A stretch of DNA of 59,431 nucleotides, filler included, from Streblomastix strix (Eukaryota), in the NCBI GenBank assembly GCA_008636045.1. It is 3 parts of 3 records of this genome, joined end to end, with 100 filler letters (N's around TTAATTAATTAA, not from the genome) between each part and the next. Parts side by side here need not be neighbours in the genome. Positions count along the whole stretch, not along the records: positions 19,864 to 39,601 come from SNRW01000489.1; 2 more parts are not named here. One strand, 5' to 3'. The notes below the pieces were generated by a model, which worked only from the letters and a program-made list of their open reading frames with translations, did no database searches and was not told where the DNA came from. Numbering within the stretch: position 1 is the stretch's first letter; every line of letters starts with the position of its first letter. This document shows, one piece after another, positions 1 through 59,431 of the stretch. The translations under genes and the position numbers were made by a program.

Positions 1-2
1 TA

Positions 3-248
3 AACGGAAATTTAACCAAAGGAATTGTAGATACCACATAATTATATCCATCACAGAATTAGAATGATTTTAAGCAATTTATTGGTATGCGAAGCTATCC
101 AGACCCACACCAGGTCGCACTAACGCCAATTATGCACTATTTAAGTAATGCATTTATTCGTATAACTTTTGAAGATAACCCAGATCCATAAGTATTAAGC
201 ATGGATGTTATAGGAGAAATAGGCGGTTCATCAATTAGGAGCGGATGA
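3..248 (+). CDS. C-terminus of putative major capsid protein (copy A)
   Basis: ...NGNLTKGIVDTTQLYPSQNQNDFKQFIGMRSYPDPHQVALTPIMHYLSNAFIRITFEDNPDPQVLSMDVIGEIGGSSIRSG*. Clearly homologous to the C-termini of 15880-17863 and 33558-35500. MCP identity is inferred from size and context. Confidence 0.6.
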
Positions 249-295
249 AAAATTGCTGAAAGATTGAGAGAATTGAAACAACAATAATTATTTTT

Positions 296-436
296 TCATC
301 CATATATTGAATTTCTAACTTCTTCGCTAATTTCCTCGCAATCCATTTTTATTTATGCAATTACAAATATACAACCAAGCAAATTATTACAAGCTATAAC
401 CATTAATGAGATACTAGTTATTATTTCCCAAATCAT
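296..436 (-). CDS. Small hydrophobic viral protein (46 aa)
   Basis: MIWEIITSISLMVIACNNLLGCIFVIAQIKMDCEEISEEVRNSIYG*. ATG to TGA, hydrophobic N-terminal half. Confidence 0.45.
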
Positions 437-461
437 TTATATAAAAATAAAATTAAACTTT

Positions 462-587
462 TCACCGGCAAATTTTTGATTCGCAAGCATATTTGATTGC
501 TGCATCCCAAATAGCCTTAAAGATTGCATGCCAATTTATGTTTAATTAATCAAGGGAATATATTAATGTTTCATTAAATCCATCCAT
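462..587 (-). CDS. Conserved 41-aa viral microprotein (copy A)
   Basis: MDGFNETLIYSLDQLNINWHAIFKAIWDAAIKYACESKICR*. Near-identical protein at 15674-15799, with mostly synonymous DNA differences. Confidence 0.8.
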
Positions 588-605
588 TTATTTATTTTTA
601 AAATA

Positions 606-1652
606 TCAAGCTGAATAATTATGTAGGGCATATGAATCACATACTTAAACACAAAAATCATCTGTTAAAACTAATTAACACGTTGTATTGATTCTAACAT
701 GTCCATCCACATCAATATAGCAGTCTATTGGAATAGCACCATTCCAACATATAGGATAGCCTATTACCTTCTTTGCAAACATAACAGCATTCAAAGGAAT
801 AGCAAAAGGTGTTCCTGTAAATTATGGCTTAGCTGCATCTTTAAAAACGGAGAATAAAGTATAAGTGGATTAAGTTTGTGTGTTAGGATTTGAGTGTGTT
901 ATTTACAATGATATATAGTCTCTTCGATTATATGTTGTAAATGAACCCTAAACAAATTACTCATACATACCATATGCAATTGTATATTTGATTGCATTTT
1001 CTATTGGAGGGATTGAAATAGGCGCCACAAGCTAATTGTTAAATTTTAATGTGGTGCAATCAAAATCAATAATTATACCCTTATAATCATATGCTTAATC
1101 TTCTTATTTTTATATTCTAAAATATGATAAAGTTGAACCCATTTTCCATATCTCATCACAATCTGTGGGGTCGGCATTACAGCCTGTGAGTACGAAACTG
1201 TTCCAATTTGCTTTATTTTTCATTATCCGTATTCCTTAATTACGTATGTCATCATTCGGCACTATAGTCAATTAGCCCATCGCGTGAGGATAATAATTAG
1301 GCAAAAAATTTCCTGCGTCGGTTGTATCTCCATTAGCGAGTAAAATTTCGTTGCTTGTACGTTTACTTTAAATGAATTTTTAAGCAATTATAGGTTATAA
1401 AAAAGTCTTTACTCCGTCTATTATTTGACTAGTTCGTAAATTTGCATAATCAATGGAATTTCTGAAAAATTAGCTTAAATAATTAAAGTATTTAATAATT
1501 TCGTTATCTACTATTTATAATAGAGTATTTTTTTACTTTGTTATATTTTGCTATTCTTCCTATATTTTTTATAACCTTTTTTATTCTTCCTACTGACTTT
1601 TCAAATCATTATCGTCAAGTAATGATAAATCGCTAATTGGTTAATCATTCAT
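606..1652 (-). CDS. Short fibre/spike-like virion protein (348 aa, copy A)
   Basis: N-terminal coiled coil, fibre shaft motif QIIDGVKTF...ILLANGDT, an internal GIRI...W...FN module and a beta-rich C-terminal head. Homolog at 14891-15643. Confidence 0.65.
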
Positions 1653-1677
1653 TTTTATAATCCAAAAATAAATAATA

Positions 1678-2094
1678 TCATTCGTTTACATAATAATCAA
1701 TACAATTAACCAATTCATTAACACTGCATTAGCTATATTTATTATATTTTGTTTAAAATTACATTTATTCAACAGCTTCTTTTAATTCTCGGTATTTTAA
1801 CCCAACGTCCCTGTTATCGCATAAGACTTTCATTTGTTCGGTATATTCTTTAATTATATCATCTATATGCTCATTGTTTCTTTTCCCAATTATTATATAA
1901 ATTGTTTATGGATATTTATCAGGTTATTTTCCATATCGTTTTAACAACTTATAATATGGTTTATTATTTTTACTTAATGTTCGTTGGTAAAAATCATCAC
2001 CACATTGATAAATTGGTTCTAATTATATTTCTTTTGGAATATTTTAAGGATGTACCAACAATTTGCCTCTTAAAACAATTTCAAGCTAATCCAT
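1678..2094 (-). CDS. Conserved viral hypothetical protein (138 aa)
   Basis: MDQLEIVLRGKLLVHPQNIPKEIQLEPIYQCGDDFYQ...; homolog at 14368-14802. Confidence 0.75.
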
Positions 2095-2144
2095 TTTTAT
2101 AGATAATAAAAGTAATTAAATAATAAATAAGGATAAAATAATTT

Positions 2145-2837
2145 TCAAAAAATCATTTTCTGTTATTTCCATCTCTGGTGCTTCACTTAAACGAATGAAG
2201 TCGCAATTTACTCGATAAAGTTTTTCAATAGAGTTATATAGTACATTATCCAACATTTTACAGATACATTTTTTATTAATATGTCTTATACTTTAATAAG
2301 ATTCTTTTTCTTGAACTTCTTTGGTATGCAAGTATGTGATTATATAATGGCTTCTTCAAAAACAATTTCAACATCATTTTCATCATTCTAAGTGATGAGT
2401 GCCCAAAATTTTATAAAATTAACTGATGAAAAATCAAAATCATCACCGCGTTATCTGTGGGTAATGGTGCGCCAAATAACGTCAATCACAAACTTTTATA
2501 CTATTAGATTCGGATGTGAAAGGTATATACTTTTTGGCTATTCTTCAGCCAATTATTGTATTGCCTCTTCAGGTAATACTTATGCCGTTGTTCTATCAAC
2601 CTCTTTATACTTATTTATATTGTACTTTTTGTGGGATATGTTTTCGTTCTAATTTTCAAAAGGTTTTTATTGTGTTGTTTCTTAGTCTGTTGGAATTATT
2701 TTTATACGATTAATTGCCTCATCGATTATTTAGAACCTAATTTTATCCTCACCTGTAAGCTCTTTTTTCTTGATGTCCGACATTTATTTCTTACTCTTCG
2801 ACATTCTTACTTGGTTTCTTTCAATACCCTTTATCAT
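2145..2837 (-). CDS. Conserved viral hypothetical protein (~230 aa; homopolymer indels near the 3' end)
   Basis: MIKGIERNQVRMSKSKKQMSDI...YLSHPNL...RGDDF; homolog at 13550-14308. Compensating 1-nt indels at ~2257 and ~2150. Confidence 0.7.
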
Positions 2838-2861
2838 TTTATTAATTTTTAAAATATTAAA

Positions 2862-3527
2862 ATGGAATTATCGCATGCACTTAAGAATTTGATTGAAAAT
2901 GGGACAAATATTGAATACTTTGATAAGTGTTATGTGGTATAGATTAACAAACAAATAAAGGTATATGAAGATGGCAAAAAGCAACTGCGAAAATTGACAT
3001 AAACATAGTAAAATAAGTTATTGCTATAAGCTCGTGGAGGGGGATAAATAAATAAAAAACCATCAAAATAAATAGCTTAAAAATAAGCTGTGGATGAAGA
3101 AGAAGATTTTATAAATTATGAATAATAGGAAGAAAGACACAGAGATATACAGGAAGATATGAATGAAAGCGATGATGAAACAATTAACCAAAGCGAAAGA
3201 CACGAAAGGCCAATAAAACATTTACGTGAGGTTAAACAACCACCCAAAAGAGTTATAAAAGCAACAAAATAGCCATAAATCAGCTACACTAATCCAAAAC
3301 TTGATTTGGAAGAATTAATACGTTTAAGAACTGAAAATAAATTTATAAAGCAATAGCATTAAGACGCAATAAAATAAATAGAGAAATACAAGCAAAAAGT
3401 AAAACGTTATAAAAAACCAAAAGAAATTATTGAAAAACAGGAGGAATAACAAGAGATTCAACAAGAGCCTATAGAATAAAATTTTTAACAAGAATAAAAA
3501 TTTAGTGAGTATGACCTATATAATTGA
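2862..3527 (+). CDS. Conserved viral charged/coiled-coil protein (221 aa)
   Basis: MELSHALKNLIENGTNIEYFD...YTNPKLDLEELIRLRTEN; homolog at 12866-13526. Confidence 0.75.
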
Positions 3528-3555
3528 TAATAATTATTTTTAACTAATTATAAAA

Positions 3556-3762
3556 ATGGAAGAACTTTATACACATTTAAAAGATTAAGAACCTAAACTA
3601 CAACAAATGTTTGAACAACTAAATAAAGAAATAAAAGATTTTAACATAGAGCTAAAGAAAACATAGGTTGAAGCTTTACATGGTATAATTTGCAATATAA
3701 AAAGTACAATAAAATAATTAGAGCCTTATTATGAAAGTTAAAAATATAATACAAACTTATGA
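3556..3762 (+). CDS. Small coiled-coil viral hypothetical protein (68 aa)
   Basis: MEELYTHLKDQEPKLQQMFEQLNKEIK...*. Open from ATG to TGA under TAR=Gln. Confidence 0.45.
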
Positions 3763-3789
3763 GAAAAATTTTTTGGCGGATTAGCGGAT

Positions 3790-3850
3790 CGACTGGCTTT
3801 TTTTATAGCAATTTTTTACTCGGTCCACCCAATCCACCTGGTCCGGTCCG
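3790..3850 (-). repeat. Diverged copy of the element-D cis-motif at the end of element A
   Basis: gctttttttatagcaattttttactcggtccacccaatccacc matches the reverse complement of ~58015-58062 (gctttttatagaaatttctgactcaatccacccaatccacc). Confidence 0.6.
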
Positions 3851-4520
3851 TGGCTATGACATTTTTTGTTAAAACTCCATGCTAAAATTATTATTAAAAT
3901 TATGTGTATCCATTATTTGCTGTTATATATTGTTATAAATTCATGTGGGGACTTATTGGAGATATTTTTTAAAAAGCTTTTTTAAACCGTTAATTATTTA
4001 TTTTAATTATTTTATATAAGGGGGTTGATATAGGTTATTTATTTTGCACATATTAGTCTATGACTTTGCAAAGCAAGTAGTATATGATGGTTATTTATGC
4101 AATAACTTCAAAAGGTATTAGTATTTATAAAAACCACGCAAGTTCTTTTTTTTAAGTGATGGTTTAACCATTACAATAATATTTTCGAACAAAGGCGTTA
4201 GCCAGCTGTGAGAAAATTTTATAAATTGTAAGGCCAAAAGCTTAAAAAATGAAGGAGTGGGAAATTTTTATAAAACTGATGCTTTTTTGAAGTTAGGGCA
4301 TAAATCACCATTATATACTACTATTATGATTATTTTTTATTCATAAATTAATTTTTATTGATATTTTAATAATTCAATCGCAAAAAATATGAGTTAGTAA
4401 ACGAATGAAGACGTTCAGTTAGTAGAAACATCGTAATATTCAATAAATAGCAATCATTTTTCTTTAATTTATTTCTTAGTATTTATTTTATATCTTCATT
4501 CTACTGATATATTCAATCTT

Positions 4521-6000
4521 TCAATCGGGTTTTATATTCTTTTTTCTTAATGACCCAGCTTTCTGCACAATCTTGATGAAAATGTTGGCATCAATCAGTT
4601 TCATGACAATTCTCCCAAATATACCTAATTATATTACAAATTCAAAATAAATAATAAATTCGTATGATATAATTGAAAAATTAATCCATAATAAAGATTG
4701 AATATATTTTATATTATTTATTTAGATTCTTACCTTGAAATCCAGAATCAACACGAGTTACACGGCCTAAGCCAGACAATGCATATCCAGCAACTTAATC
4801 TGGGCTTTGAAACATCATTTCTAACAAATAAAAACAAAAATAATAGGGAAAATACTTATAAATAGATGTAAATTGTTTAATTCTAAATTGTAATTTGAAA
4901 AGTATTTATAAATAATTATTATATTATATTAAATCAAATTAATAATCTCTTATAATATTCACAAACCCATCATTTTGGGCATTTTTGCTTCTTCTTACTC
5001 TCTTTTGAAGAAACGTGTGTTTGTGATTCCAGGATAAATGGAGACAACATCAATGCCATAATCTGCTTTCAAAATATTTAATAGATAAATTATATTGATT
5101 ATTAATAAATAAACAACATATCAAATAAAGAGAAATATGCAATTTATCAAAAAAATGTAATATAATATAATTTATCAAACAAATATAATATAATACAAAT
5201 TATTACATATAATATTACATTCACAACAAATTAAAATAACATATGCACACATTCAGCTTCCGTAGCTAAGCATTCACCCAAATGCCCCATATACGCTTTT
5301 GTAGCTGCATATACAACAGATCCTGGGCTTATCAGAAAAGCCAGTCCTGAAGAAGTGAATAAAACACCTCCTCTTCTTTTTGTGGCTGTTTATCGATTTG
5401 CAAGTTTTGGATAGAGTTCTTAGAAGAGGTATTGGTGTGTGACTATGTTGCTTTGGAACATGTGGAGCGTTTTTTCAGTTGGGGAGGATGTTTTCTTTTG
5501 ATTTGAATATGGGAATATTATTATAGTATGTAAATTTTGTATATGAGAATAATGTTTGATTTAATAAATAAAAGGTAGAAAAATAAATTAAGTCATACAT
5601 CCATTACTCCTAGTCCAGCATTGAAGTATAAAATGCTTATATCAAGTCCTTCCAGCTATTGAACAATGTCTTTTGTAACTTGCACTGGATCACCAGATAG
5701 ATCGGCTTTAATTGTTCTCACATCTATTGTTGAATCAATCTCTTTTAAAGCAGCTTTCGTTTGGTTCAATCTTTCTTCGTTTTGAGCAAGAATTATCAAA
5801 TTAAATCCCTATTTAGCTAACTTTTTTGCAAATGATTCTCCAATACCACTGTTGCCTCCCGTGATAAAAGCGTACCCTCCGCCATATCTAGTCTTCAAAT
5901 CAAGTGGTTTTGAGAAGCAGACGATCAATTGCGGAATCAGGTACCCCAGCAGGCTCAGAAGGAATATTATTCCTAAAACAACAAAAATCTCGGTAAACAT
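4521..6000 (-). CDS. Short-chain dehydrogenase, very-long-chain 3-oxoacyl-CoA reductase/17-beta-HSD-like (host, multi-exon)
   Basis: N-terminal TM, TGGNSGIG Rossmann motif, NAG, TSSG, catalytic YAATK, then YPG-T-T. GT-AG introns and in-frame TAR codons. Confidence 0.9.
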
Positions 6001-6291
6001 CTGATGTAAAATTCAAAGTAAAAATTAATGTTATTAATAATTGAAAGGGGAATTATTTTGCATATATTTAGTTATTATAAAAGTGTAATAAGTTGTGCAT
6101 AAGCCATACTGGCAATTTTATTAAATTCTTCTTATGGTTATCTTTAGGAAATTAATTGAATCATTAAAAATACAAAAATATTTAAATATAATAAATTAAT
6201 ATAAATTTATATGAAAATTAAAGAAAATGTCTGATTTTACGAGTTGTAATTTAGAAAATGGAATTTATTGGGAGATAACTATTTTCCTTCG

Positions 6292-8057
6292 ATGGCTATA
6301 GTTGTGTTCGGCCTTCCAGAGAATGTGAGTGAAGAACAGCTGGCGGCGTTATTTTCATTATATGGGAAGGTAAACTTATCGTTTAAGCAGGGGAATTCCG
6401 CAATTATTGTGATGAGTTAAGTCGAAGCTGCAGCGCTGGCACAAGAAGATTTAAATAGTATACTTGATTATTTTTTAAAGTAAATATATTATGTGTGTAT
6501 TATTCAGATAAAAAATAGTTCGGAGCCAGAATCAATGTAGGTGTAAATCTTGCTGAATATCTAAGGATGTTAAAACCTGTTGAACTCATAAATTGTTTCC
6601 GTTTTGGCTCGCCTGAGTTTGAAGGTGTATAAATTAAATATACTCTAAATATTTAACCATTACTTTCTTTAATCGTTCAGTGGAAGAGTTTCATGGAGAT
6701 GCTGTTCTTGAATTTAGGTTTTTCATTGTTTTTTATGTCTAAAATATTTACTATTATTATTTTTATACTCTTCAATAAATAACTTAGAATTTCTCTTCTA
6801 ATTCTGCAGAGATAACCCACTTTGAATGAGATTGAGCGTAATGAATTTAGAAGGATGTTTGCGATTTTATTTTATATTTTTATTTTATATTTTTATTTTT
6901 ATTTTTATTTTTTTATTCTTAATTTTTTATATATCCTCTCAAGATGCGTAAAAAACCGCACATTAGAGAGTATATTCAACACTTTTATACAAGGTACCAA
7001 TTTACTGAACCAAGCAGAAAGAAATCACATATCACAGTTACGCTGGAAAATGAAAGCAGATACAATCGAGTGCATTATTGGTACCTTAGAAAGAAAAAAG
7101 AATCTAATAGGAAGGCAAGTAACTGCAGATTAGGCACTCGCTAGAAATACACTCATTATGCTCCTTGATGAGATATATTTATTGGGTCAGATTAGATATC
7201 GTGAAAACAGGAGACAATTATGGCAAAAAATGAACATTCGATTATAACCGCCTCCAGTAATACTTGAATAAAGAGTTGAATGGAATCAATAACAGAAATA
7301 ATAATAATAGATACGTCAAAGGAGATCCGAATCACCTGCTCCTTAAATAGCTATTTAATATGATGGTCAAAATCATCGACCAAATCCGAAATCTGGTTCA
7401 TAACCGCCAGAAATATCACCATAGTTGAATTAGTAAGTTCAAATATAGGTAATTCCCAAACAGAATTAACAAATTCCAATATTTGAAGTTCCATAAGATA
7501 ATAAACCGCTTCCCAAATAGAATTAACTATTGCAGATTCAACCGAATATTCAACCGCCACCAAATCCAAAATCAAATCGAATAGCAAATCCAAAAGTAGC
7601 TCCAAGGAATCAAAAGCCAACTAAAATAGAACCACTTCCACCTGCTCTAGTTGATAAAATTGATTCAACAATCAAACTTAGTAGAAATGCCTAATAGAAC
7701 CAAGACTTAATTCAAAGGGATCAATAAATAAAAAATGATCGATTAAAAAAAAGCCAAAACGATTCAAAAATTGAATAACTTCGTCGAAAATAAGCAGAAA
7801 TAGAATAAATTAAGCCCAGACTATTATAGAGAGTCAGAGATATTGTGTATAGCTCATTGGATGATAAAGAATTACTGGTAAAATTACAGTAAGCTTAAAT
7901 TCAGGGTTAAAACCTCGATTTAGATTTTGTGATTGATCTAATTACTGACATAATCTGCGATAAATTTGGCAATCCTGAATTAATACTGCAGCTGTCTGAA
8001 GATAAGAAAGAATTGATGCATATTGTTACTTAAATTAGAGTTGATATGAATATTTGA
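6292..8057 (+). CDS. RRM + RNase III domain protein with Q/P-rich linker (host, 4 introns; start uncertain)
   Basis: RRM (IVVFGLPENVSEEQLAALFSLYGKV...AALAQEDLNN). Spliced RNase III: FEVEEFHGDAVLEFRISLLILQRQPTLNEIERNEFRRICVKNRTL...KMKADTIECIIGTL. Confidence 0.8.
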
Positions 8058-8716
8058 GCAATTTACTTGAAGTACAATTTCTAATTCTCTTTCTTATCAA
8101 TATTAGGATGAGTTTTATTTGTTTAATTTATGGAAACTGTAATAAATAAATAATAAAGATAGATTTATTGAAACTTAATAATTAAAACATCCAGGGCTTC
8201 GATTAAATTTTTATGTTTCTAACGTGAATTATACTGTCATTTAGTTGCAACTTAACTAGATTCATTAAAAATTTGAATAATATTTTTTTACTTACATTAC
8301 GTTTTTGTTTAATATGTAGTCCATTAACGTTTACATACAGAGAAACAAAAAATATTTTTTGTGAATGAAAATAATACTCAATATTTATTTATATTTCAAT
8401 TTATATAATATAAAAAAAATATTATTTAATTAACAATTAATTCATAAACATGAATACTAATTTTAATTTATGCACACACCTATTCAATTTTTTTCCGTTC
8501 AAGTGCGGATTTCCGACGCTTTGATGTATAAATAAAAATTTAATATCTACAAATCGATGTATTTTTACATTTTAAGCAACATTTGCCTCAAAAATTAAAA
8601 TAATTACTTGTAAATTACCTACATAAACTATAAATAAATTTATTAAAACATCCTATTTTTATAGCTTTCGGATCTAAAATTGTATACCTTCCTTTTTATT
8701 TTATACATTCTTAGAA

Positions 8717-11700
8717 ATGAATATCATATTTGATATCAGCGCGGTACTTTTTCTTATTTTGGTGTAAATTTATTCATATATTGGAAAAAATGGAAGTAAA
8801 CCTCAATTTCGTGGAACAATCGTTGAGAAGATTAATAATTTTGTGTTTGGAAAATTGAGTGCGGATGGAACTTATTATGAAACTTAAGGGTTGTATTTCC
8901 GATTTGACCGCTGGTTATGGGCAACAAAACATCATTTTCTTCAGGTGTGAATATAATTTTAAACAATAAAAATGATTATTTTTTTGTTTATGATTATTTT
9001 TTTCTATTTAATATTCAAATAAGATTTTCTATGTCATTCTCAGTATTTCAGTCTATACAACATGGTACTTTTATATACTGCCTTATATTGATGTTGGAAA
9101 TAAGTCTTCAATATTAATGTGTGAAATTAATTTTTTTAACTAAAATTTTGTATGAATTAATTACATTTTAATTTACTCATGCTAATAAACATTGATTTTC
9201 ATATATTGCAATATTTATTTATTTACTTAATTTACTATCATCGCATATTTACTGATTGCATACATTAAAAACTAGATGGATCGCTCCTATATTTGTCATA
9301 ATAGAGAACTTGTCATACATAATGGTCAACTTTGCACACGATGGAAAGATTGACAAAACAAACGTTGATGCTTATGAATACATATATCCATATGATGGAG
9401 TGCTGAATACATAAGTGAAGTACTGCTAGAAATGCGGAATTGTGCAGTATGGTTGATTTATTATAATATTTATATGAATATGTTGGTATACTTTAATCAT
9501 ATTATATTTATTACTTTATTATATTTTCTAATCGTATTTTAAATATAAATTTTTGTATTGAATAAGACCTGCACGTTCAAGACATTCAGACCTTGATGGA
9601 TACTGTCTTGCAAAATATGACCATTTTTGTGCATGGATTGCTGGAGGGTTAGATTATCATATTAATGAATATAGTAATATATTATTAATGAATCAATTTT
9701 AAATTATAATAAAATTTATTTTATTATTCATATAGTATTAAAATAATTATTTCATTATTTTAAACTTTTAATTTTCATTTATAATTAAATATACCCAATT
9801 CTTTACAATTATATCTCACTCAGTGTTGGTTCAGGAAATTTCCGCTACTTTTTCTATTTCTTAATACAGACATGGGTATCACAACTTTATTTGGGTTTGT
9901 TAAACATTATTTATTTATTTATTGTAATTGAATTGATTTTTTTTAAATCACTATTAATATTATAATCATTTTAAACATTAATTATACATATTCATCTCAC
10001 TTAATATTTATATTAATCCATTATTAGTAATAACCTGCATTTACATCATTGTCAAGTTTGTTGTTACTAAGGAAGGTCTGTATGATAATGTTGTTGGCGA
10101 GAATGCAATTGAAACTTTAATTAAGAGGATTGTAGTGACATATGTGGTATGAATTGGAGTTGGATGGAAAGGAAAATTAATTGAGTGAATGAGATAAAAA
10201 TAATTATTAATTATATGATGAATTATTTATAAAATAAATAAGTATTAATTATTTTATATATCAATATAACTACTTAATTTTTAATTTCTCAACAAACTCC
10301 TCCAATTAATTTATTAATTAATTAATTCTATTATTTCTCTCTTCAATAACCAGAGCATAAGGAAGAACCATCAAGGAACACTTGGAGCATTGGCTTTGGA
10401 CTTCGCAATTGGATATCCAGTCTTCAATTTGTTTATTTCGCACTACAAGGAATGTTCGCAAAACATTACACAGTGGGAACATTATGTTGTATGTTGTTTA
10501 TATTGAAATATAGATATTAGTAGTTAATTTTTATTTGATGGTTTTTATTATTTATTATATGATTGGTTTTCGATGAATATTTTGATTATTACACATATTT
10601 TCATTGTAGATATAGTCATTCAAATTGTTATTTATTTATTTTTCGATATTTTATTTATAGAAAAAGAAGTATATGAAAGAAAATAGGAAAGTTGCTGGTG
10701 ATATCGTTGCTGGAAGAAAGAACATCGAGTATAAACATTTTAATACTATATTTAATTATCTATTTTAATTATCATTATTTGTCTTAAATTATATTCAATT
10801 TACTTTCTTTTCATTATTTTTTTATTTATTTATTTTCTTATTATAAATAATAAGTAAATAAAACCCACCTGCATCATATATTACAGACTTGATAGATGAT
10901 ATCTAGCATGTAGACATAACATAAAACAAATATAATAGAGGTTATAATACAATAAACATTATTAATAATTCAATATATAATTTTTATTATAATCCATTTA
11001 AATAATTAATTTAATTCACTCATATTTATTATATTAATTCTATCATATAATTTAATATAACAACTATCAGGTTTGCTGAACAATATCATTGATGTATTCC
11101 GCCCACCTCACACATGGAAGATATACAAAGATATTGTGAAGAAGAAAGAAAGTGACCTGAAATAAGAAAAACTGAATAAAAAGAAGAAAGAAGTTGAGAA
11201 ACAGATTGAATTGAATGTTCTGAAGGAGAAAGAAAGATTAGATTTGAATCCATAAGAGAAAGAAAAGGAGAAATAAAGTGATGAATTAGTACCAATAATC
11301 ACAAACAAAGATGATAATATAAAAACTCTTGCAAACACTAATACTAATAAATCGCTCCTAATATAAGCACTGTAATAATATCAATAGTAATCATCTTTGT
11401 CTGAATAAGGCTAAATTCCTTCTATTGTAGCTTAGCTTCCATTTACATTCTTCTCCTGTTTTCCTGACTATTTCCCTAACAGACATGTGTTTCAAGTCAA
11501 TTTCCAGAAAAAGGAAATAAAAGTATGAATTTTAATGTAAATAATTTGAAAAAAGATTATTTTCCAATTTTTTTTATTTTAATAATATTCTTTAATATAT
11601 TAAATATATACCAGGATGGATCTCCACATAAAGATAAAGATGAAAATGATATCAAAAAAGAATAAGAATCAACTGAAAATAAAGAATCGGAAAACAATGA

Positions 11701-11869
11701 TTCATAAAAGAATCTGGTAATCCACAGTTTCAATGAATGGGTTGAAATATACCAGAAACTTCGCTTTCAGGCAGTAACTGAAGGAACTGAAGGCGAAATT
11801 GATGCTGAATAAGGATAGGGATAATCGTATGGAGATTATGATCTTTAAGTGCTTACTTGCAAAGCATGA
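8717..11869 (+). CDS. DHHC-family palmitoyltransferase (DHFC variant; host, multi-exon)
   Basis: CQKCGIVQPARSRHSDLDGYCLAKYDHFCAWIAGGVGSGNFRYFFYFL, TM segments, NITQWE and NKYNRG motifs, acidic tail. Confidence 0.85.
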
Positions 11870-12865
11870 ACCCAAAATGAATAGGAAATGATGATGAACT
11901 TGTATCACAAATAAGAGTTTTAATTTATTAAAGAGTTCAATATCGTTGACTGTTTGTTTTATAAAGTTCAGCGATGAGGTTCTATTTCATTCAATTAACA
12001 TCTTAATAAAATTGTTTCAATAATAAACAAACACAATTTACAATCTTATAAAGCTAAAAATTTAGATCTTAGTTTATTTTATTTTTCAGCTTTATTTTAA
12101 TTAATTGCGAAAGAAGAATTATAATCTTAATTTGATCGATAACAATTTATAATTCATTAAAAATTATTAAATATCTTTGTCTCATCACACAGCAAATCAG
12201 CATGCGATTAATTTTTCGGTGTCATAAAAAGGAAAATAAAAGAATATGTTTGAGAATGGGTAAGAATAACATTAACGATTTTGAAACAATATCATAAGAT
12301 TTCTAATAAAAATGATTAGTATGTCGATATGTGTTATAATTTAAAACTAAAACCAAAAAATTTAATAGAAAATAAAATTTCTGAACATATATAAATAATT
12401 CATATCATTCTGAAAAACCAATTAGTCCTAAATAATTATCCCTACTCGTGTCAAGATTCAATACGAAAGATGAAATATTAATAAATAAATAAAAAAACAA
12501 ATTAATTAATAGAATTTTAAACTAAAAACATGAATGTTATGTATGCTGCGTTAGGTTTATTTAAAATAAACTTAATCATGAAGTTTAAAATTAGCAAGCA
12601 TTTCTTTGTCCATTTTAAGTAGGGAATAAAATCAAATAAATTTTGCTAAGATAATTATCATATGTAAATTTACTATCATTTCAAATATTATGTTTAATTC
12701 ATTTTACATTGATTAAGCAACAATACTATCTGTTTCAGCCATAAATTAACGATTATTCAATTATTCTTTCAATCTGTAATAATCATTTTTCATGGTATCA
12801 TAAATTCCTTCAATATATCTGAGATTATATGGATTCATTTTTAATAGAGGAACAAAAATAATAGG

Positions 12866-13526
12866 TCAATATAAATCATAATTAATATCTTTGTACTATT
12901 CTTCATACTATATAGGTTCTTCTTAACATTCTTGAGGAGCTTAAATTTATTCAATTACTTGTTCTTTTTGTTATTTTGTTTCTTTTGTTTTTTTTTGGTT
13001 ACTTATATCGTTTTACTTTTTATTTGTATTTCTCTATTTGTTTAACAGCATCTTAATGTTATTATTTAATAAATGAATTCTCAGTTCGTAATCTAATTAG
13101 TTCCTCCAAATCAAGTTGTGGATTAGTATAATTAATTTATGGAGTTTTTGATGTTTTAACTACTCTTTTTCTTACTTGTTTCTTCAATGGTTTTTCTCTA
13201 ACTTCACTTATGGAATCATCATCGCTATCATTTTATTCTTATGGTTCATAAGATATAAAATCTTCATCTTCATCAAGTTATTTTTAAGGTTGTTTTTAAA
13301 CTTTTTTCTTGGGTTTAGCATCGCTCCGATCTTCGATCGCTATTCTTCCACCTCTAGCTTATAACAATAACTTATTCTATTATGTTTAAGTTAATTTTTT
13401 AAGTGTCTTCTTTCCATCTTCGAACAATTTAATATCTTTATTAATTTGGATTACATATCCATTGTCAAAGTATTCAATATTTGTTCCATTCTCTATCAAA
13501 TTCTTTAATGCGTGTTGTAAGTCCAT
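12866..13526 (-). CDS. Homolog of 2862-3527 (probable frameshift)
   Basis: MDLQHALKNLIENGTNIEYFDNGYVIQINKDIKLFEDGKKTLKKLTQ...; span is not a multiple of 3. Confidence 0.7.
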
Positions 13527-13549
13527 TTGAATATTTTTAAATAAAGAAA

Positions 13550-14308
13550 ATGATAAAAGGCATAGAAAGAAACTCAATTCGCATGTCAAAAACCAAAAAA
13601 TAAATGTCTGAGATTAAGCATAAAGAACTAATGGATGAAGATAAAATAAGATTGCAATTGATCGACGATGCAATTAATCGTATAAGGACAATGCCACAGA
13701 TAGGTCTCGAACGAAGTGAAACCATTAACTAAAACATTGACGACACATCAAAGCCTAAAGAAAATTCAACTTAAATTGGAAATGAAATTATTCAAGTAAC
13801 ACCAGAATAATTGATCCTTACAGAATAAAAAATTACTAAGTATAAGAGTAAATACAATAAAGATAAATATAAACAAGTAGATAGAACAACTGCTTAAGTT
13901 GAACCTGATGAAGTAGTTAAAAATACTTATCTTTCTCATCCAAATCTCGAAGTAATGAAATTCATTATCGATTGTCTATGGAAGACGGTAACAACAAGAA
14001 AAAGAGGTGATGATTTTATACTTTCATCTGATAATTTTATTAAACTATGGTCACTAATTACATAAGAAAATGAAGATGATATTGAAATAGTATTTGAAGA
14101 ACCACTGATGCGATCCCATTCATGTATAGGCAAATCATATAAAAAGAAAGATCTAATAAGAGTAATGGACGTACTTATTAAAAATGTTAGCATATCAGTT
14201 ATTGATAATGTTCTCTTTAATTCTATTGAGAAACTGTATCGAATTAACAAGGATTTTGTTCGTTTGTCTGATGCACCTACATCAGAGATATCCAAAGATG
14301 ATTTTTGA
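13550..14308 (+). CDS. Conserved viral hypothetical protein (252 aa), homolog of 2145-2837
   Basis: MIKGIERNSIRMSKTKKQMSEI...YLSHPNL...RGDDF...SEISKDDF*. Intact. Confidence 0.8.
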
Positions 14309-14367
14309 AATAATTTTTTTAACTGTCGTTTTATATTACTTTTTTATTTTTTTTATTGTCAACAAAA

Positions 14368-14802
14368 ATGCTTGGACAATCTGAAATCAGACAAGGTAAA
14401 TTGCTTGCTCAGCCTCAAAATATACCAAAGGAAATACACGTTGAACCTATACGTTAATGCGGTGATGATTTCTATTAACAATCATTCAATAAATATAAAA
14501 ATACACGATACTTTAAGTTACTAAAACGATACGATAATTATCCAAATTATCCATAATCAGTTTATATTATGATTTATAAAAGATATAATGGACATATTGA
14601 TGACACAATTTTATCATATACTCGTTAGATGAAGAAACTTATAGATAATCAATCTAACTTAAGTGAAGATGATGCAGTCAAATATAAAAAACTAAAAGAA
14701 GCAGTTGAATAAATGTAAGCTCAAACAAAATATAATTAGTACAATTAATTTGGAGTTAAATGTAATGTTAATAGTATATAGCACTATGTTATTGATGAAT
14801 GA
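14368..14802 (+). CDS. Conserved viral hypothetical protein (144 aa), homolog of 1678-2094
   Basis: MLGQSEIRQGKLLAQPQNIPKEIHVEPIRQCGDDFYQ... Confidence 0.75.
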
Positions 14803-14825
14803 ACTATGATTATAGACCAAAGTTT

Positions 14826-14883
14826 TCTAAGAATCAACGTAGTTGCTTAGCCTTACATGCAAAGCTTTGCTTATTATTTTTGT
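14826..14883 (+). repeat. ~58-bp direct repeat, copy 1 (copy 2 at 15821-15879)
   Basis: tctaagaatcaacgtagttgct(t/a)agccttaca(t/g)gcaaa...ttattatttttgt occurs twice, flanking two genes. Confidence 0.85.
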
Positions 14884-14890
14884 AATAAAA

Positions 14891-15643
14891 ATGGAATAAT
14901 AATTAAGCAATTTAGATCTGATGGATGATGACGACGATTAGCTTATTTTGTAAGAATAGGCAATTAAACTAATAAAATAATAGGAAGAGCAATAAAAATA
15001 AGTTAATGAACGTAATACATTGCTATAAGTTATTGATAATGAGATAATAAAGTACTTTAATTATTTGAGTTAGTTCTTTAGAAATTCTATTGATTATGTG
15101 AATTTACATTCTGACTAAATTATTCGTGGAATAAAGACATTTTTATCACCTATAATAGCTGGTAAAATTATTAAATATGGTGGAACAAGTAACTAAATTC
15201 TATTAGCTAATGGAGATACTATTGATAAGGATAAGTTTGACTATGAACCAATTGAAAATGCTACTTAATAAGTAGTTGCTATTGGAATGTATGAATAAAT
15301 ACTTTGGGGTTCAGTATCATCATAAAATAGTAGGGTATATATATCAGTATCAATAACTCACTCTAATCCTTTGACTTAACGGAACACAGGATATACTTTA
15401 TTTTCTATTATGAATAATGATATAAAACCTAAATTTAGTGCAACACCTCGAAATATACCTTTAAATGCTGTTATATTTGCGACTAAATAATAGAATAATC
15501 CCCCATCATATGCTGGTGCAGTTGTTATTGATTGTTGTATAGATCCTGATGGACATATTAAAATTAATACAATATGTTAGTTTTTTTTACCTAATGATTT
15601 TTGTGTTTAAGTATGTGATTCATATGCAATTCATAATTAATGA
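14891..15643 (+). CDS. Short fibre/spike-like virion protein (250 aa, copy B)
   Basis: Homolog of 606-1652 (QIIRGIKTF...GGTSNQILLANGDT; C-terminal DFCVQVCDSYAIHN) but lacking a ~95-aa internal module. Confidence 0.65.
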
Positions 15644-15673
15644 GCTAACTGTCAAATTTAAAAATAAACAAAA

Positions 15674-15799
15674 ATGAATCCGATTAACGAAACCATCATC
15701 TATTCACTTGAATAATTGAACATTAACTGGCATGAAATCTTTAAAGCAATTTGGGAAGCAGCAATCAAATATGCATGCGAATCGAAGATATGCCGTTGA
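15674..15799 (+). CDS. Conserved 41-aa viral microprotein (copy B)
   Basis: MNPINETIIYSLEQLNINWHEIFKAIWEAAIKYACESKICR*. Confidence 0.8.
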
Positions 15800-15820
15800 A
15801 AAATAATTATACTCTTTGAG

Positions 15821-15879
15821 TCTAAGAATCAACGTAGTTGCTAAGCCTTACAGGCAAATCTTCGATTATTATTTTTGTT
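15821..15879 (+). repeat. ~58-bp direct repeat, copy 2
   Basis: Matches 14826-14883 and abuts the MCP stop codon. Confidence 0.85.
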
Positions 15880-17863
15880 TCACTGAGGTTAAATAGCTCC
15901 TTTTGCAAGCTCACCAATAACATCAATATTTAGTACCTATGGCATTGAACTATCATCAAATACGATTCTAACAAACGCTTCACACAAGTAATGCATCATT
16001 GGTGTAATAGATGCTTTATTAGGATCATGATATGCTCTAGTTCCAATGAATTATTTGAAATCATTTTAGTTCTATGATGGATTTATATTAGTTGTATCAA
16101 TAATTCCTTTAGTCAAATTTCCCTACAAAATAACTTATACATTAGTTCTAGCACCTAAATTTGAAGAGTTAAATCCTCGCATAAATGAATCATCAGTTGC
16201 CAATTTCCATGCAAGCATATATTTATTAGGATAAAGTGTTCTAATAGCTTTACTTCCACTGGACAATGTTGTTAAATAGAATAGATTAGCTGTTTTATAT
16301 TAATCGGAATTATCTATCCTTCCATAGTAATGTGTCTTTTCATCAATATTCAAGTACTCGAATGTAAGGGAATGATACAGATCTGATTGTGCACTAACAA
16401 CATCTTAATCAACGAAGCAGTCAAACATTTATCCATTAGTTGCTTAGTTTAACGATTTATATGGCTATGGGATAACATTGTTCTAATCAATAACTAGATT
16501 AAGTCCTGTGAATAATACAGGGAAAAACCATGTAGGATATTAGGGCATAGCAAATGTCATAAATGGAGACTTTATTTTAGAGAATGACATAATGCTTTAC
16601 ATTGATCCACTTGTTTTATCAAAACCACTAAATGGAAAGTTCGATGATTATGTTCTAAATACTTATGTAGGAAAATTTATGATTTTTTTGTTATTGAATT
16701 ATACTAATTATAGCTTCTTCATTTTCAATATTGAAGCATACGTTTTATATCTCTAATGTATCAAATTTAGCGGTACCAATCTAAAAAATTGAATTTTGTG
16801 GTATCTTATCACCAACAGCAGCATTTTGCATATTTACGATTCTTACATTATATGTTTAATACGATAGATCAGTAGCATCATCTCCGGACAAAAGATAAAC
16901 AATATCAGGTTTCTCTGCAGGGATCATGTGATAAGCTAAATGGTTATTTTATATGGTATCATTTTTGTTAAGCTATACAATCTTCAAATCTTATAGGAAA
17001 TCTTATATCCATAATTGTAGATGTAATGTTCCATAATTACGTGTAAGAATAGCGAATGAATTAAATATAGGATTTAGTTAATTAAGATCAAGTACTCCAC
17101 TAAATGTAATATCGTTAGGAATTCTGTAATAGAATGGTGTTACAAATGTAGCAGCAGTTGCTTATCTATCAATTTCACAAAGTGGTATATCAATAAATAT
17201 ACCACAATGACGTTTTCCTTCAATTATACTTTCTAGTGGTGATACGCTAACGCTATTTTTAGTGCACAAATCACTAAGAGAATTTCCACTAATTATAGCT
17301 TATTCTCTTGCATAGATAGCTGATCCCCATAGTGCTGTTGCATCTTTCAATAGTTAGAATTAGTAGAATGGTCCGCACGCAGTAGAGAATCCAATCCAAA
17401 ATTATAGATGTTTTGATGATTCAATCCCTTAAGCTGATTTATCAAAATATCCTTATGACGCTTATGACATATTTGTAGTCCAATCAGCTAACGGATCTTC
17501 TTTACCATTGAAATTAGTTCGTGCAATTAATTTTGCTTTAGTATCCCAACCATCATATGTTTTATTTAATTATATTGCTAATGTGTTTGCAGGTATTGTG
17601 ATTGTCCAATTTACTTAACAAGTTTGAACCATTGAACATGCCGATTTACCTCTTGTTCCTAATGGTGCTCTAGTATATTTAACTCCACTAGATGTTAGTT
17701 CAGTAATTGGAGAATCGAAGAAATTTTGCTTTGATATTTCAAATGATTGAAGATGAATGGATAATGTTTTTAATATTACTCAAAGTTACATATATCCACT
17801 AACGTAATCAGAATGCGCTATTTTCGCTAATCGTCCAAGATAATCACTAGATTTGAATGATAT
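15880..17863 (-). pseudogene. Putative major capsid protein (copy B; start ATA, +1 frameshift near 17785)
   Basis: ~660 codons, homologous end to end with 33558-35500 (SF.S.DYL.RL.K..HSDYVS; CGPF; FMTFAM.QYPTWFFP; LAWKLATDDSFMRG.NS). Beta-rich, present in three elements. Confidence 0.6.
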
Positions 17864-17928
17864 TTCATTGAAACAAAAATTAATGAACTGAATGAATGTT
17901 TATGTAAAAAGTTTTTATAATAAATCAA

Positions 17929-18135
17929 ATGGGTTTCTTCTCTGGAATAGCAAATATTGGGTCAAAAATATTAGGTGGCGTTAAGAAAGCAGCATAATTG
18001 GTTGCACCAGCATTACATAAAGTTATGTCTACAATATCAGGTCCTGTTAATATGATTCACCCCGCTATTGGAGGTGAACTAGGTGCAGGAGCTAATCTCG
18101 CAGGTGCTGTTGATAAATTAGTTAATAAACGATGA
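17929..18135 (+). CDS. Amphipathic 68-aa peptide, adenovirus protein VI-like (copy B)
   Basis: MGFFSGIANIGSKILGGVKKAAQLVAPALHKVMSTISGPVNMIHPAIGGELGAGANLAGAVDKLVNKR*. Head-to-head with the MCP; homolog at 35534. Confidence 0.75.
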
Positions 18136-18161
18136 TGACAGCGTAATTTATTTTTGAAGAA

Positions 18162-19763
18162 ATGAATGCTTCATTATCCCAGCAATAAATCCGTACAGTT
18201 AGACAACTTATCACTAACGATATAGCTTACTACATTCAATATTAGAAACAAGGTAATTCTAGTGGAGGAATGATGTCAAATGAAGAGTATTAATTATTCA
18301 TAGATAATAACAATGCATTAGTCTATGCCGCTAATAATTAAATCATTGATGGAATGGCATCAGATTACGCATTAAAAATAGAACCTAATGGATTATTAAC
18401 AATAAAGAATTTGTAGGTGATTAATTTTGATTTTGTTGCTTAGATTAATTAGTTGATTAATTAAGTGAATTTACTATAACAATCAATTGGAACGACTGAA
18501 TAGGATATCATTGATATAAAAAATGATATTGTTACCATTAATCAGGAACTATCAAGATAAACACATTTTCGAGGATATTATTTATTGAATACAGATATAT
18601 AAAATTTACCTAATTCCGCTAATGGTGATTTTTCATTTAGTGCAGAAAGTCGAACAGTTTGGATGTATGATTAAAATTGGTATAATAGTGGAGATATAGT
18701 ACCTGATCAAGTAACTCCTGCAAATGATGCAACTCCTCTATCTGATGGTACAGCAACTGCGGGAATTAGTACAGAATATTCACGTGGAGATCATATTCAT
18801 CCATTAAATGTAACAACTACTATACCAATTAGCGATTCTGCTAGTGGATCAGTTGGTACAGCAAATTATTATACTAGATCTGATCATTCTCATCCTCTCA
18901 ATATAAAAACTTCTATTCCTCCACAAGATAGTGCTAGTGGATCAGTTGGTACAACTAATTATTACGCTAGAAACGATCATTCACATCCCATTAATGTAGA
19001 AACTAATGCTTCAAATATTCCTGTCGTTAATGGTGTTGGTGCAAATGGATCATCAGCTTTTTACGCTAGACAAGATCATGTTCATCCACAGTAATTAACG
19101 TATGATGGAAATGTAACAGCGACTAAATTCATTAAGACAGGAGGATTAACGACAGAAGTATTATGCGCCAATGGTGATACAAAAGCATTATCAGATATTA
19201 TTAGTAATTATGTTGATTTAACAACTAACTAAACCATTACTGGGGTAAAAACATTTGATTCATTTAAGAAGACTGATGGCACGAATCAATATCTATAATT
19301 AGCAGATGGAACAACTAAACCAATTATTTATGCAACTAGATCAGACAACATAACAAAATCCATATAATACGTTAAATTATGTACTTTTAACCCATTTTTT
19401 TAGAATAACTGTATGTCAGTTGAATTTAGTGTAAGAGGAAGAAGTGGCCTTGGAGTATTTTAATTTCATCAATTAGCCACTACTGCAGGATTATCCGAAT
19501 ATTATTACCATTTATAGCCTAATTTATAGAGCTGTATGTAAGAAGCATATGCTTTATATTATGGATCAGGAGCTACAAGAACGTGCGATTTATGGATTCA
19601 ATTATAATAATGGAGTAATGACGTGGTAATAGATTATACGAATAGCGGAACAGTAACTGTACTTATAACTAATATATTAACCTCAGCTCCAGTTGATGCT
19701 TTACCAACAGATTATGTAGATATGTATTAATTTACTCCAAATCTATAATTTAATGTTAAGACT
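18162..19763 (+). CDS. Long fibre protein with phage tail-fibre-type YxRxDHxHP repeats (3'-truncated by gap)
   Basis: Coiled coil, four G....Y(S/T/A)R.DH.HP repeats, and TKFIKTGG...ANGDT / QTITGVKTF shaft motifs. Homolog at 36780-38572. Confidence 0.75.
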
Positions 19764-19863
19764 NNNNNNNNNNNNNNNNNNNNNNNNNNNNNNNNNNNNN
19801 NNNNNNNTTAATTAATTAANNNNNNNNNNNNNNNNNNNNNNNNNNNNNNNNNNNNNNNNNNNN
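19764..19863. other. Assembly gap with artificial TTAATTAATTAA linker
   Basis: N44-TTAATTAATTAA-N44; identical structure at 39602-39701. Confidence 0.95.
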
Positions 19864-22800
19864 TATACTCTTTGAGATCTTTGAAGGGAAAGTGATTATT
19901 GATGAATAAATTATAATATTGAGTAATTAAAATTAATATTTTAATGATGGCTACGAATTATCTATATGTAAAAATAACGTTTATGAAAGAATTTAATTGA
20001 TTTATTATTTGATTCCATATATCTAATATATTATCATATTATTTATTAATTATGTCTATTTATGCTGGTTCAGCTTCATCAACAAATAGTGTTATTGCTC
20101 CTATATAAATGTTTATTGCATTTGCATAATATAAATAATAAATAAATAGCAATAAAAAAGGTATAATTATAATTATTAGGATAATTAAAATAATTATAAT
20201 TAATGAAACACATTTATTTAGTTATATGTAGAATTTTAGGTGTTTTCAAAGCTATTATTCTTCTACCATCTATTATTGTACAATCTAATTAACAAATATA
20301 TATATGTGCAAATATAATGAAAAAGTTCATATTAATTTAACAAAATTTATAAGTTGTTAAAACATTATTTTAAATTTTTTTCTATATATTAATCATATAT
20401 TAATAAATAAAAATTAATTTTAACCATCAACGAATGATTCTCCTTTTCCGTATATGAATATCAGAGATCTTTATTATATAATCCTCTCCCTCCAATCAAA
20501 CTTTGGTTCATAATACTCATATTATAGAGTTGATTCATGTTGAAGGTGTCTGTGTAAAAATTATGAAAATAATAATAAATGATTAAATATCAAATAATTG
20601 AAATATTTGAATTATTTATTAATTTATTTATTATTACAATTCATACTCATTCTCAATTTTAATTGTAATTCACTTCTCAAATCCTTTCCCAGTAATATTA
20701 TTGATTGATGTCATTAAATCTATTTTATCAAACTATACTTATTCCAATCATATGCATTCTGACCTTATAAGAAGGCATCATGATCTAATCATAAATTTAC
20801 TAAAAATTGACCTATAAAATGAAAAGACTATTTTAATTTTAGTATATTTCGATGTTATTATTATTCTTCATATGTAAATTTTAACTCAAGTAATACGCGG
20901 TGAAGTGGAAATTAGAAGACAATATCTTCTTTATTGAAATTAAAAAAGTTCATTGATTAATATTTCAAAATACTAATTTATTATTATTATTATTCAAATT
21001 ATCTGAAAAATAACATCAAATAGTTTTCAACTCCTTTTCTTACTATCTAAATTCTACACTATTTGCTATCAGTTCAAATTTTGGCAGATATTTTGCTGCA
21101 TTATTTATTACTACAGCTTCAAACGGAATGTTATGAAGAGGTACAACTATGATTTCAATATTTTAAATATTATTATTACATAATTCTTTTATTCCAATGT
21201 TTTCTCAGCTTCCAATTTTAATATCGGATTGTTACCAATAGTTTTTTTTCAATTCCTTCATATTATAATCTAATTTATCAATTCTATCCTAATTTCTTTT
21301 TCTACTTTTAATTATTTATTTCGAAAAATGTGCATTTTTACGATTTTTAAACTTCTTCACTCTTTGGAAGTAAATCTTTGAACAACAATCTTCTAAGTTC
21401 TCTTTCATATCAACTCTTTAATGCTTCTATAATAAATATAAATAAATGATTTAATAATAAAAAACTTAATATTTCATCTAATTCTGATATCTTGTGTAAA
21501 GATCATATCTTAGTCATTGATCACAAAAACAATCATTTTAATCAATTCTGTAACTCCTTCGGATGCCAGCTATTCTGACCGATTATAGCTAATAATTTCA
21601 TTAAATAACATATTTCACTCAATGACCAGTTAGTCGATACTACTAATTCAATTTTGCTAGTAGAAACTTGATTCGACAGATTCCTTTAATCATCATAAAC
21701 TAACAATATAAGTGTGAACTTATCGCATAAATCATAGATTTATGCTGCATATATGGCACCAAAGTAGTGAATGAAATTGAAGCATCCTTAAGAATCAAAA
21801 TCACAACCATAATCCCACATTGTAATTCATACTGATTAGCCTTACAAAACAACTTATAAAATTTCTGTTATTATTGCTCATACCAATTATTTTATATTAA
21901 CAAAATTATTCCAATAAAACTATAAACGATAACATTATTTATTTTGATCTTGCAAAGTTAATCATAAAAAATTATAAATAATTATCAACATGATCAATTT
22001 GATTAAATAATTCTATAAAAATACTGTAAATTATCTCCTAAAAATAATCTTTTTCATTAAAAGATATTGATTTACCTACTGAATAAGTTTTTAACTTTTT
22101 GATTCGAAGGCATGCTTCATTTTCATTCGCTACTGATGTCGGACCAAACGCTGTGTATAAGAAAGAGATTCAAAGGCATCCTCAATTACCTACCGTAAAA
22201 AAAAACACGCATAAAGAAGTCCTTCCTTTCTTAGAATAAATTGATAGTAATTTCAAAGAACTTTAGCTATATTATCCTGTAAAGCCTGACTCAGAGAATC
22301 TGGTAAGTACTTTTATTATATAAATGCGACATTCTTCAAAATTTCTGCATTTCCTCCTGCATTTGCTGTTTAACAATACGAACTCAAAAAGAAACACAAA
22401 GAGGAAAGAAAAACAAAAAAACAAAAAAACAAAAAAACTGTTACAGCTTTAGACGACAATTAACGGAAACTTATAATATCTGATCAATTATTAATATCTG
22501 AAAAGTTTCTCAAATAATGGAAAGCTCATGAAAATAAAAATGGATAATATAAAACTGAATAAGAATAATAACTTCTTTTCAATTGTAAAAAAAATAAATA
22601 TAGAAATTAAAAGAAATTCGTAAATAACAGTTCTTTAATATTGTAAATGAAAAATCAAAAATCATTAAAAATAATTAAACTAGAAAAAGAAGAAGAAATC
22701 AAAACAAAATAATGACATTAACACGAATATTAAATTTGGAAACACATTAGAAAATGGATTTAAGATCAGAAAAAGAGAAACAGATGTAGAAAATATTAAC

Positions 22801-23675
22801 GAAAACGAGAAACCAAATGAATTCACATAAAAACAGAACATAAGGAAGAAGAGTGAATTCTAGTTTTAATAATGAAGTAATGCCAATATAACTCTCTGAA
22901 ACAAAAAATTAATGAATAATAAAAATGAAAATTTGATGAAAAAGAATTTTTATAATATTACAGTAACTTTGAAATTGAAGCACGTAAAAATTCTAATGTC
23001 AGCTCAGAAGATTCATAAGATCAAGATGAATAACTTTTAAGTATTCATTAGAATACAAATAAAAAATATAATTTGATAAAATTGAATCAAAATCAAATGA
23101 ATTAAATGAAATAATAGAAAAGTTTGATTGAATCAAATTCCAATCTTCAAAAATTTGAACAATCTGAAATTATAAATGTAGAAGAAATAAAAAATATCAG
23201 CATAACCAACTAAAATGAAATAAAACAAATGATTATAGAATAAGATGATAAATCTATTCAAGAAAAAATTGATCAAATATATGAAGTCTCCAATCAAAAT
23301 TATAATTGAAATGAATTAATTGAATTTATAGGAAATGATGAACAAATTAATAATTCAAATAGAATTATTATAAATATTAACAATAGGATGAAATATATAT
23401 TGGAACTGTTCACTAGAATCAAATAATATAATGAAATACATCCATAAACTTTATCTATTCTTTTAAATGAAAATATTAAAATCAATGATAATTAAAGTAT
23501 AAAATAAATACAAATTAATAAAAATCAAATAAATATTAAAAAATTCCATAATATTTAAAATAATAATAAATAAAAGTACAAAATAATATATATGGCCTGA
23601 ACCACAATGCACTAATTCTGCCGCACTATTTGTAACCATAATCTCTGCGCCAAATGACTTTTACAACTAAGGCTC

Positions 23676-23797
23676 TATTCATCAATGTAATACACAAATG
23701 ATATGGACAATTCTAAGCAAACACCTATGGTACAAATGACCGCAATTCATCAATGTGATGTGTAAACGATATGGACAATTCTAAGCAAACACCTATG
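23676..23797 (+). repeat. Two ~54-bp direct repeats (~68-bp period) downstream of pPolB fragment
   Basis: attcatcaatgt...gatatggacaattctaagcaaacacctatg x2. Confidence 0.85.
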
Positions 23798-23824
23798 ACA
23801 CATTCATCATCAAAAATCACAGCA

Positions 23825-26220
23825 TCATCGCTCTATTAAGTAATGATCTGCATTAATTCCATACATAAATGATGCACAACATCCGTTGGCTAATTCAACC
23901 ATTTTATCACCAATTCCTGTTAGCGCTGATTTTTCCATACTTATCATTGACATTACTCCCATTTTCATCTATAAATTATTAGTTGTAGCAATGATGTTAC
24001 ATCCATCACTCAAACATTTAATATAGTCATTAGTTGTTAAATTTGCCTTCTTCTCGCTAACTCTTTTCATCCTATTCACTAATGATACTATCTCTTCATT
24101 TTACTCATTTTCATTATATAGACTATAACATTTAGGTGTGAGACAAACGATATTTTCTCCTTATGGTTCAGTTGTGAGACCCATTAGTTTCTTCTCTTCA
24201 GCAACAGTACAATTGTCCCATGGAAGCCACTCTTTATAGTGTTAGTCATAGAACAGTTAGTCTTTAATCATATACTTCAGTCCATATTTATAGCCTTCAA
24301 TTTATGATCCCGCGATAGCTAAATACATTGAGTCAGTATCCATATTGCAGAAGTGAACTCTATCTATATCAATACATTTATAGAGGAAGTTGTATACAAA
24401 ATTTAGATATTAAAACTTGCTATTGTCCAGAGTGAAAACAGTTTCTTGAAGAGGCTTATTATATTAAAATTATCTAGGTGATTCTCTAACCATATATTAT
24501 GCTTCTTCAATAAGTTCACCATCAGAATTGTATTTATCATCACTTAATTTCCTTGTCGCCTTATGACACTAATTCAATTATTTGATTGAAGCATGTCGAG
24601 CATCATTAAAGGATATCCTATCAAACTTAGTATTATTTTATCCCTCAACTCCAAAAGCACTATTAAGAATCTATTTGTCGTATAACGCTTTTGTATCATT
24701 ATGTTGGCTATTTGCATCCTATCTCTTACTCATCATTTGCAGGCAAATGATTCAAATCCTAAGTGTTTATCACATATAGCAATTGAATCAATGTCATCAA
24801 TAATTAAATTACAATAGTCAATCAAAAACCATAAAATATGGCTAGTGAAGCACATAAATTGATTGTGTGTTGATAGCAATGATGTTAGTATTGTAGTTGA
24901 TTTGCCAACAGTAAGTCCCTGTGATTTCATCTTATTGTTCATAAATTCTCCAATCTATTCAATTGAATTATTATTTGTTAATTTCCTCCATATTGGTGCT
25001 AAATTTATGTGTGAAATAATATGTTTTTCATCAATTTGACCTTTAATTTTAACAAAGAATAGCTACCCTTTGTCATTAATTCGATCAGCACTCATAATCA
25101 TTTCTCGAGCTTTCCATTTCGAACTATTAGATGTATATTTGAAGTAGCAAGTTATTCCCCCTGCTTGTTATATTCGATGATTTGTATAAGGGTTATTTTT
25201 GTTGAAGATTCCACTAAATTCACTTGGATAGAGAGAGTTGAAATCTAAGTCATGGATGTAAGTAATTATATGTTAAGTTTCATATAATGTTATTGTTTTT
25301 GTAACATGATTATATTTAAGTTTGTTAATAGGTGTGATACCATTCAAATTACATTAATGATACACATTAGACAGTCCACCCTACATACATTCCTTTAACA
25401 TATTATATACAGATTCATTATTAATTGTCATAGGTAGATGTTCATAAATTGCACATTTCAATAATTGGATCTTTAATTTACTTATATCATTATCTTTGTC
25501 AGCCTTAACTGTATTACATATTTAACAAGCTAGTTAACAGTTCTATTTTGTATGACCAACTGAATTATCAATTCTATCTAATGTAGGCTTGTTTTCTTTA
25601 GTGAATTTGTTATGGCAGAGATGATATGTTTCACTAGATACTTTATCTTTAATCCAATCAATATCATCTTCTGTTACATTATTAGTTGTATCCCTCTTAG
25701 CATAGTCATCTTGATTAATATATCCTTTGACTTTGTTATTCCATCAGTATTAAGCAACTTCAAACTATTCAAAATCATTAACTATATTGTAACTTGCATT
25801 GATATTAAACTAATTATAACAATATTTGTATTTAATTTAACTTGCAATTTAAGCTAATGATTTACATCCCAACATATCAACTTTCTCTTCCCACGGAATC
25901 TGAATAAGATGATTGATTGGATTAATCATACAAGTAACATCCCTGATATTATAGTGCTTTAGATACTCCCATCTATTTTCAAAATTGATTGAACCATTAA
26001 TATATTGTTCATAATCTTCGTCACTTATATTCTTATTATTAAGTTTATCATGGAAATCTTCCTTAGTAAATGATTCTGATTATCCTAGTACTAATTAATA
26101 GTTATCATAATTGAATGATCCGTATGGAAAAGTACCCTTTGTTAATTTTATATCTTTAGTACCAAATTTCTCAACGAATTACTTTAATGTATTGTTTGGT
26201 GGAATGAATGATAATATATC
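23825..26220 (-). pseudogene. Protein-primed family B DNA polymerase (pPolB), 5'-truncated and decayed
   Basis: KGTFPY, ExoIII YLKHYNIRDV, HNH-like insert, motif A DFNSLYPS, motif B KQILNSAFG, motif C MDTDSMY. In-frame TGA at 25744-25746. Cut at 26220. Confidence 0.9.
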
Positions 26221-26632
26221 AGTAGAATAGTCCCGCGAATCTTGCGCTCAAAAGAGTTAAATTTATGGGTTAACTTATCCATTAAGGCCTCAAAAACGTG
26301 GTAAAACAAGGGAAAAGAACTGATTCCTGAATAATTATACCTTGTTTTGATTTATTTCGTGGGGATATATTATTTATTGAATATTTTTTTACATCATTTT
26401 CTACCATGATTGTTCAAACTTAACGTAAAATTAATGAAACACGGTATTTTATGGGGAGAAATGTATAATTGTCGCGATACCAAGCCGAGAAACGAATAAT
26501 GTGGGGACAAAGGTATAATTATTCAAGAATCAGTTCTTTTCCTTTGTTTTACCACGTTTTTGAGGCCATAATGGATAAGTTAACCTATTAATTTAACTCT
26601 TTTGAGCGCAATATTCGCGGGACTATACTACT
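26221..26632. mobile_element. 412-bp non-coding element with ~120-bp TIRs starting AGTAG (mini-Maverick/MITE-like)
   Basis: Left end agtagaatagtcccgcgaatcttgcgctcaaaagagttaaatt...; right end is its reverse complement (...cgcgggactatactact). No obvious TSD. Confidence 0.8.
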
Positions 26633-26672
26633 TTTTTTCCCTGTATAATAACTACCTGAAATTAACCTCTGA

Positions 26673-26859
26673 TCAAACTTTTAAATTTTTTGAAAAAATA
26701 AACAGAGGTGCAATCTGCCTTCTCGCCTTTGGCAGATTTCACTTTGTGAACTAGCTGACTGAAAGTTAGAGCTATAATTAACTGAAGATCAACCTCTTAA
26801 CTAATTTTGAAAAATAAAAAGTTGGTGCAATCTGCCTTTTATCTGGTTGAAAGTTAGCG
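26673..26859 (+). repeat. Element-C cis-motif, two tandem units (forward)
   Basis: tcaaac...ttttgaaaaa(a)taaa...ggtgcaatctgcctt...gaaagttag. Inverted partner at 32828-32966. Confidence 0.8.
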
Positions 26860-26998
26860 TGAAATCGAGCCAGCAAATTTGCAGGGTCAAACTTTACATA
26901 TCTTACTTCCACAGGCGTAATTTATAGCTGCCTCCTATATTGTTTTGAAGATTGAGTGCCAATTGATACCTAATTATTCCTCGATCAATTAAATTGTT

Positions 26999-29900
26999 TC
27001 ATTCATCGACATTTATTGTTGGCTAAAGATCTATATAATTTGTTGCGGATAGTTGATGTATGAATGGCGCAGCCAACTAGCTATTGGGTAATAATATCAT
27101 TTTAGTGTGTATACCAGTTAGGCCATTTTTATTTAGGGATAATTTTGACATAATTATATCTTTCTAACCTAAACGAGTATTTGTACACTTCATAATTTTT
27201 CCATCAATTGTATCTAATATATTTTATTTAGTTATCACATTTTATGATTAATTGATCCCTTTTAACTTAATTATTTCCTTCTTGGCGTTGATATAGTAGT
27301 TTTTTGGGGATAATGCTATCATCACATCACTTTTTTTTTCAGTCGCTAATTCTAATAACTTCTTTTATTCAGTTAGGTCATCAGTTGTTGGAAAATAATA
27401 TTTAGCGTTAGTATCATAAAATTATTGATCAGTAATTATGTGGTTAAATCCCTGATTAATCGGTTAATTAATGTTACCTGCAGCTGCGAAGTACATTGAA
27501 TCAGTATCTTCTTCAATAAAATGAAACCTATTTTTATCTAAGCACTTATACATAAAATTATATATGAAATTAAGATACCAATACTTTGCTTTATCTAATG
27601 TGAAATAAGCTTCCTATAATAGTGTTGTACATTTACATTTATCTGCATTTAATTATACTGCGTAAAGATTATCGTCCAATTAGCGTTCATTCATAAAATT
27701 ACCAGTCAAATGAGAAATAAATGTGTCCGCTTTTGATCTTAATTTTACATTACTAAACTTCTCAGTGTTCATCCCATCTGACCAATAACTAGCGTTCAAC
27801 ACTATTTTACAGAATTAATCCAATCCCTTATTATTAGATTTAATAGCATATATTCGCCTATTCATAAATGTGTTAACAAATGAATTAAATTTATCGTGTT
27901 TGGTAAATAAAATAAGTTAACTTATGTCATCAATTACAAAATTACATGTATCAATTAAGAACCATAAATAATAAGAACTGAAAGACATAAATTAATCGTG
28001 AGTGGATAATAAATTGGTTAATTTCCGTTCTTATTTACCTACGTTAATATTATTATTTTTCATAAAATTATAAGTATAACTTCCAATTGTTTACTCATTA
28101 GTAGTGTATGTTAAAATCCTCAGAATAGGTGGAAAGTTAATGTGTTGATTAATATCCTAAATATGGCCCTTTAATTGTAGCGATAAATAATTAGCCAGCT
28201 AAAGTATATCAAGTTGGAGAATTAATTATATTTAAACAACGTTATTTATTTTATTCATTATCATTAATCACTTCTTTAACTGTTCCTGACATAAATAATT
28301 TATGATTAGTGTACGTATTTAATGGGTGAAATTAACTGCTCATTAAAGAGGGATATAAAGAGTTGAAATCCAGTCCTATAATATTAGTAACAACATTATC
28401 TGTTTCAATTACTTTCACCTACTCCTCAAATACTAATTTTTTTTATTTTAGTTTAATTAGCAATATTTATTAGATTCATTACATTATTTAATCCACCTGT
28501 TATACCATCTCTTAAAGTTTAATATACTTATTATTTATTATTTGTTGTAGGTAAATTATATTTTTAACAATATTTTTTTAATTATATCAGTAGCTTCATT
28601 TCTTGATCGTTCCTATTACTTTTGACCTAGTTACAATATATGCAGCATTATCTAACATTATTCTTAGTGAGAGATAAGGAATTATTTATTCGATCTAATG
28701 TGGGCTTATTTTTAAATGTAAATTATGTTTAACAAATATAACAGGGCTATCTAAATAATTTTTGGAAGTAATCATAATCACTTTCATTCACATTATTGCC
28801 CACGGGTCGATGGGCAAATTTATCTTAGGAAATATACCCTTCTACTTTAGCTTTTCAATATTAAGGTGTAAGATAGAATGGTGGATCAAACGTATTGATA
28901 CTATAATCATCATCTAATTTAAATTCGTTATAGGCCATAGAAAATTTGACCGCATTAGCGCAACTGGTCATCGAGATAAATTAAAACATATTCATTTTAT
29001 ATTCAAAGAACAGATTAATTAAATTTTTTATTGTTTCAACCATTAACGAGGTATCTAATATATTATAATGTTTCAAATAATCTCACCTGTTATTGAATTA
29101 CTTATAATCTAATAAGTACTATTTATATTCTTTATCTGTTATAGAACTATTTTTCAACGTGTTGGCAAAATCAGATTAATTAATGGAGGTAGATTAAGAC
29201 AGCTATTTTTCATAGTCATCTCCCATTAGATCGTAAGGAAAGAGGCCCTTACTTTACTGTTAGTTTGAGAAGTTGATAACAAATTGATTCAATGTCATTG
29301 GTGGTGCTACATATAAGAATGCGTCTAAAAATTTAAGTTTAACCGATAAATTATTGTGTGAAATAATTAACTATTTACAGAATTAAGAAGTACCCAAATA
29401 GCTAGTTATTTTCCATTAACTTGAGGATAAATATGGAAATAATAAGGATATATCAAACTTAGCGGAATTATATCCGAGGATAGGAACTTCGATTGAATAG
29501 GCGGATAGTGTCATCATAATTGTTATCGTGTTTAATTTAAACTGCTTCTTTAAATATTTAACTTAACCATTAATTTACGAAGTTATCTTATCAATTATCG
29601 AAATAAATAGATTTAATACCCTTAGAGGAATAAATAGTGCTGGCAACTGATAAGGGGATTAATTTAGATATTAATTTACTATCTTTACCAAATTCAGTGA
29701 TTTCTTTTTATTCATATGTTTCGAAATCATAAGTTATAAAGTATTAAGTTGGCTTAAAGTCATGTTCTCTATTATTTGCGAGTAAATAGCGATAGGTCTT
29801 ATTTTACATAATATGTGGTACGAATGGACGTTGAATGTTATCCAACATTACTTATTTCTTAATTTAATCTTTACTTAATCTACACTTATCTATATGTTTA

Positions 29901-31276
29901 GCCATGTTCTCTTTAGTGCGTGAATCAACTTGAAAACAATGATTTTAGCAAATTGGGCAAAATAATAGTCCAGTTAAGCGTTCTTTATCTGTTACCAATA
30001 ATGTGTGGATATTGATACCATTTAATTCCTCAGATTAGATAAGTAATAAATTTATTTCGTTATCTCCTTCAAGCACCTCTGGTGCCGCCAACGAAGTTTG
30101 TTTCGGGAAAGATTAGGCCAAATAATAGCGAAAAGAACTGTCGTCCTATTCATAGGAAAATAAGTTAACAGATAAGTTTAAGTGTTTATGGATTAATTAT
30201 ATATCTGTTGCATAATTGAAGCCCTCGAATATTCTTGGGTTAAATTCCCCATAAAATAGATTCTTTATTTCCTTCATCTTTGCAAGTACTTATTTTTCAC
30301 TGTATCTTTTTTCCTTACTATCTTTCAACTAATATCTGGCAATTGATTCCAGTACACAGATATTAGGATAAGGTGAGTTAACATATCTGAAGCATTAGCG
30401 CTTCTTGGATAGATGTAGCTTGATACTCGGAATAGATTTACCACTGATTGGAAGTAGATATGTTATCGCGCACATTGTATAAATTGTAATATATTTCTCC
30501 TTTATATCAGTTAATATACGTTCTCGTATAGAGATAATTAGTGATTCAATATAATTTCTATATAGTTCAATATCTTATTAGTTACGTATTAATATTGGGG
30601 CTCTTCTTTCGGTCATTGATTTTCTAGGGATAATATATCCATAAGTAATCCGTTAGTCGTTATTTTTATCTCTATCTTTCCTTTCATATATGAATCCAAA
30701 ATCAATTGCTAACTTATATAGTTTATTTTTCATTGAAGTATGAATTGAGTCGAAGAAATCGTATATATTTAATACGTTGGATATTTAATTATTATAATGA
30801 GCTATTACTATTGGGTTTCGTTCAACATGGATCCAATCGTGATAATTAGATTTAGCATCATTGAGAACCTTATTGAATTCGTCTAGATCTGCGGGATGAG
30901 CTAACAATAGTACATCCTCATTAGCTAACTTTAATAATTTACGCTAACGTGTTGATTTAATTTGTTAATTAATTTCCTATAATTGGGATTAGAATATATA
31001 CTATAATTTTGGTTCTAATTACTACTTTATCTAGTTAAAGTCTATTTTTGTTTATATTGGTTAACGTTAATAAAATTAGTTATCTAATCTAGTGTCAAGG
31101 TCAGATAAAAATTAAGTTAGAACATCATAATTATTCCTTGTTCCTTTGCGTGGAAAATTATTTTTATCAAGTACTTTCTTTAATTATTACTTCAATAATT
31201 AATATGCTTTGCTATTTTTCAATTGTGGGGATATAATATGTAGTAAATTTAATAATTAACCTTTTGATAATACCAT
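26999..31276 (-). pseudogene. Full-length Polinton-type pPolB (~1425 codons) with putative terminal protein/vOTU, Zn finger, exonuclease, HNH-like insert and polymerase; frameshifted
   Basis: NICVLESIAR/IHTLL, CPIC...H...C, ExoI ITYDFET, ExoII GYNSAKFD, KGLFPY, ExoIII YLKHYNILDT, motif A GLDFNSLYPS, motif B KIVLNASY, motif C EDTDSMY. Confidence 0.9.
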
Positions 31277-31378
31277 TTATAGTAATATAAAAATAATTTT
31301 TATTTTATCTAGATAAGTTAAAGTTAAATTAATAGGGTACGCTCTTTTCGGAGCTAGCTGTGGTGGTTAATTTCACCA

Positions 31379-32080
31379 TCACCCTTAGATCAATAATCCA
31401 GCGAAGTTAAGTATCTAATTTTAACCCATATATATTTCTTTTTATATGAAAACATGTATTTCTTAGATATCACAAACATTTATCAAAAATAATAATTTTA
31501 ATAAAATAAGACCAACAAATCTTTTGAACTTGGTATAACAAATTTAATGACGTTAGCCATTAGTATCCTTAGCGTAAACAAAGTGAAAACCGCCTTTTGA
31601 TTAATTAATATGTAATTATTTAAATTTTAGCCCATTAAATAAATAGAAAATATCGTTATGAAAGTACAAATTCTCAAATTCCCAATTACCATACTCATTA
31701 TTCACTATGCTCCCGTCATCAATATGGTCAAGATACACTTATTCAATATTATCTCGATGTTACTCTCTATTTAAACTATTTTAGCTAGGTGTAGCCTATC
31801 TAAGATTAGCTAAGGAATTATCTGTTCTGATCTATGATCTATGATCGACCTGAATTTTATATTCATGGTCATCGTTAGGAATGAATTATAGCGCAACTAA
31901 TCGATGTAATCCATATGTACGATTATTTAATGTAGTTCTCATATATCCATTAGGAGTTTGACTAATAGTTGGTTCAAACCTGTCAGCTATTCGTCTAATA
32001 CGCAATGATTGTGTGGTAGTTATCTCGAACTCAGGTTCAACATCAAGTTGGACAAATTATTATTGGGTATTATCAGTCAT
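31379..32080 (-). CDS. HNH homing-type endonuclease (NUMOD4/HNH_3-like); 3' end uncertain
   Basis: GYMRTTLNNRTYGLHRLVALQFIPNDDHEYKIQVDHRSQIRTDNSLANLRQATPSQN. Confidence 0.85.
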
Positions 32081-32122
32081 TTAACTAGTGGATAAAAAAA
32101 TAAAAAAATAAAAAAATAATTT

Positions 32123-32791
32123 TCAATTATTAAATTATTTAATTAATGTTTCGATGTACATTTTAAATTCAAACTTATTATTATCATACACTTGAACATA
32201 TTAGTTTCGTTTCCCATTATCATTTATTTTTAGCTACATATAAGTATCATTATCGAGATTATTATTCCAAATATTCTATGTTTCATCTAATACGTAGTAA
32301 TCACCTAATATTCTATTTTTATAATCAACCAAATCGGTTAAATTTTTATCTTTCATTTCTTCTTTAGATCTTATTTAATAACTCTTATTTGTATTATATC
32401 GATTATAGTCAAATTAATCCACCCATAATAAGTTATCAACTGCGTCATTCTCCAGATCGTTATCTAAGTGGAATATTTTATTTTTATTAATATCTTAATT
32501 TGGTATAAATTATTTAGCTACGAGATAACTGAAGGACAGATCACAACGTTTGCCGTTGATATCGTTCAATCTAATTTATCTACCTATAAGTCCACCGCTT
32601 TTACTTTTCTTTGATTAGGAATTAATTTCCCTATCTAGCTTTGTATTCCAAACTATTAATTAATCGTTAATCAGATATCTGGGGTAATCTATTATTGATT
32701 CATAACCTTAACGTTATTTTTCATAGCTAATTCTGTTCATCTTATCTTATGTTGATTCCTTATCTGTTATATATTTATCAAGGAATGTCAT
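32123..32791 (-). CDS. Divergent HNH-like paralog (222 aa)
   Basis: YLVAKQFIPNQDINKNKIFHLDNDLENDAVDNLLWV. HNH_3-type pattern, but the catalytic residues look eroded. Confidence 0.65.
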
Positions 32792-32827
32792 TTGTTTTCC
32801 AGATAAAAAAATAAAAATAAAAATAAA

Positions 32828-32966
32828 AAAGGTGAATTGCACCGCTGTTATTTTTTTCAAAATTATTTTAAGTTTGGGTGGAGGTCTAATTTTAGCTCTA
32901 ACTTTCTGTCAGCTAGAAGGCAGATTGCACCTCTGTTTATTTTTTCAAAAAATTTAAAAGTTTGAC
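32828..32966 (-). repeat. Element-C cis-motif, two tandem units (reverse)
   Basis: Reverse complement reads tcaaacttttaaatttttgaaaaaataaacagaggtgcaatctgccttctagctgacagaaagttagagct..., near-identical to 26673-26772. Confidence 0.85.
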
Positions 32967-33042
32967 CTGACATTAATTACCACGTTAATTCAAGTGCTAA
33001 TCATGGTTAAATTTCCATACTAACTTTTTTTATCATATATAA

Positions 33043-33330
33043 ATGTCTGGTTCATGTTGCTCCTATAACGAATATTCCCTAAATTTTAATGTAATAGGAA
33101 ATTTAAGTTACGATAGAGGAGATCTAATACCTTATTACGGTCAATCAGTATCAATATTAACACCTTAATAATATAAATAGTTCAAAATAATATTCGATAA
33201 TATTATAGAAACAAGTGAAAAATAACGATAAGATTACAATAATAATAGACTAAGGAGAATAGCTGATTATCATCGCTAATGCTTCGATGAATGTGTATTT
33301 TAAATAGAATAACGAAATAAATTACTTTGA
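33043..33330 (+). CDS. Viral hypothetical protein (95 aa)
   Basis: MSGSCCSYNEYSLNFNVIGNLSYDRGDLIPYYGQ...*. Open under TAR=Gln; lies between two cis-motif copies. Confidence 0.5.
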
Positions 33331-33474
33331 TTATTATTTTTGACTGCCTAAATTTTGGCACTCAACTTGTTGGAATGAATCTTCGACTCACTCGATTTTT
33401 ACCAACCAAAATTGGTTCCTTAATGTTAGGGACTAAAAATAGCCCCGAATTAGTGCTTAAATTAACGTTCGGCT

Positions 33475-33541
33475 AAACTTAAAATAATTTTTAAATTTAT
33501 TTCGTTGGTGCGATTCACCTTTTATCTGACTTAGAATTAGC
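33475..33541 (+). repeat. Element-C cis-motif, single unit (forward)
   Basis: aaacttaaaataatttttaaatttatttcgttggtgcgattcaccttttatctgac. Inverted partner at 38690-38750. Confidence 0.75.
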
Positions 33542-33557
33542 CTAATAATTAATGTTA

Positions 33558-35500
33558 TCAACCTGCCACAATCATACTACCACCAATCTCTCCAATTACC
33601 TCTAAATTTAATATTTATGGTTCAGGGGCATCATCGAACATTATTCTAATAATTGAATCACACAAGAAGTGAACCAGTGGTGTCTACGCAATCTATGTTG
33701 AAATAGGGTAGCTTCTAGTTCCAATAAATCCAGTGAAATTATTTTAATTCTCTGTAGTGGCGGGATCAGTATCGAGAACCTTAAAATTATCTATAATTCC
33801 ATTTGCAATATTATTATGGAGTATCACTTGTATATTAGTTCTAGCACCTATCTTCGTACTATTACAGCCTCTCATGAACGAGTCATCAGTAGCTAATTTC
33901 CATGCTAGCATAAATTTATTCGGATAATACGTTTTTATAGCTTTAAATCCCCTGAATAGTGTCGTATTAAAGAATACGTTATCTTATTATTCTGCGGGCT
34001 CATCATCTTTTCCGTATTAGTAATTTTTATCATTTATATTAATGTTTTCGAAAGTAAGTGAACGATAATGATCTGATGGCGCTGATACAATATCCTAGTA
34101 AACAAAACATTAAAATTCGAACCATTAACATCAGCAGTTAGTGCTTCATATGGATTAGGTGTCGCATGTTTTTGGTCAATTATTAAATCAATCTTCTTCA
34201 TTAGTAGTGGGAAGAACCATGTTGGATATTATTACATAGCGAATGTCATAAATACACTTTTTATATTAGAGAATGACATTATAGTTTTCATTTAAGTTCC
34301 TGACATAGGATAATTGGTTGATTGGGTCTTTAATACTTAAGTTTGAAAGTGGATTATTTTTTACGCTCTAATCATATCTATAATCGCCATTTCGTTCTCC
34401 ATAATGAAACACAAATTATGTATAGATAAATTATCAAAATAAGCCGTATCTATTTATTTTATACTATTTTAGGGGTAAGTATCAGCATTACCTAGATCTC
34501 TACAATTAATCAATCGAACAGTATAGTATTCACTTGCAGGTGGATCACTATCATCTAGTAAAGTAAAAATATCTGGTTTCACCGCTGGTATCATTGCGTA
34601 AGCTAAACAAGTATCAAATGATCTGAATTTATTTAACCAAACTACTTTCAAATCTTATAGGAAATCAGTCATCCATAGTTACAAATATAATGAAGCATAG
34701 TTTCTAGTTAGTACAGGAAATTCATTAAATATCGGGTTAAGTTAATTTAAGTCCATTACCCCAGAGAAAGTAATATCCTTGGGATAGCGATAGAAATAAG
34801 CAGTGGTAGTAGAAGCAGCAGCAACTTCGACTAACGGTAAATCGAGAAACACACCGTAATGGCGTTTGCCCTAAAATATACTTTCTAATGGTGAAACAGT
34901 AACGCTATTATTAACGGTTAGGTCAGATAGTGAATTGGAACGTATTATAGCCTGTTCTCTAGCGTAAATAGATGTTTCCCATAATTTAGTGTTATCTCTA
35001 CATATAGCTATTTATTAGAACGGTCCACATGCTATTGAAAATCCTAACCAAAATTTTAGTACTTCACCAATATTAAACTTTTATGTTGTTTATTTTATAT
35101 CTGCTGCTAGTGCAGTTGTTGCTGTCTTAGTTCCAATAAAGTTTGTTCTAGATCTGGCAAATTCTATGTTAATTAACAAATCTTTTGTCGTGTTTACTCT
35201 ATTTAATTATATTCCTATAGTGTTAGCTGGTATAGTAATTATCCAATTAACTTAGCAAGCCTAAATACAACAACAAGTTGCACTTCCTCTAGCCCCTAAT
35301 TGAGCACGAGTTTATCTAGTACCACCTAAAGTTAAAGTATTTCTTGGTTTGTCAAAAAATTCCTATTTGGATAATGTAAGTGATTAAGTTTCAATAGTCA
35401 AAGTTCTTAACACTTCATTTAGTGCAGAGTGTGATGAAACATAATCAGAATGTGATGCTTTCGATAAACGAACTAAATAATCTGACGCGTTGAATGACAT
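33558..35500 (-). pseudogene. Putative major capsid protein (copy C; one 1-nt deletion near 34112)
   Basis: MSFNASDYLVRLSKASHSDYVSS... ~648 aa; homologous to copies A and B; in the same element as pPolB and ATPase. Confidence 0.6.
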
Positions 35501-35533
35501 TTATTGATTGAACTAAATTTTAAACTAATATAA

Positions 35534-35737
35534 ATGGTATTTTGGTCAGGTCTCAAGAATTTCGGCTCAAAAATATTAGGCGGCGTAACATCAGTGGCTA
35601 TATGGGTAGTTCCTGTTCTTCATAAAGTTATGGGTGCTGTTTCAGGGCCATTAGGTGCAATTAATCCGACTGCTGGTATGATATCCAAAGGAGTAGGTAG
35701 TGCAGCAGGAATGGCAAATAAATTCCTTAATCGATAA
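35534..35737 (+). CDS. Amphipathic 67-aa peptide, adenovirus protein VI-like (copy C)
   Basis: MVFWSGLKNFGSKILGGVTSVAIWVVPVLHKVMGAVSGPLG...NKFLNR. The homologous stop position has TAA where copy B has TGA. Confidence 0.75.
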   Translation: MVFWSGLKNFGSKILGGVTSVAIWVVPVLHKVMGAVSGPLGAINPTAGMISKGVGSAAGMANKFLNR

Positions 35738-35771
35738 AACATTAATACACGAATTATTTTTATATTTAAAT

Positions 35772-35969
35772 ATGGTAGTTAATAAGAACTTTGGTTTAAA
35801 AATATTAAATGGAGTCAAATAAGCAACAGGATATGTTCATAATACTTTAGCCAAATTGCTAGCTTCAACATAGATGAGAAGTGACGCTGTTATTATAAAA
35901 CCAACTCATATCTAACCTAAACCAATTGATTATGTACACTAATCGAAAAAATTAATTTAAGGTTAGTGA
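35772..35969 (+). CDS. Tandem paralog of the pVI-like peptide (65 aa)
   Basis: MVVNKNFGLKILNGVKQATGYVHNTLAKLLAST...*. Shares KNFGxKILxGV with the upstream gene. Confidence 0.55.
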
Positions 35970-35988
35970 AAACATAAATTTAAGCCGC

Positions 35989-36634
35989 TAGCATTTATGT
36001 CACTAACATAGTTGGTAATGTAGTTAATTTTTTCTCTAATTAAATGGAATCATTAATAATATAATTGAAATAATTAATCAAACAATTATCCAAAAATAAT
36101 ACTCTTTAGAGCGGCAACATAGTTGCTATATAAGAAGATCTAATATCTGAAATAATTTAATAGTTAAAGGACTTAATGTAGCCCTAATTAGATTAACCAT
36201 TATTGTCCTAAGAGTTGAAAAAAATTTAATAACAATTTGATCACCAATAATAAAAATTATCATTTTTTAATAAGTATGCAGAACAAGAGTAGTACCTTAA
36301 TAAAATTTACGCTTAAAATAATCACAAATGTATTGATTAATATAATTAGTATAAATAATTAAGTAGTACTCAAGCTGAAAAACTTAAACGTTATATATTA
36401 ACAGAGGCAAATGATGAGGAAAAATAAATATACAATAATTTTGTATCTGATGTTGGAATTTAATAGTTCAATAATTATTACTCGTTAAATTAAATCTGAT
36501 TAACTCAATTATTTTATGCTATTATCGAAAGGTAATTAATATAATTTATCATTTCCTAACACTTATTTCCAATATATTCCCCTTCATCCTCTATGTTTGC
36601 TTAAGTAGCATTTATGTCGCCAACAGAGTTGGTA
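35989..36634 (+). repeat. 29-bp direct repeats (35989-36017, 36606-36634) flanking one ORF
   Basis: tagcatttatgtc(a/g)c(t/c)aaca(t/g)agttggta x2. Confidence 0.75.
36044..36499 (+). CDS. Viral hypothetical Gln-rich helical protein (151 aa)
   Basis: MESLIIQLKQLIKQLSKNNTLQSGNIVAIQEDLISEII...*. Open under TAR=Gln. Confidence 0.5.
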
Positions 36635-36779
36635 CTTATTTTTTCACTTTCCTCACATTTAATAGGTTCAATTAGAGCTTAATAAATATAATATATCTCA
36701 GTATTGTTCGCGTTAATCTTTTACCCAAGTTTGATCGCTACTTATAACAACTAATCCATATTTAATCATAATTAATTTT

Positions 36780-38572
36780 TCATAATACTCGACCGTTGAA
36801 TGTTAATGTGTTTCCATCAGCGGATATTCGTAATCCTCTATCGGTTGCAACATCACTTGCTTGCATAATAGCGAATTAATTTGTATTTCCCATATGACCA
36901 ATAATCCATTATCCTTCTACTGTTCCACTAGTTTATTATGGATCAGCTCCCACTGTCACAAAACTCCATTAATTACTCGTTGATTTACTTATTCGTATTC
37001 CTTCACTAATGTTTGAAGTATTTGGATTTACCTAAAATGCACCATTAAATATTTTTGTACGATTAATTGTTAATTCAGTTCCAACATTAACCAATTCATT
37101 ACCATTAAATTTTATTATTGAACTATCACTATTAATATTTAGGCCAACACTATGGTCAGCATAACGTTGAGATGATGGGTTAATTGTCAATGCTCTATCA
37201 CTTGTTTTACTTATTTCCTATTAACCTAATTGAGTAGTATTTATAGCTGTAGTTGAACAACCTAAATATGATGATGAGTATTCTGTGTTATAGTTTCCAA
37301 TTCTAATACCATTATTAAATATAGTATAAGTTCTACCTGTTGGATTAACTTATAACATATTACTTATTATTCCACCATTACCTAAATCATAAGTAATTGG
37401 TATTTGTGTACCATTTGATACTTCTGAGACTACATCTTATGTTAATATTTCTATTATTCTATTGGTATAATAAGTGCTTTAATCTGATATCACTATCGTA
37501 ATGTTACCAGCTGATTCTAATCTAACATATGCCGAATAAATTGAAAAAGTATTTGATCAAGAATGATTGTGAAATAATTAATTTACACCATTATCAATAT
37601 CATAGTATGAACTAACTTTAATTGGAGCTGTAAATATTCCATATACAGTATTGATTCCATTAACGGTATAATAACGCACTAACCTAATGGTTTGAACAGC
37701 ATTGTAAGATGAATATAATTTAAATTCAATGAATGAATTATCATTACTAGCCCCAGCAGGAAATATACATAATCTAATCCATCCACCTGCACTAGCGTTA
37801 TATATTCTTGATAATTTACTATCTATAGTAGTTGTATCTCCATTCGCTAATAGTATTTATTGATTTGTTCCACCAATATTAATAAATTTAGTAGCTGTTA
37901 CATCCCCATTCTATGTTAATTATTGGGATGGATATGATCTCCTCTACTATACGATGTACTAATTCCAGCACTAGCTTCTCCATCAACTATAGGCGATTCA
38001 TCACTAGCGGGTGTAACTTAATCAGGAACTAATTGGCCACTATCATTCCAATTTGATTCATACATCCAAACCGTATGACATTCTGCAGAGAAGGCAAAAT
38101 CACCTGTAACGCTAGAGGTTAGATTAGTTATATCTGCGTTAAGTAAATAATATCCTCTAAAATGTGTTTATCGATCTAACTCCTGCTAAATTAATGTAAT
38201 TGATTAATTTATATTATTAATATCCGAAGACTATTGTTTATATTCTTATTGCTGTTAATTTATCTATTATTATATTTAAACTATTTATTATATAAAATCT
38301 AAATTTAACACTTATAAATCCTTAATTATTAATTTACCTTCAGTATTTATTTTTAAAGCAAAATTGCTAGCTTGCCCATCAGATATATATTATTTATCGG
38401 TATAAACAAACACGGATTAATTATCTATGAATAGTTAGTAGTTTTCATCTTGTATTACAACTGAATTATTACTTTTATTTTTCACATACTACAAGTAATA
38501 TTATATCTATATCGAAATTAATTAACTAATAATAGATCTTTATTAATTGGTGAGAACTTATATCTATTACAT
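36780..38572 (-). pseudogene. Long fibre protein (copy C; frameshifts and an in-frame TGA)
   Basis: N-terminal half homologous to the 18162 gene (QTHFRGYYLLN...PDQVTPA; one DHxHP repeat). Different distal part with two GIRI...FN modules. Confidence 0.75.
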
Positions 38573-38689
38573 TTAAGTGTACAAAAATAAATACAGTTAA
38601 TGTTGGGCTAAAGAGGGGGTCCTGCCTAATTTGGGCTATACAAATGTTAACCGCGAACTTTTGCGACTAGTTCTTTACATTAATTATTT

Positions 38690-38810
38690 ATGTCAGATAA
38701 AAAGTAAATTGCACCAACGAAATAAGTTTAAAAAATAGTTTAAGTTTGACTTTTGGGCTAATTCAAGGGCTTATTCAAGGGCCAATTTATTGGGCTAATC
38801 ATAGGCTAAT
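38690..38810 (-). repeat. Element-C cis-motif, single unit (reverse), plus short gggctaat-like repeats
   Basis: Reverse complement: tcaaacttaaactattttttaaacttatttcgttggtgcaatttactttttatctgac. Confidence 0.75.
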
Positions 38811-38972
38811 TTATTACGCTAGCCATGGATAATTATTCAGTTGCTTCAAATATAACTAATATCTATATTCTTTAGCTAATTTTATATCATCATTTTTGAT
38901 TGCCTCCTTAATTAATTATTCCAATTATTCGGTGGTAAATTATTTAAGTATTGATTCGTTAATTGTTTTCAT
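38799..38972 (-). CDS. Small viral hypothetical protein (57 aa)
   Basis: MKTINESILKQFTTEQLEQLIKEAIKNDDIKLAKEYRYQ...*. Confidence 0.4.
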
Positions 38973-39184
38973 CTTCTTTCTACGATAGCAAAATTAAATT
39001 ATATATACAATTATATTAACAGGAACTAATATTATATCTAGATACCTCCATAATTATTTAATCAGTGAAATATATTTGATTGGTACATTAACTGAGGTAA
39101 TCGATACTATAAAATTAATCCCATAAAATAAGTAATTTAAAACTAATTATATTATGCCGATCGTATTCATTTATATTTACTTAT

Positions 39185-39490
39185 ATGAGTTCCTAATAAA
39201 TAAATTAAATATCGTTCGACGACCAATCACTATAAAAGGAATATAAATTTAGGCCATTAGCCCCACATTCAATCTTTCTCATTAACGCCAACCATTATAT
39301 AGTTGGATCGGTTGGAAGTGATAAAACAACTTTAATGGCGAAATTGATAGTATTATATTAACGATACATTAATCCCTACATATTATACTTCTCTAACTTT
39401 GGACCAGATGAAACAATGGTCATTAATTTAAATAATAAAGGGATTAAATTAATTAATATAACTTACTCAGATGCAAGTAGTTATGAGAAT
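39185..39490 (+). pseudogene. N-terminal fragment of A32/FtsK-like genome-packaging ATPase
   Basis: MSSQQ...NHYIVGSVGSDKTTLMAKLI: Walker A (GxxGxGKT) with G>D, near the N-terminus. Breaks into AT-rich sequence. Confidence 0.6.
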
Positions 39491-39601
39491 ATGGAGAGTG
39501 CCCCACATAGAAAAATAAAATAAATAATGTTAAATAAAATAATGATTATAAAATAATGAAAATAAATAATAATAATAAATAATGATAATAAAATAATGTA
39601 A

Positions 39602-39701
39602 NNNNNNNNNNNNNNNNNNNNNNNNNNNNNNNNNNNNNNNNNNNNTTAATTAATTAANNNNNNNNNNNNNNNNNNNNNNNNNNNNNNNNNNNNNNNNNNN
39701 N
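39602..39701. other. Assembly gap with artificial TTAATTAATTAA linker
   Basis: N44-TTAATTAATTAA-N44. Confidence 0.95.
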
Positions 39702-39702
39702 A

Positions 39703-40482
39703 GAAACTGAATTAAAAGAATTAGAAGATGACAATAATTAAGATAAAAGTAATGAAGCATTTGAAGAGTAAAACAGAAATAATGAAGAATACGATTAAGA
39801 AGAAGAGGAAACAAACCATTAATAATAAATAGGAGAAGATGCTATTAGTTAAAACAGCCAAAAAAATAAATAAGAATCTTTGATTAGTGGAGAATAAGAA
39901 GAATAAGAAGAAGGAGATATGGAAGTGGGATAAGAAGATGGTGATTTAACAGGTAGTCAAATACAATAAATGGATTAAGATGCGGAAATTGAATAAGATT
40001 AATAGGATGAAACACTCTAGAGCTCACATAAATATTCGAAATCAAATAATAACTTAGATAGTGAAGAATATTAAAGTAATGATGAAAAAGATGGTGATGA
40101 AGAAGAATAAGAAGAATAAGAAACATATGAAGGAGATGATACAATTAACATAAATGAAAAGTATTAGTAAAATCAAAAGTAGGAAAAAAGAATTAATATT
40201 AGAAGAGAAGATTCAGATCAAGAATTTAATGATGATGATTTAAAGGACGAATAATTAAGTAATATAAAGAGCTAATATAATAGAACTGAAAGTGTAGCAT
40301 TTAATGATTATGATTTTGAAGAAGAGGGAGACGTGGATGAAAGATAATATGAAGAGAGCGAAGACAAGACGCATACTCCAGCTAAAAGAAGCTCTGAATA
40401 TGAGCGAAATAGTCAATAGAATGAAAGTCTAGACAGTCCAGAATTTGATGATGACAACGAGTTCTTTGACGATGATATGTGA
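39703..40482 (+). CDS. Acidic low-complexity C-terminus of a host protein (5'-truncated by gap)
   Basis: 260 codons open under TAR=Gln, D/E/N/Q-rich, ends DDDNEFFDDDM*. Confidence 0.65.
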
Positions 40483-40798
40483 TGATTGTAAGAAGAACAA
40501 TTAATTCTCTTATTTGATTAATTATTTAACTAGTCATTTTTTTTACTAATAAACTTTTGTTATATAACCAAATCAAGAAATATTGTAAAGAAAAAGCTTA
40601 GATTATCAACGTATCTATTTAATTTATTTTCGAATGAAATATTAGTTTACTATCAATAAGAGTGTAGGAAATCCTCTAAAAATTTAAATAATTAATAAAT
40701 ATTATTATATGTTGTTATTAATAACAAAATTAGTTGAAGTATATGAATAGCATTGGCATTATTCAATATTCATGTTTTTATTATATTTAACATTTTCT

Positions 40799-43700
40799 TC
40801 ACTTTTTTTCTGCAACCTGTTACCTCTTCTCTAAATCTTCCTTGAATTATTTGACAAGCTCAGATTTCTTTTGATTTTCCCTCTGTTCGTAAAGCTTTAG
40901 CTATTCATTGTAGTATTGCTTCAATCTCTCCTCTCTTTCATGTTATTTCAGCAATACGAGTGTTTCGCGTTTGGTGATCTGAAAAAAAATAATGTTAATA
41001 TATAATAATTTATTATTTAAAATTGTGTTATTATATAAATTAATTGAATACCTCATCTCTGCGCATCAAATCCTTAACATCTTGTGGTACAGAGGAGACA
41101 ATGATTGAAATGAGTGCTGCAGCCAAAATGAGAACATTCTCCACACCGAAGAAGATGATGACTGATACCATCTATCCTGTTGAAGTTAGTTCTTAATCTC
41201 CAATAAACAAAGTTGTGAGTTAAGAGCGGAAACAGAAGAACATAATTCCTAAGTTCATAATAACTGCAGCATAAGTCATGAAGTTTAGCACAGGTAGGAA
41301 GGACCCTATACTTGCACTGGATATTGGTATGGGGCGTTGCATAGAGAAGCAGATCTTCGCTGGATCTGATCGGAGCTGAATAACATTTCCTACAAATGAA
41401 AAGAGTGCAGCCAATGGGAAGGCTGGTGCAAAGAGTGTGATGAATCCGAATTGCATTACTAATTCCTAAAAGTCATCAAATGTATCATATTCTCCCATTC
41501 CCATTTCAACTTCTGTTTTTGTAGGAAGACTTGCCATCTCCTTTTCAATTTAGAGAAGTTCAATTTTCTGTTATCTTAGTTTCTCAAGCTGTGCGGGTGA
41601 GATTGTTCGAATGCGCTTCTTCTTCCTCTGAGTTTATTAACCATTATTCTGATTTGCATTTTATTAATTTTCTGCAGTTTAATTCTTTTTCTATTATCTA
41701 CCTCTTACTCCTCCTTCAGTTGGTGGCGCATATGCATTTGCATTCTGATTAGCTTCTCTCTGGAGTTGAGCTTCATGCTCTTGATTCTCTTTAAGTTATG
41801 TGACCATGGCTCTCACTTCTTCTTTCTTTTTACGAATGCTTCTTTTCTTCATTTCTGTTAAGGACCATTTCAAAAACACTATAGCCATTGGCAGTATGTT
41901 TGAGAGAACTTGAGTCTTGAGGAAGTAGATTATGAACATGGTTATCAAACGAGTCCTCAAATCACTGAATGATTCACTGACATCATCATTGAATGGATTA
42001 TGGGAGAATACAATATAGACCATAGAGAAGAATTGGTTAATTACTGCAGCTGATACCATTCTGAAAATGATCATGTTATCATATTAACTCTAAGTTTTGT
42101 AGTTCTCCCATTTGTTACAGGCAGTTGCAACAAAGCTGTAGATGAATCCAAAAATGATAGATACTACAGCATTCAATATGGAAGGAATAAGATCTATAAT
42201 AAATTCTACTACAAAATGTAAGTCTGTACGACCACCTTTTATTGCATCAATGATGGGATTTTCATAATAGGTCAGGAGAAAGATGACTACAATATCAATT
42301 ATAACCATGATCAATGAAATAGGGATGGTTATCATATACTTTTACATTCTCTTACTCGAAGGATATTCTCGCTCCAATTTTCCAGTAATCTTCGATCTCT
42401 CAATCTTCCCATCAAATTTTGGACGCGGTTTTTCTATTTCTGAAAAGTTGAATGTGTTCCATGAATAAGTTTTCCTTGCTTCATTACGCTTCCATGCTTT
42501 TGTGAATATTGCAGACCAAATACAAACAATAATAGAGAATATTGATCCAGAAAGAGCCATTGCTTAATCACCAGATAATATTTCCTGTACAATGAAAACA
42601 ATTATTCCAATAATCGTAAGAGGAATGAGCCATTTCGTGTAGAATCCAAGATAGACAAAGTAAAGAGCGACCTTCTCTCCAAAGTATTGTGCAATCATAT
42701 TTGATGGTTGTTTCTTTAAAGACCAGATCCAACGCTTCTTAAGAGCTTCCAATTAATCTTCCTCATGAACTGGGAAGAAAGCTTTGCAATATCCCATAGC
42801 CAGAGCTCGCATAATCAACATGTCTCCATATCGTATGCTTCCAACAACGTCTTCTTCTTCAACCATAATATCAGTAAGAATATCATAGATGAGCTTCTTC
42901 CTCTCAGCTGAATAGAAGAAGGTCTCTGGTTCATCAATACCCAGAAATTCACCTCTCTATGAACTAACAAAATCCACCATATCACTTCCACCATCAACTT
43001 TAACATTCTCAGGTTTCAATAACTTCTTGAAATGCTTCAACTCGGCTTAGATGCAAAGAGCTTCAAAAGTTGCACTGATGTTGACAAAGATCAATTTCTG
43101 ATCTGTGCTGACTTTCTCTTCCAAAAGAAGCTCCCTCTCTCTCATTCGCCTCATTATAAGATCTTTGACTACTACTTTTTCACGATCACTAATTCCTTTG
43201 ATCATCTTAAGAAGTCCACAACATCTCGTGTCTTCATCATCTTCCTCAATAATCTGGATACCTAAATTATCATCTGGATCATCTTCTACACTTTTATCCT
43301 TTGGATCTTCGTTTTCAAACTACAATTCTCCATTTTCATCAACTTTCCCATCTTTTGACACTTTTAATTTACGATATATTGGATTCTTTTGTTTTTGCTG
43401 AGCTTTTTACTTCTTCAGGCGATTCCTCTTTAGAATATGATCTTCAATGACATCATCATCACCAGCAATACCCAATTTTTAATTCATCCTCAATGTAGTA
43501 AGTGTCCCATCATCAAATTCTTTATTATTAATACGTTTCTATTTATATTCTTCAATCTTCCTCATCCGTAATCTCTCCTGATAATCTTCACGCTTCCTTG
43601 CTTCTCTTTCCATCCTAGCCTTCCTCAAAGCAAGATCATCTTTCATACTCTTCATTCCTTTCTCTGAAGCATCTTCAGGCGACACAAGATTCTCAAAAAC

Positions 43701-44663
43701 AAGCACAAAGTCGGTGATCAATATTTTCTCCTTATGTTCCTTCATCGCAGCAAGGAGATCCTTCATCTCTAATTTCTGACGCATCTTCCCTGACCCATCA
43801 TCTACCAATGCATTTCTTCTCCTTTAATGAGCGCGCCAACATCCTTATTTGAATAATTAATAAAGAAATGATTGAAATAATTATATATATAATCAAATTA
43901 TATTAAAAGTTATTCATTAAGTTTATTTTTTCAATACTTTGAATGATCATTACAGCGTGAACTTAAGCTGTAATTTTCCTGAAGGCATCTCCCCAAATTT
44001 TTCTTACAGAATAACCTCTAAATTAAATAATATATTAATTAAACACATGAAAAATAATATTTATTTAAATTAAAATTACCTGTATGTTTTTTGAATTTTT
44101 ATTGCTGCTTCATTTTCTTTTCGTGTTTTTTCATCATACATATTAGGTGAAGTTATCGGAGATTACTAAAAAACGGAGAAAATATTAACGATAAATATTA
44201 ATAAAGCAAACTGGTAATTAGACAGAACATGCAGCACTTAGCTATTTGAGCCATTGAGTATATTAGTCCTTGGGTTTGATCTTGTGCATCTTGCGCCCAA
44301 TAACCAGCGAAATGGTCTTGTCATCATCTTCTTCAACGACATTCTGTACATCCATTAGATAAATATCTTTGACAATATCCTAAGAAAGCGAAAATAAGTA
44401 TGAAATATTGAATAAGAAAATAAGATTAAGTCATACAGTAGCACTTTCATCCTTATAATGGATCAGTCTATTGTCCTTGATGACTGTCCAAGTTTTTTAT
44501 TCAGAAAACAGTTTTCCAGTTGTAATTATATAAACAAAGCCCTTTAAAACGATTGCGAATGAGTAAATCGATTGCGAATGAGTAAAAACGATTGCGAATG
44601 ATTAAAAATAAAAATATAGTAATACAGAAGCGTGCATACACTAATCTTAGCTTACTACGTCAT
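40799..44663 (-). CDS. Anoctamin/TMEM16 protein with N-terminal PH domain and two IQ motifs (host, multi-exon)
   Basis: IAQYFGEKVALYFVYLGFYT, WENYKT, FDDFQELVMQFGFITLFAPAFPLAAL, MQRP...SIG. N-terminal PH-like exons and IQ motif AAIKIQKTYRGYSVRK. Confidence 0.9.
44548..44603 (+). repeat. Three tandem 19-20-bp repeats in the first intron of the anoctamin gene
   Basis: cgattgcgaatga(g/t)taaa x3. Confidence 0.85.
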
Positions 44664-45229
44664 TAAAACGGTGATCTATATTATAAAAATATAAAATATA
44701 TATTAATATAAAAATATTATTTAGGGATATAAAGAAAAATTGAGTTTTTAAGTTTTTCACAATTTCTTGGCTCAAATTGTATGAAAATTATTTTCTGTAA
44801 ATTTATATATATTATGTAATTATATCTGCATCAAACTAAAGTACAATTAATATATATATAGACGTTTCTGATTTTCGTCTCCATAGGCCTATTATTTATG
44901 TAGTGCTGGAAATGTTAACTGAAATCCTCGGAGAAAAACGAACGTTTTCTACGACGTGGAAGGCATAATAGCAAAGACGTTGAGTTAAATGTTGATCACT
45001 GTACAATAAATTATAAAAATAACACCATCGCACAACTGATCTAATTTTACTGTCGGCTTTTAAAATGCTGTCGACTTTTAAACAAGCCATATATGCCAAA
45101 GCTTTCTTTGGAAAAAAATTTTATTCAATTTTATTACTATATTATTTTGGAACAAACAAAGTGTGTCTTTTCGATTATTTTAATTTATAAATTAATAAAT
45201 TTTAAAAACAATTCGTTTTTAGTAATGAA

Positions 45230-48200
45230 ATCATGTATTTACAACGATTAGCCTGAATCTGACTTTTCTAATAATAACACAACATCTGGTTATAAAATTC
45301 CTTCATAAGCTGAATTTTAATAAATATTATTTAATTCTTCAGAAGATGATATAAATTCCATTACGAATGAATTTGAAGGGACTTAACGTGGAAATGGGGA
45401 AAAAATAATGAAAAATTGAAAAATAATCACAGTACGAAGCACAAACCAAACAATTTTATAATATTCGGTATGATAAAATAAGGAAAAATAGACCAGAACA
45501 TATTTCATGTGCCTCAATTAACAGTTTGTGAAGCAATGTAATCTGGATGTTCGAAGAGGTTTTATATATGTTAAATAAAGGAAAACGAATATTCCAAAGC
45601 ATTTTGATCTTTAATCTGCTATTTAAGAAGGAGGTGATAAAGAATAATATTTGCCACTATATCGTAGATGCAATTTTCAATTTGAAATGAAAAAAAAATT
45701 AAAAATCAAGAATAAAATTTAGAATTTCTAATTATTAAATGTCTAATAATAATGAATTGACCATTGGATAACGTTTTTGCTTTATATGAAGCACTTTATG
45801 CAGCTATGAACTTACAACAGAATAATAACATTAAAAAAAACTGAAAAAAATCTGAAGTAAAAATAACTGAAAACAAGCTGGATTAATGATTTAAAGAGTA
45901 GCTAAATAAATATAATTTTAATTAATTAATTAACTGAAAAGTAGTCGAGTTACAATCTAACTCGACTCAGGAACAAAATAAAATCATCATTTAGACACTA
46001 CAACTATAATCAATCCGACTTTGATTCCCCCAATAAGAATTCTATTTGCTATTGATGTATCAGGAACTTCAAAAAAAGACTTAATGATATTTGGCTCAAA
46101 ACTGACCCAAGATACATGCAATTTCGATAAGAGACCAGTCGCCTTCGTCACTGATGGTCTCAATAGATAAGTTTATTCACTTTCTCTTGAATAATAAGAC
46201 CAATATTCTTCAAAAAATACATCAATTACATAATTTTAAATCCCAATATCTGATTAAACTTGAACTCCAATCAAAAATCAATAATTTTCATCATCATTAT
46301 AATTAAATTTGCAATCGTAATAATACTAATAATTTTTGTTATAATAATTTCAAAATTAATAATAGTAATAGCAGCAATTTATTTATTAATCACAATCAAA
46401 TTATTATGATTATAATTTTAATTACTTAAATAATAATAAGAATTAAAATATCTTAAATAACACCAATTAATCAAATTTTGGTTCGATTTTCAATTAAAAT
46501 TTTAATTTTTAATCGTTATAATAATCTCAATAACAGTTTAATACAAATAATAATTAAATAATAAATATATCGATATTGGAAAATAATTCATTAAGTTAGA
46601 ATTCATAAATCTTTTCATAATTTAATACATCATCGAAATAAAAATAATCAGAATTTATCACAAATTCATTTTTCCAGTTATAGACAACTTTGCAATAGAC
46701 AGAACAAGAAATATGGCAAGTTAAATCTCTAATTAAATTGGAGCATATATAATTATTTTCATCACCACTTTAAATATCTAAAAATGTTAAAAATGCTGAG
46801 ATCATACCGACGGCAAAAAGAAATTTTCCACTTATTATTGATTAAATTTAAAAGTAAATTTCTTCTTTTAACGTTATTTCTGCTTCATAATAATGCTCTG
46901 AACTATCATAGTTAATTAATTCACCAAATTTTACTGCGTAATCATAAAAAATAATTTTTTCAAAATTCGATAATACCTTCATAATATTATTAATAAATAA
47001 AATATTAAATTTCAGAAGTTAATTCAGATAATCAGGATAAAAATTGGAATTTTGGACCAAATCCTATGATAAATAAAAAATAGATGATTAATTATTAGAA
47101 AGATATTAGTGTAAAAAGAAAAATAATTAATTGAGTAGATAATAGTTTGATTAATGGTATGAATAGTAAACAAGAATTTAATACACCTTTTCATTCAAGT
47201 TGTGTTCTACGCATCACATCATTATCATTTTCTCAAATGTATAATTAAATTCCATAATTTAAAGAGTTAATTAATAATTGTAAATACATGTGTTAATAAC
47301 TTCATTATATTGACTGTCTTCGTGTTATAGGAGCTTGACCTCCAAACTTCAGTCTAACAAGATGGTTGGATATCTGCAGATACCTTCAATTTTTGTTAGA
47401 ATAAGAAAGTTTAATCAAACTGCATATAACATTGAATGATGAAGATTTTATACAAATCAGATCATTATACTTGCTTCTAGAACCATTTAGCGCTTTAACT
47501 GCTTGCGAAGAACGATCATCTTCATGTTTAAGCTACGTTTTTCCAACAATAATAGATGCTTTCTATTATTATTCAAGGTTAATTATACTTCCTGAATACC
47601 GTTTCCCTATGTTTTATAAATATTTCACTGCTGAACTTAGCACATAATTCTTTGATTACACTCTCAATTCAGATTTAGGAGCTCTATACACTTTTTTTAT
47701 TCTCTTTAACATACTGTGGACAGAAGATGATGTTAAATCGGCTGCATGCTTTTTTTTAAATTCGAAATAATCAATCAATTTAAGACACAAAGAAGATTGT
47801 CAATTGTTAGAATTTATTAAAAATCCTGATAATTTCATTTCAATTGATTTTAATAAAGAAGATCAACTAAAAAAATAAAATAAAAAGTGATAAAAGAAAA
47901 TAGAAATAAATTCAAAGCAAAGCGAGAAGAAAAATCAAAAAAAGAAACATAACAAAAAAAGTTTCTAGAAAAAGAAAAAGAAAAAAAAAATGCAGAAAAA
48001 GAAAAAGAAAAAATCGACATAAATGCTGAATTTACAGATTTCTTAAATAATTTCGAAAAAAGTGACATATAAGAAATCTTAAATAGAGATTATAAGCACA
48101 TAAAACATGATGATTAGTGGATTCCAAACGAAACGAACTAACAATAAAGATTTCTGTTATAATCATTGAGTAAAAATAATTGAATTTTAAACGCATAATA

Positions 48201-48500
48201 ATCTAAGATTCTAGATCAAACCATTAAGTTTCAATCTTGTTAATAATCACCCTTTACTCTACCTGTTACACCAACAAGCAAACGAAATCGTGAATCAATT
48301 TTGCACATTTCTCCTTCAACCAGGCATCGAGATCTAAGATTATCATAAATTCCCAAATCTCTGCTAGAACAAAATCTTGGAAGAAACTTACTTTTTTGAA
48401 TCATTAGATCTCCTCTGAGAAGAAATAATTAAAGAATTGTTTTAGAAAGGTTAGAACATGAAAGTACAAAATTGGCTCCTATAATAAAAACATGAATTAA
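45230..48500 (+). mobile_element. Degenerate hAT-like DDE transposase remnant with N-rich insertion
   Basis: Fragments ILFAIDVSGT, FVTDG, SC.L(R), FSLTRWLD and LLEPFSALTACEERSSSCLSYVFP match hAT motifs. Many TGA stops and frameshifts; boundaries approximate. Confidence 0.55.
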
Positions 48501-48567
48501 AAAAAATTGTTTAATTTATTAAATTTGACCAATATATTATATTATTACTATTGATAATAATGAATAA

Positions 48568-49826
48568 TACCAGTTTTCACAATTTGATCTAATTTAGTGA
48601 AGATAATATTGCATTCTGCATCAACAAAAGCTTAATTCAAAAAATATGAATAAAATACAAAGTTATTATATTATTGATTTTGAATTACATACCTGGAATT
48701 CAGATATATCTTTAATGTGCAATTAAGCCCGCATGTGTAGAGAACGAATAATATTCCAAAATAAACAAAATATATAATATAATTTTAATAAACATTTGTT
48801 TTTTCATTCTTCAATTCAAATTAGATATTCAACAAAACAACTTTAAGCTTTTCAATCTATTTTTGCTGTTGCTCAAATCTATTAATGTTATTTAATTCAA
48901 AGAAAAATTAAATAATATTCATAGTAATATAAATATAAATAAACATACACTGCATAAGAGAATGTCTTCTTGAAAGCAATTCCTCTCACTAGTTCAGAAT
49001 CTTTCATCATTCTTCCATCAACTTATTTTACTCCTAAAATAATAGAATTAATTAACTAATAAAATTTATACAATGATTTTAAACACTAATCATGTTATGA
49101 GCTAGATTGTCATCAAAGGCCTAAAATTGATAATTGGAGATAATAGAAGATAATAGAATAAATATTAATTAGCAATAATTTATATTTTCATTGCTCCCCC
49201 AATTATTTTCCTAAAGTGTTCCTTGCATGGTGCAATTAATTTCCTATTTATCGCAGTCATAATTATTTTCAATAATAATTCATTACGTTTTCTAGAACAG
49301 ATAAAATAATTAAAAATTGTAATAAAAAATTTGTAATCTTTTCAGGTTTGCCATCAACTATGTATTTCATTTAATTAATATAGTTTACTGCTAATTGACA
49401 TGCTGTTCGAAAGGCTCTGATAATAACTTGAGAGGTTACACCTTCTTTAATATATGGTTTCTAACCATTTAAGTAGGATAGAGCGAGTAAGTGTACGTTC
49501 GTTGTTCCATCTCGAATATATTTAATAATTAATTAATATTATAAAGAAACTTTAAAATGAATATTAGAAGCATTACAAATACCTTAATACAGAAACAAAA
49601 CACTGTCCATAAGTGTCCCAGCTATTGGTTCTGCAGGATTAAGCAATTTAACAATTGTCACCCCATCATTCGATATTGCAGATATATTACCACAGTATGA
49701 GATGAGTATGCTCAGCTTATGAAGGCCAAGAGTGGTGCGAATCATCCCTGCAAGAGTATTGTATACTTTTATATAATTGATAATCAGGTCGATTCTCTTT
49801 GAATTGTCGGATCCTTTGAATAACAT
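48568..49826 (-). pseudogene. CCT7: Decayed, 3'-truncated T-complex protein 1 subunit eta with introns
   Basis: IRTTLG(L), ISNDG, (R)DGTT, IIRAFRTACQLAVN, DSELVRGIAFKKTFSYAGFE, QAFVDAE(C)NII. Invariant ATP-binding glycine/proline residues substituted; only the N-terminal half is present. Confidence 0.8.
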
Positions 49827-50089
49827 AGTTGTAAAATTATGATGCGACTATAAATAATTTAAATATAAATATAATAGTTCATTAATAAGTTAAAATAAAC
49901 TTTTTTTATTTCGAAATTTATAATTTAATTTTTGATTTTACATGTTAAAATCTTTAGTTTTATTGATTAAATTAATTTTAAAATATCGTGTAAATTAAAA
50001 AAAATATGAAAAGGAGTGACCAACTGGATAAATGGCAAGATTAACGAAAAATGTAATGAATATCATTGAAGGATTGATTGGATCGAATC

Positions 50090-50235
50090 ATAAAACATCA
50101 ATTAACTATTCGAAAATGGCACAAGAAATTGATATTGTTAATGAATGACTTTTGACTAGACTGGGTGGATTGAGTGGATCAAATCAAAAAATTCTATAAA
50201 ATGCTATGGCCAATTGGACAAATGGCCAGATTAAC
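50090..50235 (+). repeat. Element-D cis-motif (forward); partial extra copy at ~50018-50050
   Basis: aagaaattgatattgttaatgaatgacttttgact...aaaaattctataaaatgctatggccaattggacaaatggccagatt. Inverted copy at 52757-52912, direct copy at 57985-58088. Confidence 0.85.
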
Positions 50236-50261
50236 GAAAAATAAAAAAATTCAAATATTGT

Positions 50262-52637
50262 TCAAACGATGATTGATTCGCTGATGTCTTCATTAATATC
50301 TTGGTATTCTTCTCATAATCTATCATATAATTTTATTAAATCATCGTTTAATTTATAAATCCATGTTCGTTTTTTATTGATTTATTTTCCAATTCATTGA
50401 CATTTATTTTTGAGTTATAATTACAATAATTTTTCTTTAAATTCGAATGGTTTGAATTATAGTGAGATAGTGCAAGGCATTCCTTCCTTAAATGCTTAAT
50501 AATTTTATAAGATTACATCATCGAGCTATGAACGTGAAGTTCTAATAATATCTTTTTTTTCACATCAGTGAATGAAATTATTTATTAGTTCCAATTTTTT
50601 TATATCTCTATTCATAAAATATGTAATAAATTATTGTAAATTTCAGCAATGAAGCCATTAGATAAAGAAGTGAAATATTCATGGTCGTCTCTATAAACTG
50701 CTTACATCTGCATACAACATAACGTCTATCATTATCTTCAATCTTTATAGAGAAGTTGTTGTTGGTTACCATTATCAAATTTAATAAATTTTCTGATGTT
50801 CTTCGAGGTTATTTTTTTTTTATTTATTCTAATTTTATTATCTGTTATAATTGACTTCAATGCATCCATGTTCGAAAATCTTGTTTCTCCAAATTTTTAA
50901 GTTCATTGGCTATTTCAAGTATTATATTTTCAATGACATAATTAAATTAACCTGTAAATTCATTAATATCCATTATATTTTTAATTGAATAACCTGCTAA
51001 TAATTCACATAAAACATCCGTGATTCTGTTCTTGCCTATACATTAACTGCCTTATAATATCAATGCCACATCTGATTTAACACTTGCATTTTATAAAGCA
51101 AATGCAATCCAATTTAGAACGGAATTATGTATGTTTTCATCTTCAGCTGCAATTTTTTCATATATTAATTCTAAATTATCATTAATTAGGTCTTCATTAA
51201 CAGAGGATAATTATTAATATTTATAGACTTAAAATATACAGAAAAAGTCTTATTATTCACTCATAAATTTTATTGCTCTCTACGCAAATAAAGGATTATA
51301 TTTTTCTAGAATATGGTTTAATGATATTTTCTTTTATCCATCTTCCAATAATCTAACCATTTATAACTAATCATAAGCTGCTGTTTTATTTATGAATTAA
51401 AATTTATTCTTTTTATTTACTGCATTGTATTAATTAACTATAAACACTTAATCTTTAACACATGGAGCATAATGTAATATTTTAGTTAAGTCCTGTACTA
51501 TTGGTTCATATCAATTATTTTAATATATACCGTTTTATAACTTTTTTTATACATTTCGAATAATGAGAAACTATCTTCTAAATCAATTTTTTACATTTCA
51601 ATTTAATTATTACATCTTTTTTCCTTCACAAACATAGGAATTATATACTCTTAATAATATTTCGGATTGTATTTTTTAATTATTTTTAAAGAACAAATGG
51701 ATGTGGTTATTTTTATTCATATCTTTTTTAGCAATATCAAATAATTATTTTGCTCTTTCAGTTAAATTGTTTTTATTTATATTGTTTTAATATTTCTCTT
51801 CAATAGATTAATTATCAATTCCTTCAACATTAATTATACTATTATTTACTGCAAATAATGGAAATAAAGTTATTTCATTATTTAAATTATGACTTTATGA
51901 ATCATTATGTATTTCAAGATCACTAATTCCTTTACATAACATAATCACAAAATCATTTTTCAAATCGATTAAACCTGTTGGTTGTAGTAGTGGTTTATCT
52001 TACACGTTATGTTACTCCAATTAATTGGACATGACCTATTAATTAACATCTAAGTCTATTTCAAATTTGTTCAAAATTTGTTCTAAATCACATATGTTTG
52101 TATTATTTAAATAGACATTTATTGTTTCGTATTAATATATAACTTTAATTTCTCCAATTTATTCGTGCTAATCTTCCATTAGTTTAGTTGCTTTAACTCT
52201 ATCACGTATTTTTGAACCACATTACATAATCCATCTTTATTTATCATTAACACATTTAAATATATCTAAGTTAAAATTATTACATTTATAAACTTATAAA
52301 TTTGATGTTCCCTATAATTCAAATCCGTTGATATCACAATAAATATGTAGCCCTCCATGTGCTGTTTTGATTAATCCCACATTTTAAGGCATTTTTTCAA
52401 CGATTGATTCTCGAATTTATTTTTATATTAATTTATCTAAATTTTTATTTATATCAATATCAACAACAGCTAGATTTTAACATTTTGGTATATCGATTAC
52501 TCTACCTGGACATGTTTTACCAGTTTTATCAATGATTAGAAAATTATTATAATCATAAGTGTTCACATACAAATTTTAGATACGTTCTTGAATTGTTAAT
52601 GATTAACTAGTCTGTGCTTGATTGTTTTTGACTCCAT
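50262..52637 (-). pseudogene. Prim-Pol (AEP) primase fused to D5-like SF3 helicase; frameshifted
   Basis: LAVVDIDIN (DxD), KTAHGGLHIY, Walker A LQGSQ(C)IGKN, Walker B ANE, motif C and Arg finger VTNNNFSIKIEDNDRRY. Confidence 0.85.
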
Positions 52638-52756
52638 TTATATATTGTTAAAAAGTTGAATTATTAAAAATCAAACTCTTTTATTTTTTAATTAAGTTTA
52701 AAAATTTTAACAATTGATTTTTTTATGCATATGCTTTATTTTTATAGTTACATTAA

Positions 52757-52912
52757 CAATCTGGCCATTTGTCCAGTTGGCTATAGCATTTTATAGAATT
52801 TTTTGACCCGATGCACTCGATGCACTCGGTGCAGTCAAAAGCTATTCATTAACTATATCAATTTCTCCTGTTAAAATCATGAACTTTTGATGGATATGAA
52901 TTAATGTTTTTA
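52757..52912 (-). repeat. Element-D cis-motif (reverse)
   Basis: aatctggccatttgtccagttggctatagcattttatagaattttttgac...agtcaaaagctattcattaac is the reverse complement of ~50140-50235. Confidence 0.85.
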
Positions 52913-52950
52913 TTTAAAATGAATAATTAATTATTTTTACTGTGATTAAA

Positions 52951-53494
52951 ATGAATAATTCAACCATTCCGGAAGTAGAATCATAATTTGAATAAGAAGT
53001 TGTTGTTTAATAGATTAAACCATTTTAATAACCATTTCAGGCATAAATTATCAGATGTGAAAAGCTAACATTGTCATCTAGGCGCTGAAGTTCAATATTA
53101 GAAGAAACATTAACTCCAGACTCATCAGTGTGTCATTGGCTGTTGTATATCATTAATGAAGACGAAAATATGATTAAAGAATCAGTACATTTCGTATTGA
53201 CTGAAAATTAACTGAGTCGGATAGTTACTTACACTTTTGACGTCCCCGAGAGTTAAATTTAATTGAGTATAGAGGATGAATGATGTTGTGGTAGGTTTTG
53301 CAGCGATTCAACATAAACATTAAATGAGATATTAATTGGGAACGTAAATTTCCTGAAGCTAGACGTCGAAAAAATAAATTTATTAAGGGATAGTTATAAA
53401 ACATACTTATAAAAAATTAGAAAAATAATAAATATTTAAGATTAAGGGGAGATAACAAGTAAAATTATTAGTATAATATCCAAAAGATTAATGA
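52951..53494 (+). pseudogene. Viral hypothetical protein with in-frame TGAs
   Basis: MNNSTIPEVESQFEQEVVVQQIKPFQ...FVLTENQLSRIV...; two TGA interruptions. Confidence 0.45.
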
Positions 53495-53546
53495 CAGTAT
53501 AAATTAAGTTTTGAAATCGTTAATAAATTTCTTTTATTTTTATAAA

Positions 53547-56269
53547 ATGGATGGAGATTTATGTATGCATGACATTGTTTTAAATCATGATTAAGTACTT
53601 TATTGTTCAACTAGATATAACACTATTGGTTTGATTAATGAAGTCAGAAATATTGAAAATTTAATAAATATAATTAATGACGCTCCAGAACCTTATAATC
53701 GTGAAGAAATTGATGAAATGATAGATAAAAAATTATAAATTTCTGATTAAATTAATGTTTATTCAAAGACAGAAGACGATGCTCTGCTGTTGTTGAAGGC
53801 TGATAAAACAGAACTAATTGATATTTACACAAAGACAAAAGATGACGAATTGTTAGAATTAAAATTAAGTATTTCTGATTAAATTGATGCATTTAATAAA
53901 ACTGAAGTCGATGCTCTACTCGACGACAAATTAAAATAGTAGATTAAATTGATGCATATAATAAATAAGAATATGATGCTCTGCTGTTGTTGAAAGCTGA
54001 TAAAACAGAACTAATTGATATTTACACAAAGACAGAAGATGACGAATTGTTAGAATTAAAATTAAGTATTTCTAATTAAATCGATGCATGCACTAAACAA
54101 GAGGATGATGAATTGTTGTTGCTGAAAGCAGATGAAACTGAGCTAATTGATGCATATTCGAAGACTGATGATGATGAATTGCTTGCATTAAAATTAATTA
54201 TTATTTACTAAATCGATGCATACAATAAAACTGATGTCGATGCCATACTAGACGACAAATTAAATATTTCTGATTAAATTGATGCATACACCAAATAAGA
54301 AGATGATGTTCCATTGTCGTTGAAGGCTGATAAAACAGAACTGGATAGTAATGCCGATTTAACTTTTATTCAAACAATAACTGGTCAAAATAATTCGGAA
54401 TAGTCAGTGTTTCAATTGCATCGAAATAGAGTGAAAATGAAGCTTCAATTCTTCTTCTTGCTGGTAATGGTGATATGTTTGTAAGTTCATTAGTAACCCA
54501 ACCGAAATTATAAGAAGTACGAGATATCGCTTCAGGCAAATCAAAAGGATATGTCTTTGCGACAACTGATGAGATGAATACTTATATGGAAGATTAAGAA
54601 ACCGTTGCAAAATTAGCAATAGGAGATTATTATTATATATAGTTGATAAGTAAGTTATGGACAACTGGTAGAATGGTACTGGTTTTCGAGCACTAGAAAC
54701 AGAACTGCCAGATAGGAGCAACGTAATGACCATTCTTGGTGCTGCTACAGGACGAGGCAATGCAATAACAGATTTATCATTCAGTGCAAACTCATTAATA
54801 CCTGCAAAAAATAGTTCATTTATAATGAATAATTATGATGAAAATATCACTGGTTAAAAGACATTTAATACAACAATCCATTCTGTTGGAATTTTGGTTC
54901 AAAATTACGAAAACAATAGTGTTGTTTGTGCTGCTGGTGGTGATAAAGCAATATAGGATATAAATGCAAGCATCGATTTATCAAATTATTATAATAAATC
55001 ATAAACATATTCATAAACTGAAACAGATTAAAAATTCAATCAAAAATTGAACATTTCTGATTAAATTGATGCATGCACTAAGACATAAGATGATGCGTTG
55101 CTGTTGCTGAAGGCTGATGAAACATAATTGATTGATTCACATACTAAAGGTGAAACAAATAATGTGTTAAATAATAAAGCAGATTCTGGAGTGTCATATA
55201 TTAAAGGTGAAGATGATATTTAGTTGTCGTTGAAGGCAGATAAGACATAGTTGATTGATTCATATACAAAAGGTGAAGCTGACAATCTGTTCAACACCAA
55301 AGAAAATTAATCAACTACTTATACCAAAATAGAAACTGAATAATTTATATCATAAATTTATGGAGATAATGTTGATTTGACTAATTATTATACGAAAACA
55401 AAAACGAATGAATTATTTAATGAGTAAGCAGCAACGACAAATTTATCAAATTATATGACCTTAAGTACTGAATTGACAATAAATTCAAATAAAACGTTTA
55501 ATAATAGTTGTAGATTTGTAAGTTCTATCGATGGAACGACTTTAATAACTGGTTCATAATTTATTTATTCAGGTTCAGATGATATTGTTTTGTTATTTGG
55601 AGCTGGTAGAACAAAACCAATCTCAGAATTCGCTACTACTATTGATGATTCGAATTATATCAATAAAACTTGCTAAAATTTTTAAGTTATTAAAGTAATT
55701 ATATGAAAAAATATAGATCATATGGGGAAATTTCTGAAGACGAAGAAGATTATACGACTCATAAAGAGGAGCAAATTACATACATTTCAATATCTGGTAA
55801 TTAACAAATCATTGGAACAAAATCATTTTATGATAATATAGCTGCCAATGGATTCATTAAATCTGGTTGTACCAATGAACAAGTATTATTAGTGAATCAA
55901 ACAAAGAAACCACTGTCAGAAATACCAAGTGGTGGAGAAACAGTTAAAATTATAACTGGTAAAGTTGCAATTAATGAAACAAAATTTGGTTTTAATTATT
56001 CATCTCTTGCATTTGTTATATTAGGAAATTTATATTTATTTTAATTAAAAAATACACCAAAATAAGAAGGATTTGCACCAAGTATGAATATTAAAATAAG
56101 AACTTTACCATAATTATATGCGCCAACAGTTCGCGAATTATGTATGCCAGTTGGTGGTCCATATAGTGGTTTTAAACCTCATATTAGAAATACGGGTGAA
56201 ATTAGATGTTATATCGTTAGATCCAGTTGGATTGAATAGAAAAGTTTTTCAGGTATGTGTGTTAAATGA
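53547..56269 (+). pseudogene. Long repeat-rich fibre protein (~900 codons, several frameshifts)
   Basis: Many ~21-aa repeats of the D(A/S)YTKTEDDALLLLKADKTELI type, QTITGQK / FIKSG...QVLL shaft motifs and a C-terminal beta head. Confidence 0.75.
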
Positions 56270-56367
56270 AAATAATTAAACTTCAACATTAATCCCTTCA
56301 ATTAATATTTCTGCTTATTACTACTTAAAATTGTTTGGATTAATTATTTATTTTTATTGAATATAAA

Positions 56368-56915
56368 TTTCGAACGTTTATATCGATGAAAGATTGTTAG
56401 ACGCTGCTGGTTTATCTGATTTCCTTGAATTATATGCATATATCAAAGAACGTTATTCTAAGCTGATTGATGAGCTACCACAACCTGTATCTATTGGAAA
56501 ACAAACCCTACAAGAACAGGTGAAAAATAATGATGACATTATCTATGCATCTAATAAAATGTTCGAACCACCTATCCCGAACGCTATAACGAAACATGAT
56601 TTAAATTCATAATTAAAGCGATAAAGTTTCTTAGCATCCAGTGGTTAAGAACCAAAATTAATCGTTTATAGCGATAGAATTACGCTGATTGCATCATATG
56701 CAACAACAGGTCTATTTACGAACAAATATTTATTCAAAAATTATCCCATTTAAGCAAGACAAAAAGCAGGTGATTAAGTGATTGCATTAGTTGGAACCGA
56801 TTTTCCTGATGCATATGTTATATTTTGTTATATCGATTAAACGGACCTTATAATATATGTAATAGATAAATTCCATCAAGTACTGCAATTATGCTTGATA
56901 ATACTTATTATAAAT
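56368..56915 (+). pseudogene. Viral hypothetical protein (start apparently mutated)
   Basis: SNVYIDERLLDAAGLSDFLELYAYIKERYSKLIDELPQP...; extends the ORF-track 56394-56612 through TAR codons. End approximate. Confidence 0.45.
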
Positions 56916-56918
56916 AAT

Positions 56919-57946
56919 ATGAATTATCAAAGAAAATAAATTATGATGCGAATAATGACGGAATGGTTGAAATTTCTGATACGTAGAATATTAATGGAAA
57001 AGAATAATTTGAAGCATAATCGTATGTCTATGAAACAGTAAAAAAAATAAACTTATTTATTCGAGGCTGGAGTGTAAAGACTCAATAGAACCAATTATTT
57101 AAACGGTGATATAAAATTAATGGATAAATTAGCGATATATAAGGCAGATAGAGCAGCATATTTCATTAAAGATGGACCACTAATCACATATAGTTTTGGA
57201 ACAAAATTAGCATAATTAGGCTCCAATTCTGATGCATAATAAACTATATATAAAATATTCTCGACAATCAGTAAAAAGTAATACCATCTAATATGAAATA
57301 AATGCCTATTCATGTCGAATAACAAGAATTTTCTCCTATGTATCTGTTCAAAGATATATATGATAAATCTTTAGCAGTACAGGTAGCCGTTAGTGGATAA
57401 TGGAATATGCTAGATTGTAAATTTCAAGGAACGTATGTCATTGATAACTGTATTAATGAATTAGCATCTAATGATGCATTATATGAAGATGTAGAATCTC
57501 ACATCGATGAAGTTATAATAATACATGAAAAATAATTAAGTTCATCTTCATAATTATAATATACGACAACAAATTTTTATTATCAAATTGTAATTAATTA
57601 TTTTTTTCCTTCATCAGCATCTAATTCGTTCTATATCATTGGTGATGGCACTTGTAGAGTATGCATATTCAATCTGTACTTCGAATCAAAAGGTTTGCAA
57701 TGGAGAACATAAGAAGTAGGTCGAATTCCTGATTCGACAATACCTGTATATTGTAAAAGTTTGGACTTCCCTACAGATATATATAGAACAATAGGCGGAA
57801 GATAGAGTAATTTTTCTGTAAATAATTTTATTGTAAATGCTTAGTTTAAAATGCTATACTTTTAATCACCATATCTATAAGAGTCAATTCCTTATGATTC
57901 AACTGATGTCTTTAAATATTGCGCAAGTGGAATATAATATTTGTGA
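56919..57946 (+). pseudogene. Viral hypothetical beta-rich protein (frameshifted)
   Basis: YDANNDGMVEISDTQNINGKEQFE...DVFKYCASGIQYL*. Coding-like composition across shifted frames. Confidence 0.4.
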
Positions 57947-57984
57947 AAAACATAAACGAAATCTGTGAAATTAATACGATAAAT

Positions 57985-58088
57985 ACGAATAGTTAACGAA
58001 TGACTTTTGACTGGATTTGGTGGATTGGGTGGATTGAGTCAGAAATTTCTATAAAAAGCTGTGGCCAACTGGATCAATGGCCAGATTG
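57985..58088 (+). repeat. Element-D cis-motif (forward) upstream of integrase
   Basis: gttaacgaatgacttttgactggatttggtggattgggtggattgagtcagaaatttctataaaaagctgtggccaactggatcaatggccagatt. Confidence 0.85.
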
Positions 58089-58135
58089 ATAATTGACTTA
58101 ATTAAAGATTTGAACATAAATTCTTTTATTTTTGT

Positions 58136-59296
58136 ATGAAATAATTGCAAAATGAAAATAGTTCGTATGGGGATATACTTAAGACGTTTGCTTATTATAA
58201 ATATCAAAGAGATAAATGTGAGTTTGAAGTATAATAAGATACTGACGATAAAGCATTTAAAGTTTAATTCAAAATGAATCTGCGAGAGTTTATAAAAAAT
58301 ATCTTTAAAATTGCAAATAAAAAACACATTGATGTTATGATAGAAAAAGCTGAAGAGATAATTATTGGAAAACGAACAGTGAATGATTTGTACTATTATT
58401 ATAGTTCAGTTTAATCATAATTTGAACCAACAAAATAAATGAATAAATAAAAGAATAAAACAGTTGGATAAAGATACTTAATTTGCGGGCCAATCATCTG
58501 CTGCTGATGAAGAGAAAAATATGTTCTATTCTCCATTCAAAACAAAATTAAAATTATTTGAAAAAATCAATAAATAAAAATATGTTAACAATTAATTCTT
58601 ACATATTAGAGATTATAAATTGAAACCTTTACAAAAACTACATTGGTCGTATTTCTCTCCAAAATTGGGCAGTTGGGAAGTAGATATTGTCATTTCTGTC
58701 AATTAAGCCTTGCAGGAAAATTATGATAAATATGATGCAACAATCTTTGAAGAAAATGAAATAAGATAACAAATAGGATAGCAAAGAAGAAAAACAAATA
58801 TGTATCTATTTTACATAAAAATTTATACGAAATATTTAGTATTATATCCTTTGATAGATAAATCAGCAGCATAGGTAGTCGGATAGTTTTAAATATTAAT
58901 AAAAAATTATTACATAAATAATATTCGTGGTGATGGTGAGAAAAGATTTAGTAGTTCATATTTTGTTATATTTTGTTCATAAATTAAGATTAATAGTTAT
59001 TTCACTGACTCATAATTCACTAATCATAATGGAGTAGTCGATTCAGTTATTCGTACATTAAGGAATGCATTTGGTTATAAATTTAATTATTTTTTCATCA
59101 AATCAATAAATGTAAATTGACTTTAGTAATTACAATAGTACACAACATCTAGCGTTTCAAAATAAGTATTGTCCAAATTAAGTTCAATTATCAAGAGATT
59201 TAGAAGGATAATATGTTCATTCATAAATGAAGAAATTAGAACAATAACTGGTGAGATAATAATAGAAGGATATATTATTATTTAAGGTTAGAAATA
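58136..59296 (+). pseudogene. Retroviral-type (rve) integrase of Maverick/PLV type; decayed
   Basis: GSWEVDIV (D1), TKYL..YP..DKS, NIRGDGEKRF (D2), NHNGVVDSVIRTLRN (third acidic position). Frameshifts and TGA stops. Confidence 0.8.
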
Positions 59297-59431
59297 TACA
59301 GGGTGGTGAAAAAGTCCGTATTCTGGACTTATCTTTTCAAGTATGTAAATATGAATTAAATTATTTATATATATGTATCACACATTTGAATATTTACATT
59401 TTTCATACAAAACATAAATCCAATCGATAAA
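59297..59431 (+). mobile_element. Probable left end of a Tc1/mariner element (TA + CAGGGTGG TIR)
   Basis: ta|cagggtggtgaaaaagtccgta resembles mariner-type TIR starts and coincides with loss of the integrase frame. Partner TIR not in window. Confidence 0.5.

Follow-up and report, generated by a model that had tools for sequence, protein, structure and literature searches.

The window analysed here is a stretch of 59,431 nucleotides from Streblomastix strix, a protist of the termite gut using genetic code 6, in which three contigs are joined with N-spacers (positions 1-19763, 19864-39601 and 39702-59431). The second contig carries a Maverick-like element that is truncated by the contig end just past a putative ATPase fragment. 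The element is decayed, with at least three frameshifts in its protein-primed family B polymerase (pPolB) gene and one in its major capsid protein (MCP) gene. The surrounding region is itself a nest of decayed elements. Six copies of a repeat unit, here c1 to c6, are set among the following features:

23586..26220, minus strand: remnant of an older, different pPolB, whose homology breaks off at the AGTAG end
26221..26632: fold-back unit, its arms 123 bp long (94%) and its ends 5'-AGTAG...ACTACT-3'
26660-26776 and 26777-26864, plus strand: repeat units c1 and c2, c1 with a 29-bp insertion
26890..27006, minus strand: conserved ORF of about 38 codons within the polymerase block; homologues lie at the MCP 3' end in both contig-1 elements
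26999..31276, minus strand: broken pPolB gene; Trichomonas vaginalis relatives at 44-47%
31379..32791, minus strand: two HNH endonuclease genes (Pfam E 9e-8; PHROG E 2e-7)
32891-32800 and 32978-32891, minus strand: repeat units c3 and c4
33043..33330, plus strand: conserved spacer ORF of 95 codons between the blocks; homologues P0242 and P0244 are 71-76% identical with the same start Met
33460-33547, plus strand: repeat unit c5, with extended flank 33409-33571
33558..35500, minus strand: MCP gene; homologues are named major capsid protein
35534..35737, plus strand: small pVI-like ORF, with a homologue in contig 1
36044..38680: uncharacterised ORF (plus strand) and pieces of a putative fibre-like gene (minus strand)
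38763-38686, minus strand: repeat unit c6, with extended flank 38661-38812
39185..39559, plus strand: putative packaging-ATPase N-terminal fragment, entering low-complexity DNA near the contig end

An earlier note on this DNA had described tandem repeat pairs enclosing pPolB and two HNH genes, and homology bears out all three gene calls. Homologues of the polymerase carry PF03175, giving the element the protein-primed family B polymerase expected of a Maverick or Polinton; a PDB sequence search with a polymerase fragment returned no informative match. Of the capsid-block contents proposed in the same note, the MCP is supported, its ESM features matching double-jelly-roll capsid clusters at 0.96; its structure model is of low confidence (pLDDT 40) and gave no Foldseek match. 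The pVI-like assignment is reduced to a weak match to adenovirus pre-protein VI (E 2.9), and the fibre-like gene drew no significant informative family match in Pfam, PHROG and NCBIfam-type searches. The ORF at 39185 does indeed lie past the last copy, outside both inverted-repeat pairs, but its identity as an ATPase amounts to a Walker-A-like stretch (E 0.13) with no significant family match, a single unrelated NCBIfam match falling far under the cut-off. Neither an rve integrase nor a cysteine protease was detected among the 48 ORFs scanned; the element runs off the contig end, beyond which the right terminus and any integrase would fall. Pfam/PHROG-type family searches of ORFs found no integrase or transposase in either block, and the element as present on the contig revealed no recombinase for block inversion or exchange.

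All six motif copies occupy the positions and orientations originally described; the unit itself, put at about 70 bp, is in fact about 88 bp long (period 88 at 32800-32990), the left pair having a period of 116 owing to the insertion in c1. A profile made from the six copies found no seventh in the window, and there were no matches in viral contigs. Six matches in metagenome contigs and two in prokaryote genomes were taken as chance, as none came with a match to the window ORFs. The copies are intergenic and set in alternating orientation, two of the six containing a small GGTG-N5-CACC dyad, and they place the pPolB/HNH block (6.3 kb) and the capsid block (5.3 kb) each within an inward-pointing pair, the arrangement of invertible segments of the herpesvirus type. 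Around the polymerase block, the extended inverted repeat (26660-26840/32827-32978) has 126 of 151 aligned bases identical and a local score of 131; around the capsid block (33409-33571/38661-38812), the values are 113 of 149 and 105. Both pairs are far above chance, for which 2000 random window pairs gave a median score of 27 and a maximum of 64. Within the 64-nt core, c1 and c4 are identical at 60 of 64 positions though 6 kb apart, against 49 for the neighbours c1 and c2, which suggests exchange between paired arms. For the capsid-block pair c5-c6 the count is 49, no better than that for c1-c2 and much like the 48 for c3-c5.

The spacer between the blocks is multi-copy family DNA, covered by many diverged contigs from two samples (X1, X2 and X3). 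Two long candidate homologues of its ORF were discarded: P0241 is a bacterial-type repeat protein, and neither it nor P0243 maps to the window. To the left, homology to the older polymerase stops at 26223, against 26221 for the AGTAG end. The end motif of this fold-back unit fits the Maverick (AGT)2//(ACT)2 type, its partner end is not within the contig, and no TSD was found at it. The unit is likely to be where the element truly ends on its left, or else a mini-Maverick beside it; it could be a separate mini-element. A second AGTAG-type unit, unrelated to the first, occurs at 4076-4322.

Block order elsewhere in the family was read from one of 235 MCP gene models examined and from read contigs, of which X1, X3 and X4 represent one sample, possibly the window's own source, and X2 a second. 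Gene model P0019, on a 23,316-bp contig, joins MCP to HNH2 to HNH1, which is the order of the window. Read contigs keep this order where a reverse repeat meets the spacer (X1 record 1, X3 record 17) and where the spacer meets the MCP end (33429 to 33558 and 33260 to 33570). Other joints depart from it. Tandem arrays vary, with longer ones in read contigs (26860 to 26660). The HNH genes are missing in some members (skip joints 31355 to 32888 and 31354 to 32909), and the fibre-like gene and c6 are skipped where the capsid side is joined to the ATPase (36128 to 38963/38968). A capsid-type end occurs upstream of the spacer ORF (38775 to 33225, sides 37/49; 33027 with 33436, side 95), and in the second sample a c1-type unit follows that ORF (loose end of X2 at 33368). 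Reading the 38775-to-33225 joint as a circle is ambiguous because the same X3 contig also aligns to c3. One deep contig (X1 depth 905, X3 8.15) shows the polymerase in opposite orientation, running from pol 5' end through reverse repeat to AGTAG arm. This contig is from a diverged subfamily and may represent a lineage difference and not active flipping. Were the polymerase block flipped, its 38-codon ORF and the MCP end would converge, which is the arrangement seen in both contig-1 elements.

These joints come from 15 of 345 in the first contig comparison and 15 of 22 in the second, and they rest on 20-95 letters at 80% likeness, such as other repeats can also yield. Because a repeat type does not belong to any one position, repeat-only joints cannot prove block swaps, and single contigs or reads cover parts of blocks, none a whole block, with inversion inferred piecewise and not end-to-end. 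Longer fused MCP models numbered 0 of 7995 candidates, which is weak evidence, and related loci sought through MCP or polymerase gave nothing usable, two weak loci having no match to window ORFs. Judged from such sequences, the layout is nevertheless not fixed, given variable arrays, HNH-less forms, capsid-to-ATPase joins and one flipped polymerase.

The element is most likely one single integrated Maverick-like virus genome. We propose, with a probability of roughly 0.55, that the six copies are repeats dispersed within this genome that bracket its blocks and let each flip or be swapped by recombination. Mirror-image copies would recombine, whereupon the polymerase block or the capsid block inverts or is exchanged. 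Inversion, and conversion of sequence from one paired arm to the other, may come about through homologous recombination, or when single strands displaced during pPolB replication fold back, and neither inversion nor conversion would need a dedicated recombinase. The ~88-bp unit would be a putative cis-acting protein-binding site, origin- or enhancer-like, and position 26221 the probable true left terminus of an element inserted into the older polymerase gene. The suggestion of invertible or exchangeable cassettes gains some support from the flipped contig and from differing repeat types and neighbours at junctions, within the limits of joints of that length and likeness. The pattern that the earlier note had set against its own proposal is present in part: the order does recur, and copies adjoin the starts and stops of genes, yet departures from that order occur.

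A possible though rather unlikely alternative is that the genome has a fixed order, the repeat being a duplicated transcription or origin signal whose inward pattern follows gene orientation, with no flipping within a lineage. Baculovirus hr sequences are repeat origins and enhancers of this sort, and the variable tandem arrays recall them. The window's order does recur; c3 ends about 10 nt ahead of the HNH2 start, in HNH-less read contigs c4 is upstream of the pol start by about 90 nt, c6 is upstream of the fibre-like gene, and c2 and c5 adjoin stop codons. However, one and the same unit points into genes at two sites but lies against gene 3' ends at two others, the closeness of c1 to c4 over that of c1 to c2 suggests paired-arm exchange, and the polymerase is reversed beside the AGTAG arm in one contig.

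Independent virus segments ending at the repeats, as the earlier note had entertained, are unlikely on four counts. The block ends have neither the AGTAGT motif, absent from all repeat copies, nor TSDs (a search within 40 bp gave only short matches at offset positions). An end of the AGTAG type is found 440 bp outside c1, exactly at the cut in the older polymerase gene. The spacer is conserved DNA present in many copies, and it has an ORF of its own. Finally, another gene model and read contigs repeat the order of the blocks. The specific form of a multipartite virus akin to Bidnaviridae, with tandemly integrated polymerase and capsid segments that each replicate from repeat ends of their own, is improbable. 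In Bidnaviridae too, as described in the available part of the source, TIR-bounded units of ~6 kb carry the pPolB and capsid genes, the blocks of 6.3 and 5.3 kb resembling segments of 6.5 and 6 kb, but theirs are free segments of ssDNA, packed separately in capsids of the parvovirus type (PMC4061559), whereas the blocks here are linked through conserved element DNA. Each block does have an extended inverted repeat, the 38775-to-33225 joint could come from a capsid block that is circular or repeated head-to-tail, and MCP and pol match lists compared by eye share no contig of equal size, a comparison of low power since the window's own polymerase is absent from the list. Yet no sharp common terminus was found, the outer ends running on into more repeat units or conserved spacer; the junctions recur in diverged copies, and the ATPase-like gene stands outside both pairs.

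Separate mobile elements sharing ends and inserted side by side, namely a pPolB unit resembling a transpoviron and a satellite with the capsid block alone, are still less probable. Repeat-bracketed replicases have been read as mobilised units (bioRxiv 10.64898/2026.10.13.758929), and a nest of decayed elements would suit such insertions, but no integrase, transposase or TSD was found for either block, the junctions recur across copies, and the polymerase block contains an ORF otherwise belonging to capsid gene clusters. An amplification or assembly artefact is scarcely credible: the assembly derives from single-cell work according to its reference title, and fold-back chimeras are common in amplified DNA, but the arms are 75-93% alike where an artefact would make them identical, and diverged contigs, among them some of the second sample, show the junctions again.

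Returning to the reading of dispersed recombining repeats, it is tempting to speculate that the virus isomerises and reassorts by design, with shared recombination sites, herpes-like inversion isomers and a capsid block releasable as a ~5.5-kb molecule, a prospect we hold to be doubtful. Herpesvirus repeats are kilobases long and near-identical, and their isomers are demonstrated, whereas in the studied element we infer them only. Herpesvirus genomes contain internal inverted repeats (PMC13030472, available part). Their unique blocks are each flanked by such repeats, which make isomers possible; the likeness is functional only, these viruses being unrelated.

Canonical Mavericks share with the element pPolB, MCP, modular gene order and, at its probable left terminus, an (AGT)2//(ACT)2-type end, but have one TIR pair and a 6-bp TSD, internal repeats going unmentioned in the available text, which does report that the relative orientation of the two modules varies between species (PMC8097293). 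Close counterparts are the Metamonada Maverick-Polintons and PLVs, for which 820 MCP genes are listed from S. strix (Bellas et al. 2023, PMC10120064). These have the same host, code 6, a pPolB related to that of T. vaginalis Mavericks and a divergent capsid protein, but the accessible portions of the two sources describe no internal repeat architecture such as the element possesses (PMC10120064; bioRxiv 10.64898/2026.06.19.733378). Five MCP accessions were not among the supplement rows listed, and the element's MCP family may not be the one catalogued there (PMC10120064). In Polisuviricotina, replication genes are bracketed by repeats distinct from the TIRs, frequently with endonuclease genes nearby; in the part of that study available, these cases concern multi-replicase genomes and replication machinery only (bioRxiv 10.64898/2026.10.13.758929). 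The studied element differs in having one repeat family, in inverted pairs, around polymerase and capsid blocks both. Hence repeat-bracketed replication modules are already known in Polinton-like viruses, and for bracketing of both modules our literature searches, which saw some sources in part, found no description.

The virus group to which the element belongs is not placeable in current classifications. Replication and capsid modules reassort across lineages of small eukaryotic DNA viruses by a mechanism that the consulted part of one study calls unresolved (bioRxiv 10.64898/2026.10.13.758929). A family with hundreds of genomic copies and one repeat around both modules would make such a mechanism directly testable by long reads. 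Should the virus isomerise and reassort in this way, module swapping in Polisuviricotina would have a physical mechanism, and the virus would be an intermediate on the way to bipartite pPolB viruses.

The element on the middle contig is organized around six copies of a repeat unit, laid out as follows:

26660-26776, +, repeat copy c1
26777-26864, +, repeat copy c2
26890-27006, -, 38-codon ORF
Between c2 and c3, polymerase block: pPolB, HNH1 and HNH2
32891-32800, -, repeat copy c3
32978-32891, -, repeat copy c4
33043-33330, +, 95-codon ORF in the spacer between the blocks
33460-33547, +, repeat copy c5
Between c5 and c6, capsid block: MCP, pVI-like and fibre-like genes
38763-38686, -, repeat copy c6
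Beyond c6, putative ATPase fragment

Our analysis confirmed the places and orientations of the six copies as reported in the earlier note; the feature is real, and the unit is about 88 bp long. The interpretation that the note attached to it is supported in part only. A profile search of the window found no seventh copy, including around the two capsid gene sets of contig 1. Paired block ends align over 126 of 151 bases (polymerase block) and 113 of 149 bases (capsid block), with scores of 131 and 105, whereas 2000 random pairs reached 64 at most; ends of different blocks score 75 and 61. Copies c1 and c4 are identical at 60 of 64 positions, every other pair at 40-49.

We favor, at a probability of roughly 0.55, a single Maverick-like genome partitioned by scattered arrays of a cis-acting unit whose orientation alternates. 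Recombination between inverted arms would invert a block and keep paired arms alike, as would displaced strands folding back during protein-primed replication, for which adenovirus provides a precedent; between copies of like orientation, recombination would delete a block or excise it. No recombinase was found in the element within the window. In C. elegans, Polinton TIRs are reported as likely mediators of inversions in the host's DNA (bioRxiv 10.1101/2024.01.15.575659).

The layout is not fixed. Among the read-contig joints listed (15 of 345 in one set, 15 of 22 in the other), forms without the HNH genes have the repeat some 90 nt upstream of where the polymerase starts, one joint runs from the capsid side straight to that of the ATPase, skipping the fibre gene and c6, and capsid-type ends are found upstream of the spacer ORF. 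The second sample has a c1-type unit after this ORF (a 20-letter loose end). One deep contig runs from the polymerase 5' end through a reverse repeat into an AGTAG arm, a mirror image of the left end seen in the window, with a reversed polymerase; it belongs to a diverged subfamily. The pieces behind these joints measure 20-95 letters with 80% likeness, none of the records covers a whole block, and contig sets X1, X3 and X4 derive from one sample, which may be the window's own source. The suggestion of invertible or exchangeable cassettes has some support; the joints document rearranged relatives rather than ongoing flipping. A purely regulatory or origin function for the repeat is a less likely alternative. 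Several variant contigs in X1 have depths near 450-550 or 900-1650 versus 6-8 for locus-specific ones (23270-39600; runs X1 and X3), depth being no copy number; a small number of very abundant or extrachromosomal variants may lie behind this, or else amplification bias.

The six copies are probably not termini. Mavericks most commonly end in 5'-(AGT)2//(ACT)2-3' with a 6-bp TSD (PMC8097293), and neither a Maverick-type end motif nor a flanking duplication was found at the six copies, whose outer sides often run on as more units in read contigs (joints stepping back about one unit; X1, X2 and X3). A segmented virus whose segments carry their own ends, with bidnaviruses as precedent (PMC4061559), is unlikely. 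An AGTAG end lies at 26221, 440 bp left of the repeats, and it is exactly here, at 26223, that an older polymerase remnant loses its homology; we read this end as the element's left terminus. The end belongs to a 412-bp fold-back with 123-bp arms (26221-26632) that may instead be a separate mini-element, because a 247-bp fold-back of unrelated sequence at 4076-4322 has perfect Maverick-type AGTAGT...ACTACT ends and neither unit has a TSD. Together they may represent a mini-Maverick family.

The 480-bp spacer does not come from the host. Many diverged contigs cover it in both samples, its ORF has two homologues starting at the same methionine, and read contigs join it to the reverse repeat (X1 record 1, X3 record 17) and to the MCP end. 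A mis-spliced gene model from a contig of 23,316 bp has MCP, HNH2 and HNH1 in the same order and on the same strand as in the window; it alone is informative on block order among 235 models (120, plus 49 proteins, 18 of them MCP and the others counted in, plus 66). Two other models show differing local gene orders. Adjacent independent elements are improbable, and an artefact is scarcely credible. A 39-bp inverted similarity (85%) relates the spacer ORF (33216-33252) to the 5' part of HNH2 (32685-32723).

The polymerase and both HNH genes were confirmed. The MCP identity is backed by homologue names and language-model features, with no support from the predicted fold (model and structure comparison); the pVI, fibre and ATPase labels are weak. 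Since polymerase and MCP are both frameshifted, this copy is decayed. Small ORFs divergent from the MCP gene lie at 35534-35737 and 17896-18132; the sole PDB match of the former is adenovirus pre-protein VI, over an N-terminal amphipathic stretch (E 2.9). The 38-codon ORF, next after the polymerase here, terminates 2 of 120 polymerase models. In both elements of contig 1 it lies at the 3' end of the MCP, and the 'replication block' is thus not exclusively replicative.

The window (three contigs of about 19.7 kb with N-spacers) is AT-rich, with frames open under genetic code 6 only; Bellas et al. (PMC10120064) report that S. strix elements use the host code and list 820 MCP genes. All of the best 120 of 209 capsid homologues are named Streblomastix strix. 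Our MCP family (33558-35500, 646 aa) looks unlike the 562-aa S. strix MCP of Bellas Table S3 at its N-terminus, and five MCP accessions were not found among the supplement rows listed; this may be a second capsid family, as yet uncatalogued. Contig 3 holds a host anoctamin gene (40938-43784), a TCP-1/cpn60 fragment (49269-50066) and coding tandem repeats of 66/132-bp period (53705-55308). A further dispersed family in both orientations (50092-50242, 52748-52879, 57947-58097, 3800-3838) probably represents transposon ends.

Repeats distinct from TIRs bracket replication genes in multi-replicase Polisuviricotina genomes (bioRxiv 10.64898/2026.10.13.758929), and PLV end modules are flanked by repeats (PMC11296320; general background in PMC6431247). 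One repeat family bracketing both modules was not described in the literature searched, mostly outside subscription journals; metamonad elements are still without placement (bioRxiv 10.64898/2026.06.19.733378). The two contig-1 capsid gene sets (1-3426 and 12989-19763) are inverted, differ in gene order and lack the 88-bp repeats. There, a structural-type gene lies with the 38-codon ORF between two direct copies (91%) of another repeat, 58 bp long (14826-14883 and 15821-15878). Each subfamily may carry its own intergenic repeat.

Follow-up and report, generated by a model that had tools for sequence, protein, structure and literature searches.

In Streblomastix strix, a small peptide gene present in two copies (B and C) in the stretch of DNA analysed here (59,431 nucleotides including filler, from assembly GCA_008636045.1; hereafter the window) is a real gene that lies divergently beside a putative major capsid protein (MCP) gene. 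On balance, we read its product as a likely virion-internal, membrane-active peptide, whose predicted N-terminal helix would breach a host membrane at entry without a protease. In the best reading of the comparisons below, the peptide would work like adenovirus protein VI (pVI), yet it falls outside the pVI family. Judged by sequence, its closer known look-alike is the C-terminal tail of capsid proteins from a Sputnik-related virophage clade.

The peptide gene and its family

Both small ORFs lie where the original prediction had placed them (Table 1), and the divergent arrangement beside the putative MCP gene that it described holds for each copy: 33 nt separate the start of copy C from the opposite-strand ATG of the putative MCP gene, and 65 nt separate copy B from the broken start of its own neighbour. 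The two copies are 46% identical. Across 67 codons, 16 are identical, 15 differ synonymously and 36 non-synonymously; differences peak at third positions (36, versus 24 and 26 at the other two), and there is a synonymous excess, with 15 synonymous differences among 31 unchanged residues. The proposed amphipathicity was likewise borne out, the hydrophobic moment (muH) of residues 3–20 being 0.53 in copy C and 0.58 in copy B, values reached by only 8 and 4 of 2000 shuffles, respectively.

The neighbouring putative MCP frame uses TAA 18 times in 467 codons, so genetic code 6 applies; the TAA of copy C therefore reads as Gln and extends the product to 116 aa. Since copy C has no true code-6 stop, six other subtype-C models end at the shared ...NR, and Val replaces the Gly2 found in 86 of 102 Met-initiated models, this copy is probably decayed. 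The tandem paralogous ORF of the same unit lacks the aromatic start of the motif. It keeps the NFGxKILxGVK part, its C-terminal half is different, and its database relatives are P0083 and P0151.

Table 1. Coordinates of the peptide genes and neighbouring features in the window
Feature	Position	Strand	Remarks
Peptide gene copy C	35534..35737	+	67-aa homologous part; code 6 reads through TAA to 35884 (116 aa)
Predicted amphipathic helix, copy C residues 3–20	35540..35593	+	Holds the motif common to virophage capsid tails and pVI
Peptide gene copy B	17929..18135	+	68 aa; TGA stop overlaps the next ATG
Tandem paralogous small ORF, unit C	35772..35969	+	65 aa; family HMM E=1.6e-6
Putative MCP gene copy C	33558..35500	-	Frameshift near 34100; label from UniRef names only
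Putative MCP gene copy B	15880..17863	-	Broken: no ATG, internal stop, frameshifts
Fibre-like repeat gene	18132..19763	+	Directly downstream of copy B; enters assembly gap; putative fibre role
Related fibre-like gene, unit C	36780..38500	-	In pieces
Left TIR of unit C	33475..33533	+	59 nt, 88% complementary to right arm
Right TIR of unit C	38689..38747	-	59 nt, pairs with left arm
Adjacent unit with inverted-repeat bounds of the same family	26660..32978		Polymerase-like pieces (putative pPolB) and HNH gene

A search with copy B returned 61 candidate clusters, all significant, of which 59 are named Streblomastix strix and two JGI. Profile searching over 1.84 billion representatives gave 95 matches to the peptide family, and a second peptide profile gave 51 among 3376 candidates. 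With the spurious entries P0130, P0136 and P0152 dropped beforehand, the pooled matches numbered 190, and setting 19 distant ones aside left 171 models. In these clustered database proteins, many of them decayed or mis-modelled, the 71 full-length models measure 68 aa in 42 cases and 69 aa in 25 (67 at 68–69 aa), with a median net charge of +6. The peptide is thus basic, Gly/Ala-rich and 68–69 residues long, and its median muH over residues 3–20 is 0.57, compared with 0.59 for virophage tails and 0.42–0.48 for pVI. Gly2 is present in 61 of 70 full-length models; we considered N-myristoylation at this residue, with which the Phe at the next position presumably conflicts under the PROSITE pattern.

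Gene layout is recurrent. Gene models extended upstream contain the putative MCP in antisense in 17 of 27 cases and in sense in none, 21 of 34 models extended downstream run into the fibre-like family that follows copy B, and eight peptide–MCP pairs carry consecutive locus tags on same-length contigs. Neither Pfam nor PHROGs yielded a significant family for the peptide, Pfam MCPVI matched none of 47 family members, and IMG/VR searches with the peptide and putative MCP alignments returned no relatives.

The putative capsid gene and the surrounding elements

Several members of the neighbour family carry the UniRef name 'Major capsid protein'. The AlphaFold model of the putative MCP has confident strands in its first half and low overall confidence (pLDDT 38, best Z 3.3), and this model found no match in Foldseek viral, PDB or VIA-wide searches, so that fold comparison was uninformative and a double jelly roll was not confirmed by any of these searches; no Sputnik_MCP Pfam match and no profile match was obtained either. 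Among the putative MCP models inspected, 15 of 16 end near 626–676 aa without the peptide, most of them in a terminal Gly, and the peptide HMM matched none of the MCP-family models. We regard it as extremely unlikely that the neighbour is not a capsid gene, with the units being non-viral mobile elements and the peptide unrelated to virus entry. Uninformative fold and profile tests and units of only 5–6 kb would suit such an account; the UniRef names, the size of ~650 aa, the confident strands, the fibre-like and polymerase-like genes nearby and the same layout in free viral contigs all argue against it.

The putative capsid family, ~650 aa long, has at least 241 database matches and is represented in the window at 6–239 (+) as well as by the two copies in Table 1. 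The elements resemble the Metamonada-group endogenous viruses (PMC10120064) in being endogenous and in using code 6, and their database relatives are named Streblomastix strix. They differ in the capsid, the S. strix MCP in Table S3 of that paper not being the putative MCP described here, and three putative-MCP motifs found no match among the rows listed in its supplement. The putative capsid family may be a second, undescribed one in S. strix.

Unit C measures 5.3 kb and has its own terminal inverted repeats (TIRs), and the polymerase-like pieces, for which Pfam gave no match, sit in a separate TIR-bounded unit. This organization suggests segmented or modular elements rather than one 15–20 kb Polinton. 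The polymerase/HNH unit (26660–32978) and the capsid-module unit (33475–38747) stand side by side, 5–6 kb each, with their own inverted repeats of one family, nested extra copies of which occur at 26776 and 32827–32876.

Elsewhere in the window, a second inverted-repeat family is found at 50124–52866, 57947–58087 and 3800–3848, and the unit at 50124–52866 carries a degraded primase-helicase-like ORF (weak Pfam VapE-like/DUF5906 match). Degraded fibre-like repeats of the LLLLKADxTxLIDxY type, with a period of ~66 nt, occupy several frames at 53644–55706. A host anoctamin/TMEM16 gene of higher GC (40938–43784, minus strand; Pfam E=1.9e-106) lies between elements, placing them in a eukaryotic chromosome. 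The N-padded TTAATTAATTAA spacers at 19764–19863 and 39602–39701, identical to each other, mark joins, so adjacency across them is not real.

Comparison with protein VI and virophage capsid tails

As originally claimed, copy C matches eight of nine residues of WSGIKNFGS in PDB chain 6b1t_X; it matches all nine in the corresponding stretch of many other adenovirus pVI, and copy B matches six of nine in the same 9-mer. The match exists but is not significant on its own, pre-protein VI being the sole PDB match of copy C up to E=10 (E=3.5 over 13 residues). With the family profile this match was lost and the nodavirus gamma peptide was weakly matched instead (E=0.65); no peptide profile gave a significant pVI match in the PDB. 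Across 122 models, 17 share eight positions of the 9-mer, 41 share seven, 46 six and 18 fewer, and the exact form WSGLKNFGS occurs in 16. A pVI HMM run on the 1111 segments of the window detected copy C only (E 0.004), plus a chance match at 0.014. For the distant homologue P0145, pVI was the nearest named Atlas cluster (0.77), a lead only.

Profile–profile comparison aligned the family with pVI at 89.6% over 15 columns, and the second halves, compared with the motif removed, showed no similarity. PPxY occurs in none of the 71 full-length peptide models, versus 35 of 36 pVI, and the C-terminal protease-cofactor peptide (RRC end) is likewise absent from all 71; the comparison covers these 36 pVI, which look mastadenoviral as judged by eye. 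With ~15 matching columns that vanish from the PDB search under the family profile, unrelated second halves, no PPxY and phage proteins that outscore every pVI, the specific adenovirus link of the original prediction is not supported. What is supported is a conserved small amphipathic protein fixed beside a putative capsid gene, plausibly a pVI-like virion membrane peptide.

Both systems have a 9–15-residue amphipathic motif (W-S-G-[IL]-K-N-F-G), a gene beside the major capsid gene (putative here) and a proposed role in membrane rupture. They differ in length, complete pVI copies having 233–279 aa against 68–69 aa in the peptide, and in architecture: pVI (Pfam MCPVI, PF02993) carries an N-terminal propeptide that is removed by a cut at GG ahead of the helix, as well as PPxY and a C-terminal protease cofactor, and the peptide lacks all three. 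Adenovirus pVI is encoded on the same strand as the hexon.

As to the proposed cleavage site, a [ML]xGG site lies upstream of the helix in all 36 pVI, and a GG- or GSG-type site does so in all 14 virophage capsids; the peptide helix begins at residue 2–3, and ILGG (residues 14–17) falls inside it. Conservation of ILGG, also part of the original prediction, holds in so far as both window copies carry it and it is the commonest state, but it is weakly kept, [MIL]xGG occurring in 76 of 143 models overall and, where the model is full-length, in 43 of 71. Among the seven subtype-C copies with a native N-terminus, copy C alone has ILGG, the other six having ILHG, ILHD or ILYE. Gly16 is retained in 50 of 70 full-length models, whereas six further glycines that follow the motif start are each kept in 59–67. 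In view of its position and its variation within subtype C, an adenain cut at ILGG|V is not supported. An HMM of 35 adenain fragments found no match among the 1111 window segments (best E=0.26), a weak negative because the same HMM was also blank in four virophage loci.

It is accordingly hard to see the peptide as a minimal pVI orthologue cut by an adenain-type protease at ILGG|V, and we hold this to be very improbable. The lone PDB match of copy C, the 17 models with eight shared positions, the Atlas lead for P0145 and the majority state of ILGG are what such an orthologue would predict, and unit C may be a partial virus, so that a protease could lie elsewhere. Against them stand the confinement of the match to 15 columns with unrelated second halves, a site placed within the helix, the poorer retention of Gly16, the subtype-C variants, the missing PPxY and RRC end and the adenain search of the window. 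According to a 2026 preprint (10.64898/2026.06.19.733378), Gosseviruses are the only major group of Polinton-like viruses (PLVs) that has a core protease; a peptide that acts without protease would agree with this.

The original prediction had missed that virophage capsids begin their C-terminal tail with this very motif. In metagenomes, the family alignment had a single match, a virophage capsid gene (Pfam Sputnik_MCP_1st, E=8e-52), and 11 consecutive residues of one such tail (L031/L002) are identical to copy C. Scanning IMG/VR for the motif gave 51 loci, comprising 36 adenovirus pVI, four virophage capsid tails, eight tape-measure-like proteins and three spurious frames; the exact form WSG[IL]KNFG accounts for 42 of them (the 36 pVI, the four virophage MCP tails and two copies of one tape-measure-like protein). 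Within a Sputnik-related clade (L057–L070), the motif opens the tail in all 14 complete-tailed capsids, which represent 13 distinct tails, a 15th locus being partial. It stands directly behind GG in 10 of the 14; in the others, a GG- or GSG-type site is found a little further upstream. In the mature capsid of Sputnik, chain 3j26 stops just before the tail position. Searched against the PDB, the capsid profile of this clade matched pVI chains and nothing else besides Sputnik V20 (E 0.47–1.8).

Profile–profile comparison of the family with virophage tails gave 96.7% over 47 columns, or 19 columns when the target was cut to 50. The family/tail and family/pVI matches each beat 60 of 60 periodicity-preserving decoys, tests that overstate significance because the motif itself had served to find both the virophage and the pVI set. 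Among the 1111 segments, a virophage-tail HMM recovered both window copies, at E 1.2e-6 and 3.2e-6. Past column 16, direct similarity between family and tails is not significant (6 of 30 decoys reach its level); the second half of the distant stand-alone set scores 84% against virophage tails (0 of 30 decoys) and 96% against the peptide family.

Peptide and tail are alike in the opening F-[WLF]-S-[GN]-L-x-x-F-G, in helix moment, in a Pro-containing turn further along with a small-residue helix after it, and in their tie to a capsid gene. The virophage tail belongs to the capsid polypeptide, where it follows a Gly-Gly-type site and precedes a basic end, whereas the peptide is encoded by a separate, oppositely oriented gene. 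In mavirus, the capsid tail is cleaved at GG sites, and an amphipathic, possibly lytic helix has been proposed in its first fragment (PMC6048507); as given in the supplement of that paper, this fragment (MCPC1) lacks the peptide-family motif.

Descent, proposed role and implications

Common descent of the peptide with the virophage tail is plausible though short of probable, and common descent with pVI is rather doubtful; otherwise, the match would be convergent. To judge from profile scores, helices of this kind evidently recur. On the family HMM, a tailed-phage ORF reached 22.4 bits, the 14 virophage capsids at most 16.4, the 36 pVI at most 9.2 and tape-measure proteins up to 12.2, scores that depend on target length. 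The best PDB matches of a broader profile were designed coiled coils and tape-measure proteins. L001, considered as a relative, was rejected as a phage tape-measure gene.

Distant stand-alone homologues of the peptide also occur outside S. strix records, and an Atlas cluster of 310 members, with a few Parabasalia records, scored 0.88–0.92. A looser scan for motif-initial ORFs returned 33 IMG/VR loci, among them three PLV-like contigs (L102 and the near-twins L097 and L099); a fourth, L107, was included for its capsid similarity, not by the motif scan. All four have the ORF next to a presumed minor-capsid gene or at a distance of one gene from it, divergent from the presumed MCP, and L097 carries pPolB (Pfam E=2.6e-29). 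Only the L102 ORF matched the family over its length (E=7e-9); the L097 and L099 ORFs matched over 21 residues (E=0.006), and that of L107 was not detected. No significant similarity emerged when the putative MCPs were compared by profile, so the capsid labels in these four contigs rest on layout and on N-terminal patterns; the AlphaFold model of the L097 protein was unusable (pLDDT 31). L097 and L107 also have a second small amphipathic ORF of similar style (5104–5388 and 4335–4628, respectively, both on the minus strand), two or three genes downstream of the first, echoing the tandem pair of unit C.

The similar N-termini of unrelated phage proteins would suit a membrane-active peptide foreign to the virion, serving host exit or acting as toxin-like cargo, for which all motif matches would be convergent. 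Two of 47 members also match antimicrobial-peptide families weakly (E 0.17 and 0.34), and pore-forming genes are reported in these virus groups (10.64898/2026.10.13.758929), both of which point the same way. We consider such a function quite unlikely, however, given the constant position of the gene between putative capsid and fibre-like genes, which recurs in free PLV-like contigs, and the fact that the virophage equivalent belongs to the capsid polypeptide.

As an entry peptide carried inside the virion, the product would share its expression with the capsid gene through the short spacer between the two divergent genes, and would be packaged on the capsid interior with its helix shielded. 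Release on uncoating would then lead to rupture of the vacuole or endosome membrane. No maturation protease would be needed because the helix starts at residue 2–3, its start codon taking the place that the Gly-Gly cut occupies in virophage capsids and in pVI.

Alternatively, the peptide could be a virion protein serving as an assembly scaffold or cement, its helix packing on the capsid protein rather than acting lytically. A scaffolding role has been proposed for the whole mavirus tail (PMC6048507), and pVI, whose helix function has been described, binds hexon through that same helix (PMC8310329); the fixed linkage to the putative MCP also suits such a role. The Phe/Trp-led, Lys-rich helix at a free N-terminus, with a muH at or above that of pVI, speaks for membrane activity instead, as do the weak nearest neighbours, which are membrane-active (nodavirus gamma, E=0.65; cecropin, 0.78) and serve as leads only. 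A purely structural role thus appears unlikely to us, and membrane breach at entry remains the favoured function.

Among known systems, the nodavirus gamma peptide (PDB 1f8v_D) shares a helix-Pro/Gly-helix layout with the family in addition to its weak profile match. It is a short, capsid-derived, membrane-active peptide of an RNA virus, released autoproteolytically, and the likeness is best read as convergence. Small membrane-active proteins have already been proposed in Polinton virion modules (PMC8502044, 10.1101/341131). The 'cupiennin', PLA2X and GasderminX proteins of adintoviruses and Polintons (PMC8502044) are comparable as small predicted membrane-active products of the virion module, and adomavirus LO6 has moderate HHpred matches to pVI (10.1101/341131); these systems, which are likened to the peptide here by description only, differ in being animal-associated and in having adenain.

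A broader reading, which we place on the doubtful side, is that double jelly-roll viruses share one ancestral membrane-penetration helix, which has persisted in three forms. In virophages it would be joined to the C-terminus of the capsid protein and released at Gly-Gly; in adenovirus pVI it would lie behind a propeptide in a separate precursor beside hexon; and in Polinton-like viruses that lack a protease, these protist endogenous elements among them, it would have a gene of its own that encodes the already cut form. A full-text literature search, from which most subscription journals fall outside coverage, found no paper making this three-way link. If this reading is true, adenovirus pVI would have arisen from a capsid tail; the near-identity of virophage capsid tail, pVI and stand-alone gene provides a testable idea for the origin of pVI. 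Even if convergent, the resemblance shows that one sequence solution is strongly preferred among amphipathic helices borne by capsids.

Published proposals for how non-enveloped Polinton-like viruses cross membranes include lipases and SLATT pores (PMC12220804) as well as cupiennin-, PLA2- and gasdermin-like proteins (PMC8502044). ORFs as tiny as the peptide gene are easily missed, and the family described here adds a short, synthesizable candidate for membrane crossing by Polinton-like viruses.
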